The notes: a model not told the origin generated them from the letters alone. Positions 1-64,000 are shown, numbered from the stretch's first letter. The stretch is DNA of 64,000 nucleotides from Minisyncoccota bacterium (GCA_017991375.1 JAGOQP010000004.1:6499-70498); one strand, 5' to 3'. Made by a program: numbers and translations.

Positions 1-308
1 GCGCAAACCACATCGAATGATTGGTCGCCAAATGGAAGATGGGTCGCGGTTCCTTCTTTGACCGTAAGTCCTTTTTGTTCGCAGAACGCCAGCGCGGTTG
101 GGCTAATATCAACTCCATACACACGGTGTCCTTTCTGATTGAAAAATTCCATTACCGCGCCACTGCCACACCCCACGTCGAGCACATCCAGACGATCTAA
201 CCTTTTGTTCGCGTGTCGCAACGCGTGTTTTAAAAAAAAGCGCTTTGCAACAAACCAAAAATGGCTTTGTTCTATACGATGCATATTCTCGTACTCCGCG
301 TATTGCAT
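1..308 (-). CDS. class I SAM-dependent methyltransferase (partial; runs off the window start)
   Basis: The minus frame was hand-translated from the ATG at 306-308: MQYAEYENMHRIEQ...LDRLDVLDVGCGSGAVMEFFNQKGHRVYGVDISPTALAFCEQKGL...FDVVC. It carries the SAM-binding motif I DVGCGSG and an acidic motif II, and has no stop before position 1. It is absent from the ORF track because it is truncated by the window edge. Confidence 0.55.
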   Translation of the reverse strand, partial: MQYAEYENMHRIEQSHFWFVAKRFFLKHALRHANKRLDRLDVLDVGCGSGAVMEFFNQKGHRVYGVDISPTALAFCEQKGLTVKEGTATHLPFGDQSFDVVC

Positions 309-310
309 AT

Positions 311-1027
311 TTATCCACGATACTTTCGGCGTATATAGTTAAGTTCTATTTCAAGTAATTCTTTTGCGCTCGTAATGATTGACTTAAGCACATGGACACG
401 CGAATCATCATCATGCGCCCACTCGACTCCCATTTGTTTAATGGGAATATGCTTTTTATGCGCGATAAAAAGAAGCTCTGTATCAAATCCCCACCGGTCA
501 ATGCGCGCCACTGGAAAAATTTTTTGCGCGGCCGGCCGAGAAAAACATTTAAACCCACAAGTAAAATCTTTTATTCCAGGAACAAGCATGTTGGAAAGTA
601 GTGTAAACCCCTGGCCAAGCATCGTTCTTACAGACGACTCATATTTTTGAATGTGTGATTCAGCAAGACGTCTGCTTCCAATAATAACCTGGTCGTCCTT
701 CTCCATAATAGAGCGCAGGTGATCAAACTCCTTAAGCGGCGTCGCCAAATCAATATCAAAAAACACAATCCAATCCCCTGTCGCCGCGGCAACACCTTGT
801 CTTACCGCGTATCCTTTTCCACGATTATGTTCATACGATACCACGCGTATGTTTCCTTTTTTCTGATAGGGCTGCAAAACATCAAGCGTTTTATCTGTTG
901 ATCCATCATTAACGAAGATAACCTCAGTATCCACTGATTGTTTGGCAAAAAAATCACAAATAGCGTCAATGCTTTTGGGGATGCGACGTTCTTCGTTATA
1001 TACGGGAATAACTATTGAGAATTTCAT
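311..1027 (-). CDS. GT2 glycosyltransferase, polyprenol/dolichol-phosphate mannose synthase (DPM1/Ppm1)-like
   Basis: 238 aa. The N-terminus FSIVIPVYNEE...VIFVNDGSTD..YEHNRGKGYA...FFDIDL is the classic GT-A fold of GT2 enzymes, with a DxD-like motif. The size and motifs match Dpm1-type polyprenyl-phosphate sugar synthases. Confidence 0.75.
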   Translation of the reverse strand: MKFSIVIPVYNEERRIPKSIDAICDFFAKQSVDTEVIFVNDGSTDKTLDVLQPYQKKGNIRVVSYEHNRGKGYAVRQGVAAATGDWIVFFDIDLATPLKEFDHLRSIMEKDDQVIIGSRRLAESHIQKYESSVRTMLGQGFTLLSNMLVPGIKDFTCGFKCFSRPAAQKIFPVARIDRWGFDTELLFIAHKKHIPIKQMGVEWAHDDDSRVHVLKSIITSAKELLEIELNYIRRKYRG

Positions 1028-1030
1028 ATA

Positions 1031-3154
1031 CTAACGCGCCAGCGCTTGTTCTATGCTTTTTATACGCGCGCGTACAACTTCAAGACGCCGCGCATCCCCT
1101 TTTTTGGCAATAAATGGCTCTAATTGTTTATACACATCAAGCGTTGCTCTGTCTGTTCCTCGAGTAAACGCGGGAAGAGTAAACGCTTTTTCCATAAGGT
1201 CAATCACTTGTTCAATGGGTGGATCTTGGCGGGTGAGGAGCACCGCCGCCAAAAAGAAATACGAATTACCCACGCGTGGATTTAACTCAATTGTTTCTTT
1301 AAGTAATTGCTCTGCCTTTTCATGTTCGCCTACAAGCGCCAACGTATATCCATAATAATATCGTGTATCCTGACGCTTTGGAGCAAGCGTGAGCGCCTTT
1401 TCGTAGTACACTAACGATTGGTCCATATATTTCATGTTATTAGTTGCCTGGCCCAACGCCGCGTAGGTTTGCGCGACCACGGTAAATGCTCTTGGGTTGT
1501 ATGGTTCTCGTTGAGCGAGCTCCTCGGTCGCCTGCAATACACGGATGAATATCTTATTAACCTCTTCGTTTTTCCCCACATACTGTTGAAGCGCGCCGAG
1601 CAAGCTTTGTCTAATATCTTGTTGCGCGTATGTATAGGGCTCAAGCATGCTATCCAAACTTTCTTTCATAACTTGAACGGTTGTCGAACCACTAAGCTTA
1701 TTAAGCGTTACCCGCATTTGAGCATACGCGACACAAGACATCACAAACACAATCGCGAAAAAAATTCCCACTGACGCAATAATAACAGTGAGCCCAACAC
1801 CGTTACGCGCGTGTTCGTGATGATCAATGGGCACCGCCTCTTTTTCTTTTTCGCTCTGGGCGTTCCACAATAGCGCGCCAAACGCGATGAACACAAAAAA
1901 TGGAATGTATGTTGAAACGGACTCAAAAACAAAAAGATTTTGGATAAAATATGCTACCCCAAAAAAAGTAATCGCCCCCGTTTCAATGCTGAGCGGACGT
2001 CGTAGTACCACCCACACCAGGAATACCCACAACGCAAGATATGCCACGAGCCCAAGCACGCCATTCATAACCGCAACGTCCATTAACTTATTATGCGCGC
2101 GATCAAACCAGTTTTGTTCAAACTCAAAATATTTCGGATTGTAATACTTATTATACGCAACTGAAAAATTTTCAGGACCCCAACCAGTAAGAAACTTTAC
2201 CGGCCCATTAGTAATGGGGTTGAGCGCCCGCGCGCTCACGCCAAGTGAAATTAAACGTGTCTGTAATGTGGGATCATTAAATGAAGCGGCCGCGAGACGA
2301 TCTATTCCTGGAATTTTTTTCCAAAACGCATCCGATTTAGTTAGAAGAAACACTACCGAGAGCATAATAACGAGTCCCACGATAACCAGTGCTATTTTTT
2401 TAAGATGCCATCTACCAAACAACATTCGATCACCCGATTTGACCGCCATAATAAGCGCCGCCACCGCAAGTCCAGCGCCCATACCAATCATCACACCACG
2501 CGTTTGAGAGACCAAAATACCCACCAGAGAGAGTGGGAGCATCGCCCATGCGACAAGGTGCCACTTACTCCCTCGCTCACCAATAACCATAAGCGCCGCG
2601 AATATAGTAAAGAGAAAAAGAATGGCAATATATATTGGGTTTCCAGTAAATGAACTTGGACGCGCCTGCCCGAGCGACAGCCACTGATACATTTGATTAA
2701 TAAAGAGAACGCCACCGGTAATCAGAGAGAGCTTGCAAAACATAAGCCAATCTTTTTTCGCAAACACCAGCATACCAAGCAAGAAAAATCCAAAAAAGAA
2801 TGACATCCCGAGCAATCCTTCCGCGCGCTCGATGTCTCCAAAAAAGGCACGGAATGTATTTACCGCGGTGAGCGTGCTTACAATATAGACCACAAAAAAC
2901 GCCGTTACTGAAATAACAATGGGATTTTTTTTGATTTGAGAAAAACGTTCGGCGATTTCTTTTCTGAACGCGTTGTTTGCCATCGCGTATCCCGCACACA
3001 AAAGCGTCGCAACCATAACCAATATTTTTATGGCCATGCTTTTGCCGGTAATATATGGGAAGAACACCCCCGAATCGACGATGAGTGGAACAAACGCAAG
3101 GAGCAATAAACTCCATACTATAGCTCGTTTCATATGGTATAGATAATAGAACAA
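1031..3154 (-). CDS. polytopic membrane protein with O-antigen-ligase (Wzy_C)-like core and C-terminal TPR repeats
   Basis: 707 aa with about 12 predicted TM helices and a large periplasmic-type loop, typical of WaaL/O-antigen ligase-like proteins. The C-terminal ~250 aa contain repeated TPR-like helices (AYYYGYTLALVGEHEKAEQLLKETIELNP...). This architecture is common in CPR glycosylation loci. Confidence 0.6.
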   Translation of the reverse strand: MFYYLYHMKRAIVWSLLLLAFVPLIVDSGVFFPYITGKSMAIKILVMVATLLCAGYAMANNAFRKEIAERFSQIKKNPIVISVTAFFVVYIVSTLTAVNTFRAFFGDIERAEGLLGMSFFFGFFLLGMLVFAKKDWLMFCKLSLITGGVLFINQMYQWLSLGQARPSSFTGNPIYIAILFLFTIFAALMVIGERGSKWHLVAWAMLPLSLVGILVSQTRGVMIGMGAGLAVAALIMAVKSGDRMLFGRWHLKKIALVIVGLVIMLSVVFLLTKSDAFWKKIPGIDRLAAASFNDPTLQTRLISLGVSARALNPITNGPVKFLTGWGPENFSVAYNKYYNPKYFEFEQNWFDRAHNKLMDVAVMNGVLGLVAYLALWVFLVWVVLRRPLSIETGAITFFGVAYFIQNLFVFESVSTYIPFFVFIAFGALLWNAQSEKEKEAVPIDHHEHARNGVGLTVIIASVGIFFAIVFVMSCVAYAQMRVTLNKLSGSTTVQVMKESLDSMLEPYTYAQQDIRQSLLGALQQYVGKNEEVNKIFIRVLQATEELAQREPYNPRAFTVVAQTYAALGQATNNMKYMDQSLVYYEKALTLAPKRQDTRYYYGYTLALVGEHEKAEQLLKETIELNPRVGNSYFFLAAVLLTRQDPPIEQVIDLMEKAFTLPAFTRGTDRATLDVYKQLEPFIAKKGDARRLEVVRARIKSIEQALAR

Positions 3155-3337
3155 AAATAAGAATTAAGAAAGAACGGGCACCACGGTATAAATCAACACA
3201 TACTCACTCGCCAAGATATTTTTAGATATCTATATTAAAATAGCAAATTGGTTTTTCTATTATTGACAAACCACCCCATCCAATGTAACGTATAATCGCG
3301 CACTTTGACACAAAGGAAAAAGGAAAGGAGAAGCGCG

Positions 3338-4033
3338 ATGATCAGCAAAGAAAGACATATCGCACTATCATGGAGGATTCCTCTGTTGGTTGGTATGCTC
3401 ACGGGCCTATTTCTTCTTGCACGGTACTTTGTTGCCGGATACATCCCAGGCCTTGCGCCGTATACCCTCAATCCCTTGGGAAGGGTACACAATCTGGCAA
3501 CCACAACACACATGCATGTTTCACCTCCCTCAAGTTGGTTTTATGTTCTTTCTCTCCCAGTGTTCACGTTTTTGTTCATCACATTTCTTCCAATAATAAG
3601 ACATGAGACAGGCCGAGAGAGACCTTGTCGAGGTGGGATCCGCGCTGGTTTGTGTGTGGCGACCATATCTTTTTTGCTCTCACTTGCGTACTGGACTACC
3701 TGCATTGGCTCTAGTGCGCAAATTACACCTCAAGATCTTTTTACTCTCTCTATCTTCTTTTTCACCTTGGCTGGTGTTTCTATACTATCTATCACGAATA
3801 TGATTGAATTGTTCACCGAATCTTCAGGAGAGATTTTTCGCTTTTTTTTCGGGTATGCTATCGGATCTGGGTTTATTGCCGATTTCGTCCTTGGGATTTC
3901 TTATGGGCTCGGGGTCACCGCGCTTATAAGTATCTTAGGGGCTGGAGTAATGTACGCGTCATGTGGAATCGGCCACGTTGTCAGACGTTGCCCTCCACGA
4001 ATATTCCAGTGGTTCCTTGCCACTGACAAGTAG
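3338..4033 (+). CDS. hypothetical polytopic membrane protein
   Basis: The track ORF is 3305..4033. The ATG at 3338 (MISKERHIALSW...) is preceded by aaggaaaggag, a good Shine-Dalgarno sequence, so the start was moved. Several hydrophobic segments; no recognisable family. Confidence 0.45.
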   Translation: MISKERHIALSWRIPLLVGMLTGLFLLARYFVAGYIPGLAPYTLNPLGRVHNLATTTHMHVSPPSSWFYVLSLPVFTFLFITFLPIIRHETGRERPCRGGIRAGLCVATISFLLSLAYWTTCIGSSAQITPQDLFTLSIFFFTLAGVSILSITNMIELFTESSGEIFRFFFGYAIGSGFIADFVLGISYGLGVTALISILGAGVMYASCGIGHVVRRCPPRIFQWFLATDK

Positions 4034-4053
4034 AGCTCACACCGCACACTTCC

Positions 4054-4085
4054 ACGACTCGTCCTCCGACGAGTCGTTTTTGTTT
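4054..4085 (+). terminator. Rho-independent terminator after the 3338..4033 gene
   Basis: acgactcgtc-ctcc-gacgagtcgt is a perfect 10-bp stem with a 4-nt loop, followed by ttttgttt. Confidence 0.6.
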
Positions 4086-4239
4086 ACGCGTATCCAACCC
4101 GCAGTCGATTAGGTAGCAAGACAAAGCTCGCTACCTGACCCAGTTAACAATACATGTTCAATGATTACTCAGCGCTACGAAATACTAATGAAGCAATACG
4201 AATATACTAAACACCGCTCACTAATCACTACCCACCACC

Positions 4240-5604
4240 CTATATCCCATACGTAATCGTCGCCAATTGAATAAATTGCCACACGACGATCAGAAAAAAG
4301 AAAACAACGACTATTGGATATTTTAAGAACCATTTCCCAAGCATCCACGCCAAAAGAATAACCAGGCACAATAAAGACGGAAAGTAGTGGTATAAAAATG
4401 CCACGCGAGCGATAGCAGTGTATGCCAAAAGATTCACCCAGTACCCAAACATCAAAAAGAGTACCGCCCACGCCTCGGTGGTCATTCTTTTTTCGCGCGT
4501 TGTCTTGATAACAAACCACAGCAGCGCCCAGAAAAACGCACCCACCCCCGCGTACCAAATAATTTCATTCCCATGAAGATACATCGTTGGTGTACGAGGT
4601 GTCCCAAAGGGTCCGAGCCAATAGTAGATAGGCTTTATGCCAAACGGCCATTGATACCATGCTGAACTTTCGGTATGAGGAGCGGTTAAATCACGATTAT
4701 AGGTAAACATTTTCTCATTGAGCTCAACGATTTTGTAGAGCATGTTCTGTGGAACAAAATCATTGGTGTGATAGTATTCATTTCCTACTAATGTCGCGCG
4801 AAACGGCCCCGTCATATATACATCACCTGTCCCACTCAGCGGAAGAAGCGCTAAATGAAGCCAGCACCAGAACATATAGACACCAACAGCACATAGTGCC
4901 AAAAGCGTCCCCAGTCCAAGCATTATTAGACGCTTTCCTTTTCTCGCGATAATATCAGCAAGAACTACCACCCCCGCGAGGCCGATAAAAAATACCCCTG
5001 TCATTTTGACGCTTGCAGCACATCCCACCAAAACACCCGCGACAACATAAAGGGCGATTTTTGACCATTTCCGCTCGCGCGTTCGCGCGAGCCATAATAT
5101 CCACAACCCCGCAATACCAAAAAGAAGTAAAAAAATATCCATGAGCGCCAGCCGCGATTGCGTAAGTAGCGCGTTATCAAAAATAACCAAAAGTCCAGAG
5201 AAAAACGCTACGCTCTTTTTTTTAAAAAGCTGATACGAAAACGCGTACATCGCTAGCACTAACAACACTCCCGCAACGCTCACCGCGGCACGATACGCTT
5301 TATAGGAATTATCCGTATACTGCTGACCAATTTTGGTAAAGGTAAACGATGTGTTTGGTTCGTGCCCTGCTATGAGCGCGGCACCAGCCATCACCAATTT
5401 GGCAAGAGGAGGATGTATATCAAAATAATACTTTCCATCGAAATAGCGATCGGTAAATTGAGCAAAGTGAAATTCGTCAAACACAATTTGATCAGGATAC
5501 CCAAACGCAAAAAAACGAGTAGCCACAGCGAGAAACAAAAGCACTATCAGCAATGTATAGTGATTAGAAAACAAAGAGGCACACCGCGTGCAAAATTTTT
5601 TCAT
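4240..5604 (-). CDS. PMT-family (GT39) protein O-mannosyltransferase / phospholipid-carrier-dependent glycosyltransferase
   Basis: The track ORF begins with a TTG at 5655; the first ATG (MKKFCTRC) is at 5602-5604. It has many TM helices, and the first periplasmic loop carries FDEFHF...DIHPPLAKL, the conserved DE and HPPL(G/A)K motifs of Pmt / ArnT-like GT-C enzymes. Confidence 0.7.
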   Translation of the reverse strand: MKKFCTRCASLFSNHYTLLIVLLFLAVATRFFAFGYPDQIVFDEFHFAQFTDRYFDGKYYFDIHPPLAKLVMAGAALIAGHEPNTSFTFTKIGQQYTDNSYKAYRAAVSVAGVLLVLAMYAFSYQLFKKKSVAFFSGLLVIFDNALLTQSRLALMDIFLLLFGIAGLWILWLARTRERKWSKIALYVVAGVLVGCAASVKMTGVFFIGLAGVVVLADIIARKGKRLIMLGLGTLLALCAVGVYMFWCWLHLALLPLSGTGDVYMTGPFRATLVGNEYYHTNDFVPQNMLYKIVELNEKMFTYNRDLTAPHTESSAWYQWPFGIKPIYYWLGPFGTPRTPTMYLHGNEIIWYAGVGAFFWALLWFVIKTTREKRMTTEAWAVLFLMFGYWVNLLAYTAIARVAFLYHYFPSLLCLVILLAWMLGKWFLKYPIVVVFFFLIVVWQFIQLATITYGI

Positions 5605-5648
5605 ACGAATATAGTATAGCAAACACGAGAGAAAATTATGGCGCAACA

Positions 5649-5683
5649 AAACCAAAACGACCCGTTAAGGGTCGTTTTGGTTT
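5649..5683. terminator. perfect hairpin (15-bp stem) between the two minus-strand genes
   Basis: aaaccaaaacgaccc-gttaa-gggtcgttttggttt. The stem ends in a U-rich run on both strands. It lies directly downstream of the stop of the 5733..7595 gene. Confidence 0.5.
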
Positions 5684-5732
5684 CGCGTGCCTCTTTGTGT
5701 TAAACAAGAAGCTCGCTGGCTTTAGCCATGCA

Positions 5733-7595
5733 TTATTGCATGTTCAAAGCTGATGTCTTCCACACGTTCTCGTCCATAGTCGTGTAGCCCAACGTGCGCG
5801 TTGCGCTCGCTGCCCAACCGACTTTCTGGAGCGTGAAGTGATACAAGCCATCACCAGTTGAGTTGCCCTTATTCATGACAAAGTCAACCGTGATTGTTCC
5901 TGTAACATCCTTCGGCAGTTTGTAGATAGACGTGTCAGATTGCACTTGGAAGTTTGAATCCAACGAGACCAGCTTGCTGGTTGTGGTTGAGTTCGTGTCT
6001 TCTGTGTTTGACTTGTAGATCTTCAAAACTGTTGAAGTTGAAAGATTCAAGAAGTACAAATCGCTTCCACCTGCCTTAACGGTGAAGGTGAACTTACCCG
6101 TGAGTGAGCTGGTTGAAACACCAGATACACCTGGGAAGAATGTCAACGAGGTTGTCGGAGCTGATGCAAACACTGGAGCAACCTTGAAGACGCTCAAGCT
6201 GTCGCTCGTTGCCGAGCCAGTAGCTGTTACTGAGTCGCCCATGCTGTTCTCCGCTGTCACACCTGCTGTCGCTCCAGTTCCTTCAACGTTGATCTTAACG
6301 GTTCCCGTGTATGCGGTTGTTGTCGCGCCACGGAAGTCTCCCTTAATGGTCAACGTCTTTGTTGAATCCTTGTCGACGTATACCTCAACATTGCTGATTG
6401 ATGCTAATCCCGCTGCACTCACTGATCCTGATCCAATGAGGGTTGACCCATCATAGACGTAGATCGTGTTAAGAGCCGGCGATGAACCGCTTGCCCATGT
6501 GGTTGAAGTCACGTTGAATGCAGTGACTTTAATGCGATCATTTTCTGAGCGCAAATCAAATGCCAACAAGGTCGCGGCGCTTACATCTCCCTGGTTGTCA
6601 GAGAGGATGTTTCCGGTCTTTGGTGAGTTGACGTTCTTTGAGATTGTCAACGCAGCTGAGTTTGCCAAGGTCTTCTTAGCAGTAAACGTGCGGCTGAATT
6701 CCGTGGTCGGGCCGTATTGGCTCAAACCAAGTCCGTCAAGTCCGCGAACGCCATTTTGAGGAACCGTCAATGTGTACGTAGTGTTCACATATGACGAATC
6801 AATCGTGGTGTTAACGTCTGCTGCAATGTACAAAACGCGGGTCTCATCCTTCTTTACTAAGAAGTTGAAGCCTGAAATCGTTATGTAGTACGTTGTTCCT
6901 TCTTTAACAATAGTTGAAGAATTTAACGCAACTTCTGCCAACGTTGCCGAACCATCGGTTACGTAGAGGCGATTCAAGATCTTGTTGTAGATCGTGGTTG
7001 CAGTTCCAAGGCTCAACTTCACGCGCTCGATGCTTACATCGCCGAGTGTTGCTTTTGCCTTGATACCCATCACGTTGATCTTTGAATTCCCTTCGTACAC
7101 GTTTGTTCCAGCGGCCGGAGATGGGTTGACTTCAACAGTCAACGAACCTTCTGACTTTGTTGTTGGAACAACAGTTGTTGTTGGGGTCACGGTCGTGGTT
7201 GGGGTGACCGACGTAGCCAAGTAGGCACGCGTCTTTGGTCCAAAGTATCCCGATGCCGGCGTGATTCCAACTGATGCCTGCCATGCTGCCAAGGCTGTTT
7301 TGGTCAAAGGACCAAAGAATCCAGTCGGAGCAGTAATAGCGAGGAATCCTTTTGCAATCAACATTGATTGCAATGATGACACATCGTCTCCCTTTGAACC
7401 CACGGTGAGGTCGCGAGTATATGAGGTTGACGCTGTTGATGTTTGCCCAAGCTGTGCTTGCAAGGTTTGGATCTGAGCCAAGAGGGCCGCGATCTGAGCC
7501 TGCAAATCAGCTGTGCTTTGTGCGTTAACGTTAACTGAAGGGACGAGCACTATTGCCGCCAATGCAACTAACGCAACTTTCTTTAATGAACTCAT
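5733..7595 (-). CDS. secreted Thr/Ser-rich surface protein with N-terminal coiled coil and peptidoglycan-binding (PG_binding_1-like) repeats
   Basis: The start was moved to the internal Met MSSLKKVALVALAAIVLVPSVNVNAQ, a clear signal peptide. This is followed by LQAQIAALLAQIQTLQAQL (coiled coil) and two GYFGP.T..AL..WQ repeats of the PG-binding kind. The next ~450 aa are Thr/Ser/Val-rich beta-type sequence (TPTTTVTPTTTVVPTT...). Confidence 0.6.
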   Translation of the reverse strand: MSSLKKVALVALAAIVLVPSVNVNAQSTADLQAQIAALLAQIQTLQAQLGQTSTASTSYTRDLTVGSKGDDVSSLQSMLIAKGFLAITAPTGFFGPLTKTALAAWQASVGITPASGYFGPKTRAYLATSVTPTTTVTPTTTVVPTTKSEGSLTVEVNPSPAAGTNVYEGNSKINVMGIKAKATLGDVSIERVKLSLGTATTIYNKILNRLYVTDGSATLAEVALNSSTIVKEGTTYYITISGFNFLVKKDETRVLYIAADVNTTIDSSYVNTTYTLTVPQNGVRGLDGLGLSQYGPTTEFSRTFTAKKTLANSAALTISKNVNSPKTGNILSDNQGDVSAATLLAFDLRSENDRIKVTAFNVTSTTWASGSSPALNTIYVYDGSTLIGSGSVSAAGLASISNVEVYVDKDSTKTLTIKGDFRGATTTAYTGTVKINVEGTGATAGVTAENSMGDSVTATGSATSDSLSVFKVAPVFASAPTTSLTFFPGVSGVSTSSLTGKFTFTVKAGGSDLYFLNLSTSTVLKIYKSNTEDTNSTTTSKLVSLDSNFQVQSDTSIYKLPKDVTGTITVDFVMNKGNSTGDGLYHFTLQKVGWAASATRTLGYTTMDENVWKTSALNMQ

Positions 7596-7760
7596 GTTTC
7601 TAAATTTTGTATAGGATTTTCTTGTTTTAGTAATCGTTTCGTTTTTCCTTTTGTGGAAAAACAGTTCAGATAGCACACTCCTCTGCTACCGACCCGCTGC
7701 TTCATCGGTGAGGACGAATCAGCAAGCTAACAGTTAATACGGAATGAGCTCCTGTTTCAT

Positions 7761-7960
7761 TACCGGTCTCTTTGTGGAGACCAGTCTCAAAAATATGGCC
7801 ATATTTTTGAGACTGGTTCCCGCAAAAACAAAAAGCTCACCGGCAAGGTGAGGCAACACAATACAAGGACGGAAAGCCGCGCAAAAAACGCCGTTTCCGT
7901 TGATCAGTGATCGCTTGTATTCTGCCTCACGGTTAGAAGCGATATACTCGCCTAACCACA
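7761..7960. promoter_or_regulatory. highly structured intergenic region (multiple hairpins including a 36-bp perfect palindrome at 7781..7816)
   Basis: ccagtctcaaaaatatgg|ccatatttttgagactgg is a perfect palindrome. Adjacent hairpins are ggtctc-tttgtg-gagacc, ctcacc-ggcaa-ggtgag, acggaaa..tttccgt and ggttag..ctaacc. The region is the ~380-nt stretch upstream of the 5733..7595 gene on the minus strand. Confidence 0.4.
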
Positions 7961-8134
7961 GAACGAAAGCTCTATTTCTACGATGCGCCCATTATACACG
8001 AGTGGGGTATTTTTGTCAATAATCCGACTTTGTGTACACCGGGAAGCACCTCTCTTGGCTTTTAATGTTCAAGCGGCGCCGAGCGCCGTTCGAGAGTATA
8101 AACGAAACACATCCATATCCGTTACGGGTGTGTG

Positions 8135-8974
8135 TTACGCCGTCTTTTGTTTCTTAATACGCAAGAATGATTTAGGGCCACCCGTCCCTACTCGTTCAAT
8201 AATCTTCTTATCAACTAATCGTTGGATATCATACCTCAATGTCCGGTCACTAATCCCTGGAAGTATGTCTTGGATGTCTTTTATGTGGCATAATGTGCGC
8301 TTTTTTAACAAATCAACAATCATCTCCTGTCTTTCAGAAAAATATGCCGCTTTTGGTATTTCATCTACACTTTTGGCCATACTTATTGCCGGACTTTTTT
8401 GTGTCTCTGTTATTTTGGCAGTGTTTATGCCGTCTTTTTCAATATTCTCATTGCCGGACTTTTTATCTTCTTTTATATATGTTGCCGGACTTTTTTGCGA
8501 TGCGTCTATATCAATAGATTTTACGCCACTATTTATCATTTTCTCATTGCCGGACTTTTGTGCTTTTGTTTTCACTTCTTCATCTTTCTCTTCGGATATG
8601 TGCGCAATCATTTTCGCGAACTCCGAAAATATCATAGGTGGTTTTGAAAACATTTCTTCTATAAGAATTCTTTCTTTGCTCCCCTTAGCAACTGTTTCCG
8701 CTTTCTCATACACCATATCCGAGAGGGTTTTTTTAAGCCCGTTTATTTCCCTGAGCAAAACCCCCGCATTGACACTACTTATTTCCCCCACCTCTTGGGT
8801 CAAGCGAACAGCATATTCAAGTTCAGCTAAGGTATCTACCGTTTTTGACCCCATATACGAAAGTGCGACATCTTCAAGATACTTTTGGAGCTGTGGACGA
8901 GAAATATGGGCCGCCACTCGGAACACGGCCCACACCACCTCAAACGATCGTTGTTTAAAAAAATCTGAGGGCAT
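8135..8974 (-). CDS. DNA-binding protein with C-terminal DeoR-type winged-helix HTH and internal short peptide repeats
   Basis: The C-terminus ERQEMIVDLLKKRTLCHIKDIQDILPGISDRTLRYDIQRLVDKKIIERVG is a typical DeoR/wHTH domain. The middle region has repeated KSGNE / QKSPA peptides, encoded by a 4x DNA repeat (ttgccggacttt). The overlapping plus-strand ORF 7983..8981 is low-complexity antisense. Confidence 0.5.
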   Translation of the reverse strand: MPSDFFKQRSFEVVWAVFRVAAHISRPQLQKYLEDVALSYMGSKTVDTLAELEYAVRLTQEVGEISSVNAGVLLREINGLKKTLSDMVYEKAETVAKGSKERILIEEMFSKPPMIFSEFAKMIAHISEEKDEEVKTKAQKSGNEKMINSGVKSIDIDASQKSPATYIKEDKKSGNENIEKDGINTAKITETQKSPAISMAKSVDEIPKAAYFSERQEMIVDLLKKRTLCHIKDIQDILPGISDRTLRYDIQRLVDKKIIERVGTGGPKSFLRIKKQKTA

Positions 8975-9060
8975 AAGATGATCATTAATCGTTAACTATT
9001 AACAACAGGACTGATACTAAAGTACTCTTTGAACGATAACCTCATGCTGATAAACCAGTA

Positions 9061-9541
9061 AAACAAATACTTTTAGGAAGCGGGAAGGTGGGCAAACCAC
9101 CTTCCCATATTTGAACAGAAGCTTCTTACTCTTTTCTTCCTCGAGCGCTTTACAGACCACGATGTATTCAAGATCGTCCGTAGCCTCCGGCTCGTGAAGA
9201 AGTATTGAAAGAGCTTTGGCCTAGTTCGCTGTCGGCTATGACTTGGGTTGGTTTGTTGGTGGCACTTTTGCCTTTTCCTTGTCTGACGTGCCAGCTTCCG
9301 CCTGCGAAATTTCTGGCATATGAAGTCGCATGCCGGTCACGACATCGAGCCCGCCGCTCAAGCTGCACAGACAGGTAAAGCGACCGTGGTCGTCTTGTGG
9401 GAACATTTCTGCCCCACACCGAGGGCATGTCGGCCCGCGCCCATGACGACGCATGTACTGATCAGTTTCATCCCAGTACCCCATGCGACACCTCCTTTGT
9501 TTTGTTATTAGTTTTGAAGCTTCCTAAAAGTACTTGTTTTA
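9061..9541. mobile_element. IR-bounded GC-rich insertion (MITE/IS-remnant-like)
   Basis: The left end aaaacaaatacttttaggaagc (9061..9082) and the right end gcttcctaaaagtacttgtttt (9520..9541) are inverted repeats with 21/22 matches. The interior is about 55% GC against a ~40% background. A strong hairpin, gggaaggtgg-gcaaa-ccaccttccc, sits just inside the left IR. Confidence 0.4.
9236..9484 (-). CDS. small zinc-ribbon-like protein carried on the IR-bounded GC-rich element
   Basis: 82 aa: MGYWDETDQYMRRHGRGPTCPRCGAEMFPQDDHGRFTCLCS..., with a CxxC ... CxC arrangement. A strong SD (aaggaggt) sits 5 nt upstream of the ATG on the minus strand. GC-rich codon usage is unlike the neighbouring genes. 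Confidence 0.45.
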   Translation of the reverse strand: MGYWDETDQYMRRHGRGPTCPRCGAEMFPQDDHGRFTCLCSLSGGLDVVTGMRLHMPEISQAEAGTSDKEKAKVPPTNQPKS

Positions 9542-9840
9542 AAGAGCAATGCATCAAATAACTACCCCACTTGCCACATACACACCCTTCCGTAGTCCAC
9601 CACGGATGGACGTAGAGGGTCCACCCCGGGCCCGTCGAAGAACTACACGCTATCTGCCATAAGCTTATTAGACACGCGCTACATTACCCCTACCATAGAG
9701 CCGATAAAAATAGAAGTCAAGGCATAGCGTATAAGTAACATAAAAGAGCGCCATTTCATCGTTGTGTTATTGTAAAAAATCAATACTCTTTTTTCTTATC
9801 CTATTCTCTCTCCTCTCTATACACACCCTTCATCACCCAT

Positions 9841-9878
9841 TTGACCCCTTTTTTCACGATCGTGAAAAAAGGGGTCAA
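9841..9878. repeat. 38-bp perfect palindrome, copy 1 (TTGACCCCTTTTTTCACGATCGTGAAAAAAGGGGTCAA)
   Basis: Exact palindrome. It has the 5' flank tcatcacccat, which is shared with copy 3. It lies about 50 nt upstream of a TGnTATACT extended -10. Confidence 0.9.
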
Positions 9879-9918
9879 TCATACACTTCTATAAGTTATC
9901 AACACTCATATACATTTT

Positions 9919-10040
9919 TGTGATATACTTTTTAGTATCATGAGAACATTGGCAGAAAATGGTGCGCGCGCCAACACGGTGTGTCAGACATACGTGACCC
10001 CGTAGCATGTTAACGTTCCGCCCCGATGGGCGGTTTTTGT
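9919..10040 (+). ncRNA. candidate small transcript / leader: extended -10 promoter (tgaTATACT, 9921..9929) to intrinsic terminator (10018..10040)
   Basis: A TGnTATACT extended -10 element is followed about 100 nt later by ccgccc-cgat-gggcgg plus tttttgtt. The transcript would contain a 22-codon ORF (MRTLAENGARANTVCQTYVTP*) with no SD. It ends 50 nt before the 10092 gene. Confidence 0.3.
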
Positions 10041-10091
10041 TAATAAAGTCACGCCTCCATTCACTGCTCTATTATAAGTAACACAACATAT

Positions 10092-10661
10092 ATGTTTGAA
10101 GGCGCACAACAAAGCGGAGTCGCTCCGCTATCGCCCACTCCGCAATCACAAACAAAACGATTGTGGAAATTTGTCGGCATGTTTGTCGGGATTATCATTA
10201 TCGCCGCAGGTATTTATTACGGATGGGAGTATTATCTAAGCCCATCGGCGCGCGGGCGCATAGATGCCAGCACTATGCAAAAAAACTACGAACAATTTGC
10301 GCAACAAAAAGCTCAATATGAAGAAGCGATGAAGAACGATACTTATGGAGGGAAAACACCAGAGGAAACGCTTTCTCTGTTTATTTCAGCCCTTGAAAAA
10401 GGCGATGTCGATTTGGCAAGTAGATATTTTCTTATAGGAGAGAAAATTAGCCAGAGCGAATGGCGCGACGGCATACAAAAAATGAAGGACGCAGCACAGT
10501 TGGGATTTATAATAAATGATATAAAGTCATCTGAATTATTGGAAAGGTCGGAAATGCTTAATTACGCAATATTTAGAACAACAAATAAGGAATCGGGGCC
10601 TCATGACATATCGCTTAAACTCAATACGTATTCAAATATTTGGAAAATAGAAAGTTTATAG
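10092..10661 (+). CDS. hypothetical membrane-anchored protein (single N-terminal TM)
   Basis: 189 aa with one N-terminal TM segment (FVGMFVGIIIIAAGIYYGW) and a soluble C-terminal domain. No recognisable motif. It is probably co-transcribed with the nuclease gene. Confidence 0.5.
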   Translation: MFEGAQQSGVAPLSPTPQSQTKRLWKFVGMFVGIIIIAAGIYYGWEYYLSPSARGRIDASTMQKNYEQFAQQKAQYEEAMKNDTYGGKTPEETLSLFISALEKGDVDLASRYFLIGEKISQSEWRDGIQKMKDAAQLGFIINDIKSSELLERSEMLNYAIFRTTNKESGPHDISLKLNTYSNIWKIESL

Positions 10662-10704
10662 AAACCATGCTTTCAGCACATTACAAATATTATATCTACC
10701 ATCT

Positions 10705-13700
10705 ATGCACTCTATTAATTCAAAAAGAGCGTTTTTTGGAGCCCTGGTACTCACTGTGTTATCGGGGCTTTTTTGTTCTCATCCAGCACTCGCCTATCAA
10801 CCACAGACACACCGCTTTATTACCGAGCAAGGCATATCCCTCTATAACAAAAGCCACCCCGATGCTCCTATTTCAGAAAGCGCGATATCGTTTATGACCG
10901 ACGGAGCGCGACGAGAAGACGATCCCCTGCGATGGTTAAACCATTTCTACGATCCGATAAGCAAGAAGGGGCTGAGTCACAACGGAGCGATTGACCCCCT
11001 TTTTCAATTTGGTACATGGGAATCATCAAAGCTGTGGGCACAAGACGAACAGAACCAAAGTCGTATCGTATACTCACCCCTTATCGCGACGATTTTATCT
11101 AGCATCCAACAAAAGCAAGTTGAAAAATTTTTTCCCACATCAATATTTACCTGGGACCGCGCCATTACATATTGGGTAGAAGGAAACATTGAAATGGCTA
11201 TGGTAACGCTCGGTCACGTACTTCATCTTACGCAAGACGCCTCTGTCCCCGACCATACCAGAAACGATCCACATGTTTCCGGAAGTCCTTATGAAGATTT
11301 TGTTGGAAAATCAAATGTATTAAAAACGAATAGCAGTATCATTTCTTTGGCAAAAGAACAGCACAAACCGCTTTCATCCCTTGAGAACGCGTTTGATCAG
11401 ATAGCTCTTTATTCAAATAATAATTTCTACAGTAAAGATACCATTGGCATACAAAGTGGATATGAAGATCCACAGCCAGATTTTTTTCAAAAGGAAGGAA
11501 CGAAATACTTCGGTATTAAAAATGGCATAACAAAAGATTACAAACTATACAAAAGTCTTTTGGGGAAAAGCTATTTCTTAACAAATAATTCATTAATTAC
11601 ATTAGCAGATGAAGATGTCCTCTCCGATTATTGGTCTCTTCTTGGTCCAAAATCAATAGCGAATACAGCTGGGGTAATTGAGTTATTTTTTAAAGAAGCT
11701 CGAGCGGCACAGCGTAATGCCTCTATTAGCCACGAAAAATCATTTTTTGCTCGAATTGTAGACGCCGCAAAAGGAGCTATTATCGACTTATTCTCATCGG
11801 CAACAAATCAAGACGAGGAAATTATCACCATTCCAATCTCAAACACCTCGCCAACTCCGAGCGTAAGCCACCAAGCCACGCCAACACCTTCCAAAACCGT
11901 TGCGCCGACAAAATCGCCAACTCCTTCGCAACCACTAATCACAACATTTCCCACTCGCGCGCGTGTACTGAGAATTATTGATGGAGATACTATTGTACTT
12001 GAAAATAATATAACCGTGCGATATCTGGGAATTGATGCTCCCGAACTGGAGGATAGCACAACAAAGAGTGGGTGTTTGGCGCAAGAATCAAAACAGCGCA
12101 ATACAACACTTGTTAACGGAAAAACAATTTCTCTTGAGTACAGCGGCGAGAAAACCGATTCATTCGGACGATTACTTGCTTATGTCTCTGTCGACAACGC
12201 GCTGGTAAATCAACAACTAGTCCGCGAGGGGTTGGCGTATGCGTATAACTTCAACCACCCTCATCCAAAGGAAATGGTTTTCTCGTCTGCTCAAGAAGCG
12301 GCGCGAAAAGATAAGATTGGGTTATGGGGATCTTCATGCGCACCCACGCCGACGCCATCTCCCTCATCAACACCAAAAATAACTCAAAAGACAACAAAAA
12401 CATCCGCTCCGTCGTGCTCGCTTATTTCCTCTCAAACCCCGTCACATAATCAACTTATTATAAACGAAGTCGCATGGATGGGATCTCCCACAAGCGCCAA
12501 TGACGAATGGATTGAGTTAAAAAACATAGGATCTTTTCCTATTACATTATCGGGATGGTCGCTTGCCACTCAAGATGGGAATCTCCGTATTGATCTTTCA
12601 GAATCAAAGCGACTTGTTATACCTCCTGACCAGTTTGTATTACTCGAACGAACAAATGACGCAAGCGTTCCTACTATCACTGCCGATATTATTTATAGTG
12701 GGGCTCTTTCAAATTCCAACGAGCGTCTTATGCTCTTTGATCCCTCATGCGCTCTTATAGACGACGCGCTCGCGGGATCATCATGGCCAGCTGGGGATAA
12801 CGCGACAAAGCGAACAATGGAACGCGCCCAATCTGGATTTGGATGGCACACATCGCAAGAAAGCGGCGGGACGCCAGGGAGAGAAAATTCATATCAATCT
12901 TTTGGCTCGGGCGGTGGGGGAGGGTCATCGGGGACATCGCCTTCTCCATCGTCATCGCCTACCCCGTCACCATCAGCGTCGCCCTCTCCGTCTCCGACAC
13001 CAACAACGCTACCAAACGTGCGCATCAATGAAATCATGTATAACCCAGCAGGGGCTGATGATGATCACGAATGGATAGAGATATATAACGAAGGATCAAT
13101 TGCTTTTGATGTAACGTCTTTACGTCTTATTGAAAACGAAACGGCGCATATAACTTCCGCAATCGGGCAAACCACTATCGCTCCATTAGAATACGCTATT
13201 ATCGCCGACGACGTAGATACCTTTTTGACTGATCACCCTGGATTTACTGCTCCCGTATTTGATAGTTCTTTTTCTCTGAGCAACGAGGGAGAGTCCCTTT
13301 CTCTTTCATATGACAATCAAATAGTACACAGCGTACCCTATCAAGCTACGTGGGGAGCAAATGGCGATACATCATCGCTTCAATTTATGAATCCGGGATG
13401 GTACGCCTACCAACCGACGCCCGGAAAAGAAAACACGCCCTCACAAGAAATCACATCAGACCCAATATCCGCGTCGACACATATACTAATCAGCGAAATA
13501 CAGGTCGCGGGGGCATCTCCTGATGATGAATTTATTGAACTATACAACCCCACCGATTCATTCATATCACTCCGTGATTATTCCATACAATACATCAGTG
13601 GACGCGCGGAGACACTTTCTGATCCTTATAAGAAAAATTTTCCCGATGATGATCTTATTGCCCCTCATGGGTTTTATTTGCTAGCAAACGGGGGTGGGTT

Positions 13701-15363
13701 ATTTGCTCAAAAAGCCGACATGACATGGAATAGCTTTTCTCTTTCGGGAGAATCAAAGGGAGGAATTATCGTTCTTGTTGCTACCACCACGCCCATCACC
13801 ACACTGGCCACCTATCCCATTATTGACCAAATCGCCTACGGAACACCAATTCTTCAGCCATCAGCAGCGCCACTCCCCGATCCGAGCATGAGCATTGAAC
13901 GAAACGCCCTTATTTCAACAAAATGCTTCATCGCACAAGGCGCCTACCTTTTTAGCGGAAATGGATGCGACACAGACGCAACAAGTGATTTCATAGTCAA
14001 TGAAAATCCTTTTCCACAAGGGTCATCCAATTTAGCAGAACCCAGATCGGGACCAGGATCCCCTATATCATTTGAAGCGTTATATGATCCGAGTACATTT
14101 GTGCTCTCACTCTCATGGATGCCTGCTGACGAAAATAGCTATTATGTTCCAGAAAAATCCATAACCACGAATCCATCTGATGGTTTTATTTCTCTAGGAA
14201 CTACCACTGACTTAACAAGTCAAGCACGAATGATAGACATTGGCTTAGATTACACCATACAAGTTACCGCATATGATGCCGATGGATTTCCTTCTGCACC
14301 GGCGACAACAACTATTTCCATGCCGGGAATGCTTACTCATCTTTATTTTTATGAAACATCTCCGGGATCGGAAGCATATGTTCTTGAGCCAATATTCAAA
14401 ACCTATCCATTCGTTATTGATCCAAACATAAAAGAAGATATCCCCCACTGGAGAGCACTCGCATTTTTTCTTGATCAGCCAACTATATCAGTTATGCCGC
14501 AATATCCGTACGGTAGTATTGAAGGCATAAGTGGCGGGATGCAAATAACCCACCCCACTTGTATAAATCCTGATGGGACCATAGTTACTCAAGCAGTGAC
14601 TTTTCCCGACACGGCTGGTATGTGTGGAAGTGGTGGAGGAATTTTCAACTCAACGTATCCATACGCATTACTTGAAGATAATCGCGTTCGCCTTCCAGTG
14701 GCGCCAGACACTGCCGCTCAAATTACTCCAACGTCTACCGTTATTGTCGCGTTCTTCACCTCGGGAAAATCAACTAACGGCGACGGACGTTATCCTGAAT
14801 TCTTACGTGTAGTGGTCGATCGATTTCCCGTCTCTTTAGGAGAGCCCCCAGAACCACTACCACCAACACCCCCTGTTATTACCACCACTGCCGATAATTT
14901 TGATCCAATCCGTGAGAAATTAGTTGTAACATGGGATGATTCGTCCGATCCCGACTCACTTGATCGTTATATCGCTTATGAATTTCGCGGCGGCGCCTCT
15001 ACTCAACCCATAACCGATTACCCGTGGTTGCCGGCCGTACGCAGTATTGATGGATCAACGTATGTAGAACCAAGCATAGAGGCGCGCCAAGGAGAAACAT
15101 ATGTTATTCATATGCGCGCTGTTGATGAAGACGGGCATTATTCTGATGTTTCCACTATACCTATTTCTATTCCAGCTACAGAGATGCTATTAACGGCGCC
15201 GCTGTTGTTTTCTGCGCCTCCGTTACTGGATGACAAAAATGTGAGTAGCGCATCCAGCACTGACGAATCTATTGTCCAACCAACAACCCCATCTGAGACG
15301 CTACCAGAAAATCCAGCAACCACGCCGGCGCAAAACTCAACAGAAACAGAGGACAATGTATGA
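10705..15363 (+). CDS. giant secreted multidomain nuclease: Zn-dependent PLC/S1-P1-like N-domain + staphylococcal-nuclease (SNase) domain + three lamin-tail domains
   Basis: 1552 aa with a signal peptide. The N-domain has WLNHFYDP...LGHVLHLTQDASVPDHT, matching the zinc ligands of PLC / S1-P1 nucleases. The SNase domain is VLRIIDGDTIVL...VRYLGIDAPE...GRLLAYV...NQQLVREGLAYAY. Three LTDs follow (LIINEVAWMG..DEWIELKN; VRINEIMYNPAG..HEWIEIYN; ILISEIQVAG..DEFIELYN). The domains are separated by PSPSPTPT linkers. Confidence 0.8.
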   Translation: MHSINSKRAFFGALVLTVLSGLFCSHPALAYQPQTHRFITEQGISLYNKSHPDAPISESAISFMTDGARREDDPLRWLNHFYDPISKKGLSHNGAIDPLFQFGTWESSKLWAQDEQNQSRIVYSPLIATILSSIQQKQVEKFFPTSIFTWDRAITYWVEGNIEMAMVTLGHVLHLTQDASVPDHTRNDPHVSGSPYEDFVGKSNVLKTNSSIISLAKEQHKPLSSLENAFDQIALYSNNNFYSKDTIGIQSGYEDPQPDFFQKEGTKYFGIKNGITKDYKLYKSLLGKSYFLTNNSLITLADEDVLSDYWSLLGPKSIANTAGVIELFFKEARAAQRNASISHEKSFFARIVDAAKGAIIDLFSSATNQDEEIITIPISNTSPTPSVSHQATPTPSKTVAPTKSPTPSQPLITTFPTRARVLRIIDGDTIVLENNITVRYLGIDAPELEDSTTKSGCLAQESKQRNTTLVNGKTISLEYSGEKTDSFGRLLAYVSVDNALVNQQLVREGLAYAYNFNHPHPKEMVFSSAQEAARKDKIGLWGSSCAPTPTPSPSSTPKITQKTTKTSAPSCSLISSQTPSHNQLIINEVAWMGSPTSANDEWIELKNIGSFPITLSGWSLATQDGNLRIDLSESKRLVIPPDQFVLLERTNDASVPTITADIIYSGALSNSNERLMLFDPSCALIDDALAGSSWPAGDNATKRTMERAQSGFGWHTSQESGGTPGRENSYQSFGSGGGGGSSGTSPSPSSSPTPSPSASPSPSPTPTTLPNVRINEIMYNPAGADDDHEWIEIYNEGSIAFDVTSLRLIENETAHITSAIGQTTIAPLEYAIIADDVDTFLTDHPGFTAPVFDSSFSLSNEGESLSLSYDNQIVHSVPYQATWGANGDTSSLQFMNPGWYAYQPTPGKENTPSQEITSDPISASTHILISEIQVAGASPDDEFIELYNPTDSFISLRDYSIQYISGRAETLSDPYKKNFPDDDLIAPHGFYLLANGGGLFAQKADMTWNSFSLSGESKGGIIVLVATTTPITTLATYPIIDQIAYGTPILQPSAAPLPDPSMSIERNALISTKCFIAQGAYLFSGNGCDTDATSDFIVNENPFPQGSSNLAEPRSGPGSPISFEALYDPSTFVLSLSWMPADENSYYVPEKSITTNPSDGFISLGTTTDLTSQARMIDIGLDYTIQVTAYDADGFPSAPATTTISMPGMLTHLYFYETSPGSEAYVLEPIFKTYPFVIDPNIKEDIPHWRALAFFLDQPTISVMPQYPYGSIEGISGGMQITHPTCINPDGTIVTQAVTFPDTAGMCGSGGGIFNSTYPYALLEDNRVRLPVAPDTAAQITPTSTVIVAFFTSGKSTNGDGRYPEFLRVVVDRFPVSLGEPPEPLPPTPPVITTTADNFDPIREKLVVTWDDSSDPDSLDRYIAYEFRGGASTQPITDYPWLPAVRSIDGSTYVEPSIEARQGETYVIHMRAVDEDGHYSDVSTIPISIPATEMLLTAPLLFSAPPLLDDKNVSSASSTDESIVQPTTPSETLPENPATTPAQNSTETEDNV

Positions 15364-15419
15364 GATAAAACTACAAGTAAATGAGATACAAAAAACCACT
15401 CGACATCTGAATATTCTCC

Positions 15420-15457
15420 TTGACCCCTTTTTTCACGATCGTGAAAAAAGGGGTCAA
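15420..15457. repeat. 38-bp perfect palindrome, copy 2
   Basis: Identical to copy 1 over all 38 bp. It lies between the nuclease stop (15363) and the 15528 gene. Confidence 0.9.
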
Positions 15458-15527
15458 AAACCGACAAGACCAATGAGCACACCGGCGATCAAACAATCAA
15501 CACACCAACTATTAAAATAAAATCCCT

Positions 15528-16091
15528 ATGATTTACGCACATTCCGCTTGTTATAAATATAAACACAAATACTCGGCATCAATAGCACTTCTTAAATTAC
15601 TTATCGGCTGTGGGCATGTTTCGCTTGATGAATTTTTAAAAAACTCCAACAAAAATTTAACTAAAGACCAATTGTTAAAAAACCGCAAAGCGTATCACAA
15701 AATGATACATAAGTTACACCAAGAGGGGCTCGTCGAAAAAATAGACGACAGAAGAAAATCGCCAGTGAAAGTGGTGTCTGGCAAATTATCTACCCTTAAG
15801 GAAAAGCTACTCAAAAAAGACTTGGCCCAACATACATTGAGAGATGGGGGTCAAAAAAGCATGTTTCCAATAATTGTTGCGTTTGATATACCAGAAAAAT
15901 ATAGAACAAAAAGAGATTTCCTTAGACGATTACTCCAGTCATTAGGGTATCAGATGATACAAAAGAGTGTGTGGATCGGCTATTATAAACTGTCAAAAGA
16001 TTTCATGGACGAGTTAAGAGAAATTAGAATTCTTCCTTATGTTGACGTATTTTCAATAAACCGATCAGGGACTATTAGAAAGTACCAATAA
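15528..16091 (+). CDS. solo winged-helix + Cas2/VapD-like domain protein (putative regulator or nuclease; no cas neighbourhood)
   Basis: 187 aa. The N-terminal half looks like a wHTH (LDEFLKNSNKNLTKDQLLKNRKAYHKMIHKLHQEGLVEKID). The C-terminal half, MFPIIVAFDIPEKYRTKRDFLRRLLQSLGYQMIQKSVWIGYY, follows the Cas2 beta1-alpha1-beta2 pattern (compare YDITDD..RNRVAEFLKKMGKRVQYSVFEC). The first codon in the track may not be the true start. Confidence 0.5.
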   Translation: MIYAHSACYKYKHKYSASIALLKLLIGCGHVSLDEFLKNSNKNLTKDQLLKNRKAYHKMIHKLHQEGLVEKIDDRRKSPVKVVSGKLSTLKEKLLKKDLAQHTLRDGGQKSMFPIIVAFDIPEKYRTKRDFLRRLLQSLGYQMIQKSVWIGYYKLSKDFMDELREIRILPYVDVFSINRSGTIRKYQ

Positions 16092-16129
16092 TCACCACCA
16101 TACTCTGCTTATTTTGTGTCATCACCCAT

Positions 16130-16167
16130 TTGACCCCTTTTTTCACGATCGTGAAAAAAGGGGTCAA
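16130..16167. repeat. 38-bp perfect palindrome, copy 3
   Basis: Identical 38 bp plus the shared 5' flank tcatcacccat, as in copy 1. It lies 39 nt after the stop of the 15528..16091 gene. Confidence 0.9.
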
Positions 16168-16359
16168 AGAATACACATAACACGCATAAAGCGGTGCGAT
16201 ATAAAACTGGTGGGTATAGCAACTATTTCTGTTCCGATAATAAGCGTAAGAAAACACACTCTAGATTTTTTTGAGTGTTGTTCACTTGCGATATTTCCAC
16301 ACGTTTTAGAGAACAGATTTTGATAACACTGGAAAAAACGATTATATTTTACTCCTTGT

Positions 16360-17634
16360 TTATTCCTCGCGTTCGGTGAGAGTAACGCTTAGTTTCATTT
16401 CTTTTCCTGAACGAGAAATAACAACCTCAACAATGTCTTTAGGACTTTTTTGAGCTACTAACGCGGCAAGTGAATGACTACTATCAACAACACGCCCATC
16501 AAAGGAAATAATAACGTCCCCTTCTTTAATCCCCGCTTTTTCGGCCGGAGAGTTTGGTTCAACCGCAAATCCCTCCCCATCTCCTTTCACCAACGCTCCT
16601 CTTTCCACTGATAAATTATATTTTTTTGCGGTTTCGGCGGTAAGCATAGTGTAACGCACTCCCAGATACGCGACTTTAAGCGTGCCATTTGAACGCACCG
16701 ATTCAATGGATTTTTTTGCCGCGTCTATAGGGATCGCAAACCCGATACTCTGGGCACCTGATACCATTGCCACATTAATGCCGATGACCTCGCCGCGTAG
16801 GTTGAGTAGGGGGCCACCACTGTTTCCTGGATTTATTGCCGCGTCGGTTTGAATAACATTTTCAATTGTTTCTGACTGACCGCGACCATCTGAGGCAACC
16901 ACGGTGCGAGAAAGACCCGATATAACTCCTTTTGAAATAGTATTCCTAAATTCTCCCAGCGCATTCCCAATCGCAATAGCTGTCTGCCCCAACTTCAGAT
17001 TTTCTGAGCTTCCTAAGGCAACTACTGGTAAGCCGCTCGCTTTTATTTTAATGATTGCCACATCGAGTGATGGATGCCGCGCAAGCACCGTAGCCGCGAA
17101 TTTCCCTCCGTCGTTCGTAAATACCGTATAGTCGGCTTTTGTATCCGAGACCACGTGTTTATTCGTTACAATAAGTCCATCTGATGACACAATAAATCCC
17201 GAGCCCCCTCCAACGCTTTCTTTGCGTGTTCCTTTCTGACATGGTTGAGAGAACTGAAAACCTCCCCCGAAAAATTGCTGAAACTCTTCTGGGAGATCTC
17301 CAAATGGGTTAAAGGGGCATTGTTCTATAACCGGAATGTCTTTGTCTATTACGATAGAGACCACCGCGGGTGAAGCTTCTGATACTGCCTGTACCACCGC
17401 GTCTTCGTACGCGACTCCACTATTTTCGTTTTTTTCTAATATTGGCGCTGTTGTCTCTTGGGGTGAGCGCTTAAATAATTCTTGATACCATTTACCAAGC
17501 ACTGACGCGTGACTCGATGAGGCCTCCAGCAAGGACCCCACCATACTTATCATTAGCACCACGCCCACTAACGAAATGGGGAGCGCGTAGCGACGCACCA
17601 TTTTTTGCATGCGAGATAGTTTGTGTGAAAGCAT
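16360..17634 (-). CDS. htrA: HtrA/DegP-family serine protease with PDZ domain
   Basis: GNSGGPLLNLRGEVIGIN is the catalytic-Ser motif. His and Asp regions (TNKHVV, DVAIIKI) are present, followed by a C-terminal PDZ domain, with an N-terminal TM anchor. Confidence 0.85.
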   Translation of the reverse strand: MLSHKLSRMQKMVRRYALPISLVGVVLMISMVGSLLEASSSHASVLGKWYQELFKRSPQETTAPILEKNENSGVAYEDAVVQAVSEASPAVVSIVIDKDIPVIEQCPFNPFGDLPEEFQQFFGGGFQFSQPCQKGTRKESVGGGSGFIVSSDGLIVTNKHVVSDTKADYTVFTNDGGKFAATVLARHPSLDVAIIKIKASGLPVVALGSSENLKLGQTAIAIGNALGEFRNTISKGVISGLSRTVVASDGRGQSETIENVIQTDAAINPGNSGGPLLNLRGEVIGINVAMVSGAQSIGFAIPIDAAKKSIESVRSNGTLKVAYLGVRYTMLTAETAKKYNLSVERGALVKGDGEGFAVEPNSPAEKAGIKEGDVIISFDGRVVDSSHSLAALVAQKSPKDIVEVVISRSGKEMKLSVTLTEREE

Positions 17635-17638
17635 ATTA

Positions 17639-18835
17639 TTATTGGTTAAGTACTTTACTCATAATGGAAAGCGCGTGATCGCATTCTTCTTTGGTTGTGT
17701 ATCGTCCAAATGAAAATCGGATGCTCTGTGTATTTCGATACTCGTCATATCCCATCGCGCTCAGAACGTGCGATGGTTTTGAAAAACGTTGCGCACATGC
17801 CGAGCCCGAAGATACCGCAAGCCCTTCTAAATCAAGCGCAATATGTAGATTGTCTTTATATGGAACGAATATATTTATAATGTGTGGCGAACATATTGTC
17901 GTATCGGTAACCGATCGCTCTATTTTTGGATATAGCTTTTTAAACGACTTATAGAAATATTCCGAGAGATCAAAAATTTTTTGATACTCGTCCACCCGGT
18001 TTTCGCACGCTATCTGGGACGCGCGAGAAAAACCAACAATACCCGCGACATTTTCTGTCCCCGATCTTATGCCGTATTCTTGGCCTCCACCCGTGATAAG
18101 CGCCGCTAAACCGGATGGCTCGCGCATATACAGCGCGCCTATTCCTTTTGGACCGTATATTTTATGAGCGCAGAGCGTCATATAATCCACTTTATGTGAG
18201 GTAACGTCCACCTTATGCAACGCATATGCTTGAGCCGCATCTGTGTGCACCAATGGATACATGCTTTTTCCCCCATGCTCCGAGCGAAATTGCTCTACCA
18301 GCGAAATAATTTCTTTTATCGGTTGTATAGCGCCCGTTTCATTGTTCACCCACATAACCGACACCAGTATCGTTCGATTATCCAGGTGTTTTCCAAGCGC
18401 TTTAAGATCAACCGTGCCGTTTGAGTCGACCGGGACATACACTATTTGAGCAGATCCATCTTTCTCGATGTCGGCAACTGTTTCTATAATCGAGGGATGT
18501 TCAATGGCGCTCACTATTATTTTGGGAATAACGCCACATCCTTTGTTGTTTCTGAAAAATGTTTTAAGCGCTCCTCTGATAACTATATTGTTTGCTTCTG
18601 TCGCGCTTGCGGTAAATATAAGTTCTCGATGATTTGCCCCGATGCATTTTGCGATTGTTACTCGAGCAGTATCAACAGCGGCTAGTGCTCGCTGACCATA
18701 CGCGTGGAGCGAATTTGGGTTTCCATAAATACTATCACTTTCCCCCTCTATATATGGAAGCATTGCCGCGGCAACGCGCTTGTCAATTGGCGTTGTGGCG
18801 GCGTAATCAAAATAAAGTGGAGATTTTTTAGCCAT
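17639..18835 (-). CDS. cysteine desulfurase (class V aminotransferase, NifS/IscS/SufS-like)
   Basis: LYFDYAATTP, SGHKIYGPKGIGALY (PLP-Lys region) and the SGSACAQ active-Cys loop are present. The start was moved to the MAKK Met, which has GGAGA about 9 nt upstream; this is inside the track ORF 17639..18901. Confidence 0.8.
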   Translation of the reverse strand: MAKKSPLYFDYAATTPIDKRVAAAMLPYIEGESDSIYGNPNSLHAYGQRALAAVDTARVTIAKCIGANHRELIFTASATEANNIVIRGALKTFFRNNKGCGVIPKIIVSAIEHPSIIETVADIEKDGSAQIVYVPVDSNGTVDLKALGKHLDNRTILVSVMWVNNETGAIQPIKEIISLVEQFRSEHGGKSMYPLVHTDAAQAYALHKVDVTSHKVDYMTLCAHKIYGPKGIGALYMREPSGLAALITGGGQEYGIRSGTENVAGIVGFSRASQIACENRVDEYQKIFDLSEYFYKSFKKLYPKIERSVTDTTICSPHIINIFVPYKDNLHIALDLEGLAVSSGSACAQRFSKPSHVLSAMGYDEYRNTQSIRFSFGRYTTKEECDHALSIMSKVLNQ

Positions 18836-18864
18836 AATCATCATTCTCCAGTATGACACGACTT

Positions 18865-19431
18865 TTAGAATAACCTTTGATAGAGCAACTTTTCCGTCCA
18901 ATCGAGAGGAACCTTAAGCACATCGGTGGTATTGCGCTGTGGAACTAAAAGATGTCCCTGTTTTTTGGCGAGCTCGTAGAGATCCTTGGTGATTTTTACA
19001 TCGTTTAAGCAATATGACTTGAGCTCGTCGATACGTCCCTCTTTATAGAAACTCACCGCGTCCAAGCCATGGCCCGTTTTGCCTAGTCCGATGTTTGCTT
19101 GAGCTAACAAATCCAGACCGATACGCTTTCCTATTGCCAACTCGATGTCATCGAGCATATCTATATGTGGGATCGAAAAGATATCAAAATCAAAATGTTT
19201 CGCCATCACTGGCAAATCAAACCGCGTAATAGCAAATCCTATGATGAGCTCTGTGTTTTTGAGTAGTTGAGCCACGTCGTTTAGTTCGTGCTCTTGGAAA
19301 GCTATAAACTCATCTTTGTTGTATGAATATACTCCCACCAGCGAGACATCCAACCCAGCAAAGTTGTCTCGCCCTACGTCCGCAAATGTGTTTTTTGTTT
19401 CGATATCAATAACTAAAGTATCTTTTTTCAT
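18865..19431 (-). CDS. DEDD-family 3'-5' exonuclease domain protein (DnaQ/RNase T-like)
   Basis: LVIDIETKNT is an Exo I motif (DxE). It is followed by H...D-type motifs (SYCLNDVKITKDLY), and the protein is 188 aa. Confidence 0.5.
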   Translation of the reverse strand: MKKDTLVIDIETKNTFADVGRDNFAGLDVSLVGVYSYNKDEFIAFQEHELNDVAQLLKNTELIIGFAITRFDLPVMAKHFDFDIFSIPHIDMLDDIELAIGKRIGLDLLAQANIGLGKTGHGLDAVSFYKEGRIDELKSYCLNDVKITKDLYELAKKQGHLLVPQRNTTDVLKVPLDWTEKLLYQRLF

Positions 19432-19635
19432 GCGCGTAGATTAGTACGTTTGCGTCGTTTTTCTATTGATGTCTGATGCGGCCTAAAAAGCGGCCACTAA
19501 AGTATGGAAAAACAATTCAAAGAGAGCACGACCATCAAAGATTATTCACCCACACAATTGTGAATTCCTTGTGGAACTATGTTACGGTAGCACGCGCGCG
19601 CAAATGATGTCAAAGTATTTAACTTGACGAATACG

Positions 19636-20994
19636 TCAATGTAGTACATGTACCCGTTTTGCCATGCTGCGAATGTCATTTTTGAGCACTTTACATACGG
19701 ACATATTCACTCCCGCGATATTTACACGCGCCACCGACTCGGTATTGGCGTATCGTACATTACACCACGCGTTATCGCTTGTGAGAGAAATTCCATCGCT
19801 ATCTGATACCTTGTATGCATTCTTGCGGCCATATGCTAAAAGCAGCTTATATATGCGTTTTAGGTGATTTTTGGATGCAGTAACGGTTTGTTCTGGTATT
19901 TGATAGACCCCTGGAAGCATGTCAACGTACCGCGATAACGCGTAGGGTAGTCGCGAGAGCGCGTTTATCACGCTTAGCGCCGCCATAACTGCTGAGTCAG
20001 AATAGAAGAACGATGAAAAATAGTAGTGCCCCGACCCTTCGATTCCTATATCGCTTTTTGTTTTTCTCATAAGAGAGCGCAAGAATACATGCCCCACGGG
20101 ACTGGCAGTTATATATACCGGATGAGTCAGTGTTTTTTTAAACACATTAACGTGAAATGCGTTTACCACCGACACAACACTTTTTTTTATTTTTTTGTAT
20201 GCCGCTAACAGACGCCAGATGTGTCCCGCCGACACCACATTTCCTTGTTCGTCCAGAAACACCGCGCGATCTCCATCCCCATCAATAATAACTCCCATAT
20301 CAGCGTGATGTTTTTTTATCGCGTCTTTGGTGTCTTGATGCGCCGATGATATGAGTGGATTAGGTCCATGCGCGCTAAACACTCCATCACATTTTTTGTT
20401 AAGTATGATACATGTAACACCTTGCTTTCGCATCGTTCGCGCAAGTATTTCCCATATCGGACCCGTTGATCCGTTTGATGTGTCTATCACCACTTTCAGT
20501 GGACGATTTACACTAATAAATCGTTTTAAAAAATGCGCGTACTGTTGATGATATTTTGATTTTCCGAGATTTGTTTTTTGCGCAGTCTCATTGTACTTTT
20601 CCGGTTGGATCCTTCCTAGTTGTTTTTTTATATTAGTGCCACCAATTCCCATTCCGCGCGCATCAAAAAATTTTAGGCCGTTGTACTCCTTTGGGTTGTG
20701 TGATGCCGTTACCATAATTCCCCCGGCTGATTTTAGTGTATGCACAAAATATACCACCATAGGCGTGGAGCAAAACCCTATATCGTAATACGCTATATTC
20801 GCTCGAGAGAGTCCCTCGCGCAATGCCGTATGTAGACCATACGAGCTCACCCGCGCATCATACCCAATAACCACAGCCCCCTGGCCACTAAACACCTTTT
20901 TTAGCTTACGCGCGATAGAAAAAACAACTCGTTCATTAATTTGGCTCGGATAGGTGCCCCTTATATCGTATAATCTGAATATAGAGTCGTTCAT
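19636..20994 (-). CDS. phosphomannomutase/phosphoglucomutase (alpha-D-phosphohexomutase)
   Basis: YDIRGTY at the N-terminus, the active-site TASHNP phosphoserine loop, and the metal-binding GVIIDGDGDR loop are present. Confidence 0.8.
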   Translation of the reverse strand: MNDSIFRLYDIRGTYPSQINERVVFSIARKLKKVFSGQGAVVIGYDARVSSYGLHTALREGLSRANIAYYDIGFCSTPMVVYFVHTLKSAGGIMVTASHNPKEYNGLKFFDARGMGIGGTNIKKQLGRIQPEKYNETAQKTNLGKSKYHQQYAHFLKRFISVNRPLKVVIDTSNGSTGPIWEILARTMRKQGVTCIILNKKCDGVFSAHGPNPLISSAHQDTKDAIKKHHADMGVIIDGDGDRAVFLDEQGNVVSAGHIWRLLAAYKKIKKSVVSVVNAFHVNVFKKTLTHPVYITASPVGHVFLRSLMRKTKSDIGIEGSGHYYFSSFFYSDSAVMAALSVINALSRLPYALSRYVDMLPGVYQIPEQTVTASKNHLKRIYKLLLAYGRKNAYKVSDSDGISLTSDNAWCNVRYANTESVARVNIAGVNMSVCKVLKNDIRSMAKRVHVLH

Positions 20995-21127
20995 GGTTTA
21001 TTAAGAATACCACAAAATTACCGTCAGTCGCACCATGTTGTTTTTTAATTGACATTCATTGCCAAACATCCTTATTTGCGCTTTAATTGAGTAAGAGATA
21101 CATACTGTTTCTTTTTTGTTTATTTTC

Positions 21128-23311
21128 ATGTCTAAAAAAAATAAAAAGAAGGGTGGGCAGATCAGAGAGAATCTTATTAAACCTCCGCAGCTTGGACAAC
21201 AGACGATACGAACCGTGTGGGCGCTTATTTTTTTAGCTGGCGCTATCGTCCTAACTCTCGCTGGGTTTCATAAGGCGGGAGACGCGGGAGAAATGCTTTT
21301 TGAGGGCTTGTATGCTCTTTTTGGATGGGGGTACGCGTTATTACCCGTAACGCTTGCCGGCATGAGCATCGAACTCCTTCTGCGACGTGACGAGCGAACC
21401 ATATACGGACCAACCCTTTGGGGGGCGCTTTTGTTTGTTGTCGCCGCGCTTGGTTTTATTGACGTTTGCGCTAACGCTCAAGCGGGATTTGTTGGAATCG
21501 GCGCTGGATATATTAAGGTGTTCTTGGGAGATGTCGCGTGGGGAATGGTTCTTCTTGTCGCCGCGGCTATTGGTATTGTCGTCTCGCTTGATCGTCCTAT
21601 TGTATTAAAAAGAGAAAAAAGCGAAGGAGATCAAGGTACTAATACAAAAAAGATTATTCCCTCATTGCCGTCATTTGAGACGCTTAACCGCGTAGAAGAC
21701 AAAAAAGAAAACGATAAGAAAGATGGGGTAGAAGAAAAAAAGAATACCGAGGATGTTCCTGTCCGCGCATTTAAATCAGATGATCGTAGGCGTACCGAAA
21801 GCGGCGTCATCAAAAAGTTTTCTGATTATAAGGCTCCCCCCATAGAACTCCTTAAGTCATCCATTGAAAAACCGAATGGAGGCGATCTTAAGGCAAACAT
21901 GAACATCATCCAGAGAACGCTGGAAAGTTTTGGCATTCCCGTTGAAATGGGTGAAATCAATATCGGTCCAAAAGTTACTCGCTACGCACTCAGACCCGCC
22001 GAGGGCATTAAACTCTCCCGCATAACAGCGCTTCACCAGGATTTATCACTTGCTCTATCCGCGCATCCTATCCGCATTGAAGCTCCTATTCCCGGAAAGC
22101 CGTATGTGGGCATTGAGGTACCAAATAAAAACGCCGCAGTCGTACGTCTTGGTAGTCTTATTTCGTATCCTGAGTTTGCTCAGGCGGGAAATCTTGGATT
22201 TGCTATCGGGCGAGACGTTACTGGAGAGCCGGTGTTTGCTAATGTTGAAAAAATGCCCCACATGCTCATCGCCGGCGCAACTGGATCGGGGAAATCCATT
22301 ATGCTTCATTCTGTGCTTATTTCGCTTCTGTATAAGAATTCCCCACAAACACTCCGACTGGTGCTTATTGACCCAAAGCGCGTTGAACTCTCCGCGTATA
22401 ACGGATTGCCGCACCTTATTGCTCCTGTGGTTACTCAAGGCAAAAAGGCATTGAGTGTATTTAAATGGGCAATTGCTGAAATGGAGAAGCGCTATGAAAC
22501 TCTTTTGAAAGCCGGCGTGCGCGACATTCAAAGCTACAACAAAAAGAATACTGGCGATCTTATGGCGTATGTAGTGATTGTTGTTGATGAAATGGCTGAC
22601 TTGATGGCCGCTTATGGACGTGATGTTGAAAACGCGATTGTCCGTCTCGCGCAAATGGCGCGCGCGACAGGGATTCACCTTGTTCTTTCGACACAACGAC
22701 CGTCGGTTGAGGTTATCACCGGTCTTATAAAAGCAAACATCACCGCACGTATCGCTCTCCAAGTAGCAAGCCAGATTGATTCACGAACTATTTTGGATTC
22801 CGCTGGCGCTGAGAAATTACTTGGCGGAGGAGATTTACTTTTTGTATCCGCTGAATTATCAAAACCAAAACGTATTCAAGGATCATATCTCAGTGAAGAT
22901 GAAATAAAAAAGGTAACCGATTTTATAAAAGAGAATAACGCTGATTGGGCGGGAGGAGTTGATGAAGAAGATATTTCTTTTGCCCAAGCAACCCAAGAGA
23001 ACGATAAAGAGCCGCGCGGAGACCAGAGCGCTAAAGATCTCTTTGAAGAGTACGCGGAGAACGAAGAAGATGATGATTTGTACAATGACGCTGTTGAATT
23101 GGTGCGACAATATCAAAAGGCATCAGCAACATTTTTGCAACGAAAGTTGGGGGTTGGATATTCACGCGCGGCGCGATTACTCGATCTTATGGAAGAACGT
23201 AATATCATCGGCCCAGGAAATGGCGCAAAGGCACGCGAGGTTTATGTGCTACCCGATAACCCTCAGGCCGCTCTTCCTCGAGACGACGAACAAGAGGAAG
23301 ATGTTGCCTAA
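21128..23311 (+). CDS. ftsK: DNA translocase FtsK/SpoIIIE
   Basis: It has N-terminal TM helices, a Walker A (GATGSGKS), a Walker B (VVDEMADLM), and a C-terminal winged-helix gamma domain (ATFLQRKLGVGYSRAARLLDLMEE). The start was moved from the track's TTG to the ATG at 21128. Confidence 0.85.
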   Translation: MSKKNKKKGGQIRENLIKPPQLGQQTIRTVWALIFLAGAIVLTLAGFHKAGDAGEMLFEGLYALFGWGYALLPVTLAGMSIELLLRRDERTIYGPTLWGALLFVVAALGFIDVCANAQAGFVGIGAGYIKVFLGDVAWGMVLLVAAAIGIVVSLDRPIVLKREKSEGDQGTNTKKIIPSLPSFETLNRVEDKKENDKKDGVEEKKNTEDVPVRAFKSDDRRRTESGVIKKFSDYKAPPIELLKSSIEKPNGGDLKANMNIIQRTLESFGIPVEMGEINIGPKVTRYALRPAEGIKLSRITALHQDLSLALSAHPIRIEAPIPGKPYVGIEVPNKNAAVVRLGSLISYPEFAQAGNLGFAIGRDVTGEPVFANVEKMPHMLIAGATGSGKSIMLHSVLISLLYKNSPQTLRLVLIDPKRVELSAYNGLPHLIAPVVTQGKKALSVFKWAIAEMEKRYETLLKAGVRDIQSYNKKNTGDLMAYVVIVVDEMADLMAAYGRDVENAIVRLAQMARATGIHLVLSTQRPSVEVITGLIKANITARIALQVASQIDSRTILDSAGAEKLLGGGDLLFVSAELSKPKRIQGSYLSEDEIKKVTDFIKENNADWAGGVDEEDISFAQATQENDKEPRGDQSAKDLFEEYAENEEDDDLYNDAVELVRQYQKASATFLQRKLGVGYSRAARLLDLMEERNIIGPGNGAKAREVYVLPDNPQAALPRDDEQEEDVA

Positions 23312-23403
23312 TAACTCTTCTTTACTTATTCCTTTTTTATATATAGGATATAAGTGCATATTGCCTTTTTTACTGTCTATAGGTCATTTTTGGGGCTTTG
23401 TAT

Positions 23404-24114
23404 ATGGAAATAAAAGATTTTGCGGCAACAATTAAAGAGGCCATGCGAGCGCACGGTTTTAGCGAAGACCGCCTCGGGGAAGAGACGGGGATCGCCCCAC
23501 GACATTTGAGGGCTCTTTTTGATCATGATACCGACAATTTGCCTGCCGCGCCTTATGTTCGAGGATACATACAAAATATAGCCGAGGTTCTCGATTTAAA
23601 CGGTGATCAACTGTGGAGTGAATACACCGTTACCCAGAACATCAAACGATCTGGGGTTGATGACACTTTGCCTATTAATCGCTTCGCGCAACGAGCGATT
23701 CATAAGAAATGGATTTTCATAGCGATTATCGGACTTATCGTGATTGCATATGCTATCCCCAAGGTAGCGAACTTTTTTGGAAGACCATCACTTGAAATTA
23801 CCACTCCCGCCGTTGATAAAATCACCGTGGACAACCAACTGCTTACTATCAGCGGGCGGATTGCCAACCGACAAGACAAGGTTACCATAAACGATGAGGA
23901 AATCGTTGTGCGTGATGATGGAGCGTTTGAAAAAGAGGTTCCTCTTTCTGAAGGTATTAACACTTTTGAAATAAAAGCTTCTCGTTTCTTGGGGAGTCAG
24001 ATGATTGTTGAACGGACGGTTATTTATCAATCAAAAGCCGTGTTCAAGCCAGCAGCCGGCACCACCACATCGGCAACTTCTTCCGTTAGAGGCGATTATA
24101 TTATTGAAGAATAA
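23404..24114 (+). CDS. RodZ-like protein (N-terminal HTH, single TM, C-terminal beta domain)
   Basis: The N-terminal XRE-type HTH (TGIAPRHLRALFD) is followed by a TM segment (WIFIAIIGLIVIAY) and an extracytoplasmic domain. This architecture matches the cytoskeleton protein RodZ. Confidence 0.5.
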   Translation: MEIKDFAATIKEAMRAHGFSEDRLGEETGIAPRHLRALFDHDTDNLPAAPYVRGYIQNIAEVLDLNGDQLWSEYTVTQNIKRSGVDDTLPINRFAQRAIHKKWIFIAIIGLIVIAYAIPKVANFFGRPSLEITTPAVDKITVDNQLLTISGRIANRQDKVTINDEEIVVRDDGAFEKEVPLSEGINTFEIKASRFLGSQMIVERTVIYQSKAVFKPAAGTTTSATSSVRGDYIIEE

Positions 24115-24172
24115 TCCCTTTCACACCAAAACGTTTTTTTTGAAAAACTTTGCCTGCCGCATGGAGATATTT

Positions 24173-24934
24173 TTATACTCTGAATAAGGCCTGTGTATTT
24201 GATACTACTTTTTTTCTTGTTTGTTCCAACGACACCCCCCATACATTAGCAAGCGCTTCATATATCTCGGTGATATAGGAAGGTTCGTTTGCTTGCCCGC
24301 GATGGGATTTGGGAGCAACCCATGGCGCGTCTGTTTCCAAAAGGATATTTTCCCGCGGAATTGTTTTTATTACCTCATCAAATGTTCTATTAAACGTAAT
24401 AAGCCCTCCAAACGTAAAATAAAAACCCATACTCATAAGCTCATGAGCATCAGATAGCGTTCCGGTAAAAAAGTGAAGAGCCCCCGGACGAGAAAGAAGT
24501 TTTTCTTTGTTTTGTTTTAGCATCTCTATCGTATCCGCGAATGCTTCGCGACAATGAATCACGAGTGGTTTTTGCACCTGGTGCGCAAGATCAATGTGTT
24601 TTTGAAACAGTTTTTTTTGTCCTTCTTTCTTTGATTCGTCGTTTAAACGAAAATACTCCAACCCACATTCACCTATGCCAACGACTTTTTCGTCACGCGC
24701 ATATTCCGCTATTTCCTCTACCGTTCCGGCTTCTGTCGGGTGGATACCAATGGTTGCCCACATAGTATTGTGTTGATGTGCCAAGATAATCGCGTCTTTG
24801 CTTGTTTTAACATCGGCCCCAGCGTTTATCATGGCCACTCCCGCCTCTTTAGCACGCAGAATAATACCCTCTCTGTCGGCATCGCATGATTTAAATTGAA
24901 TATGTGTGTGGGCGTCGATAAAAGAGTAACTCAT
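24173..24934 (-). CDS. TatD-family metal-dependent hydrolase
   Basis: FIDAHTHI is the HxH metal-binding start of the TIM barrel. The conserved H, E and D positions are present. The start was moved to the MSYSF Met. Confidence 0.8.
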   Translation of the reverse strand: MSYSFIDAHTHIQFKSCDADREGIILRAKEAGVAMINAGADVKTSKDAIILAHQHNTMWATIGIHPTEAGTVEEIAEYARDEKVVGIGECGLEYFRLNDESKKEGQKKLFQKHIDLAHQVQKPLVIHCREAFADTIEMLKQNKEKLLSRPGALHFFTGTLSDAHELMSMGFYFTFGGLITFNRTFDEVIKTIPRENILLETDAPWVAPKSHRGQANEPSYITEIYEALANVWGVSLEQTRKKVVSNTQALFRV

Positions 24935-24994
24935 AACAAAGGACCTACGATTAACAACAATAAATCCCATTTACTGTAAACCGCCCGGCATCTT

Positions 24995-25025
24995 TTTGCA
25001 AACAAAAAGGTCCCCACGGGGGACC
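24995..25025 (-). terminator. Rho-independent terminator for the 25049..25483 gene
   Basis: On the minus strand, ggtcccc-cgu-ggggacc is followed by tttttgtttg. Confidence 0.55.
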
Positions 25026-25048
25026 ATCGAGAACATGGGGCTTTAGGG

Positions 25049-25483
25049 TTATGACAATTTCTGCAGAATCAAAATATCTCCCCAAAAAAGATCGTCGTCC
25101 CCTAACTCAGCCACAACACATTCTGGGTTGGTGTTTTCGCGCCAGCTACATTTTAGCGACTTTCTTTTCCCCGACGCATTTTCTACAAAGATAAGAGTGC
25201 TACAGAGACGAGATAGATAGAAAGGGCTTTCTCCCTCGGCAATGTTATCCAAAACAACAAGCACAAAGCCCGTGGGTACCCATGGATCAATCGCGGCTGT
25301 CTCAAACCATTTAAGAATATCAACGACCTTTGCTGGTATATCACCAACAAGAGAAAATTTATTCGCGACGCTACATCTAGGGCTCGCTAGGAAGTCAATG
25401 ATTTCTGGCGATATCTCTATTTCTTGAGGCAACCAAAAGCCGTGTGGAACAGTACACATCGGTTCGCGACGAAGGATGATCAC
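25049..25483 (-). CDS. hypothetical protein
   Basis: 144-aa ORF with non-repetitive composition, followed by a clean terminator. No recognisable motif. Confidence 0.4.
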   Translation of the reverse strand: MIILRREPMCTVPHGFWLPQEIEISPEIIDFLASPRCSVANKFSLVGDIPAKVVDILKWFETAAIDPWVPTGFVLVVLDNIAEGESPFYLSRLCSTLIFVENASGKRKSLKCSWRENTNPECVVAELGDDDLFWGDILILQKLS

Positions 25484-25547
25484 GCCACCCCTCCTTTCTT
25501 AAAGTACGTGGTTTATTTATATCCTATCTGGAATGCGCAGTCAATCG

Positions 25548-27026
25548 CTATTCCAACCGAGGAAATAGATTTGTTCCTTTTTTGACTGATACTATTTTTC
25601 CTTTAAGAGTGATGCTGTTTCCTATCTTTTTTGCCGTATCCGGGAGAAATGGCGTTAGTAACACACCTACCGCATTGGCTATAACCGCGAGATTGTAGAG
25701 CGTCTTTTCGTTTTCTATGAGAGAGTGCTTTTCATCCCATGGCTTTTTTTCATTGATATACATATCGCCGAACGCGATAAGATTCCAAAGAGTATTTACC
25801 GCATCATTGAGATGAAATGTGTTTATATGTTCGTCTATTGCCTGCGCTGTTGTTTTTATTTTGTTTTCAACAATCAGATCCATCATGCGATGATCATTGT
25901 TAACTGGATAGTGGCGCTTTGAGATCATCCCCACCACTCGCGCGATAAAATTACCCAGCCCATTAGCAAGATCCGCGTTGTATCTGTTTTTGAACTTTTC
26001 TTCTGAATAGTCCCCGTCCTCGGTTGTCGCAATTTCTCGTATAAGATAGTGACGTACCGCGTCGGTCCCATAGCGCGATACCAAATCGACTGGCGAAATT
26101 ACATTCCCTAGCGACTTTGACATTTTTTGTCCGTTTACGTTTATATGCCCATGTACGAGCAGTTTTTTTGGCAAAGGAAGTTTCGCGGACAACAACATCG
26201 CTGGCCATATAGCGGCATGGAATCGCAAAATATCTTTCCCAATGACGTGCACATATGCCGGCCACCATTTATTAAATTCTTCTTCGTCTCGTCCATATCC
26301 AATTCCCGATATGTAGTTAGTTAACGCATCGGCCCATACATACATTGTTTGAGTGGCGTCCTCTGGGACCGCAATCCCCCATTTGAGTTTTTGCGCCGAG
26401 CGAGAAAAACTTACATCTTCTAGACCTTTTTCCATAAGCGACAATATTTCGTTTGCTTTTGATTCGGGGATTATTTCTAATTCTTTTTCTTTGATCTTAT
26501 TTTTGAGTGTTTTGGTGTACGCGGAAAGACGGAAAAACCAATTTTCTTCTTGAATCAGTTCGGGTTCTTTGCAGTGAATGGCGCATTTACCGTCTATAAG
26601 ATCTTTATCGGTTACAAATGCTTCACATCCAGCGCAATAAAGCCCATGATATGTTCTCTTATATAAATCTCCCGATTCGGCCAGAGCCGCCCACATTTTT
26701 TGAACTCCTGGCAGATGATTTTTTTTATCAGTTGTTCTTATGAATTGGTTCCACGCTATGTTGAGTGTTTTTTTAAGATCTTTGAATGCTTTGCTATTTT
26801 TATCTACTAGTTTTTTTGGAGTAATTCCAACTTTTTGGGCTGTTTTTTCGATTTTCGTTCCATGCTCATCCGATCCTGTCATAAAGAACACATTGTGTCC
26901 TTGTTGGCGATAATATCGAGCAATAACGTCTGCTTGGACAAACTCAAGCGCGTGCCCTATATGAGGGACGTCGTTTACATACGGAATTGATGTAGTTATG
27001 TATATCTTTTTATCCGTGTTACCCAT
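25548..27026 (-). CDS. metG: methionine--tRNA ligase
   Basis: PYVNDVPHIGH is the HIGH motif and KMSKSLGNV is the KMSKS motif. Zn-knuckle cysteines (CAGCEAFV...CAIHCK) and an anticodon-binding helical domain are present. The start was moved to the Met preceding GNTDKKIYITT. Confidence 0.9.
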   Translation of the reverse strand: MGNTDKKIYITTSIPYVNDVPHIGHALEFVQADVIARYYRQQGHNVFFMTGSDEHGTKIEKTAQKVGITPKKLVDKNSKAFKDLKKTLNIAWNQFIRTTDKKNHLPGVQKMWAALAESGDLYKRTYHGLYCAGCEAFVTDKDLIDGKCAIHCKEPELIQEENWFFRLSAYTKTLKNKIKEKELEIIPESKANEILSLMEKGLEDVSFSRSAQKLKWGIAVPEDATQTMYVWADALTNYISGIGYGRDEEEFNKWWPAYVHVIGKDILRFHAAIWPAMLLSAKLPLPKKLLVHGHINVNGQKMSKSLGNVISPVDLVSRYGTDAVRHYLIREIATTEDGDYSEEKFKNRYNADLANGLGNFIARVVGMISKRHYPVNNDHRMMDLIVENKIKTTAQAIDEHINTFHLNDAVNTLWNLIAFGDMYINEKKPWDEKHSLIENEKTLYNLAVIANAVGVLLTPFLPDTAKKIGNSITLKGKIVSVKKGTNLFPRLE

Positions 27027-28041
27027 TTGTCTTTTCTCGTAAAATTCTTTTTCGTTCGGACCAATCGTCGGCAACTTCCTGCAAAATAATAACCACTGGA
27101 ACCGCTAAAACTACCCCCACCAGTCCGGATATTTCCGACCCCGCGATCATCGCGATAACAATCATCACTGGATCTACTCCGATAGCCCTACTCATAATAA
27201 GCGGGACTAGTACATGATTTTCTATTTGCTGAATTAGTATGAACACCGCGACTGCTATAATTGCTAATGTCAATGATTTTGGCAATGTTATCAAAAACGT
27301 TATGATACCAACCACAATTGGACCGACATAGGGAATAAGTTCCAACACCGCCGCTAATAACGCGAGCACGAGCGCGTAATCAACACCCATAATCACTAAA
27401 CCAATAAACGTGAGTGCGCCCACAATAAAACTTAGTAATAATTGACCACTTAACCATTTGCCCAACTTATGTCGCGTTCGCGTGTAGAGTCCCACTACAT
27501 ACTCTTCCTTGCTCGTTGGGAGAACTGCTCGAATGAATCGCTCAACGCCATCTCTACTCAAAGCCATATAAAATGAGAGTACTAGCGAGACGCCGATAAG
27601 GAACATATTACCTACTATGGCGGCGATAACACTCCAGAAATCGGCCCCACCACCCGCCAGCATACCAATAAGGCCCCCAACTCCTTTGTCTAATTGCATC
27701 ACCACATCAGATGTTCCTAGCGACTCTAATGCGGGAATTTTCAGTTCGTTTATATGATCCAATAGATAGCGGAGTTGTATGAGCGATATAGGAACTAATG
27801 TGTATAGTAATAGCGCTATTATTGCCGTCCCAACAATAAATATCGTCAAAACACCCAATAATCGAGGGATTCCTTTGCGTTCTAAGTACGCCACCGGCGC
27901 GTGAAGCGCTGACGAAATAATAATAGCCACTCCTACCATAACTAACGCCGAGCGCGCATAAAACAACGCCACCATCAAGACGATCATTGCCGCTATTTTC
28001 CATAGCGTTGCCCACGATATATCAAACTGTTTTTGCTCCAT
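27019..28041 (-). CDS. AI-2E family transporter (UPF0118/PerM-like)
   Basis: 340 aa with about 8 TM helices and the family's characteristic layout, including the conserved region LIPYVGPIVVGI. Confidence 0.75.
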   Translation of the reverse strand: MEQKQFDISWATLWKIAAMIVLMVALFYARSALVMVGVAIIISSALHAPVAYLERKGIPRLLGVLTIFIVGTAIIALLLYTLVPISLIQLRYLLDHINELKIPALESLGTSDVVMQLDKGVGGLIGMLAGGGADFWSVIAAIVGNMFLIGVSLVLSFYMALSRDGVERFIRAVLPTSKEEYVVGLYTRTRHKLGKWLSGQLLLSFIVGALTFIGLVIMGVDYALVLALLAAVLELIPYVGPIVVGIITFLITLPKSLTLAIIAVAVFILIQQIENHVLVPLIMSRAIGVDPVMIVIAMIAGSEISGLVGVVLAVPVVIILQEVADDWSERKRILREKTNG

Positions 28042-28120
28042 CTATATTTTTAATAATACGTAACTATTTGCTATACAACAAGAGCGTCCCGCTGGACGCT
28101 CCATGTTGATTTCTCACTTT

Positions 28121-29389
28121 TTAGCCCCACAAGGCCTTCTCAATCTTTTTAGTATCTTCATGTGGGCCAACAACCGCGAGAGACCATCTATCTGGAGTGA
28201 GTAGCTGTTTTGATAAACGATTAACATCACGCACTGTTACTGCGCGCAACTTTTTAACTACTTGCTGGGGCGTATATACTTTACCCGTTGCCGCCATCTG
28301 CCCCGCGTACCAAAATCCTAAACTAGATGGCGTTTCAAGGGAAAGGAGAAGCGATCCAATTCGATGATTTTTTGCCCGAGAGAGTTCTTTTTCGGTGATC
28401 CCATCGCGAATGAGTAATTGTATTTGTTTTCTAATCTCCGCGAGTCCTTGGCCCAAACGATCATTACTGAGGCCTCCAGATATCGTTACGTGACCATGCG
28501 TTCTCCATATATCAAGAGAGCTTCTGATATAGTACGCCATCCCGAGCTTTTCTCGAATTGTCTGAAAAAGTCGTGAACTCATTCCTCCTCCGAGAATGTC
28601 TACCATGAGCATTCCCGCAAATTGTGATGAGTCGTTCGTTGTCATTGCTTTTGCGCCTACTATAATATGCGCCTGATCAAGAGCGCGACGCACAACGGCA
28701 ATTTTTTGCTGTTTGTTTTTTACTATTTTTGGCATTACTATCCTTTTCCCTCGTGGAAGTTCCCCAAATAGTTTTTTTACTTCTTTTTCTGCTTGAGCCG
28801 GCGTTATATTGCCCGTCATTACAATTGTGGTTGTCGCGGCGTGATAATACTTATCACGATACGCATGTATGTCGTTTTTTGTCATCGCTAAAATATTTTC
28901 TTTCGGGCCCGCGATGTCACGCCCTGCATGTTGGTTGCCATAGAGCGCTTTTTCAAAAATCTGTTCAACTTTTGCTCGAGGCTGATCTTCATACATATTA
29001 ATTTCTTCTATAATCACCCCTTTTTCTTTCTCTAATTCTTTTTGGTCTATTATCGGGTGAAGGTATAAATCAGCTACAATTTCGGCGATTTTTTCTCTGT
29101 GCTCGGCAGCTGCCTTTGCGTGATATCCTGTTAATTCTCTCTCGGTAAACGCGTTATAGTGAGCGCCTAGTCCTTCTAGTTCTGATGATATATCAATGGC
29201 ATGTGGGCGTTTTTTTGTCCCTTTGAAACACAGGTGTTCGAGAAAATGCGATATGCCATTTTGTTTTTGCGTTTCGTACGAGCTTCCGGCGCTTACTAAA
29301 ACCGCGCACATTACCGAAGGATTTTTACTATCTGGAACGACTACTAAACGTAGTTTATTTGAAAATGTTTTTTGACTAATACGATACAT
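28121..29389 (-). CDS. M16-family zinc peptidase (pitrilysin/insulinase-like)
   Basis: HFLEHLCFKGT carries the inverted HxxEH zinc motif near the N-terminus. The distal Glu (ELEGLGAHYNAFTERE) is present, and the protein has two-domain length. Confidence 0.8.
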   Translation of the reverse strand: MYRISQKTFSNKLRLVVVPDSKNPSVMCAVLVSAGSSYETQKQNGISHFLEHLCFKGTKKRPHAIDISSELEGLGAHYNAFTERELTGYHAKAAAEHREKIAEIVADLYLHPIIDQKELEKEKGVIIEEINMYEDQPRAKVEQIFEKALYGNQHAGRDIAGPKENILAMTKNDIHAYRDKYYHAATTTIVMTGNITPAQAEKEVKKLFGELPRGKRIVMPKIVKNKQQKIAVVRRALDQAHIIVGAKAMTTNDSSQFAGMLMVDILGGGMSSRLFQTIREKLGMAYYIRSSLDIWRTHGHVTISGGLSNDRLGQGLAEIRKQIQLLIRDGITEKELSRAKNHRIGSLLLSLETPSSLGFWYAGQMAATGKVYTPQQVVKKLRAVTVRDVNRLSKQLLTPDRWSLAVVGPHEDTKKIEKALWG

Positions 29390-29390
29390 A

Positions 29391-30530
29391 CTATGTGATT
29401 ATTTTTATTATGATTTCATAGAGCACATATACCATACTCACCACAAAAACCCCTCGCATAATAATCATCCACCAAGAAGGGATTTTCCCCGCGATAGGAA
29501 CGTTAGATTCTTTTTTGTGTTTGTTCCACATACATATAATCATAAGCCCCTCAAGAGATACAAATATGCCGCCCGCAACCTCTAGTAGTTGCACGAGAGA
29601 CCCGAGATGAGCCATGTATATCGCCACCGGGATAAACACCGTGACAATCCCCGCTATCCACGAAGAAAGGGAAACATCATGCTCAAGTGATTTTTTGACA
29701 TCTTGCGCGACCGCGATGTAAGAAGTTATAACCGCCAAAATTCCCAGAACTCCCAGAAGGACCTGCGCCCACGCAGGCACCATAAGTCCACTGATGGTAT
29801 CTTGGGTTACTTTTTCTGAGGCACCAATAACTCCTATCACAAATAACACATACACCAACGCCGCAGATATGGTTCCTATAATAATCGCTTTCCTTATTCT
29901 TTTTTTCCGCTCACCTTCTTCACCACCATATGCTACCACGCTTGGAATCGCCGGCCGCCCATTGAGCGCGAAAAGAATAACTCCAAATGGCACTAGCAGA
30001 GACACGATGGAATTACCCATCACAGGAATACTCGCGTGCACGTCACTTGTTATTCCGTATATCACCACCATACCAACAATCATCATCATCCCCACAACCG
30101 CGATTGTTTCTACTATGCTCACCGCTCTTACGCTCATATATGCCGCGATTGACCCGCCTATCCAAAAAAGTATTGCTCCGTATACGCTCCACTCCGATGG
30201 TAGAATAATCTTAAAAAAATCGACTGCGAAAAGAATATATATAGCTAGCACAAAAAGCATGTGCACAATTGTCATCGCTATCGCTCCCGTATATCCTTTT
30301 TTCCCCATGTACTTTTTTGCCACCCCCGCGAATCGGTGTTGATGCCCAATATCCGCAACCACATCCGCATACATCGTATGGATTGAAACCATCAACGCGG
30401 TGAACAACACCGCGGCCGCCGACGCTACAACGATTCCCGCCTTGGTGCTTACGTATGGTAGGGCAAAGATGCCGGCCCCGATAATGGTGCCGGCAAGTAA
30501 TGCCGCTGGAATAATAGTCGTTTTTATCAT
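29391..30530 (-). CDS. amino-acid permease (aromatic/hydroxy amino acid permease-like)
   Basis: About 11 TM helices. The N-terminal GTIIGAGIFALPY matches the GAGMLALP signature of Trp/Tyr-type permeases. Confidence 0.5.
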   Translation of the reverse strand: MIKTTIIPAALLAGTIIGAGIFALPYVSTKAGIVVASAAAVLFTALMVSIHTMYADVVADIGHQHRFAGVAKKYMGKKGYTGAIAMTIVHMLFVLAIYILFAVDFFKIILPSEWSVYGAILFWIGGSIAAYMSVRAVSIVETIAVVGMMMIVGMVVIYGITSDVHASIPVMGNSIVSLLVPFGVILFALNGRPAIPSVVAYGGEEGERKKRIRKAIIIGTISAALVYVLFVIGVIGASEKVTQDTISGLMVPAWAQVLLGVLGILAVITSYIAVAQDVKKSLEHDVSLSSWIAGIVTVFIPVAIYMAHLGSLVQLLEVAGGIFVSLEGLMIICMWNKHKKESNVPIAGKIPSWWMIIMRGVFVVSMVYVLYEIIIKIIT

Positions 30531-30533
30531 AGC

Positions 30534-31184
30534 TTATTGATCTTGAGAACCAAATTCTTGTGTGATGACTTCATCGTCACTCTGCGTCTGTACCTCTTCC
30601 CTTTCTTGTTTAATAAGTTCTATAACTTTTTGCACCAATTCTTTGGGATCTGATGAGTATACAATTTTCCCTCTCCCTCGGTGTGATTTTGCAATCATGT
30701 CTTTTATAATATCGTCTGTCTCCCATGGTCCCTCTAAAACACCGATTGGCTTGTGATCTTCAAACGCGATAGTAAATTCGTTAAGCGTGCCTAAGCGTCC
30801 GCATCCAATAATAACCGCGTCAGTAGATCTAGTTAAGATCAGGTTGCGCCCAGAATAGCCAAATCCGGTGTATACGATAAGATCGTGATATTCAGATGGC
30901 AATTTATATACCCTTACATGTTCTTTGAATGTCGCCGCCGGCGAAAAACCTATAACCAGCCCGCCCTCTTCCTTTGCTCCTTTGGAGGCGAGAAAGGGGA
31001 ATCCCGTCGTTGCCCCATCAACAAGTAGCGCCCCCTGGCGTACAATTTCTTTTCCAATTTCCGTTGCCTGAACAAACGCACGATCGCCGCAATGAGATGT
31101 TTCAGCTGCTCCTGATACGCATATACGATATTTGGGAACCGCAAGATTGATATTTGAGTGGTTAATCACCGTGTTTTTTTCCAT
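30534..31184 (-). CDS. TIGR00725/LOG-like Rossmann-fold nucleotide-binding protein
   Basis: ICVSGAAET...GALLVDGATTG...IGFSP...GCGRLGTLNE is the COG1611/LOG-family pattern. An acidic C-terminal tail is present. Confidence 0.55.
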   Translation of the reverse strand: MEKNTVINHSNINLAVPKYRICVSGAAETSHCGDRAFVQATEIGKEIVRQGALLVDGATTGFPFLASKGAKEEGGLVIGFSPAATFKEHVRVYKLPSEYHDLIVYTGFGYSGRNLILTRSTDAVIIGCGRLGTLNEFTIAFEDHKPIGVLEGPWETDDIIKDMIAKSHRGRGKIVYSSDPKELVQKVIELIKQEREEVQTQSDDEVITQEFGSQDQ

Positions 31185-31188
31185 ATTT

Positions 31189-32559
31189 TTATAATTCTAC
31201 CACGCTCCCCGCGCGGGGGACAGATGCATCAATTGCAAACGTATCTCTTATTTTTGCCGCTAGAGGTTCACTCTGGTCCAACTCTCCTTGAACAACAAAA
31301 ACTTTCTTGACTGAATTACGCATTGATTCGATCCATTTAATAAGTAACGGCTGGTCAGCATGAGCAGAATATCCTCCAATTGCTCTTACTCGACAACGGA
31401 CTGGAATTTTTTCTCCAAAAATAGTCACTGAGGGCGTCTTATCTATAATTCTTCTTCCTAGTGTCCCCTCTGACTGGAATCCTACAAAGAGAATTGTGCT
31501 CTGAGGATCTGATAAATACCTCATCTCGTGATGTAGAATTCTCCCCCCATTTGACATACCAGATCCGGCGATAATAACTTTTGGTGGGAGCACATTGTTT
31601 ATTTCTTTTGATTCTTCTTTGGTGAGCGTGAAGTGAAGCCCGCTGAAATTAAATATTTCCCCTTCTTTTCTCAGTTTTGCAATTGCTTCTTTATCAAAGT
31701 ATTCTGGGTCATCCGCGTATTTCTGGTATACCGACGTAAGCTTTATCGCTAACGGACTATCAATATACACGGGTACCCGCGGGATGCGCCCGTGCTCAAT
31801 AAGGTCATTTATCTCATACAACAAGTCCTGCGTGCGCTCTAGCGCAAATGCCGGAATCATAAGCGTTCCTTTTAGTCGTACCGTGTCTTCAATAAGGTCT
31901 TCTAAGATATTTTTTCTCTCTTCTACTGATTCATGGACTCTATTTCCATACGCCGATTCGATGAGCGCGTAGTCCGCGTCGGCAATGTACTCCGTATCCT
32001 TAACGAGCGGAGCGGGAATGTTCCCTAAATCGCCCGAAAAAACAATCTTTTTCCCCTCTGCTTCTACCACAATCGATGCTGATCCTAAAATATGTCCTGA
32101 GTTAAAAAATTTTATGCCAAAAGGACCAACTGAAAATGATTCGTGGTACCGCACTGTTTTCCAGTGACTCATCGCGGTATCTATATCATCAATGGTATAC
32201 AATGCGGGATGAGTTTCGGTCGCGTCGTGCTCCATAAGATGGTGAGCATCTAACAATAATTCATACGCGGAGTCGTGTGTGGGTGGCGTTGAATAGATTG
32301 GCCCCGTATATCCTTTGCTTATTAACTGCGGAATGCGTCCTATGTGGTCTATGTGACCGTGTGTTACTAATACCGCACTAATCTTTTTGGGATCAAAAGC
32401 AAATCCATTTTCATTTACTCGTCGTGCGTCATCTTGTCCTTGGTGCAATCCACAATCAATAAGGATACTCATATCATCGCTTTGGAGTAGATAGTTTGAT
32501 CCAGTCACCTCTTGTGCTCCTCCCAGAAATGTTAATTTCATAGTTGTTTTTTTGACCAA
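31189..32559 (-). CDS. beta-CASP family metallo-beta-lactamase ribonuclease (RNase J/CPSF-like)
   Basis: LTFLGGAQEVTGSNYLL...ILIDCGL and the HGHIDHIG (HxHxDH) motif are present, along with downstream beta-CASP motifs (D, H, H). Confidence 0.65.
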   Translation of the reverse strand: MVKKTTMKLTFLGGAQEVTGSNYLLQSDDMSILIDCGLHQGQDDARRVNENGFAFDPKKISAVLVTHGHIDHIGRIPQLISKGYTGPIYSTPPTHDSAYELLLDAHHLMEHDATETHPALYTIDDIDTAMSHWKTVRYHESFSVGPFGIKFFNSGHILGSASIVVEAEGKKIVFSGDLGNIPAPLVKDTEYIADADYALIESAYGNRVHESVEERKNILEDLIEDTVRLKGTLMIPAFALERTQDLLYEINDLIEHGRIPRVPVYIDSPLAIKLTSVYQKYADDPEYFDKEAIAKLRKEGEIFNFSGLHFTLTKEESKEINNVLPPKVIIAGSGMSNGGRILHHEMRYLSDPQSTILFVGFQSEGTLGRRIIDKTPSVTIFGEKIPVRCRVRAIGGYSAHADQPLLIKWIESMRNSVKKVFVVQGELDQSEPLAAKIRDTFAIDASVPRAGSVVEL

Positions 32560-33758
32560 TAGTGATTAATTGCTTCGCGTACTACTTGGCTTTCTGACCA
32601 TGGTTGTTTTATCCCCCGCTGTAAACGAATGGAGGATTCTGACCCTTTTCCCGTGAACACAACCACATCTCCGCTAGCCGCCGTTTTCACCGCATACTGT
32701 ATTGCTTCTTTTCTATCAAGAATAAGCTGCGTATTTCCTTTGTATGTATTAGGAATGCCCCTTTTGATGTCTTTTATTATATTCATCGGATCTTCATCGA
32801 AAGGATCTTCATTAGTGAGAACAACAATATCACAGTAGCGAGACGCCACCTCCCCCATTCGTGGGCGCTTTGCACTATCGCGCCCTCCGCCCGCAGAACC
32901 CAACACGCATATAAGTCGTGCCGATGGCGCCTTTTTTTCTCTGAGTAATTGATACAATCCCTCTAATGATTCTGGAGTGTGCGCGTAATCGACGACCGCG
33001 CGTATTGGTGTTGTGGTTATTACTTCCATTCTTCCCGGAACACCTGGAAATGTTTCTATCGCTCGCTGAATAGATTCATCAGCAATGTTCCATCGACGCG
33101 CGACCGCACACGCGGCGGCAGCATCTATTCTATTTTCTCCCTCTAATGATTCTGGGATGCGCCACGACGAAGGAATGTCTTCTTTTTGAAATTGATGCAC
33201 TAGGTGATTTCCCGCCGCCTCTATAAAGTGTGTTGATTCTTTGTCTTTTGCGTACACAAAAAAATGGGGATGTCTGCTATACACATCTTTGGCAACATAT
33301 GAGAAGAATTCTTTTTTGGCGTCTCTGTATCTCTCAAAAGACCCGTGACTTTCGATATGTTCGGGATGGATGCCTAAAAACACCGCATCATCCCAAGGAA
33401 TATATAAGTGTCGATACTGCGTAACTCCTTGAGACGTAACCTCGGTAATGGCAAAATCACATTTTTGTCTTTGTGCTCGCATGAGCCATCTTTTTACAAA
33501 CGCCCTGCCTGGCATCGTGTTTCCGGTCATGTTTGGCGTTTCTACCACGTCCACGCAGATACGCGCCGTGGAAAGAGAGGCGGTTTTATATCCCGCGGTC
33601 TTAAATATATGCTCTACTAGTGCCACCGTTGTCGTCTTCCCCTTCGTGCCCGTTATCCCAATAATGCGCATCGGCGATTTAGTGTTTAACAAAAAAGAGC
33701 TGATGATACTCCAGCTATAATGATATGCGTTTTTTACTATAGTGCGTAATGATTTCAT
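32538..33758 (-). CDS. Mur ligase family protein
   Basis: GITGTKGKTTT is the Mur-ligase P-loop, and the middle domain is present. The probable true start is the MRIIGITG Met, about 87 nt inside the track ORF. The exact substrate cannot be assigned by eye. Confidence 0.6.
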   Translation of the reverse strand: MKSLRTIVKNAYHYSWSIISSFLLNTKSPMRIIGITGTKGKTTTVALVEHIFKTAGYKTASLSTARICVDVVETPNMTGNTMPGRAFVKRWLMRAQRQKCDFAITEVTSQGVTQYRHLYIPWDDAVFLGIHPEHIESHGSFERYRDAKKEFFSYVAKDVYSRHPHFFVYAKDKESTHFIEAAGNHLVHQFQKEDIPSSWRIPESLEGENRIDAAAACAVARRWNIADESIQRAIETFPGVPGRMEVITTTPIRAVVDYAHTPESLEGLYQLLREKKAPSARLICVLGSAGGGRDSAKRPRMGEVASRYCDIVVLTNEDPFDEDPMNIIKDIKRGIPNTYKGNTQLILDRKEAIQYAVKTAASGDVVVFTGKGSESSIRLQRGIKQPWSESQVVREAINHYWSKKQL

Positions 33759-33760
33759 TT

Positions 33761-34345
33761 TTATTTGCCTGCCAACGCGCGGAGCGCCTGCTTTACCTGC
33801 TCTTCTATGGTATGCGTGTCTTTGTGTATGTGTTCTATTGCCGTCTTGATATCACTCCGCGCATATCCCAAACGCGCAAGTACTTGTTCAACCTCTTTGT
33901 GCGCGCGTGGCACCCCTGAAACGACGATGCCTTCTTTTTTTAGACGCTCGTTGAGTTCGATAATTATTTTTGATGCCACTTTCTCGGTAATACCACACAC
34001 CGCTGAAAGAGATTTTGGTTCGCGACACATAATCGCCGCGTGAATGTCTTGAATTGAGGCGCTGTTTAGTATCTTAAGCGCACCTCGTGGTCCAATACCC
34101 GATACTAAGTTAAGCAATTCAAAGAGCCGCATCTCTTCTTCGTGCTCAAACCCGAATAGTTGAATTGTTTGTGGATATAACCAGGTAAATAACGATGTTT
34201 CTTCTCCTATTTTTGTTCTTTGTGCTTTATCTTTCAATACCTGCACCGCGATCCCGATACCGGCGATAGAAATAACTACTGCGTCTTCATTTTTAGCAAT
34301 ACACGGACCCGTAATTGAATATACCATTGATGATGCTGTAACCAT
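33761..34345 (-). CDS. ruvA: Holliday junction branch migration protein RuvA
   Basis: An N-terminal OB fold (VYSITG...IGI) is followed by tandem HhH motifs (LLNLVSGIGPRGALKIL...) and a C-terminal domain III. Confidence 0.85.
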   Translation of the reverse strand: MVTASSMVYSITGPCIAKNEDAVVISIAGIGIAVQVLKDKAQRTKIGEETSLFTWLYPQTIQLFGFEHEEEMRLFELLNLVSGIGPRGALKILNSASIQDIHAAIMCREPKSLSAVCGITEKVASKIIIELNERLKKEGIVVSGVPRAHKEVEQVLARLGYARSDIKTAIEHIHKDTHTIEEQVKQALRALAGK

Positions 34346-34436
34346 TAGCAGTATTATACGGCTTTTGTTTTGATGTGTACATTGACTTAGTTATTTTATT
34401 GTAGTACTATGCCATCCGTTACTAGATACTTATTTT

Positions 34437-34706
34437 ATGCCTAAAATACAATCCGCTCGGAAAGCGCTCCGTCAAAATGCCCGCCGGCGTGCTCAAAACA
34501 GCGCTCGTAGAAACGCGCTTAAAAAAGTGGTCAAGGAATTCAAAAAACTCACCACTGAAAAGCAATTATCAGAAGCCCAGCGCGCCTTAGAAGCTGTGTA
34601 CGCCATGGCCGATAAAGTCGCCAAGACACACGCTATCGCAAAAAACAAGGCGTCGCGCGTTAAATCACGCATGGCCACGCTGCTCAAAAAAGCATCGTCA
34701 CGGTAA
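34437..34706 (+). CDS. rpsT: 30S ribosomal protein S20
   Basis: MPKIQSARKALRQNARRRAQNSARRNALK... is the characteristic S20 basic helical N-terminus. The protein is 89 aa. Confidence 0.9.
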   Translation: MPKIQSARKALRQNARRRAQNSARRNALKKVVKEFKKLTTEKQLSEAQRALEAVYAMADKVAKTHAIAKNKASRVKSRMATLLKKASSR

Positions 34707-35534
34707 TATAAATGAAAGTAACGCTTGATCCGGATCTAATAGTCCGGATTTTAGTTTCCTGTCTATTTCTAAAAGTTTTTTTGTATGCTCTGGGGATTGT
34801 ATGGCTTTTGCTATATAATTTAATACTGCAGCTGGTTCAATTCGCGTATACATTATGCGTTCTCCTATTGCTAATACCGTTTCTTTGTGCCTTTGTTGTA
34901 TCGCACGCACAAGCTCTCCACTTGTTGCTGTTTTTTTATACTCATACAACTGGTCGAGTTCTTTCTCTGTTATATTTTTCCCGAGCAGAGCGAGACGATC
35001 TATTTCATTTTCAACCGCACTCATGTCATACCCAATAACACGACTCCCTATTTTTTGAGCTCCGCATGTGTCGCAGACACGCGTGACTGACGCATTGTCT
35101 ATGTGCATATTTTTATCCTGAGCTCTTTTTTTTATATATTCTATAATCGTCTTTCTGTCATACGGCATGTGCCGCTCCGTTTTGTACGCATACTCTTTGA
35201 GTATTTTCCCCACGGGACTCATTTCTTGGGACTTAGTAGTTCTGCTGGCGATGATAAGCATTACTTCTTGCGCATCTCGCGCGCATGAAAGATTCTTTTT
35301 AAGCTCCTCTTCATCTGTGATGGTATATACATTTTTAACCGTTATAATCCTCCGCTGAGCACCAAATATACTTCTGGATACTATATGTTCGTACAGCTTT
35401 TCCTTCGCATCATCTTCTTGGCCATCAATAACAAAAAGAGCGCTTTCTGGGTAACGTTTTTGCAGTTGTTGTGTTAATTCTCTAGCACGGTGGGAGATCG
35501 CATGCTCGTTATCCCCCCATATTAATACCACCAT
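34698..35534 (-). CDS. DNA polymerase III delta subunit (HolA)-like
   Basis: 278 aa, beginning VVLIWGDNEH, with an AAA+-like delta N-domain and helical C-domain pattern. Size and position next to rpsT and ruvA are consistent. Moderate confidence only. Confidence 0.45.
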   Translation of the reverse strand: MVVLIWGDNEHAISHRARELTQQLQKRYPESALFVIDGQEDDAKEKLYEHIVSRSIFGAQRRIITVKNVYTITDEEELKKNLSCARDAQEVMLIIASRTTKSQEMSPVGKILKEYAYKTERHMPYDRKTIIEYIKKRAQDKNMHIDNASVTRVCDTCGAQKIGSRVIGYDMSAVENEIDRLALLGKNITEKELDQLYEYKKTATSGELVRAIQQRHKETVLAIGERIMYTRIEPAAVLNYIAKAIQSPEHTKKLLEIDRKLKSGLLDPDQALLSFILP

Positions 35535-35599
35535 GGCCGTATTGTACGCCGCTTGCTATGTGAGACGCAAGCAACATTCACTGATTCGCACGAAGTAGC

Positions 35600-36500
35600 C
35601 ACCGATCAACGCAGATTGTATGCAGTGCATTAAAATTTATAAAAAAATCAGCCCCGCTCCCGACGAATCGGGAATAGGGCTAAGGGTTCAAACCAAAGGG
35701 ATTGAAGTCCCGAGGGTCTTAGGATTGAGAGCTGACCTGTGTGTCCTCCGTAGCTTACGCGGAGGTGGACGACACGGCGAACGCGAACCCGTCGCCACGA
35801 GGCCACCTGACGCCAGGCCAGCCGTCGTATGCGCTGAGCCAGCGACCAGCGCCGTTACGGCGCGCGCCCAGCAAGCTCGGATCGCCTTCGGAGTTGTTGA
35901 TGGGCTCGTGCATGGCAACGATCGACCGCAGACCCATTGCTTCGATCTCCTCGTCCGTGAACTTCTCGCGGATGAGGCATGCGAGTTCGGCGTTGGGCTT
36001 TATGAGCTTGCGTATGAATGCATACATCCGAATGCTCCACGTGGTCCGATCGTTGTCCTCAAAGAGCATACCCTTGAGAATGGCCACCTGGGTGGTCACG
36101 CCGCTGGTCGGCGTGAAGTATGGGCTTTGGAGCACCCGCTTGGCGTAGTCATCCACCCGAAAGCCCTTGAGTCGGGTGATCCACTCCTCGCCGGTCGTGC
36201 CGTCCGAAGTGACGGAGAAGTAGATGATGCCGTCTTCCTCGCGCCACGGGTGGGGTGGTTCGCACACCACAATCTCGCCGCGGAGAAAACGGAGCGCCAT
36301 GTCGTGGCCACCGAGCTTCTTGACGATGGCGTTGAGTTGGCCGGCAGTGAGGCCGGCTGATGCGAATTCTCTACTCATAGTTATCTCTCCCTTCCTTGGG
36401 GTGTTTTTCTCCTCTACGCCGAGGAGGCACTATGAGCTGGGTATAGTCATAGCAAGATGGGGCCTATGAGATAAGCCACATATTGCTATGACTATATGCG
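35600..36500. other. GC-rich (>60% GC) compositional island in a ~40% GC genome
   Basis: The composition shifts abruptly at about 35600 and about 36420. The island's single gene uses GC3-rich codons. A 13-bp-stem hairpin (36443..36495) lies at the right edge, and a hairpin plus T-run lies at the left edge (about 35650..35690). Confidence 0.6.
35755..36378 (-). CDS. hypothetical protein (207 aa) encoded on GC-rich island
   Basis: MSREFASAGLTAGQLNAIVKKLGGHDMALRFLRGEIVVCEPPHPWREEDGIIYFSVTSDG... is a complex globular sequence. A good SD (ggaagggagag) sits 6 nt upstream. The overlapping plus-strand ORF 35620..36360 is Arg/Ala/Gly-rich antisense. Confidence 0.6.
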   Translation of the reverse strand: MSREFASAGLTAGQLNAIVKKLGGHDMALRFLRGEIVVCEPPHPWREEDGIIYFSVTSDGTTGEEWITRLKGFRVDDYAKRVLQSPYFTPTSGVTTQVAILKGMLFEDNDRTTWSIRMYAFIRKLIKPNAELACLIREKFTDEEIEAMGLRSIVAMHEPINNSEGDPSLLGARRNGAGRWLSAYDGWPGVRWPRGDGFAFAVSSTSA

Positions 36501-36572
36501 TGTTTTATAAAAGAACTATAGATGCGTTATACACCTAAAGGATGTGTTTGTCAAGCAGTAAAAATTCGTTTA

Positions 36573-37895
36573 TCACTCCGTTTCTGTTAGCTCCTTTTTG
36601 GGAATTAGTTGTGGATCCGTGGGGAGCGTTAAGTAGAAAACCGATCCTCTGTTTATTTCCGATTCCGCCCATATACGTCCTCCATGTCGTTCAATAATGT
36701 TTTTGGTAATATATAATCCCAATCCAGATCCATCTGACATCGTTTTTACCGCATTCTCGGCGCGGAAAAATTTGGTAAATAACTTTTCTAACTCTTCCTT
36801 CGATACGCCTATCCCCGTATCTTTGATGCTTATTCTTATAAATGATTTGTCTTCTTTTTCAATAGACACGGTCACCGTTCCATTTTCAACATTGTATTTA
36901 ATCGCGTTGTCTAACAGGTTGAAAAATGCCATGCTCAATTTTTGTGGGTCAATGTATACACGCGGCAACGCTTCTTGTGGTCGGTTGAAATATAATTTTA
37001 TTCCGTATTGCTTTGCCGTGTCGTTTATCTGAACAAGAACTTCTTCTACAAACGAGATGATGTCTTTTTCCTCGAATTGATAGCCAAATTTTCCCTCTTC
37101 TATTTTCGATATATCAAGCAGATCGTTTACTGTCTTGAGCATTTTTTTGGCAGCTAAAAATCCCGTGTTTACTAACTCTTTTTGTTGAGGCGCGAGCGAT
37201 TCTTCTCTTTCCAATGCTTCGAATGTCCAGTTAACCGCGGTGAGCGGCGTACGAAGTTGATGCGCCGCAACAGTGATAAAATCGGTTTTTGATTTTAGTA
37301 GTTGGGCCTCACGCGTTTTGTCGGTTATAATTTTTACAAATCCACCTGGTGACTCATCGCTCTCGATGACACGATCTGTTATTACTCGAAGTTCCAATTT
37401 GGGATTATCAAACGATATATCAACTACTTGTGGATACATACCAGGATCTGAGTGTTTTACCACCACTGGAGCGAGTGACGAAAATATTACCTGCGCGAGC
37501 GTTCGCAATGCCGGATCGGATGCCATTGCCGCCGTGATAACCTTTCCTATAACCTGATTTTCTTGTAGTCTAAATATTTCTTGCGCCGCTTTGTTGAATA
37601 TCAATATCTTAAATGACTGGTCATACGCAATAACCCCATTGGCAAGATTAGTAAACACACTCTCTACCTGCTGTGTTTTTGTTCTGAGTTCAACGCTCGC
37701 GCGTGTTAGCTTTAAACTAAGTCCCAGGAGAATGGAAATGATAACAACTATAATGGCTGGCGCCACTACTCTGAGTATTCCTTGGCCATATATCCCATCA
37801 AGAATTGCAACCACCACCGCTAGGGGCGTTAAATAAAGAGCTGGCCTAAATTCGGGCTGGTTTAGATATTTTATTTTTGTTGTTTGAGATACCAT
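36573..37895 (-). CDS. sensor histidine kinase (two TM, PAS-like, HisKA, HATPase_c)
   Basis: AAHQLRTPLTAVNW is the H-box. N, G1 and G2 boxes are present (LLDNAIKYN, DTGIGV, GSGLGL). No response regulator is nearby. Confidence 0.8.
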   Translation of the reverse strand: MVSQTTKIKYLNQPEFRPALYLTPLAVVVAILDGIYGQGILRVVAPAIIVVIISILLGLSLKLTRASVELRTKTQQVESVFTNLANGVIAYDQSFKILIFNKAAQEIFRLQENQVIGKVITAAMASDPALRTLAQVIFSSLAPVVVKHSDPGMYPQVVDISFDNPKLELRVITDRVIESDESPGGFVKIITDKTREAQLLKSKTDFITVAAHQLRTPLTAVNWTFEALEREESLAPQQKELVNTGFLAAKKMLKTVNDLLDISKIEEGKFGYQFEEKDIISFVEEVLVQINDTAKQYGIKLYFNRPQEALPRVYIDPQKLSMAFFNLLDNAIKYNVENGTVTVSIEKEDKSFIRISIKDTGIGVSKEELEKLFTKFFRAENAVKTMSDGSGLGLYITKNIIERHGGRIWAESEINRGSVFYLTLPTDPQLIPKKELTETE

Positions 37896-39092
37896 TTATT
37901 CCAGTGAATACTGATATAGCCGATCGTCGTATCGATTGATAAAGTAGAGATTATTTCCAACGTGCTGAATGGCATAAACATCGAGCATTGTTTCTCCAGA
38001 GTCCAGTATGGTATCAACAGATTTTTTTTCTACATCAAGACGCACCACAGTATCTTTGGTATATGTTGCTCTTTTGTTTATGTCGTCTGGCCACATAACC
38101 GTTCCCTCTTTTGAAGCCGCGTATGGAATCGCACACCATACCAATGCGTTTTCCCCAAACGCACACTTCTCTTTTATAGTCGAAAATGCCGCGTCAACAA
38201 TTGACGTTCCAATTGTGTCTATGATTCGCACCTGCATCGATCGTCCGTTATTACTCTTAAAAAGCATTGCCCGCGTTCCATTGGTATCCCATATAACTTG
38301 AATCCCATTGCCGCTATCTAAAACCGACGCTGTTTTATTTTTTATATTAAACTGGACTATTGACGCTTCGGTTTTATAGGAGGACCGTGGTGCTAGCGTT
38401 ATTACGTCTTTTGCCCCCCATATTATGTTCACATCTTGAATCGCCAGCGTTGTTATTGGTGTTGGTTTTTTACTTCCCGCTGGACTCTGACGAATATATA
38501 TCGTTTTTTCTGAAGCGCTCGTTTTGCTTAATAGAGCAATCTGAGTACCATCTGGAGAGAATGCAACTGATATCACATCAGGGCTGAGCCATTCCCATGT
38601 TTTTTTAACTCCATCAAAAAGGACCTTTTGTCCATTTTCTAATGTTATGACCGCGTATGGTTTCCCTAAAGCTCCTATAACCGATTGTGCCGTTTGATTT
38701 GCGAGAGAGAGTACTACCTGATGGGTACTCGTACCCGTGCCAGAGAAAATATCAACATTTTTTGTCGCATACCAAAGGATAGGCGTGCTCGTCGGAGATT
38801 GTTTTGAAAACCAATATCCGACAATGTTTTTATCTGAAACAATACTTAGACGCTTTTTTTGATTCTCATAGAATTCCAAAAGGTCTTTTTCTGTTATGTC
38901 GTTCTCCTGCGTTGCCCCTCCTCCGCCTTGATATCCAGAAGATGTAATAGGAAGCACGCTGTTGTTTTTTTGCCCACCCTCCGAAATGGTAAGAGTTGCT
39001 CTTTGTAGCCCAACATATACACCAACACCAATTGCTCCTATAATAGCAACAACTATCACGCTTATAATTATTCTTTTTCCTTTTTGATTCAT
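37896..39092 (-). CDS. membrane-anchored beta-propeller protein (PD40/TolB-like repeats)
   Basis: One N-terminal TM, then beta-rich repeats including FSPDGTQIA (PD40 signature). It is the last gene of the T4SS-like operon. Confidence 0.5.
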   Translation of the reverse strand: MNQKGKRIIISVIVVAIIGAIGVGVYVGLQRATLTISEGGQKNNSVLPITSSGYQGGGGATQENDITEKDLLEFYENQKKRLSIVSDKNIVGYWFSKQSPTSTPILWYATKNVDIFSGTGTSTHQVVLSLANQTAQSVIGALGKPYAVITLENGQKVLFDGVKKTWEWLSPDVISVAFSPDGTQIALLSKTSASEKTIYIRQSPAGSKKPTPITTLAIQDVNIIWGAKDVITLAPRSSYKTEASIVQFNIKNKTASVLDSGNGIQVIWDTNGTRAMLFKSNNGRSMQVRIIDTIGTSIVDAAFSTIKEKCAFGENALVWCAIPYAASKEGTVMWPDDINKRATYTKDTVVRLDVEKKSVDTILDSGETMLDVYAIQHVGNNLYFINRYDDRLYQYSLE

Positions 39093-39098
39093 ATAGTA

Positions 39099-39929
39099 TT
39101 ACAAACATCCCCCAGAGAGCACATCCCAATGATCTCCCTCGAGCGCGTAGATGGCACCTGTTGATGGGTTTTTATATTTCTTCGCCCCATCACTTGGACG
39201 AATCCCGACGTATGTAAAGTTTCCTTCTATGTACTGCTTTAGTGACTCATTGAGCCGCAGATCAACCTTCCACCCATTTTGATGCGAGCACACCCCTATC
39301 GAGTGATTACCTTCTGTCCCTGATGTTATAAATACTTCACACCCTGATCCTTGGCAATTTTGTTTAAGATTTATTATTTCGTTGATAATCGACTGCTTTA
39401 GGCCTCCCAACAACGTGCATCCTGTTGTTTGTCCTTCTTGGCATTGTGGTTTTGCTTCAACGCCACCAGCTTGGAGTCTCTGACGTACCGCGGCATCATC
39501 GCCCCCTGTTGCCGGTGTTTGATTGACTCCCGTTGAAAGATCTCCTGGTTTCACTTTTAGCTGTGTGAGGCCTGGATTTATTGTATTAAGAATAAGATAT
39601 GCCCCAAATAAAAGAAGTATGCCTATTATCGCTTCTTCAATTATTTTTCTCGCGTCGGCCAGTTTAGCGGGCGCCCCTTGGTTAAACACAACCATCAGTC
39701 CTCCATATACAATACGAATGATCGCAAGCGCCCCTGCTACTCCCAACGCGTATATATATATTTTATTCACAAAATCCGCTGGGTTTGTCGCACTAGCAAA
39801 ACTAGGGAATCCAAACTCAACATAGGTTGTTGATGCTGTGACCGATGAAGCGGCCTGGGCAGATGTCGCTGCTAACATAGCCCATACTACTACAATCATT
39901 CTTATTATGTCCGCTTTTGTTTTCATCAT
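39099..39929 (-). CDS. VirB2/TrbC-like pilin with Cys-rich C-terminal extension
   Basis: A long signal peptide is followed by two hydrophobic helices (IYIYALGVAGALAIIRIVYGGLMVVF / AIIGILLLFGAYLILNTI) separated by a short charged loop, as in conjugative pilins. An ~120-aa C-terminal domain with 8 Cys follows. Confidence 0.45.
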   Translation of the reverse strand: MMKTKADIIRMIVVVWAMLAATSAQAASSVTASTTYVEFGFPSFASATNPADFVNKIYIYALGVAGALAIIRIVYGGLMVVFNQGAPAKLADARKIIEEAIIGILLLFGAYLILNTINPGLTQLKVKPGDLSTGVNQTPATGGDDAAVRQRLQAGGVEAKPQCQEGQTTGCTLLGGLKQSIINEIINLKQNCQGSGCEVFITSGTEGNHSIGVCSHQNGWKVDLRLNESLKQYIEGNFTYVGIRPSDGAKKYKNPSTGAIYALEGDHWDVLSGGCL

Positions 39930-40633
39930 TGCTCTATTCTAAAATTAACGGCACGAGATGCTTGTTCTAGCTCGTCGGTTCTGCTTTGCGCGTTTGCGGT
40001 TACTTTTATGCCCTGTCCTATAATCGGTTCTTTTATCCCGACCTCCAATGCAAAGGGAGCGTTTTCGTTTGTTGTCACTTTCGTACTATTGATCGCCCAC
40101 CTCATGGCTAGATCTGCATTCTTCGTGTTGAAGAAGAATGGGAATGCGTTAACCCGTATCGCTACCGGCGATGTATTTTTTATTATTCTTGTTTTTGTCT
40201 CCAATACCAACTCGGGTTCACCTAGTGGAATTTTAAAAAACGTTCTTACAAATGATGCGTTTTGTGTTTGTGCGTCTTGGTAGTTAAACTCAACCTGTAC
40301 TTCAAGATCTAGCCCTCTAAATAGCGTTCCGGGAATTTCTATTGATTTTTTACCCACGCCTTTTTCAAGGAGCGAGTCATTTACATACCAACGTACCTCA
40401 CTTTTTTTAAGATCGATAAACTTTCCCTTATCTTGTGGATTTTGGCTGATTGCTTCGATAGAGGCCGTGACCGTTGCTTGATCGCTTGGGATATGTTTTC
40501 CTTCAAACCATAGCGGCGCGTTGTTGTTCGCGTGCCATGTCACTATGAAATGCGGCTGAGCGGCGTATGTATGCGTCGTAACCACTAACAACCACATCGC
40601 CCCTAATATTACTACAGCATTAGACCATTTCAT
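39926..40633 (-). CDS. secreted hypothetical protein (T4SS-associated)
   Basis: 235 aa with a signal peptide (MKWSNAVVILGAMWLLVVTTHTYAA). Its stop overlaps the next start by 4 bp within the operon. Confidence 0.4.
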   Translation of the reverse strand: MKWSNAVVILGAMWLLVVTTHTYAAQPHFIVTWHANNNAPLWFEGKHIPSDQATVTASIEAISQNPQDKGKFIDLKKSEVRWYVNDSLLEKGVGKKSIEIPGTLFRGLDLEVQVEFNYQDAQTQNASFVRTFFKIPLGEPELVLETKTRIIKNTSPVAIRVNAFPFFFNTKNADLAMRWAINSTKVTTNENAPFALEVGIKEPIIGQGIKVTANAQSRTDELEQASRAVNFRIEQ

Positions 40634-40666
40634 GTGGTTTAGTATAACACATTTTTATAGTTTGTG

Positions 40667-41206
40667 TTATTTTTTTAGTATTTTCCCCTTAATTTTCATT
40701 ACGTCGGCTGCGTGACCGAATGTCTTTTTAAACGATTCGGGGTTGTTCGTCTGCCATATAGTGAGCACTGCCGCTACCGTGCTGATCGGAAGCCATCCAA
40801 CAAATGGAACCATTTCCGTTAATTGAGCAACGATGTTCTTCCCAATCGCGGCGTCAACTCCTTTTAGGTATAACCACGCGACCGTCGCGGGCCCAAACAC
40901 TACCCGCGTTACCCAAATGGAGTCCCCCAAATCTCCAATAACAGCCATAGACACGTACAAAAAAATATCGACACCATCAAAACGGGCACTATTTTGTCTT
41001 GGTTTATCGCTGTCTAAAGAGTTTTCTTCTTCCTCGTCTGTATCTTTTCCCTCGTTATCTTCTTCGTCCTCCTCGTCATTATCGTATTCCTCTAATTCGC
41101 TCTCGTCGTTTATTTTCGTATTTTTTTCTCCTTCATCCACGCTCGCATCCCCTTTTTTCAAAAGGGTTTTATTTTCTTCTTTCTCCATCTTTTCCGATTG
41201 AACCAT
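40667..41206 (-). CDS. hypothetical protein with acidic N-terminus and C-terminal hydrophobic helices (T4SS-associated)
   Basis: The N-terminal ~70 aa are D/E-rich (EEYDNDEEDEEDNEGKDTDEEEE). The C-terminal half has 2-3 hydrophobic segments. Confidence 0.4.
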   Translation of the reverse strand: MVQSEKMEKEENKTLLKKGDASVDEGEKNTKINDESELEEYDNDEEDEEDNEGKDTDEEEENSLDSDKPRQNSARFDGVDIFLYVSMAVIGDLGDSIWVTRVVFGPATVAWLYLKGVDAAIGKNIVAQLTEMVPFVGWLPISTVAAVLTIWQTNNPESFKKTFGHAADVMKIKGKILKK

Positions 41207-41208
41207 AA

Positions 41209-42963
41209 CTAAACCAGTTGCGCTTCTTCTCCGAGAAGTTGTTGCGGTTTTGTGGTTACCACCTTGTCTTCAAAGAATGACGCGACTACTTGCATCGCCA
41301 CATGCTTGAGGCCCGCAAAAAAGAGTCCCTGCCCCACTCCGGCTTCTAGCAATAGATTCTTTTCCGCTTCGGTGAGATTGAATGTTTTTGCGACTACATC
41401 AACACTCGCTGGAGCTTGTTTAAGCAGTAATTGCAGTGATGAGTTTGTGATAATTGGCTTTCCGTACGGAGAACTAAGAAAATCTTCAACCTCTTGCGTG
41501 ATTGTTGTGAGTCCTAGGTAGTATTTGCGACCCCTTTTTGCCAAACTGAATAAAAACGCGGCTCCCTCGGGATATTTCATCATAACCCACGCTTCATCGA
41601 TAACCAGAATACGACGCTTCAACTGAGAACGTACTAGATTCCAGATGAAATTCAAAATGACGTACATTGCAATAGGACGAAGCTCTTCATCTAGATCGCG
41701 AATCGAAAACACCACTAGACGGTTGTTGATGTCTATGTTTGTTTTTTGGTTGATAAAGCCCGAATAGGTCCCCTGCGTGAATCGGTAGAGTTTTTCCGCC
41801 ATTATTCGCCCGCCTTCCATGTTGCGCAACACTGTTTCAAAGTCAGAAAGACGCGGGGGTTCCATGTTCAAGAAATTCGGATTTTCAGGAGTGATGTCAA
41901 ATGACGCATATGTCTCCGTTAGTGCTCTGTCTAAAATGGCTTCTTCTTCAACGGAAATGTCGCCAAGCATAATTTTCATCAAACCCGTCAGCGTGAGAAT
42001 GTTTGACTTAAACACGTCTGCCGGGTCTTCCCCAGGGGGAACTTTTGGAATATCAAAAGGGTTTATATGCTGATCGGAGGTGAGGGATACTTTAAAGTAC
42101 GTTCCTCCTACGGTGTCACATAAATTTTTGTACTCATCTTCCGGATCAATAACCAACACCTCGGTCCCCACCATAAGAGATCGCAGTATTTCCAATTTAG
42201 TCGCGTATGATTTTCCAGATCCGGATTTCGCAAATACAACCTGGTTTCCATTTTCGAGAGAAAAGCGATCAAAAATAACTAGTGTGTTATTGTGTTGATT
42301 TATACCGTACAGTATTCCCGTTTCCGACGTGAGATCCATAGACACAAATGGAAAAAATGACGACGCTGGGCCAGAGTTGAGAGGCGTTTTGATTTGAAGT
42401 TTATCATTCCCCAGCGGAATGGTTGAGATAAACCCTTCTACTTGTTGGAATATTGCTGGTTTTATGTAGATGAGTTTACTTTCGAAGATGTTATTGATAA
42501 TTTCTTCAAGTTCGTTGAGTTTCTCTATGGTGTCGGCATAGATGGTTACATACACTGCCGTTTCAAAGAGCCGTTCGCGCGCTTGTTGCAAGTTGTCTCG
42601 AAGCGCTTCCACATCGGAAAAAGCCGTCTCCAACATAGGGTCGCGTACGAATCCCTTTTCTTCTCTATCGGAAAGCTCTGCTTCTATTTGAGCGGCTTTT
42701 TTCCTCAGGTTTTTCATTGCTAGAGCTGTATCAACCGGATGCACGAAAATAGAGACATCAAAGAGCTTTGCCATATTCACGATTGGAGAAAACCACCCAC
42801 TGGATAGAAAGCGGGGATATGAGAACACAAACATCGTTTTGGCAAGTTTATTTCCTATTTTGATGTGATCGTGCTCAACCTCAACCGCCGCAGGAGCGAG
42901 GAGATTTTGCGTCTCTTGTTTATCTTGGTTGTTATATGGCTTTTGAAGACGGATGTCGTCCAT
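41209..42963 (-). CDS. virB4: VirB4-family type IV secretion ATPase (C-terminal ATPase portion)
   Basis: The Walker A is FAKSGSGKSY and the Walker B is LVIDEAW. Arg-finger regions and the TrbE/CagE-like C-terminus are present. It lacks the ~200-aa VirB4 N-domain. Confidence 0.8.
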   Translation of the reverse strand: MDDIRLQKPYNNQDKQETQNLLAPAAVEVEHDHIKIGNKLAKTMFVFSYPRFLSSGWFSPIVNMAKLFDVSIFVHPVDTALAMKNLRKKAAQIEAELSDREEKGFVRDPMLETAFSDVEALRDNLQQARERLFETAVYVTIYADTIEKLNELEEIINNIFESKLIYIKPAIFQQVEGFISTIPLGNDKLQIKTPLNSGPASSFFPFVSMDLTSETGILYGINQHNNTLVIFDRFSLENGNQVVFAKSGSGKSYATKLEILRSLMVGTEVLVIDPEDEYKNLCDTVGGTYFKVSLTSDQHINPFDIPKVPPGEDPADVFKSNILTLTGLMKIMLGDISVEEEAILDRALTETYASFDITPENPNFLNMEPPRLSDFETVLRNMEGGRIMAEKLYRFTQGTYSGFINQKTNIDINNRLVVFSIRDLDEELRPIAMYVILNFIWNLVRSQLKRRILVIDEAWVMMKYPEGAAFLFSLAKRGRKYYLGLTTITQEVEDFLSSPYGKPIITNSSLQLLLKQAPASVDVVAKTFNLTEAEKNLLLEAGVGQGLFFAGLKHVAMQVVASFFEDKVVTTKPQQLLGEEAQLV

Positions 42964-42965
42964 AT

Positions 42966-43628
42966 TTATTGTTGTTTTGTTGGTTCTTTTTCTTTGATCA
43001 ATTCTTTTTCTACCGCCTCCGGATTGTATAGATTGTAGTACAATTCTTTGAGTTCATCGTCATTGAGCGTCACCGCTCGTAATTCTATCCGCTCAAGTCC
43101 TCCAATTACTTGATCTATGCGCTGGCGTAGTTGAAACATTTTTTGGTCCATTGTTTCTTCTTTTTCTTTCGCACTCTGTTTTTTGCCAAACGGCAAGAAT
43201 CCAAGCAGACCCTTTTTCACCTCTCCTAGTCCAACTCCATCATAAGGAACTACGACAAAAAAGTTTTTTGTCATAATTTCATTCTGCTTTACAAAGTCCC
43301 GTATAAACGTAATGTGTTCACTTATCTGGTTGCGTAACAGTTCGTTTGTCTCCTTTGTTTTGAGCTGCTCCATGTACGTGAGATAGTTTTCTATATTGAG
43401 CTTCCTGGAGTGAATTACTATTTGCACTGAAAAATCGAGCGAGTTAAGAAAATCTTGATACGATCCGATAACCATTTCCTGTTCTTCTTCCGACTTAAGG
43501 TCAAAATTCATTCCCGTTACCATCAATACCGCTCGCATCGCGCCGTTTTTGAGAGTAACTACTCCATCTTTTATTTGTTCAACTTCAACGAATTGTTGCG
43601 TTGAGTTTGTTGATGATTGATTTGCCAT
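42966..43628 (-). CDS. VirB4 N-terminal domain, encoded as a separate ORF
   Basis: KDGVVTLKNGAMRAVLMVTGMNFDLKSEEEQEMVIGSYQDFLNSLDFSVQIVIHSRK...NFFVVVPYD parallels the VirB4 N-terminus of Agrobacterium (EDGSIMSIARIDGVAFELEEIE...FNTLLRNIADDHVSIYAHLVRH...FLTLVVSP). It ends 2 nt before the ATPase ORF, in a different frame. Confidence 0.6.
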   Translation of the reverse strand: MANQSSTNSTQQFVEVEQIKDGVVTLKNGAMRAVLMVTGMNFDLKSEEEQEMVIGSYQDFLNSLDFSVQIVIHSRKLNIENYLTYMEQLKTKETNELLRNQISEHITFIRDFVKQNEIMTKNFFVVVPYDGVGLGEVKKGLLGFLPFGKKQSAKEKEETMDQKMFQLRQRIDQVIGGLERIELRAVTLNDDELKELYYNLYNPEAVEKELIKEKEPTKQQ

Positions 43629-43737
43629 TTAATAGTGCTTTTCCGCTTCTGGCGGAAAAAGCGATTAGTGAATAGTGAAAAGTGGGGGAGCGTATGTCGT
43701 ATTTAGTATAGCGTATTTAAGAGATAAGCGCTATTTA

Positions 43738-44277
43738 CTATCTAAAATCAACCCGTTTCGCGACCTCGCGAGCGCCGCTCACCTTTCTGAAAACCATAAA
43801 CTGCTCTTTGATATCTCCGATTGATTTCTTTGCCACTGATTTTTCACGTTGAGGGATCGGATTTTTCGATGTGGTAATGTCTTGCCACAGTTTTCCTATG
43901 TTAGAAAGTCCTTTAAGCGCATTTCTAAGCGCATTTCGGCGTGCTTCTATATTTGTGGAACGAGTCAATGATGGGATTGTTATAACCTCTTCGGCCGCCG
44001 GCCGTTTCCATAAAAACATTTTTGGTTTCCATATAAACTTAAGCGCGAGTAGCCCAACCGCATATAGTGGTCTTCCATTTATTTTAATAAACGCGCTCAG
44101 AACTCCCCCACCAACCAAGACCACCGCGATAGGAATCCAGAATCCCAGGCGAAGAACGAAAAACAGAAAAAAAGCTACTAATGAAGGCGCCGCAATAAGT
44201 CCAAACTGCTTTAGAGTCAGTGGCCCTACGATTTTACTTTCTAAATCTATAAATTGTGGGACTTCGAATTGGGACAT
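43738..44277 (-). CDS. PrgI/VirB3-like small membrane protein
   Basis: 179 aa. Two adjacent TM helices near the N-terminus (LIAAPSLVAFFLFFVL / WIPIAVVLVGGGVLSAFI) are followed by a basic C-terminal tail. It sits immediately upstream of virB4, as in PrgI-PrgJ. Confidence 0.5.
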   Translation of the reverse strand: MSQFEVPQFIDLESKIVGPLTLKQFGLIAAPSLVAFFLFFVLRLGFWIPIAVVLVGGGVLSAFIKINGRPLYAVGLLALKFIWKPKMFLWKRPAAEEVITIPSLTRSTNIEARRNALRNALKGLSNIGKLWQDITTSKNPIPQREKSVAKKSIGDIKEQFMVFRKVSGAREVAKRVDFR

Positions 44278-44339
44278 GAAAAGAAACTAACAACTCACAA
44301 CCGACAACTAACAACGGATGTGATGTAAATAGAATTATT

Positions 44340-45227
44340 TTATTTTTTGAGAGTTAAGTCGTCCAGATTAACCGTGCCTTGCGGCTCACTTGGTTTTGGA
44401 ATCTCTGGGCTTTTGGGAGTGGTATAGTTGACCATTTTTATCTTTTCTTCTTTTTTCGGCTGAACTCCAAATTCTTTTACCGTCAGGGGAATTTTTTTCT
44501 CTTCTTGCGTCTGAGTGGCTTCATCTCCTGCTACTTGGATTTGCGCTTTTGAAATTGACGCTGTGGTTGATCGTGGAGTAAATGAAGTGTTAAATGATCC
44601 TTTATATCCTCCGTATGATATTTGTTTATACTCCTCCTGTGGGCGTGTTTGCGTGGCAGATGGAATTTCGTCTTTCTTATGGATAATAAATGGTCCGTCG
44701 GGCATAATCATTGTTCCCATTTTCTTCTCGGTGGGTCCTTGATTTTGCATGGGGACGCTTTTTAACTTATCAAACATCGCCGAACCGTCTATGCGTTCGA
44801 ACATGTCTTCTTTTTTGAGATTCACCGTTCCCGTGCCTTTGAGGTTTACTTCTTTGTCTATGCGTGGTTTTTGGATATCTTGTGATTGGACTGCTCCTAA
44901 TTTAAACGCCACGAAATTTTTTTCTATATCTTGCTTCCACGGCGCGAACACTTTTTCATCAACTGTTTGATATATCTGCAACGTTATATTATTCTCTGTT
45001 TTTATCACTTCTTTAAGCTCGTCAAATAGTTGCTGAGGCGCCAAAAATCCGTATATCACCAGATCACACGCATGGATAAGATTATTGATCTGCCAATCAT
45101 CCAGTTGGAATCTTTCACCGATTTCATATAACGCATCGTCTTTGTTTGGATCCTGCAATAATTCGCGCAAAATTATGGGAAGATTATCCCATCGTTCAAG
45201 TTGTTGTTGTGGTGTAACACTAACCAT
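44340..45227 (-). CDS. hypothetical protein (T4SS operon)
   Basis: 295 aa and hydrophilic, with no TM. It lies in the operon between the VirB6-like and VirB3-like genes. Confidence 0.4.
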   Translation of the reverse strand: MVSVTPQQQLERWDNLPIILRELLQDPNKDDALYEIGERFQLDDWQINNLIHACDLVIYGFLAPQQLFDELKEVIKTENNITLQIYQTVDEKVFAPWKQDIEKNFVAFKLGAVQSQDIQKPRIDKEVNLKGTGTVNLKKEDMFERIDGSAMFDKLKSVPMQNQGPTEKKMGTMIMPDGPFIIHKKDEIPSATQTRPQEEYKQISYGGYKGSFNTSFTPRSTTASISKAQIQVAGDEATQTQEEKKIPLTVKEFGVQPKKEEKIKMVNYTTPKSPEIPKPSEPQGTVNLDDLTLKK

Positions 45228-45233
45228 ATATTA

Positions 45234-47594
45234 TTACTTTCCTTTTTCACCACCCGAAGGCGGCGTTTGAGGAGTTGATGTTGTTTCTTGCTGAGGAGTG
45301 GCCCCTGATGTATACCCACCCATAATACTAGCCCTACTTGAAGCCAGTTTTTGCCCCAGCTCACTTAATTCTTGATCAATCACTTGTTCGCTGGATGTTA
45401 CGGCCTTCTTCTTTCCTTCCTTGCCTTTCTTGCTCCTCGTGACCCCTTGTTGCATTATTTCTAATTTTTTTTGTATTTCTGCTGGGTCTAGTATCTTTTT
45501 TGGATCTACTGATCCTATTTTGTCGGCGAGCTCTTTTAGTTTCTTTTTTCTTTCTTCTAATATTGCGACTTCTTTTTCTTTACCACCTTCCTCTCTCTTT
45601 TGCGCAATAGCAGTATCAACATCGCTTATTCTTTTTCTAAGACCTCTTATGCCTTCTGCTATTGTTTGCGTGTAGAAAATATCAAGATTTTTTCCTTCCA
45701 ATCTTGGCGCGGTTGAGTGGACTGCTCGCCCTCGACTGCTTACTATAGCGCTCGCATACGCTTGTCTAAATGTTGTCGCTTGATCCTCGCCACCCAGCCC
45801 TTCTATTTGTGGGTCGCTAGAAAATGCTGCCGATCCTACCGTCTCTGCCATTTGGCTCCAATCGCTTGGACTGAATTTCCCATAGAACGCTCCCGCAAGA
45901 TCTTGGTATTTTTTTCTTTTAATCTCTTTGATCTCTTCATGGGTAACCGGATCGCGTTTCGGAAGACCTGTTTCTGGGTCCTTTACTGTCTCCTCAACCT
46001 CAATTTCTCCCGTGGGCGCTTGCAATGCGCGCATCATGTCGTATGTCATGCCAAACTTCTTTTCCATATCGGCCGCATCTTGAGCACGACCAACTTTTCT
46101 CATTGTTTCTATCGCGGCGATGCGATCACTTAAAGACGTTAGCGCCACGACTTCTTTTACCTTCTTTTTCTTAGTGAGCCATGCTATGGTCGCGGCTCTT
46201 CTTTCTCCCGTCATGGTTGAAATAAGCTTCATTACCTGTTCGGGCTTCATGGTATCGAGCTCCTTTTCAAACTCGCGCGAGTATTCGCTTGAGACTTTTT
46301 CTGCCTCAAGTTCCTTTTCTTCTATCTTTCTTGCCGCCACCCCAAGTCCAAACATTCTTCCAAACCGGTTGGACCCCGCCGCAATAACTTTTTTTCTCCC
46401 CCATTTTCCCGGTTTGCTCTCTAAAGTTGCCCGACCCATGCGACCACCAGCTCGACGTAGTTTTGTTTTACTCCACGCGGTTGTTTTTTGGGTTGCTTTG
46501 TTTGCTAACCCCAGAGCCATTTGTGCTCCGCCACCTGCAAAACTAAGAGCAAATTTCATTCCAAATATCATCATTGCTAACACTATAATTGGTAGCATAA
46601 TGTCTCTAAACCGAGCGTTCCCTAAATTTGCCCCCACATCTTCAGTCTGAGCGGAAGGATTACTCGATGATCCAATATTCGAAAGTCGTGATGTGAATAC
46701 GTCTTGGCTCATGCTCGAAAATGATATAACGAGCCACATAAAAAGAAGAACAATCGGAACGTAAAAAACCCATTTATTGAAAACTCCCCACCATTTGCCC
46801 CAGTACGCTTTTCCAAAAGGTATTACCCTCAACAGCCATACCATAGGAGATATTATGAGCAGCATAGCGAGATAAAAATATCTCACAAAGAGAGATGCCC
46901 CTAACCCCAAAAAGACCAAGAAAATGACGAGTCCTACTACAACAGACACAAAGAGACTTATAGTATCTTGAAGTTGGATCGAGACGAAGTCGGTTATTTT
47001 TTGGAAAATACTTTTATCATCAGATACAATTAAGTTTTTATAATTTCCCACCTCTCCCATCAGTGAATTACCTAATTCATAGAACTGTTCAGTTCCTTTT
47101 CCTCCTATTTGTTCTATAAGGAAGTTAGAAAACACGTCGGATACCCGTATGATGGTCCCCGCAATAACTAAACTAAAATTCACTAAAAGAGCGCTTACGA
47201 TCAAACCAAAAAGCATTTTATTCCATACATATTCTTTATATCTAAGGATGGTCCCGATGGCCATCGCGATTATTGCAAGAACGAAACCCAAATTCGCAAT
47301 ATCTCTAAAAACTGTCCACCCTATATATATAAAACTCTCTTTTCGTGTTATGTCCTCTGCTAACAATTGGTTAAATTGAACCCCTACGTTTATTAACATT
47401 GCTCCAAATTTAACCAGAGCACCCGCTATACTATTAATAGTGAGTAAGATTGTATTGATTATTGGCAATGCTGGTATTGCCCCTATAAGGGCCGAGGCGT
47501 GAGCGGACAACGGAGCCACGATTAACACCACGATTATCGCTGTTATTATTCCTATGTTCTTTTTGTACCCCAACCACTTCATATTATTGAACAC
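45234..47594 (-). CDS. VirB6/TrbL-like polytopic membrane protein with long charged C-terminal tail
   Basis: The N-terminal ~400 aa have about 8 TM helices plus a large loop. The C-terminal ~380 aa are hydrophilic, Lys/Glu-rich and probably disordered, ending in a Thr/Pro/Gln-rich tail. The architecture matches the TrbL/VirB6/PrgH class. Confidence 0.65.
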   Translation of the reverse strand: MFNNMKWLGYKKNIGIITAIIVVLIVAPLSAHASALIGAIPALPIINTILLTINSIAGALVKFGAMLINVGVQFNQLLAEDITRKESFIYIGWTVFRDIANLGFVLAIIAMAIGTILRYKEYVWNKMLFGLIVSALLVNFSLVIAGTIIRVSDVFSNFLIEQIGGKGTEQFYELGNSLMGEVGNYKNLIVSDDKSIFQKITDFVSIQLQDTISLFVSVVVGLVIFLVFLGLGASLFVRYFYLAMLLIISPMVWLLRVIPFGKAYWGKWWGVFNKWVFYVPIVLLFMWLVISFSSMSQDVFTSRLSNIGSSSNPSAQTEDVGANLGNARFRDIMLPIIVLAMMIFGMKFALSFAGGGAQMALGLANKATQKTTAWSKTKLRRAGGRMGRATLESKPGKWGRKKVIAAGSNRFGRMFGLGVAARKIEEKELEAEKVSSEYSREFEKELDTMKPEQVMKLISTMTGERRAATIAWLTKKKKVKEVVALTSLSDRIAAIETMRKVGRAQDAADMEKKFGMTYDMMRALQAPTGEIEVEETVKDPETGLPKRDPVTHEEIKEIKRKKYQDLAGAFYGKFSPSDWSQMAETVGSAAFSSDPQIEGLGGEDQATTFRQAYASAIVSSRGRAVHSTAPRLEGKNLDIFYTQTIAEGIRGLRKRISDVDTAIAQKREEGGKEKEVAILEERKKKLKELADKIGSVDPKKILDPAEIQKKLEIMQQGVTRSKKGKEGKKKAVTSSEQVIDQELSELGQKLASSRASIMGGYTSGATPQQETTSTPQTPPSGGEKGK

Positions 47595-48933
47595 ATTCTG
47601 GATGCTCTGATTTTATTGTTAATAACTCATCAAGCTTTGCCTGCGCTTCTTGTAGCGCCGTATTATTTCCCATCTCTGCGTTATCGGATTCCATTAATTG
47701 GATAAGGCCAGCGTACATAGATCTAAATGTATCCATCAGTTGTTGTAGTCCAATGAGTTGCTCTGAAAAATCAGACGACCTTACATCGACTCCTTGTAGC
47801 CCCTGCAGATTTTCCATCGCTTTGGTTAACGCCGTTTGTATGCCGTCGATAACTGCTTGTATTTCTGTCACTGTCGCCTCGCCAACACCCGAGGTCGCGC
47901 ACTGTGCAAGCGATTGAGCGAGGGTGAGCGCTTCGTTATATTTTTGGGCAACGGGATCGAAATAATCAATAAACTGCTGGTACTCTGCTATCATATTGTC
48001 TACTTGCTCCTGATTATACTGAGCGATAATTTCATCACCGTCCCCCGAATCACCGCTTCCTGTTGAAGAAAAACCATCTTGGAAGTACGATACTAACCTA
48101 TCTATAAGCGCGTTTATTACTGCCGCGTAAATGCTTTGAATGTTACTTGTAAAATCAAACTTACCGTCAACAATTTTGTTTGCCGCGTTCGCCACAACTG
48201 ATGCTGGAGCCATAATATTCCACTTTTCGCACTCCTTGCTCTGATCGTCGTTTGTGTACTTGAGACATTTTTTAGGAGCAAGGAATCCTCCCGCTGACGT
48301 CGATTCGTTTTGTCGCGCCTCTTTTTCCGCAGACGCTTTTGTCAGGAATTGACCCTCGAGCCGCAAGCTGATCCAATAAGGATTTACTTCTGGTGAAAAC
48401 ATCGCGTCGTATGTCAGCCAATCGCCCCTTCTTAGAAAATCTTTGGTGTTTTCCAGGTTTTGTCTAAAATCCTCAAAACGACAAGTTACCGGCATATTAT
48501 TTCCCCTTACATTGTAGTACTTATACATCGCAATCAATCTGACGCGCAGTTGTTGCGAAAATGGAGCACAAAGATTGAGGCCTTCTGTTTTTAGGTATTC
48601 ATTGAGCGAATCAAACGCGATGTTCCCCGCATCATTTAGAAATGCCTTCCAATCGCCGACAAATTTAGGCTTTCCGCCTCCGTTGATCCAATTGATAATT
48701 TCCTCGGTCATCAAGTCGACGATACGACGCACCATTAAGTCCCTGACCATTTTCCACTTATCATTCTTTCTATCTATTACCTGATCTTGTACTGTTTGTT
48801 TTGTCGTCACCATCTGATGTTCAAAATCGTTGACTGGAACACCTGTGCCAACCGCTTTTACATCAGTTATACCAAAAACTAGCGCGCTTAACACACACAA
48901 CAGAAAAAGTGCCCCTATTACTTTAACTTTCAT
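47584..48933 (-). CDS. secreted hypothetical protein (T4SS operon)
   Basis: 449 aa with a signal peptide (MKVKVIGALFLLCVLSALVFGITDVKA). The C-terminal half is helical and coiled-coil-like. No recognisable family. Confidence 0.45.
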   Translation of the reverse strand: MKVKVIGALFLLCVLSALVFGITDVKAVGTGVPVNDFEHQMVTTKQTVQDQVIDRKNDKWKMVRDLMVRRIVDLMTEEIINWINGGGKPKFVGDWKAFLNDAGNIAFDSLNEYLKTEGLNLCAPFSQQLRVRLIAMYKYYNVRGNNMPVTCRFEDFRQNLENTKDFLRRGDWLTYDAMFSPEVNPYWISLRLEGQFLTKASAEKEARQNESTSAGGFLAPKKCLKYTNDDQSKECEKWNIMAPASVVANAANKIVDGKFDFTSNIQSIYAAVINALIDRLVSYFQDGFSSTGSGDSGDGDEIIAQYNQEQVDNMIAEYQQFIDYFDPVAQKYNEALTLAQSLAQCATSGVGEATVTEIQAVIDGIQTALTKAMENLQGLQGVDVRSSDFSEQLIGLQQLMDTFRSMYAGLIQLMESDNAEMGNNTALQEAQAKLDELLTIKSEHPECVQ

Positions 48934-48984
48934 AACGGGATTACACTTTTAGTATACCACATCGATGATTTTACTGCTTGTGTA

Positions 48985-50154
48985 TTACTGCAGTCCTGTA
49001 CCAAAATAGGAGATCATTCCTTGCCCCCACGAATAATAATCGTATAAGGAGTGCGTGCAGATGCCCGGACCACCAATCGCTTCTCCCAAAATCCAGTTTC
49101 CTGTTATTACCATTTTGTACAGAAATGGATTGTAGAGATACACGACCCAATACAAGAAGAACGCTCCACCGGTTGGAGGTGATATGGTAAGGGCCAATCC
49201 CGTTAAACAGGTATCCGTTATGGTGATAATCCCCCCAAATGGAATAAGTCCTGGTGTCGCGTAGGTGGGGGTCGCCATGCCTATTAATGTTGCCACCGCG
49301 CGCCAAAAACCGCTTGGTTTTTGGGCGGTTAGTTTTAGGGCTTTTTTTATAACATCCGACTGAGCCGCGTATGTGTTTTTGTATTCATTTGATTTTTGCT
49401 CAAGCGTCGCCGGCGTGCCGTCTCCGCTCAATACCGCGTCCACAAATGATACGTTGTACTGGGCCCAGTTTATAAGGTCTTTTTTTTGACTATGTGTTAT
49501 TGATGCCGCACCTAACTGTGCTTGAGCTTGAATACCAATCTTTTTCCACACACTCAATGTTTTTTTGGTCTGATCAGTAAGACCATTTTTGAGCGCATCC
49601 TCTAGGGCCGCAGGGATTGTTGCTGGAATTCCATTTACAGTAAGCATGCCAGCTATATCGTCCTTACTTACCATAACGTTTTTCGCTATGGCTGTTATCT
49701 CTTGAGCGAGTGTCTGCGTTGGATTATTTATTGACACACTTGGTGAGGATGAAACAGTTAACGCTGTTTTTGGCGTTTGGACTACTACCGGTGTTACACT
49801 CGGTGATCGTGATACGGCAACGTTTTTTTCTAGTATTTTATTTTTAATCGCTAATTTCGTTTTGATGCCTACGTATCCATATGCGGGCGTTATTCCCTGC
49901 TCTTTTTGAAATCGGATTACTGCTTTTTTGGTAAGTTGTCCAAAGTATCCGGTTACGAGTCGCTCGGGATATGTAGTTTTGTTGTTATATTTTTCGTCAG
50001 ACAAAAATGTTTGTAATGTTGCCACCGCGTCCCCTCGTGAGCCACTATATATGTCTTGAGACGAGGCTGTTAACTCATCATATGATAAGATCTGCGCTTG
50101 TGCGACGCCACACCACAGAGACACAAGAAAAACAAAAATTATTATCCTTTTCAT
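48985..50154 (-). CDS. secreted peptidoglycan-binding domain protein with hydrophobic Gly-rich C-terminal domain (T4SS operon)
   Basis: A signal peptide is followed by a PG_binding_1-like unit (GSRGDAVATLQTFL...GYFGQLTKKAVIRFQKEQGI). The C-terminal ~110 aa are hydrophobic and G/P-rich (GLIPFGGIITITD..GGAFFLYWVVYLYNPF). Confidence 0.5.
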   Translation of the reverse strand: MKRIIIFVFLVSLWCGVAQAQILSYDELTASSQDIYSGSRGDAVATLQTFLSDEKYNNKTTYPERLVTGYFGQLTKKAVIRFQKEQGITPAYGYVGIKTKLAIKNKILEKNVAVSRSPSVTPVVVQTPKTALTVSSSPSVSINNPTQTLAQEITAIAKNVMVSKDDIAGMLTVNGIPATIPAALEDALKNGLTDQTKKTLSVWKKIGIQAQAQLGAASITHSQKKDLINWAQYNVSFVDAVLSGDGTPATLEQKSNEYKNTYAAQSDVIKKALKLTAQKPSGFWRAVATLIGMATPTYATPGLIPFGGIITITDTCLTGLALTISPPTGGAFFLYWVVYLYNPFLYKMVITGNWILGEAIGGPGICTHSLYDYYSWGQGMISYFGTGLQ

Positions 50155-50158
50155 ATTT

Positions 50159-50935
50159 TTAATACGCTGTTATTTGTGACTGTATTTTGACCCAATCCTT
50201 GAGAACGTCTGGGAGCGCATCAAGACCGAGCGACGCCTTGAGTGGATCTTTATCAAACACTATAAAGGAGTCGAATATTTTTTGGAGGTTTTCAAAAAAA
50301 ATAATGTTTTGTTTGTGAAATGTAGTAAATACTCGTGGCACGGGAAGTGTTTTTAAACTACTTACAATCTTTCTGTTCATATCACTTGCCTCCTTGGCGG
50401 GCGTTGTATTGTTTCTCAAAAAAACATCATCAACCATCGTGTCAATCCATGTTCCTTTTTTAATAAGCCCTATTTCTTTCTCAACTATTGTTGCGTATGC
50501 ATCTCCATACTCTTTCTTTCTCGCGTCTGATATGTCATCTACTATGCGGATGTCGCTATCTTTTACTGCTCGGTATAATTCTAAAATATTGGTACTCGTC
50601 GCTCCCAAATTTTTTATATTCACCGCCGCCAATGATTGACTCAGCGAAGAAATATCAGCACTCCCATCCCATGAACTTAGAAGTTGATCGGTAATATCTT
50701 GTGTGATGTTTCCCGTCACGTTGTTTGATGATTCACTCACGCTCTTTGGTGATGAGGTAGCACCTTCTTTAATGCTTATATTTTGCTTTATAATTCCCTC
50801 CTGCTGGATTGACTGAGACGTTCCTAATTGTGTTGATTTATCCTCTTTAACCCCGCCGACAAAAAAGAACCATCCCACAAGAAAGGCGGCGATGAGAACT
50901 GCAAATACTATACCGATTCGCTGCGATTGTTTCAT
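50159..50935 (-). CDS. membrane-anchored hypothetical protein (first gene of T4SS operon)
   Basis: 258 aa. One N-terminal TM (IGIVFAVLIAAFLVGWFFFVGG) is followed by a Ser-rich linker and a soluble domain. Confidence 0.4.
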   Translation of the reverse strand: MKQSQRIGIVFAVLIAAFLVGWFFFVGGVKEDKSTQLGTSQSIQQEGIIKQNISIKEGATSSPKSVSESSNNVTGNITQDITDQLLSSWDGSADISSLSQSLAAVNIKNLGATSTNILELYRAVKDSDIRIVDDISDARKKEYGDAYATIVEKEIGLIKKGTWIDTMVDDVFLRNNTTPAKEASDMNRKIVSSLKTLPVPRVFTTFHKQNIIFFENLQKIFDSFIVFDKDPLKASLGLDALPDVLKDWVKIQSQITAY

Positions 50936-50965
50936 TGCGTGTATTGTATCACGCGACTCGCGGGC

Positions 50966-51757
50966 TCACAATTGAGTTGCTATTTTTTCTATTAATTCAA
51001 CACTTAAATCTTGAGGGCGTGCTTGTTTTGATAGATCATACATCCTCAGAACATTTTCTATTTTTTCTCTTTCATATCCCCCTTGCGCCAGGTTTGAGAC
51101 AGCCATTTTTCTTGGCTGTTTGAATACCGCGCGCATACATTTATAAAACAGCTCTGGGGCGCACCGCGCTTTCTCGACGCGAGGAATAATCTCTATAACA
51201 GCCGAGCTCACTTTGGGAGGTGGATTAAAGTTTCCCGCAGCAACGATGAATTTTTTACGGGGAACTCCCCAATATTGAACCGATGCGGCGAGCATATTCA
51301 TTTTGGGCGGACGGACGGTGAGACGGCTAGCTACTTCTTCTTGGATAAGCGCGATTGTTTGAGTTGGTTTTACTTTCGCATCCCCTATAACACGCAATAA
51401 ACTTCCGGTTATGTAGTATGGGATGTTGCCAATAACTACATAAGACGCGTGACGGGCGCGTCGTGATGAGGCGATCAACGGAAAAACATCAAGAGCATCT
51501 TGATTGATTATTTTGACGTACTCTCCTTTTATATTTTCTTTTAACGCGGGGATAAGTGCTTTATCTTTTTCTATGCACACTAACTGCCATTTTTTTATGC
51601 GCGCGTTTTTAAAGCGTTCTATGATGTGCTTGGTCAACTGCCCCGTTCCCGAGCCAATTTCGATTACCACCATGTTCTCGCATGGCTCTATTATTCTGGC
51701 GATTTTTTCCAATATCGCTTCATTCTTAAGAAAATGTTGGCCTAGTCGTCTTCCCAT
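50966..51757 (-). CDS. rsmA: 16S rRNA (adenine1518/1519-N6)-dimethyltransferase RsmA/KsgA
   Basis: LGQHFL at the N-terminus, VVIEIGSGTGQLT (SAM motif I) and NIPYYIT are present. Confidence 0.85.
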   Translation of the reverse strand: MGRRLGQHFLKNEAILEKIARIIEPCENMVVIEIGSGTGQLTKHIIERFKNARIKKWQLVCIEKDKALIPALKENIKGEYVKIINQDALDVFPLIASSRRARHASYVVIGNIPYYITGSLLRVIGDAKVKPTQTIALIQEEVASRLTVRPPKMNMLAASVQYWGVPRKKFIVAAGNFNPPPKVSSAVIEIIPRVEKARCAPELFYKCMRAVFKQPRKMAVSNLAQGGYEREKIENVLRMYDLSKQARPQDLSVELIEKIATQL

Positions 51758-51765
51758 ATTATTGG

Positions 51766-53559
51766 CTAATCATACTCGATAAAACGCTCCTCGTCATCAA
51801 GTGTTTTTTCTCCCATAAAAGTCGTGTGCTGGGGTGGTAATTCGTAGATAAATCGTGACGGAGTAGTATAGAAACTGATCGTAAGCGATTCTTTTGCTCG
51901 CGTCATCGCCACATACATTAGACGGCGCTCTTCTTCCATTTCCCGCTCAGAAAACAACGCTCGTTGGTGTGGTAGTATTCCCTCGTTGACGCCCACAATA
52001 AATACCGCATCAAACTCAAGCCCTTTAGCAAGATGGATGGTCATTAGATACAATCCTCCCGTGACAACCTTTTGGCGCTTTTTTCTTTTTGCATCAAGTG
52101 GGCTTGCGAGCGCTATTTTTTGAAGCACGTCGTCGATTGACGAGAATTGGTGAGTAAAATATACAAGCTCTTGCACGTTTTCTATTCGGTCCTGATAATT
52201 TTCGAACTCTTTTTGCAACATCGCAAAAAAATCCGCCCGCTTGAGCGCGTACTCAAGTACTTGTGCTGGTGGCATGAGCGCTGCTTTTTGAGGTAATACT
52301 TGTTCAAACTCTGTGTATATATTTTTATAAAACGTTTTTTTGATCCGCTCTAGACTAATAGAGTCGCTTGGGTTGGCCGCATACCGCAATATAGCAATGC
52401 AATCTTTTATCTCTTTGCGCTCATAGAAAGACTGCGCTCCAAAAAGATTATATTCCGCTCCATGCTCAACACATGACTGCTCCAATGCTCGACTCTGCGC
52501 GTTTGTTCGAAAGAGCACACCAACTGACTTTCCCTCTTTTGCTAGATCGTTTGCTTTTTCTATAACATAGTCGGCCTCTATAAATTCATTATCTAATTCG
52601 GTAATAGTGATTGGGTCTCCTTGGTTATTTTGAGTCCATAACTCTTTGTGTTTTTGAGCGCTGTTGCGCGCGATAAGCGCAGACGATGACTCTATAATGG
52701 TTTTTGTGGATCGATAGTTTTGGTCCAATACGACGATGCGCGTCTGAGGCCATTCTTTTTCGAAGTTGAGAAAGTTTCTGAAGTCGGCGAACCTAAACGC
52801 GTATATAGATTGAGCATCGTCTCCTACTACATTTATGTTTTTATGTTCTTGCGCGAGCATTTTTACCATTGCATACTGGGCTGTGTTTATATCTTGATAC
52901 TCATCGATAAGGATGTAGTCATATCGCGCCTGGTATGCCTTTTTGACTACTGGGTGCTTCTCGAACGCGCGCACTACTTTTTCGATTAAGTCATCAAAAT
53001 CAAACGCATTATTCTTTTGTAACGCCTGCTCGTATAACACATACAGCGACATTTCAATCTGATACATGCCCGCGTTCATTTCGCTTTTGTTCGCGCCGCA
53101 ACACCATTCATTCTTAACCTTTGAAAAGAACCGCATTAGTTTTGGTGGAGCATATTTTTTTGGATCAGTGTTTGATTCTTTGACAATGTTTTTAATAACG
53201 CGCAGAGAATCGTCGTCGTCATAAATGGTAAATCCTGGCGTTCTTCCCCATAGAGCGCTCTGTTCACGAAGGATGCGCGCGCCGAATGAGTGAAACGTTC
53301 CCACAAATGGCTCGTCTGTTATGGTGATATGGTGATCATCTATTATTTTTTTTACTCGCGATTTCATTTCGTCCGCCGCCTTGTTTGTGAATGTTATAGC
53401 AACAATACGTTTTGGATCAACGTGTTTTTCCGCGATTAAATATGCTAGTCGCGCAGTGAGCGTCTTTGTTTTCCCCGACCCAGCGCCCGCAACAATTAGC
53501 AATGGGCCCTCCGAGGAATACACAGCTTCTTTTTGTTTTTCGTTAAGATCGTGGAACAT
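51766..53559 (-). CDS. UvrD/PcrA/Rep-family SF1 DNA helicase
   Basis: LNEKQKEAV, motif I (AGAGSGKT), motif II (ILIDEYQD) and downstream motifs III-VI (VGDDAQSIYAFR, YRS, GxxFD..) are present. Confidence 0.8.
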   Translation of the reverse strand: MFHDLNEKQKEAVYSSEGPLLIVAGAGSGKTKTLTARLAYLIAEKHVDPKRIVAITFTNKAADEMKSRVKKIIDDHHITITDEPFVGTFHSFGARILREQSALWGRTPGFTIYDDDDSLRVIKNIVKESNTDPKKYAPPKLMRFFSKVKNEWCCGANKSEMNAGMYQIEMSLYVLYEQALQKNNAFDFDDLIEKVVRAFEKHPVVKKAYQARYDYILIDEYQDINTAQYAMVKMLAQEHKNINVVGDDAQSIYAFRFADFRNFLNFEKEWPQTRIVVLDQNYRSTKTIIESSSALIARNSAQKHKELWTQNNQGDPITITELDNEFIEADYVIEKANDLAKEGKSVGVLFRTNAQSRALEQSCVEHGAEYNLFGAQSFYERKEIKDCIAILRYAANPSDSISLERIKKTFYKNIYTEFEQVLPQKAALMPPAQVLEYALKRADFFAMLQKEFENYQDRIENVQELVYFTHQFSSIDDVLQKIALASPLDAKRKKRQKVVTGGLYLMTIHLAKGLEFDAVFIVGVNEGILPHQRALFSEREMEEERRLMYVAMTRAKESLTISFYTTPSRFIYELPPQHTTFMGEKTLDDEERFIEYD

Positions 53560-53713
53560 AACTCGATGCGAATTTACGAATGGAGACGACTGACAACTAA
53601 CAACCTACAACAGCGGGGAGGCAATCGTTGATCATCTACTACCAGAAAATAACAAAAGAGTAAGTACCACTATAGCATAGTGGGTTTTAATACAAAATAA
53701 ACTTTTAATCACA

Positions 53714-55252
53714 TTACGCTCCGACGCGAGAGCGATACGAGAACGCTTCATTCGCGCAATCTGTATCAACTATGTCCTTTTGATCACAATCTGCTATTGT
53801 TTGGGCTACTTTGAGCATTTTAAAATATCCTCTTGCTGAAATGTGCCCCTTGTCGAGCATTTGATTCATTATATTTTTGGCGTCCGGGGTGAGTTGTATT
53901 GTCTCTTGTGCTTGTTTTGATGAAAGATGCGCGTTCTTTACGTTTTTTATCTGATGGCGTTGACATCGATCGCCTTGTCGCGCGCGTGCTTTTTCTATTG
54001 TTTCTTTGCGCGTTATTGTTTCATATTCATCATCTTTTTTTTCTAAATCATCTGAAGTAACGCGTCCTACCCATATATGCATATCGATACGATCCATTAG
54101 GGGCCCTGACAGCTTCTTTTGGTACCTTTGAATCTCATACGCACCACACACGCATCTTTTTTGATCATCTCCCCAGTATCCACAAGGGCACGGATTGGCT
54201 GCCGCAACCAGCATAAACTCAGCGGGGAAGGTTACTGTTTGTTTCGCGCGAGAAACAATTACCACTCCTTGTTCCAGTGGCTGTCTGAGCGCTTCAAGCA
54301 CGTCCCGATGAAATTCGGGGAACTCATCCATAAAAAGAACCCCTTTGTGCGCTAGACTAATTTCTCCCGGTCGTGGATTTTGACCACCACCCACAATCGC
54401 AACCGTTGACGCTGAGTGGTGGGGTGAGCGGAACGGTCTTTGTAACACATAAGGTTGTCCCACCAAAAGACCTGCCGCGCTGTGAATTCGCGTTACCTCA
54501 ATCGCTTCTTTTCTATCGAGATCCGAAAGTAGCGACACAAGCCCTTGCGCCAACATTGTTTTCCCCGTTCCTGGAGGGCCCATCATAAATATATTGTGTC
54601 CTCCTGCCGCGGCAATAGTAAGAGCTCTCTTTGCCGCTTGTTGTCCTTTGATGTGAGAGATGTCCGCTGTGTTACTTGTGCTTATTCTTTCCTGCTGAGA
54701 TTCGAGGGCTCCTTTTTGTATTCGTCCCTCTACATACTCAATAATTTCTCTTAAGTGCCCCACTGGAATAATTTTTACACCATCAATGAGCGCTACTTCT
54801 TTTTTGTTTTCTTCTGGAATAATTATTTCATCAAATCCATTCTCTTTTGCCACGCAACACATATTGAGCGCCCCCACCACCGGGCGAACCATGCCGTTGA
54901 GCGCAAGTTCTCCAACCACCATTCTTTTTTTTGTGTCCTGTATCGCGATCTGACCTGACGCACGTAAATATCCTAATGCAATGGCAACGTCGTATTGCGA
55001 TCCGTTCTTTTTTATATCAGCTGGAGCGAGATTAATCGTTACTCTTCTATTTTCACGCGTCGGTGGTTTGACTCCACAATTTTTTAGCGCTGAAGCAACC
55101 CGCTCGCGCGCTTCTGATACCGCTTTGTCAGCAAGACCAACGATAGTAAACGACGACAAACCAATGTTGATATCGGTTTCCACTTCTATAACCCGCGCGT
55201 AGATGCCATCAAGCTCTGCCGCAAAAAACGTCGCCGTTGTTTTTTCTCCCAT
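53714..55252 (-). CDS. YifB/ComM-family Mg-chelatase-like AAA+ ATPase
   Basis: The N-terminal ChlI/Lon-like domain (GLSSFTIVGLADKAVSEARERV) is followed by Walker A (GPPGTGKT) and Walker B (LFMDEFPEF) motifs and a C-terminal Mg-chelatase domain. Confidence 0.8.
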   Translation of the reverse strand: MGEKTTATFFAAELDGIYARVIEVETDINIGLSSFTIVGLADKAVSEARERVASALKNCGVKPPTRENRRVTINLAPADIKKNGSQYDVAIALGYLRASGQIAIQDTKKRMVVGELALNGMVRPVVGALNMCCVAKENGFDEIIIPEENKKEVALIDGVKIIPVGHLREIIEYVEGRIQKGALESQQERISTSNTADISHIKGQQAAKRALTIAAAGGHNIFMMGPPGTGKTMLAQGLVSLLSDLDRKEAIEVTRIHSAAGLLVGQPYVLQRPFRSPHHSASTVAIVGGGQNPRPGEISLAHKGVLFMDEFPEFHRDVLEALRQPLEQGVVIVSRAKQTVTFPAEFMLVAAANPCPCGYWGDDQKRCVCGAYEIQRYQKKLSGPLMDRIDMHIWVGRVTSDDLEKKDDEYETITRKETIEKARARQGDRCQRHQIKNVKNAHLSSKQAQETIQLTPDAKNIMNQMLDKGHISARGYFKMLKVAQTIADCDQKDIVDTDCANEAFSYRSRVGA

Positions 55253-55288
55253 AAAATAATTTAAAGAACTTTTGTTTTGCTATAAGAA

Positions 55289-55331
55289 AAATCCCCTTGG
55301 GTCCTCCGTTACGGCGGACTCGAGGGGATTT
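55289..55331 (-). terminator. long hairpin immediately downstream of the dksA-like gene
   Basis: aaatcccct...aggggattt forms a 9-bp outer stem with an imperfect inner stem. The trailing U-run on the minus strand is weak. Confidence 0.35.
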
Positions 55332-55333
55332 AT

Positions 55334-55672
55334 TTATTTTTCGTGGGCATTTATTTTACATGAGCGACACAGATGCGATTCGGGAACAATATCAAGAATA
55401 TCATCCTCTATTATTCCCTGGCATACATCGCACACCCCGTACGTACCACGCTCTATACGAGCAAGCGCTGATTCAATCGCCGACAATCGTTGACGCATAG
55501 TGGTTTCTTTTGCTCCCTGTTCAAACGAAAGCGTTGATTCATCCACCTCGTCCTCATTGCCGGGAAAATCCCCTAGATCAACCGGCGACCCAAATTCCTG
55601 TATGGCTTTTTCTGTTTCCTCTTTTTCTTTGAGCAGTTTTTCTTTGTAGAAATTTAGTTTTGCTTCATCCAT
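55334..55672 (-). CDS. DksA/TraR-family C4-type zinc-finger protein
   Basis: A coiled-coil N-region is followed by CDVCQGII...CRSCK, a CxxC-(17)-CxxC zinc finger at the C-terminus. The start was moved to MDEAKLNFYK. Confidence 0.65.
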   Translation of the reverse strand: MDEAKLNFYKEKLLKEKEETEKAIQEFGSPVDLGDFPGNEDEVDESTLSFEQGAKETTMRQRLSAIESALARIERGTYGVCDVCQGIIEDDILDIVPESHLCRSCKINAHEK

Positions 55673-55676
55673 ATTA

Positions 55677-56828
55677 TTATGGGTTAGTTGGTGTGGCTGG
55701 AGTTCCCTGTGGAACATTGGTTGCTTGAGGCGTACTTGTTGCCGGGGGCGTTGGTGTTGTTTGACCCATAGATGTCTTGAGTCGTCTTATCACATCAACC
55801 ATCTGATTATACGATGTTGCTAGTACTATATATTTCCCCGTTGTTGTTTCGACAAACCCATACTCAAACACCTGTCCTAATTTTGTATTGTAAGCGATAT
55901 ACCGCACAGGAAATCCTTCAATGAGACCATCTTTGAACGCCGCTCCTGTTGGAAGTTTTACGTCTGATAGAAATAGGTTTTTGCTCTCTTGTCCTGATTC
56001 AATAAGCATTCCAATAGTTGAGGTTACCTGAGAAATAACCACCGCCGGCTGCAATTTAAACACAACCCCTACTTTGTTTCCACCAACCTTATCGGCATAC
56101 AACCACATCGTCGCATCTTTTTGAATGTATTGAGAGGCATTTTGCGCAAATGTTGGCAGTAACATCTGAGCAATAACAGCCGCTTCTATTGGTTTTTGAG
56201 CTGCGTCAACTACGGGCATTTCTTTTACGCTTCCTACCACCATCTTATCTTGAGCCGCAACCGCCAGGGCAGATTTTATCCCCACAAGAGAGATGTCCGA
56301 AAGAATAAGCGGCTCTGTTTTTGTTGGATTACTAATTACCGAATTGTGAATTACTTGTTCCGGTGTTGGCTCTGGCGTCTGAGTTATCTCGGGTGTTGGC
56401 TGTATTGTTGCCAGAGGAAGCTCTCCCTCTGGTGTTACCACTGGAACTGGTTGATTAAGCGCGGTTACTAAATAATACGCTCCAAATCCAAGCGCTCCTA
56501 ACAGAATAACTATTCCGATAGTCCAACCGATTTTTTTAGCAATTCCAGATGATGGGGTGGTTTCTTCCTGCACCACTTGTGGCGCTGGAGTGCTTTCTTG
56601 AGGCGGTGTGCTTTGTTGAGGTTGCTGGTATATATTCGTTGCCTGATTAGTTGTTGAAAGCTCTGGCGCGTTTATTACCTGTGATTGAGGCATTTCCCCT
56701 CCGCTTTGTTGCACTGACTGTACATCGCTTGCCATTGTTCGGACCCCCACCTGCTCCTCCGGAGATGGTGGTGATGGAGGAATATTTGTTTGATTATTTT
56801 GCTGATAATTATTTTGGTTTTGATCCAT
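55677..56828 (-). CDS. membrane-anchored hypothetical protein with Q/N/P-rich disordered N-terminus
   Basis: The first ~110 aa are low-complexity (QNNYQQNNQTN...). One TM (WTIGIVILLGALGFGAYYLV) and a C-terminal globular domain follow. Confidence 0.4.
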   Translation of the reverse strand: MDQNQNNYQQNNQTNIPPSPPSPEEQVGVRTMASDVQSVQQSGGEMPQSQVINAPELSTTNQATNIYQQPQQSTPPQESTPAPQVVQEETTPSSGIAKKIGWTIGIVILLGALGFGAYYLVTALNQPVPVVTPEGELPLATIQPTPEITQTPEPTPEQVIHNSVISNPTKTEPLILSDISLVGIKSALAVAAQDKMVVGSVKEMPVVDAAQKPIEAAVIAQMLLPTFAQNASQYIQKDATMWLYADKVGGNKVGVVFKLQPAVVISQVTSTIGMLIESGQESKNLFLSDVKLPTGAAFKDGLIEGFPVRYIAYNTKLGQVFEYGFVETTTGKYIVLATSYNQMVDVIRRLKTSMGQTTPTPPATSTPQATNVPQGTPATPTNP

Positions 56829-57020
56829 GATTTTTTTGGCTCTCGCCGCTAATAAATAGAACCTTTTTTACAGTGTACCACACCACAACTAAAACAAAAA
56901 GGTTTTTGGGTTAATAACTTATTTAGTGTCTATTGCACGCTATGTTTGACGATTATTGTTGGTACTTTACGCGACCAATCTTAGCCATTTTGCCTATGGT
57001 TAGTGTGGTATACTTGTTGC

Positions 57021-59429
57021 ATGAAAACTCTTTTGCTCATAGATGCCCATTCGCTGATTCACCGGTGTTTTCACGCTCTTCCTCCTCTTACCAACACCAA
57101 CAGAGAGCACGTCGGGGCACTCTATGGAGTTTCTAGTGTCCTGATCAAAATCATCACCCAAAAAAAACCTGACTATGCCGCCGCGCTTTTTGACCGACCG
57201 GAACCAACGTTCCGCAAAGAGAAATTCTCCGCGTATAAAGCGCACCGCCCTAAAGCGCCAGATGAACTCATATCTCAACTCATTCGCGCGCGCGAGCTTT
57301 TTGGAGCTTTTTCTATTCCCGTATTTGAAAAACCTGGGTTTGAGGGGGATGATCTTATCGGCACGCTTGCGACATCGCTTGGAAAAACCAAGGGGGTAAC
57401 CGCGGTCGTTCTCACGGGAGACCTTGATTCGCTCCAACTTGTTTCTGATGGTAATGTGATCGTTGAAACGTTCAAAAAGGGAATTTCCGATACTATAATC
57501 TACGACGAGGCGGCGGTGTTTGAGCGATACCACCTTACTCCATCACAACTTATTGACTACAAAGCGCTTGTTGGCGATCAATCGGATAACATACCCGGCG
57601 TTGCTGGGGTTGGACCTAAAACAGCCGTGACTCTTTTACAAAAATATTCAACACTCGACTTGTTCTTTAAAAATGGTCAAGGTGAATCTTTTTATGACAA
57701 GATTATCTCCCAAAAAGAGACGGCTATCCTTTCCCGAGAGCTTGCCACTATTGATTGTGCCGTTCCTCTGTCTGTCTCTCTTGACGATCTTATTTTTGAC
57801 CCCTCTTATGAACGAATAGCCACTTATTTTTCATCTCAGGGATTTTCAAGTTTACTGCGAAGAATTCCATCACCGCACCAATCGTCACCCGCTACTCAAT
57901 CGCCATCGCCAATCGCCACTATTAACACAAGAGATGTTGTTTTTTTGGATACACACGCAACCACACTACAACAAAACGAATATGCTTCATCCAAACTTAA
58001 GATTGGTTGGGATATAAAAGATATATATAAAGTAACCCCTTTTTGCCCTCCTTTTTTTGATATAAAAATTGCTCTTGATTTACTTGGAGTTGATACCACT
58101 GACTGGCGCGCGACGAGCGAACATCTTTTTAAACAACTACTCGAAAAGGAAGATTTTTTAATTCATTCATATGAATGGATAAAACAAAAACTAGAACATC
58201 ACCATCTCTCATCCCTTTATAACACCGTAGAGTTACCACTTATTCCTATTTTGGCACGCATGGAGATGCGTGGAATCGCTATCGACAACGCATCTCTTTC
58301 GCGCGTTTCGCACGAGATGGAACTCCAACTCTCTCGAGCACGGGAAGCGATTGCCTCTGAGGTGGGTCCGCATATTAACCCAAATTCACCCAAACAACTT
58401 CTTACTTACTTAAAAGAAGAACGCGGACTTCGTTTATCATCGACATCCGCCGAGGCAATTGAAAAAATAAAAGAAAAAAATCCTCTACCTCTTTTTGATA
58501 AACTTGCGGCTTATCGAGAGCTCTTTAAACTTAAAACGACCTATGTGGACGCGTTTTCCCGTCTTGTGTACAAAGACGGTCGCATACACCCTACCTTTTT
58601 ACAACTTGGGGCCGCTACCGGAAGAATGTCTTGTCAAAATCCCAATATCCAAAACATCCCCCAAGAGTCCACATGGTCTGCCCCCATTAGAAACGTCTTT
58701 GTGCCATCGCGTGGTTTTTCTCTTGTTTCTTTAGATTATTCACAAATAGAGCTCCGCGTTCTTGCTTCACTCTCTGGTGATCCCGATATGACGCGCGCGT
58801 TCACTGAAGGAAGAGACATTCACACCCTGACTGCATCAAAGATTTTTAATACACCACTTGAGGCCATCACTCCACACATGAGACGTCTTGCTAAAACGCT
58901 TAATTTTGGAATGATTTATGGCATGGGTGCTCGCGCTCTCGCGCACACCGCGCATATTCCACTTGCTCAAGCGAAGGAATTTATTGATCGTTACTTTGAT
59001 GAGTTTTCCACTATTAAACAGTGGCAGGGTGGTGTGTTGGAGGGTGCGCGCGCGCATGGTGTTGTTTCTAATATTAATGGGCGATTTAGATCACTGCCAC
59101 ACATTCACTCCCCAAACCGCTATCTTGCCGCCGAGGCCGAGCGTATGGCTATTAACATGCCAACCCAAAGTCTGGCCGCTGATATTCTCAAACTTGCCAT
59201 GATTTCAGTTGATGCCTACATCCAAAAAGACAATTTGGGTGATGTTGTTCGTTTGCTTCTTTCTATTCACGACGAGCTTGTCTTCGAGATACACCATTCA
59301 CTACTCAATAGTAGTAAGTCGAGCTCTGTTGTATGCGACCTGCAAGAAATTATGGAGCGCGCCTTTTCTCTTTCTGTGCCACTGCGCGTTGACGTGAAAA
59401 TGGGAATTCGTTGGGGAGAGATGGAATAA
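57021..59429 (+). CDS. polA: DNA polymerase I (5'-3' exonuclease + family A polymerase)
   Basis: The N-terminal 5'-nuclease has LLLIDAHSLIHRCFHA...GFEGDDLIG. Family A polymerase motifs are RRLAKTLNFGMIYG (motif B) and HDELVFE (motif C). The start was moved to MKTLLL. Confidence 0.85.
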   Translation: MKTLLLIDAHSLIHRCFHALPPLTNTNREHVGALYGVSSVLIKIITQKKPDYAAALFDRPEPTFRKEKFSAYKAHRPKAPDELISQLIRARELFGAFSIPVFEKPGFEGDDLIGTLATSLGKTKGVTAVVLTGDLDSLQLVSDGNVIVETFKKGISDTIIYDEAAVFERYHLTPSQLIDYKALVGDQSDNIPGVAGVGPKTAVTLLQKYSTLDLFFKNGQGESFYDKIISQKETAILSRELATIDCAVPLSVSLDDLIFDPSYERIATYFSSQGFSSLLRRIPSPHQSSPATQSPSPIATINTRDVVFLDTHATTLQQNEYASSKLKIGWDIKDIYKVTPFCPPFFDIKIALDLLGVDTTDWRATSEHLFKQLLEKEDFLIHSYEWIKQKLEHHHLSSLYNTVELPLIPILARMEMRGIAIDNASLSRVSHEMELQLSRAREAIASEVGPHINPNSPKQLLTYLKEERGLRLSSTSAEAIEKIKEKNPLPLFDKLAAYRELFKLKTTYVDAFSRLVYKDGRIHPTFLQLGAATGRMSCQNPNIQNIPQESTWSAPIRNVFVPSRGFSLVSLDYSQIELRVLASLSGDPDMTRAFTEGRDIHTLTASKIFNTPLEAITPHMRRLAKTLNFGMIYGMGARALAHTAHIPLAQAKEFIDRYFDEFSTIKQWQGGVLEGARAHGVVSNINGRFRSLPHIHSPNRYLAAEAERMAINMPTQSLAADILKLAMISVDAYIQKDNLGDVVRLLLSIHDELVFEIHHSLLNSSKSSSVVCDLQEIMERAFSLSVPLRVDVKMGIRWGEME

Positions 59430-59465
59430 AAATTCCCCTTACTGAACTCTGTCGCGGGGGAATTT

Positions 59466-59897
59466 TTATATTATATGTTTGATAACTATTTTTCTCTCTT
59501 TTCCTATTCCTTCGCTTTCTGTTTTTAAATCTGGATTCATAGCGAGCTCCGTGTGCACAATTCTTCGCTCATACGCATTCATTGGTGGGAGTGTAATACT
59601 CTCTTTTGTAGCGAGCGCTTTGCGTGCCGCCGCTTTTGCTAGTTTTATAATCAATTCCTCTCGTTCTTTTCTATAATTGTTCACATCCACAAACACCAGC
59701 GCGTCATCATGTTTTTTTGAAATCATTTTTGCCACGAAATCAAGATCAGAAACAAATTGCGGTAATAGTTTTATTAAAAACGGAGCGTCGTTTATAAAAA
59801 TAGAAAAGCGCCTTGATTCGTCTGTATATGAGACGGACACATCGGAAAACCCCATGTGTTTTATTAAATTAGTTAGAATCTCCTGTGTTTTTTTCAT
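59466..59897 (-). CDS. Jag/KhpB-like RNA-binding protein (KH + R3H domains)
   Basis: The C-terminal YERRIVH is the R3H motif. It sits in the conserved position downstream of yidC. Confidence 0.7.
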   Translation of the reverse strand: MKKTQEILTNLIKHMGFSDVSVSYTDESRRFSIFINDAPFLIKLLPQFVSDLDFVAKMISKKHDDALVFVDVNNYRKEREELIIKLAKAAARKALATKESITLPPMNAYERRIVHTELAMNPDLKTESEGIGKERKIVIKHII

Positions 59898-60606
59898 TGT
59901 CTTTGTTTATCTTTCTGTTTATTACTATCTGTTGTATAACCGAAAAAACAGATGTCGTCAACCAGTATATCGCGATAGCCGAAGGGAGGTTGTACAAAAT
60001 AACAATAGTCAGTAGCGGCCCTACAACCATCATTTGTTTTGACACTCGTTCTGTTGTTGAGAGCTCTTTTTTGGGATCGCGATTTTTTTTAGCCACACCA
60101 AACAACAACGCCGACTGAATATACTGCGCCACCGCGGCCATTACCACCAACACCACGCTTTTTTTGCTTAAATCAAATACTCCTAGAAAAGAGTAGTTTA
60201 TTACTGTGGGGTGGGCTATAAAAGTATATAATTTATCTAAAACGTCCTGGGAAAAACCCTTAAAAAAAACTTGGTATAACCCGATGAGAATGGGTAGTTG
60301 GATAAACAACAAAAGAAAGCCGGCAAAGGGATTTACTTTGTGCTCTTTGTACACATTCATTATTTCTTGTACTTGCTTCTCTTTGTTTTCTTTGTGTTCT
60401 TGTTGTATTTCTCTAATACGCGGCGCGATTTTTTGCATAATTGTCTGATCCTTCGCGCTTTTGTAAAACAGTGGCAGTAAAATTGTTCTAATGATCACCG
60501 TCACAATCACAATCGCGATTCCCAAATCTGCCCACGTATTGTTGTACACCAAAAACAGCAGGTTAAGTAACGGTCTGTATATTATTTCATTAAACAAAGC
60601 GATCAT
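59869..60606 (-). CDS. yidC: membrane protein insertase YidC (short form)
   Basis: 245 aa with 5 TM helices. The conserved TM2/TM3 region NPFAGFLLLFIQLPILIGLYQVF is present. Synteny rnpA-yidC-jag holds. Confidence 0.8.
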   Translation of the reverse strand: MIALFNEIIYRPLLNLLFLVYNNTWADLGIAIVIVTVIIRTILLPLFYKSAKDQTIMQKIAPRIREIQQEHKENKEKQVQEIMNVYKEHKVNPFAGFLLLFIQLPILIGLYQVFFKGFSQDVLDKLYTFIAHPTVINYSFLGVFDLSKKSVVLVVMAAVAQYIQSALLFGVAKKNRDPKKELSTTERVSKQMMVVGPLLTIVILYNLPSAIAIYWLTTSVFSVIQQIVINRKINKDNEKNTGDSN

Positions 60607-60941
60607 GATTGTTTTAGTAGTTTTACTACGTCTTTTTTTAATTCTTCTTTTGTTTTATGGGCGACTCCCGGCAGTGCCAGTATAACATACGCGCATTCTT
60701 TTTGTTCACATACTTTTTCCAGGCGTAGTGTTTCGTATACCACTCTTTTGATTCTATTTCTCTCTGTTGCGTTTTTTGCAACCTTCGTAGACACTACCAC
60801 CGCACACCCTCCTTTGGTTGTTTGGGTTTTATATTGTTTAATTAAAAAGAGCGACGAGCGTTTTGAGATTAGTTGTTTTTTTTCGCTCTCTGCCGCTCTT
60901 TTGAAAAACAGTGTTGTGAGTCGGTGTTTTTTCTTAAGCAT
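60603..60941 (-). CDS. rnpA: ribonuclease P protein component
   Basis: 112 aa, basic, with the RNR motif (ATERNRIKRVVYE). It lies directly downstream of rpmH. Confidence 0.75.
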   Translation of the reverse strand: MLKKKHRLTTLFFKRAAESEKKQLISKRSSLFLIKQYKTQTTKGGCAVVVSTKVAKNATERNRIKRVVYETLRLEKVCEQKECAYVILALPGVAHKTKEELKKDVVKLLKQS

Positions 60942-60953
60942 TTATCGCTGTTC

Positions 60954-61100
60954 TTACTTTTTTCTTCGCACCGCGAGCTTTTTTCGTCCCTTAGCTCGCC
61001 TACGCGAGAGCACTTTCCTTCCCGGGGCTGTTTTCATTCGTTTTAAGAACCCGTGTGTTTTTGATCTCTTTTTTTTCTTTGGTCTGTATGTTAATGACAT
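60954..61100 (-). CDS. rpmH: 50S ribosomal protein L34
   Basis: The minus strand was hand-translated as [48 protein letters not shown] (48 aa). It is not in the ORF track because it is below the size cut-off. This is the classic L34 sequence. Confidence 0.85.
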
Positions 61101-61169
61101 AGTTTTTTCATACTATCACCTTTTTTTCTGAATAACAACCTTTGGCGTGCTATTTGCGTCTCTCTTTAT

Positions 61170-61200
61170 TTTTTGTTATCCACACCTTATTCACACCCGC
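61170..61200. promoter_or_regulatory. DnaA boxes upstream of dnaA (rpmH-dnaA spacer)
   Basis: TTATCCACA is at 61176..61184 (perfect). TTATTCACA is at 61187..61195 (1 mismatch). Confidence 0.6.
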
Positions 61201-61314
61201 AACCTTGTTGCCACTTTTATTTGTTTCCTGTTTGGATTACAATACAAACGCTCCTGTTGTTTTTTATAAAAACCCGCATTATTACTATCTTATTTTTTAT
61301 ACCTTTTTTAAATC

Positions 61315-62688
61315 ATGGACCTTAAGAAGTTGTGGGAAAAGACGCTTTCTGAAATCGAGCTTCAAATTTCAAAGCCCAATTTTCTTACCTGGTTTAAAAA
61401 TAGTCGCCTAATCGAAAAAAACGACCAAACAAACGTTGTTACTATCGGGGTAGGAAATAATTTTGCTAAAGAGTGGATATCAAGTAAGTATAATAAGCTT
61501 ATTTTAGAGCTTTTAAGAGGAGCCGATGATTCTATTCATCATATAAACTATATTGTTTTTACTGAAAACGTTGAGCCCAAAATCTTTTCTCCACAAAAAG
61601 AATCCCCCGCTGTGCCTATTGGTCAGGGAGGATTTTCTGACTTTGCGGTAGATCCCGAGAGTAATCTCCATCCGCGATATACGTTTAAAAATTTTATTGT
61701 TGGTTCATCAAACGAACTAGCGTACGCGGCTTCTTGCGCTGTTGCTAAAGATGTTGGTAAAAGATATAACCCTCTTTTTATTTATGGAGGGACCGGTTTG
61801 GGTAAGACGCATCTTATTCAGGCAATTGGAAATGAAATTATAAAAGCGTTTAAAAATCGCGTTCGCGTTCGTTATATCCCATCTGAAAAATTTGTTAATG
61901 ATATCGTTTGGGCCATCAAGACAAAGCGCATGGAGGATATAAAGAACAAATACCGATCGGTTGATGTTCTTATTATTGATGATATTCAGTTTATCGGAGG
62001 AAAAGAGCGCAGCCAAGAGGAGTTTTTTCACACGTTTAACATGCTTCATCAAAACAATAAACAAATTATCATCTCATCTGATCGTCCTCCATCTCAAATA
62101 TCCACCCTTGAGGAACGTCTTAGATCTCGTTTTGAGGCGGGTATGACTGTTGATATTACCTATCCTGATTATGAGATGAAAATGGCTATTATTAAGAATA
62201 AAAGCCAGGAAAAAGGACTTTCCTTGTTAGATGACGTTGCCCATCTTATTGCCACAAAAATACAAAGAAACGTTAGGGAAATAGAGGGTATTATTAACAA
62301 GTTATATTTTTACAAAGAGTTTAAAAATGTTGATGTTTCAGTAAAAATTGCCGAAGATATTATAAGTGCCACGCTACAACAGACAATGGCAAATGTGAAT
62401 CCCGCCCATATTATCAAGTGCGTTGGTGATTTTTTTGAACTATCAAATAATGAATTAATAAATAAATCCCGTAGAAAAGAAGTTGTTGTTCCACGACAGG
62501 TTGCTATGTTTTTGCTTCGGGATATGTTGGGGATGTCTTATCCTGAAATTGGGGAAAAAATGGGGAAACGCGATCATACTACCGCTATACACTCTTACGA
62601 GAAGATAAGTAAAGAAATAGTGCATAATAAAAACCTTAACCAAAAAATTGTTCTTATTAAAGAATTAGTTAATAAAAACTCTTCTTAA
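61315..62688 (+). CDS. dnaA: chromosomal replication initiator DnaA
   Basis: The AAA+ domain has Walker A (GGTGLGKTHL) and Walker B (VLIIDDIQF). Sensor motifs and the C-terminal DNA-binding domain IV (VAMFLLRDMLGMSYPEIG...RDHTTAIHS) are present. Confidence 0.9.
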   Translation: MDLKKLWEKTLSEIELQISKPNFLTWFKNSRLIEKNDQTNVVTIGVGNNFAKEWISSKYNKLILELLRGADDSIHHINYIVFTENVEPKIFSPQKESPAVPIGQGGFSDFAVDPESNLHPRYTFKNFIVGSSNELAYAASCAVAKDVGKRYNPLFIYGGTGLGKTHLIQAIGNEIIKAFKNRVRVRYIPSEKFVNDIVWAIKTKRMEDIKNKYRSVDVLIIDDIQFIGGKERSQEEFFHTFNMLHQNNKQIIISSDRPPSQISTLEERLRSRFEAGMTVDITYPDYEMKMAIIKNKSQEKGLSLLDDVAHLIATKIQRNVREIEGIINKLYFYKEFKNVDVSVKIAEDIISATLQQTMANVNPAHIIKCVGDFFELSNNELINKSRRKEVVVPRQVAMFLLRDMLGMSYPEIGEKMGKRDHTTAIHSYEKISKEIVHNKNLNQKIVLIKELVNKNSS

Positions 62689-62827
62689 TTTTATTGCTTT
62701 TTATCCACACTCTTTTCCACATATTATTATTTAATTATCCTGTATATTTATTCGTTTATTTCTAGTTATTCCCATTATCCACACCTTCTATAACTACTAC
62801 TATATTTATATATAAGAACACATACAT
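62689..62827. promoter_or_regulatory. oriC-like dnaA-dnaN spacer with DnaA boxes and AT-rich unwinding region
   Basis: TTATCCACA occurs at 62701..62709 and 62775..62783 (both perfect). TTTTCCACA is at 62713..62721. The AT-rich tract tactatatttatatataag lies at 62795..62815. Confidence 0.6.
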
Positions 62828-63946
62828 ATGAATGTTATTATTTTAAAGAATAATTTAAAGGATGGTTTATGGGCTATCTCCGGAGCTCGAAAAGATTCCG
62901 GGCAGCTTCCTATTTTGAAGAACTTTCTACTTGAGACACGTGATGATAAATTATGCCTTTCTTCTACCGATTTAGAGTTAGGAGTTATTCATACTATATC
63001 TGCTAAAATTATAGAAAATGGCTCTGTAACAGTTCCTTTTTCCGTCTTTTTTCAGATAATCAATAATATTAGTAGCGAGCGGATTACTTTAGAGACAAAA
63101 GGAAATTCTTTATTTATAAACACTGACAATTACAAAGCAAAAATATCAATCGTTGCTCGTGATGAATTTCCTATTATCCCCCACCTTACTTCTGTTAACG
63201 CTTCCTTCTCATTTGATTCATCGCACATCACGGATGTTTTCTCTTCTGTTGTTCCCGCGTGTCATATTTCAGATCTACGCCCTGAGTTGAGTGGCGTTTT
63301 GTTTTCTTATAAAGATTCCATTCTTTTGTGTGCCGCGACCGATAGTTTTCGTCTTGCCGAGAAAACCGTGTATTCAAAAAAATACGAAACATCTTTTGAT
63401 GGTGATATTGCTGTTATTATTCCGCTTAAAACCGTTCTTGAAGTTATTAGGCTTTTTTCTCAAAAAACAGATTCGTCTATTACCGTTTCTTTTGATGAAC
63501 ACCAGGTTTTATTTGAAAACAATTCAACAAAACTTATATCTCGTCTTATAGAGGGAACGTTTCCTGATTATACCGCGTATATTCCAAAAGAATTTGAAAC
63601 AGAGGTTATTATTGATAGAGAAGATATAACCTCAGCGTTGAAGCTTACTAGCTCATTAACTAATCGACTTAATGAGATTCAATTTTTTACCGACGAACAC
63701 TTAAAAAACCTCACCGTGTTTTCTTCCAGTCAAGAATTTGGAGAGAATGAGTATCTTTTGTCGGCAAAAATTTCTGGATCACAAACTCGCGTTGCTTTTA
63801 ACTGGAAGTTTATTCTCGATGGTCTTAAAAACATAAAAACAAAAACAGTTTTTTTGGGTTTTAATGGCGAGCAAAAACCGAGCGTTATTAAATCACCAGA
63901 CGATCCTCTCTTTTTGTATATTATTATGCCGATTAAAAGTTCGTAG
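62828..63946 (+). CDS. dnaN: DNA polymerase III beta sliding clamp
   Basis: 372 aa. It begins MNVIILKNNLKDGL (compare MKFTV.R..L...L), has a three-domain repeat pattern, and lies directly after dnaA. Confidence 0.9.
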   Translation: MNVIILKNNLKDGLWAISGARKDSGQLPILKNFLLETRDDKLCLSSTDLELGVIHTISAKIIENGSVTVPFSVFFQIINNISSERITLETKGNSLFINTDNYKAKISIVARDEFPIIPHLTSVNASFSFDSSHITDVFSSVVPACHISDLRPELSGVLFSYKDSILLCAATDSFRLAEKTVYSKKYETSFDGDIAVIIPLKTVLEVIRLFSQKTDSSITVSFDEHQVLFENNSTKLISRLIEGTFPDYTAYIPKEFETEVIIDREDITSALKLTSSLTNRLNEIQFFTDEHLKNLTVFSSSQEFGENEYLLSAKISGSQTRVAFNWKFILDGLKNIKTKTVFLGFNGEQKPSVIKSPDDPLFLYIIMPIKSS

Positions 63947-63949
63947 TTT

Positions 63950-63983
63950 ATCACACACCCCCGCTCATGCGGGGGTGTGTGAT
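63950..63983. terminator. perfect 15-bp-stem hairpin after dnaN
   Basis: atcacacacccccgc-tcat-gcgggggtgtgtgat. There is no clear U-run on the plus strand (followed by aaaaa), so its function is uncertain. Confidence 0.3.
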
Positions 63984-64000
63984 AAAAACTAATTTGATAG

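Follow-up and report, generated by a model that had tools for sequence, protein, structure and literature searches.

T4SSs of the Patescibacteria clade were described in detail between 2023 and 2025: by Wang et al. (2023) for Southlakia epibionticum SEML1_0006-0019 (PMC10633639), by Quinonero-Coronel et al. (2025; PMC12102498), and in a FEMS review of 2025 (PMC12857230). The features they have in common with the locus reported here are a VirB4 that derives from the MPF_FATA type, TrsD as a protein of its own encoded beside virB4, PrgI/VirB3, VirB6 and one or more VirB2-like pilins, together with the lack of a relaxase and of a nearby T4CP, and, in Paceibacteria, a chromosomal position near ksgA and dnaA; the ksgA association is likewise reported in PMC12102498.

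The locus lies in a 64,000-nucleotide stretch of a Minisyncoccota bacterium genome (the window) and is very probably a T4SS of this clade in its Paceibacteria (Parcubacteria) arrangement, chromosomal and vertically inherited. An earlier note on the same DNA had likened it to the minimal systems of CPR bacteria; the core set is present, the genome is a CPR genome, and the cluster matches the published Patescibacteria-clade T4SS, so that the interpretation is supported but the system was already known. Specifically, the data support a reduced T4SS of the monoderm type: it comprises VirB2, VirB3, VirB6 and a VirB4 split in two, and it lacks VirB11, a T4CP, a relaxase and an outer-membrane core. 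The one detail that we did not find in these publications is that the sole pilin of the window is fused to a predicted LAS-type, cell-wall-cutting enzyme domain.

The gene cluster and its genomic context

The cluster is confirmed as a real feature. Twelve co-directional minus-strand ORFs (g01 to g12) run from 50935 down to 37896 in the ORF listing, as the earlier note had placed them; it had counted a 13-gene operon, but 12 ORFs occupy this span and its own list also has 12 items. A count of 13 is reached only by adding a histidine kinase gene at 37895-36573, beyond the end of the cluster. The intergenic gaps from g01 to g12 are 4, 51, −11, 6, 62, 109, 2, 2, 33, −4 and 6 nt; the tight packing and the overlaps (−11 and −4) are thus as described, but two gaps (62 and 109 nt) exceed the range of 0-60 nt that had been given. 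The co-directional run extends upstream, where UvrD is followed after 8 nt by the KsgA/RsmA rRNA dimethyltransferase gene (50966-51757, minus strand; RrnaAD E-value 5.1e-35) and this after 30 nt by g01, and downstream into the sensor histidine kinase.

For comparison we used the best 80 of 180 VirB4 relatives from 185,579 species genomes, with 43 complete loci. These best 80 relatives are labelled as Patescibacteria-type, with a few auto-labelled 'Bdellovibrionales'; their VirB4 proteins are 53-84% identical to that of the window, which we take as a proxy for a place in the monophyletic Patescibacteria clade of the VirB4 tree, and the nearest are Wolfebacteria/Paceibacterota MAGs. The gene order, whose conservation the earlier note had proposed to check, is strictly collinear in these 80 Paceibacteria/Parcubacteria loci, and because the same order recurs in 80 independent loci the pattern is no product of chance. 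KsgA is upstream of the cluster in 51 of the 80. The histidine kinase (PAS, HisKA, HATPase_c; 36573-37895, minus strand; Pfam HATPase_c 6.1e-30, HisKA 4.6e-15) adjoins g12 with a gap of 0 nt and may be co-transcribed with it; it is outside the conserved core, being found downstream of g12 in only 10 of the 43 complete loci, all close relatives. The encoded proteins match KBC26_019xx of a 'Candidatus Pacebacteria' MAG at 100% identity.

An integrated conjugative element, or a decayed remnant whose relaxase and T4CP are elsewhere or were recently lost, could be suspected from the VirB4 family, which is that of monoderm conjugative elements (CD1110/MPF_FATA), and from the pCF10 prg operon, which has the same PrgH-PrgI-PrgJ core order. 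However, Pfam and NCBIfam scans of the 64-kb window plus ~10 kb to its left and 3.5 kb to its right detected no relaxase, VirD4 or integrase, and neither tRNA genes nor a repeat-bounded island were found. The earlier note had stated that VirD4, VirB11, a relaxase and an outer-membrane core are lacking, and it had reserved the case of a relaxase or VirD4 just outside the window; its statement agrees with the window profile scans, and no VirB7-, VirB9- or VirB10-like protein was detected among the cluster and window ORFs. The only FtsK-like protein found (21116-23311) combines an alpha with a gamma domain, in agreement with the earlier note, which had read it as the chromosomal FtsK. GC content is flat across the window, the housekeeping context is conserved (ksgA adjoins the cluster, and dnaA, at 61315-62688, is ~10 kb away), the gene order is class-wide among relatives with 53-84% identical VirB4 proteins, and there are no signs of decay, with all ORFs intact and an ancient TrsD split (see below). 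As neither a coupling protein nor a relaxase or integrase lies close by, we regard a conjugative element as very improbable.

Translocon core and accessory proteins

The VirB4 ATPase is encoded by g08 (41209-42963), which matches the NCBIfam model NF045971 (conju_CD1110) with an E-value of 1.9e-112 and 376.9 bits, above the curated cut-off of 325. The alignment covers model positions 182-732 of 752, and g08, which also matches Pfam P-loop_TraG (1.8e-30) and AAA_10, represents a canonical VirB4 without its N-terminal third. The N-terminal domain is a separate protein, g07 (42966-43628), ending 2 nt from g08 and matching NCBIfam TrsD (E-value 2.7e-12) with the VirB4 N-terminal regions aligned. 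TrsD is a separate ORF in 79 of the 80 loci, in all three frames relative to virB4; the split is therefore ancient and not a frameshift. The PrgI/VirB3-like small membrane protein g06 (43738-44277) scores just under the Pfam PrgI cut-off (E-value 3.4e-5; 24.8 bits against 27), but all 45 of its orthologues match PrgI (best 2.5e-12) and 20 match TcpE; the family is present in 43 of 43 complete loci.

The extended membrane protein g04 (45234-47594; NCBI places the start 4 codons downstream, giving 782 aa) has ~7 TM segments within residues 1-355 and a large hydrophilic C-terminal half in a hydropathy scan. Its own sequence has no direct Pfam match, and weak TrbL matches are seen in eight of 43 family members. 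A homologue, P0040 (E-value 6e-63 to g04), reaches the Pfam TrbL cut-off (26.1 bits against 25.9; profile positions 2-208 of 215), and PF19590 is precomputed on many homologues. By this transitive homology g04, whose family is present in 42 of 43 complete loci, is a putative VirB6/TrbL polytopic membrane protein. The VirB4, VirB3 and VirB6 identifications of the earlier note, including VirB4's N-domain as its own gene, thus hold in profile searches.

Besides the translocon genes, the pilin and the propeller, the cluster has five more conserved proteins, located in the envelope or soluble, that accompany these parts in fixed order. Of the accessory families, five are found in 35-41 of the 43 complete Paceibacteria loci, where those of g01, g03, g05 and g12 keep their order. 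The first gene, g01 (50159-50935), encodes a bitopic membrane protein with one N-terminal TM segment (residues 3-31 in a hydropathy scan), as had been proposed; it has no Pfam or NCBIfam matches, a profile search against the PDB gave nothing relevant to the window copy, and its family occupies the first position in 41 of 43 loci. The last, g12 (37896-39092), is a membrane-anchored, TolB-like (PD40) beta-propeller protein, also in line with the earlier reading: its family profile matches twelve TolB sequence entries (E-values 6.5e-10 to 1.5e-7) over the propeller region, the TolB N-terminal domain is unmatched with a TM anchor (residues 4-32) in its place, and the family is found in 41 of 43 loci, always last. 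Between VirB6 and VirB3, g05 (44340-45227) is predicted to be soluble, as it lacks TM segments; its first ~90 aa are conserved, whereas its C-terminus is of low complexity. It has no match in Pfam, NCBIfam or the PDB, and its family holds this position in 35 of 43 loci.

The secreted protein g03 (47584-48933) has seven cysteines, six of them in invariant alignment columns; its N-terminal region is conserved, and a helical bundle makes up the C-terminus. The gene lies directly upstream of VirB6, which is the virB5 position in classical operons; Pfam, NCBIfam and family-profile searches found no VirB5/TrbJ match, and in a low-confidence structure model TraC (1r8i) ranks only 42nd among generic helical matches. 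By its gene position only, g03 is a candidate for a VirB5-like protein.

Less widespread are g02, g09 and g10. The secreted protein g02 (48985-50154) has the peptidoglycan-binding domain expected of it (PG_binding_1; E-value 3.2e-9; 37.3 bits against a Pfam cut-off of 23) and a hydrophobic, Gly-rich C-terminus; found in only five of 43 complete loci, it is a rare insertion and not a core part. A 647-aa ORF at 5733-7676 has only the PG-binding module in common with g02. The small protein g09 (40667-41206) has a highly acidic N-terminal ~80 aa (net charge −17) and a hydrophobic C-terminal region, in which one stretch (residues 132-151) exceeds the hydropathy threshold; without family matches in Pfam or NCBIfam, it is found in 16 of 43 loci, always immediately after virB4. 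The beta-rich g10 (39926-40633), secreted or anchored, has an N-terminal hydrophobic segment (residues 6-25), no significant match in Pfam, NCBIfam or the PDB, and family members in 19 of 43 loci. The earlier idea that this copy adds novel secreted components for the most part does not stand, as most of these families are not special to it and only g02 is rare.

A predicted pilin-peptidase protein and the proposed function

The VirB2-like pilin predicted earlier is g11 (39099-39929), the sole pilin-domain ORF in the window. Its pilin part, a signal peptide and a two-helix hairpin (residues ~27-122), scores 25.2 bits against the T4SS_pilin cut-off of 26.6, with 41 of 45 family members matching. 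A flexible linker follows, and residues ~145-272 form a predicted C-terminal LAS-type (VanX/VanY/Hedgehog-like) zinc-peptidase domain with the zinc-ligand and catalytic motifs H216-x6-D223 and E264-x-x-H267. Among 25 sequences D223, E264 and H267 never vary, and the conservation of H216 is 90% or higher; the LAS motif, taken as H-x(3-6)-D and E-x-x-H (or H-x-H), is present in 128 of 150 cluster representatives. No peptidase model in Pfam or NCBIfam matches g11. Most pilin paralogues of related loci bear LAS or SLT hydrolase domains.

We consider a Patescibacteria T4SS acting as a host-contact conduit, with a LAS pilin, to be the probable explanation of the cluster as a whole. VirB4/TrsD, PrgI/VirB3 and the extended VirB6 would form the cytoplasmic-membrane translocon, as these parts do in characterized T4SSs, and the VirB4 ATPase would provide the energy for building the pilin hairpin into a pilus or channel. 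By topology the LAS domain should be on the external side of the membrane, where it could supply the missing VirB1-type peptidoglycan-cutting activity, its target being either the cell's own wall (passage) or that of the host (attack).

The extracellular parts of the apparatus evolve fast, being 22-35% identical where VirB4 is ~80% identical, as expected for host-recognition surfaces. This, with the PG-binding or PG-cutting modules in g02 and g11 and the fact that conjugative pili chiefly serve attachment, would also suit an organelle mainly for adhesion: pilin-hydrolase and propeller would attach to the host wall, and the ATPase would do no more than build a fiber through which nothing is transported. 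We think this improbable: Patescibacteria already have dedicated adhesins and type IV pili for attachment, strong purifying selection has retained the complete translocon set (VirB3, VirB4, VirB6), and the invariance of the LAS catalytic residues would argue for cutting over mere binding.

The apparatus would act at the site of host-cell contact as a macromolecule conduit, with uptake as the favored direction. We give most weight, at a little under an even chance, to an import of nucleic acids or cytoplasmic content from the host; direction and cargo alike are what we infer from the part list (VirB2/3/4/6, no T4CP), which equals that of the Ced and ComB import machines, and from the fact that these organisms cannot make nucleotides. 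Outward delivery of effectors or toxins, injected or released to subdue the host in the manner of the bacteria-killing T4SS of Xanthomonas or the 89K system of Streptococcus suis, is unlikely, if less so than adhesion. The operon does encode several Sec-dependent secreted proteins (g02, g03, g10), protein export is also the task of some T4SSs that have no T4CP (Bordetella Ptl, Brucella VirB), and Wang et al. put forward 'DNA or protein delivery', suggesting for Southlakia a T4SS that 'may instead export proteins' (PMC10633639). However, the scans near the cluster found no coupling protein that would recruit cytoplasmic substrates, Pfam and NCBIfam recognize no effector or toxin domains in the operon, and its secreted proteins belong to conserved families that look structural and keep a fixed order, unlike variable cargo.

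Comparison with known systems

The archaeal Ced (CedA/A1/A2/B) and Helicobacter ComB systems have the same part list as the cluster, VirB2/3/4/6 without T4CP, but are not orthologous to it (the CedB model gives 45 bits, where its cut-off is 700), and ComB has an outer-membrane core (B7, B9, B10) that the cluster lacks. A DNA-uptake (competence) machine for natural transformation, following the logic of these two systems, is as improbable as an adhesion organelle; DNA uptake in Saccharibacteria uses comEC and T4P instead.

With the monoderm MPF_FATA systems (pCF10 PrgH-PrgI-PrgJ-PrgK-PrgL; pGO1 TrsC/TrsD/TrsE) the cluster shares the VirB6-VirB3-VirB4 core order, a CD1110-family VirB4, TrsD as a separate protein (in pGO1) and a membrane-anchored wall hydrolase, predicted in the window. 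It differs in lacking a T4CP (PcfC), a relaxase (PcfG), a surface adhesin (PrgB) and a recognizable VirB8-like PrgL/PrgD. VirB8 structures are unmatched by the g01 and g10 profiles (PDB sequences), and an hhalign comparison with PrgL and PrgD of pCF10 was not informative, the PrgI positive control failing likewise. In addition, the cluster has a VirB2-like pilin, absent from Gram-positive systems, and its hydrolase is tethered to the pilin hairpin, whereas that of MPF_FATA is a PrgK-type multi-domain protein.

The closest known counterparts of the predicted g11 C-terminal domain are LAS/MEROPS M15 zinc peptidases (VanX, VanY, MepA and phage L-Ala-D-Glu endopeptidases; Hedgehog N-domain fold), from which g11 differs in being joined to a T4SS pilin hairpin, an architecture that we did not find described, including in the published accounts of Patescibacteria T4SSs (PMC12102498, PMC10633639, PMC12857230). 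The Paceibacteria families g01, g03, g05 and g12 are likewise not characterized in PMC12102498 and PMC10633639, and the window copy has one pilin gene where Southlakia has an array of six; the cluster nevertheless shows no essential difference from the Patescibacteria-clade T4SS.

Layout and chromosomal setting of the gene cluster

The T4SS cluster consists of 12 co-directional minus-strand ORFs in the ORF listing, running from 50935 to 37896 of the window and here numbered g01 to g12 in transcription order. The earlier note had counted 13 genes, although its own list also has 12 items; a thirteenth is reached only by including a histidine kinase gene (37895-36573) that lies outside this range. 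The intergenic distances from g01 to g12 are 4, 51, -11, 6, 62, 109, 2, 2, 33, -4 and 6 nt, and the tight packing that the note described stands, but not its figure of 0-60 nt, as two gaps exceed 60 nt.

The same-strand run extends upstream through KsgA (30-nt gap) and the UvrD/PcrA helicase directly upstream of it (51766-53559, minus strand), and downstream into the kinase. UvrD is upstream of the cluster in 21 of 80 related loci, and a YifB/ComM-type Mg-chelatase-like ATPase (53714-55252, minus strand), oriented like KsgA and the T4SS genes, also lies upstream of them. A scan of the window for promoter-like sites gave counts at background level, and the sole suggestive site (50971-50943) is inside the 30-nt KsgA–g01 gap. 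Terminator-like sites number 39 against a shuffle mean of 18.8, about twofold, most being on the opposite strand, and the scan placed none at any operon boundary. The PAS/HisKA/HATPase sensor kinase (36573-37895, minus strand) follows g12 at 0 nt, a position kept only in the closest relatives (10 of the 43 loci with complete flanks); no response regulator was found beside it, the neighbouring next ORFs being without family matches.

Housekeeping genes flank the cluster: KsgA, UvrD, YifB/ComM, DksA-like, PolA, YidC, RnpA, DnaA, DnaN, RuvA, MurE and MetRS, together with an FtsK that has alpha and gamma domains. The genes yidC (59869-60606, minus), rnpA (60603-60941, minus), dnaA (61315-62688, plus) and dnaN (62828-63946, plus) mark 59869-63946 as a replication-origin neighbourhood, and therefore place the T4SS operon about 10 kb from dnaA; GC falls to 0.34-0.38 at 60-64 kb. 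The operon strand is co-directional with left-arm replication. Past one edge of the window the genes read are PBP1 and RuvC; past the other they belong to polysaccharide synthesis.

Neither the scanned window ORFs nor the genes read past both edges include a relaxase, coupling protein or integrase, in agreement with the reported absence of VirD4 and relaxase. An integrated conjugative element, the reading that such a gene just beyond the window would have called for, is rejected on these absences, the lack of any tRNA in the window, the flat GC across the cluster and the class-wide synteny. The cluster proteins are identical to 'hypothetical proteins' of a 'Candidatus Pacebacteria' MAG (KBC26_01920, KBC26_01955 and KBC26_01960). 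Elsewhere in the window, a 1552-aa protein (10705-15363, plus strand) combines a staphylococcal-nuclease domain with three Lamin-tail domains and is probably a large nuclease, secreted or at the surface, of relevance to nucleic-acid scavenging.

Conserved core and putative translocon genes

Of the VirB4 relatives in 185,579 species genomes, the best 80 come from Patescibacteria MAGs, among them Wolfebacteria/Paceibacterota with VirB4 identities of 75-84% and Moran-, Yanofsky- and Portnoybacteria with 53-58%. ORFs were called in these 80 loci and iterated HMM searches were started from each window protein. The order g01-g03-g04-g05-g06-g07-g08-[g09]-[g10]-g11(x1-3)-g12 shows no permutation in the 80 loci. 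Family occupancy, counted in the 43 loci whose flanks are complete, is 43/43 for g06 and g07, 42/43 for g04, 41/43 for g01, g03 and g12, 38/43 for g11, 35/43 for g05, 19/43 for g10, 16/43 for g09 and 5/43 for g02. The conserved core comprises nine families: g01, g03, VirB6, g05, VirB3, TrsD, VirB4, the pilin and the TolB-like propeller. Given this occupancy, the secreted components that the earlier note took to be novel additions of this copy are mostly class-wide accessory families, g02 alone being a sporadic insertion. Extracellular parts diverge fast, with 22-35% identity in the closest loci against about 80% for VirB4.

Profile matches bear out the proposed VirB4, VirB4 N-domain, PrgI/VirB3 and VirB6/TrbL identities, directly for the first two and through orthologues for the others. 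The VirB4 ATPase g08 (42963-41209, minus) matches NCBIfam conju_CD1110 (E 1.9e-112; 376.9 bits, cut-off 325) over model positions 182-732 of 752, and Pfam P-loop_TraG at 1.8e-30. Its upstream neighbour g07 (43628-42966, minus) matches TrsD (E 2.7e-12) and also the N-terminal portions of three VirB4 models, and supplies, as a separate protein, the VirB4 N-terminus absent from g08. A frameshift or pseudogene origin of this split is rejected, since g07 is its own ORF in 79 of the 80 loci and all three reading frames relative to virB4 occur. In the one exception (L011:9224-11752) TrsD and VirB4 form a single 842-aa ORF, which may have arisen by re-fusion or may represent the ancestral state. For g06 (44277-43738, minus) the Pfam PrgI score of 24.8 bits is just below the cut-off of 27; all 45 orthologues scanned match PrgI (best 2.5e-12), and 20 match TcpE. 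In g04 (47594-45234, minus) about seven TM segments fall within residues 1-355, followed by a long hydrophilic tail, and the protein gives no direct match in Pfam or NCBIfam. Weak TrbL matches are seen in 8 of 43 orthologues, and the homologue P0040 (E 6e-63 against g04) attains the TrbL gathering score with nearly the whole model covered; on these matches and the TM topology we accept g04 as an 'extended' VirB6. Many g04 homologues also carry precomputed PF19590, which we take to be a TrbL-like family.

Among the accessory genes, profile matches likewise uphold a peptidoglycan-binding protein, g02 (50154-48985, minus; PG_binding_1, 3.2e-9), a pilin, g11, and a PD40-type propeller, g12 (39092-37896, minus), a membrane-anchored TolB-like protein whose family profile matches TolB structures at E 6.5e-10. 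A 647-aa protein at 5733-7676 (minus) also contains PG_binding_1, and has only that module in common with g02 (43%, 72 aa). No family in Pfam or NCBIfam could be assigned to g01, g03, g05, g09 or g10, and family profiles of g01, g03, g04, g05 and g10 found only coiled-coil or repeat noise among PDB sequences. A hydropathy scan agrees with the topologies noted earlier: an N-terminal anchor in g01, signal-like N-termini in g02, g03 and g10, and, in g09, an N-terminus that is acidic and a C-terminus that is hydrophobic. When nine family alignments were compared with single pCF10 Prg proteins by hhalign, the true pair g06/PrgI reached only 2.4% probability, and because this control failed the negatives for PrgL, PrgD and PrgF carry no meaning. 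In the more distant g01 orthologues (e.g. L070:3397-4458) the TM anchor is followed by thrombospondin-type-3-like DxDxDG repeats of the calcium-binding kind, which match the biofilm surface protein 7c7r (E 8.4e-5); g01 of the window has no such repeats.

A pilin with a peptidase-like domain

The VirB2-type pilin g11 (39929-39099, minus; T4SS_pilin, 1.7e-5) is the sole pilin-domain ORF in the 64-kb window, and 41 of 45 family members match the same model. Behind its signal peptide, a two-helix pilin hairpin is joined by a low-confidence linker to a C-terminal domain of 130 aa. Across 25 homologues H209, K221, D223, E264, H267 and W268 are invariant and H216 nearly so, giving the motifs H216-x6-D223 and E264-x-x-H267, which we take to be the zinc-ligand and catalytic signature of VanX/VanY-type (LAS, M15) peptidases. 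The AF2 model is of high confidence, with a pLDDT of 84.6 overall and about 85-98 in the C-terminal domain. As Foldseek returned nothing significant with this model, evidence for the LAS fold is moderate and that from the motifs is stronger; phmmer with the C-terminal domain found nothing in the PDB. By its residues, g11 bears an apparently intact LAS zinc-peptidase signature.

Such extensions are common: 48 of 67 pilin-domain ORFs in the related loci have one of at least 100 aa, and in the Wolfebacteria-like relatives (L001-L014) an extension is always present on the single operon pilin. Among Paceibacteria T4SS loci, a LAS or an SLT (VirB1-type) domain occupies this position in most pilin paralogues. 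By motif about 29 are LAS-type and 14 SLT/lysozyme-type, several having been assigned by eye and not by scripted search; Pfam SLT or SLT_3 is found in 11 of 45 g11 family members. The window-type LAS domain has 1142 matches at E <=1e-3 among 1.84 billion cluster representatives, and the pilin domain is N-terminal to it in 107 of 126 full-length top matches. One representative, P0165 (2312 aa), has the domain at residues 1791-1890, far from any pilin hairpin, so that this domain also has a place in surface proteins of very large size. Domain shuffling occurs among the T4SS envelope parts: the window-type LAS peptidase domain is also present within g03 orthologues of two loci (L061:2004-5615; L067:1994-5209), and at one locus (L015:7141-8904) a pilin domain is fused to a g12-like TolB propeller.

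The signal peptide, the two TM helices with a K/R-rich loop and the six cysteines, which all lie past the pilin hairpin in the C-terminal half, suggest that the hydrolase domain faces outward. VirB2-type pilins are known to undergo C-terminal processing (RP4 TrbC), and for this reason the domain may be released rather than displayed. That the pilin is itself the wall-cutting enzyme, with a hydrolase-studded pilus or channel drilling the host's or its own wall if the domain stays attached, is an unlikely prospect; it would explain the apparent absence of VirB1 and offer a physical route for host cytoplasmic uptake. A pilin-tethered hydrolase could also explain how a pilus-bearing T4SS without separate VirB1 crosses a monoderm wall, and how access is gained from contact with the wall of the host. 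It is a concrete, testable feature and the part of the locus worth follow-up. Pilin–hydrolase fusions are not mentioned in PMC12102498, and a literature search gave no further report; the tie of VirB1 homologues to virB4 described there, mainly in Paceibacteria, may reflect such fusions.

Proposed function and relation to known systems

What is observed is the set of parts and how conserved it is, its non-mobile position in the chromosome and the apparently intact pilin peptidase signature. Beyond this, we infer that TrsD, VirB4, VirB3 and VirB6 would form a membrane translocon assembling a pilin-based fibre or channel, that the g11 hydrolase domain would provide the VirB1 function, and that the apparatus would act at the host contact site. 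Protein export by the T4SS is a serious rival for its direction. We favour uptake from the host, because a VirB2/3/4/6-only composition without a T4CP is that of known import machines (Ced, ComB), because the Patescibacteria that carry the system are nucleotide auxotrophs, and because host-RNA uptake is described for a cultivated Microgenomatia parasite in a 2026 preprint, along with tubular, possibly T4SS, structures that reach the host. A 2025 FEMS review likewise speculates that T4SS and pilus are a conduit for uptake from the host, and notes that T4SS essentiality is independent of comEC (PMC12857230).

The earlier interpretation as a T4SS is correct, and the system is already known from prior literature (PMC12102498, PMC10633639, PMC12857230). 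In Southlakia, Wang et al. 2023 found both the T4SS genes and the pilin array essential for epibiotic growth (PMC10633639). Few machines besides the Patescibacteria T4SS have been shown to be essential to these ultra-small bacteria as epibionts. According to Quinonero-Coronel et al. 2025, Patescibacteria VirB4 proteins form a monophyletic clade within MPF_FATA, and virB4 most commonly has TrsD as its neighbour, with PrgI/VirB3, VirB6 and VirB2-like pilins nearby, VirB8 almost never detectable, relaxases absent, the T4CP usually remote, and the Paceibacteria clusters located near ksgA, rnpA, rpmH, dnaA and dnaN (PMC12102498). The cluster in the window is very probably exactly that system. It adds no novel type of apparatus but stands as a typical Paceibacteria member of the known Patescibacteria T4SS, and a clean example with a defined nine-family core.
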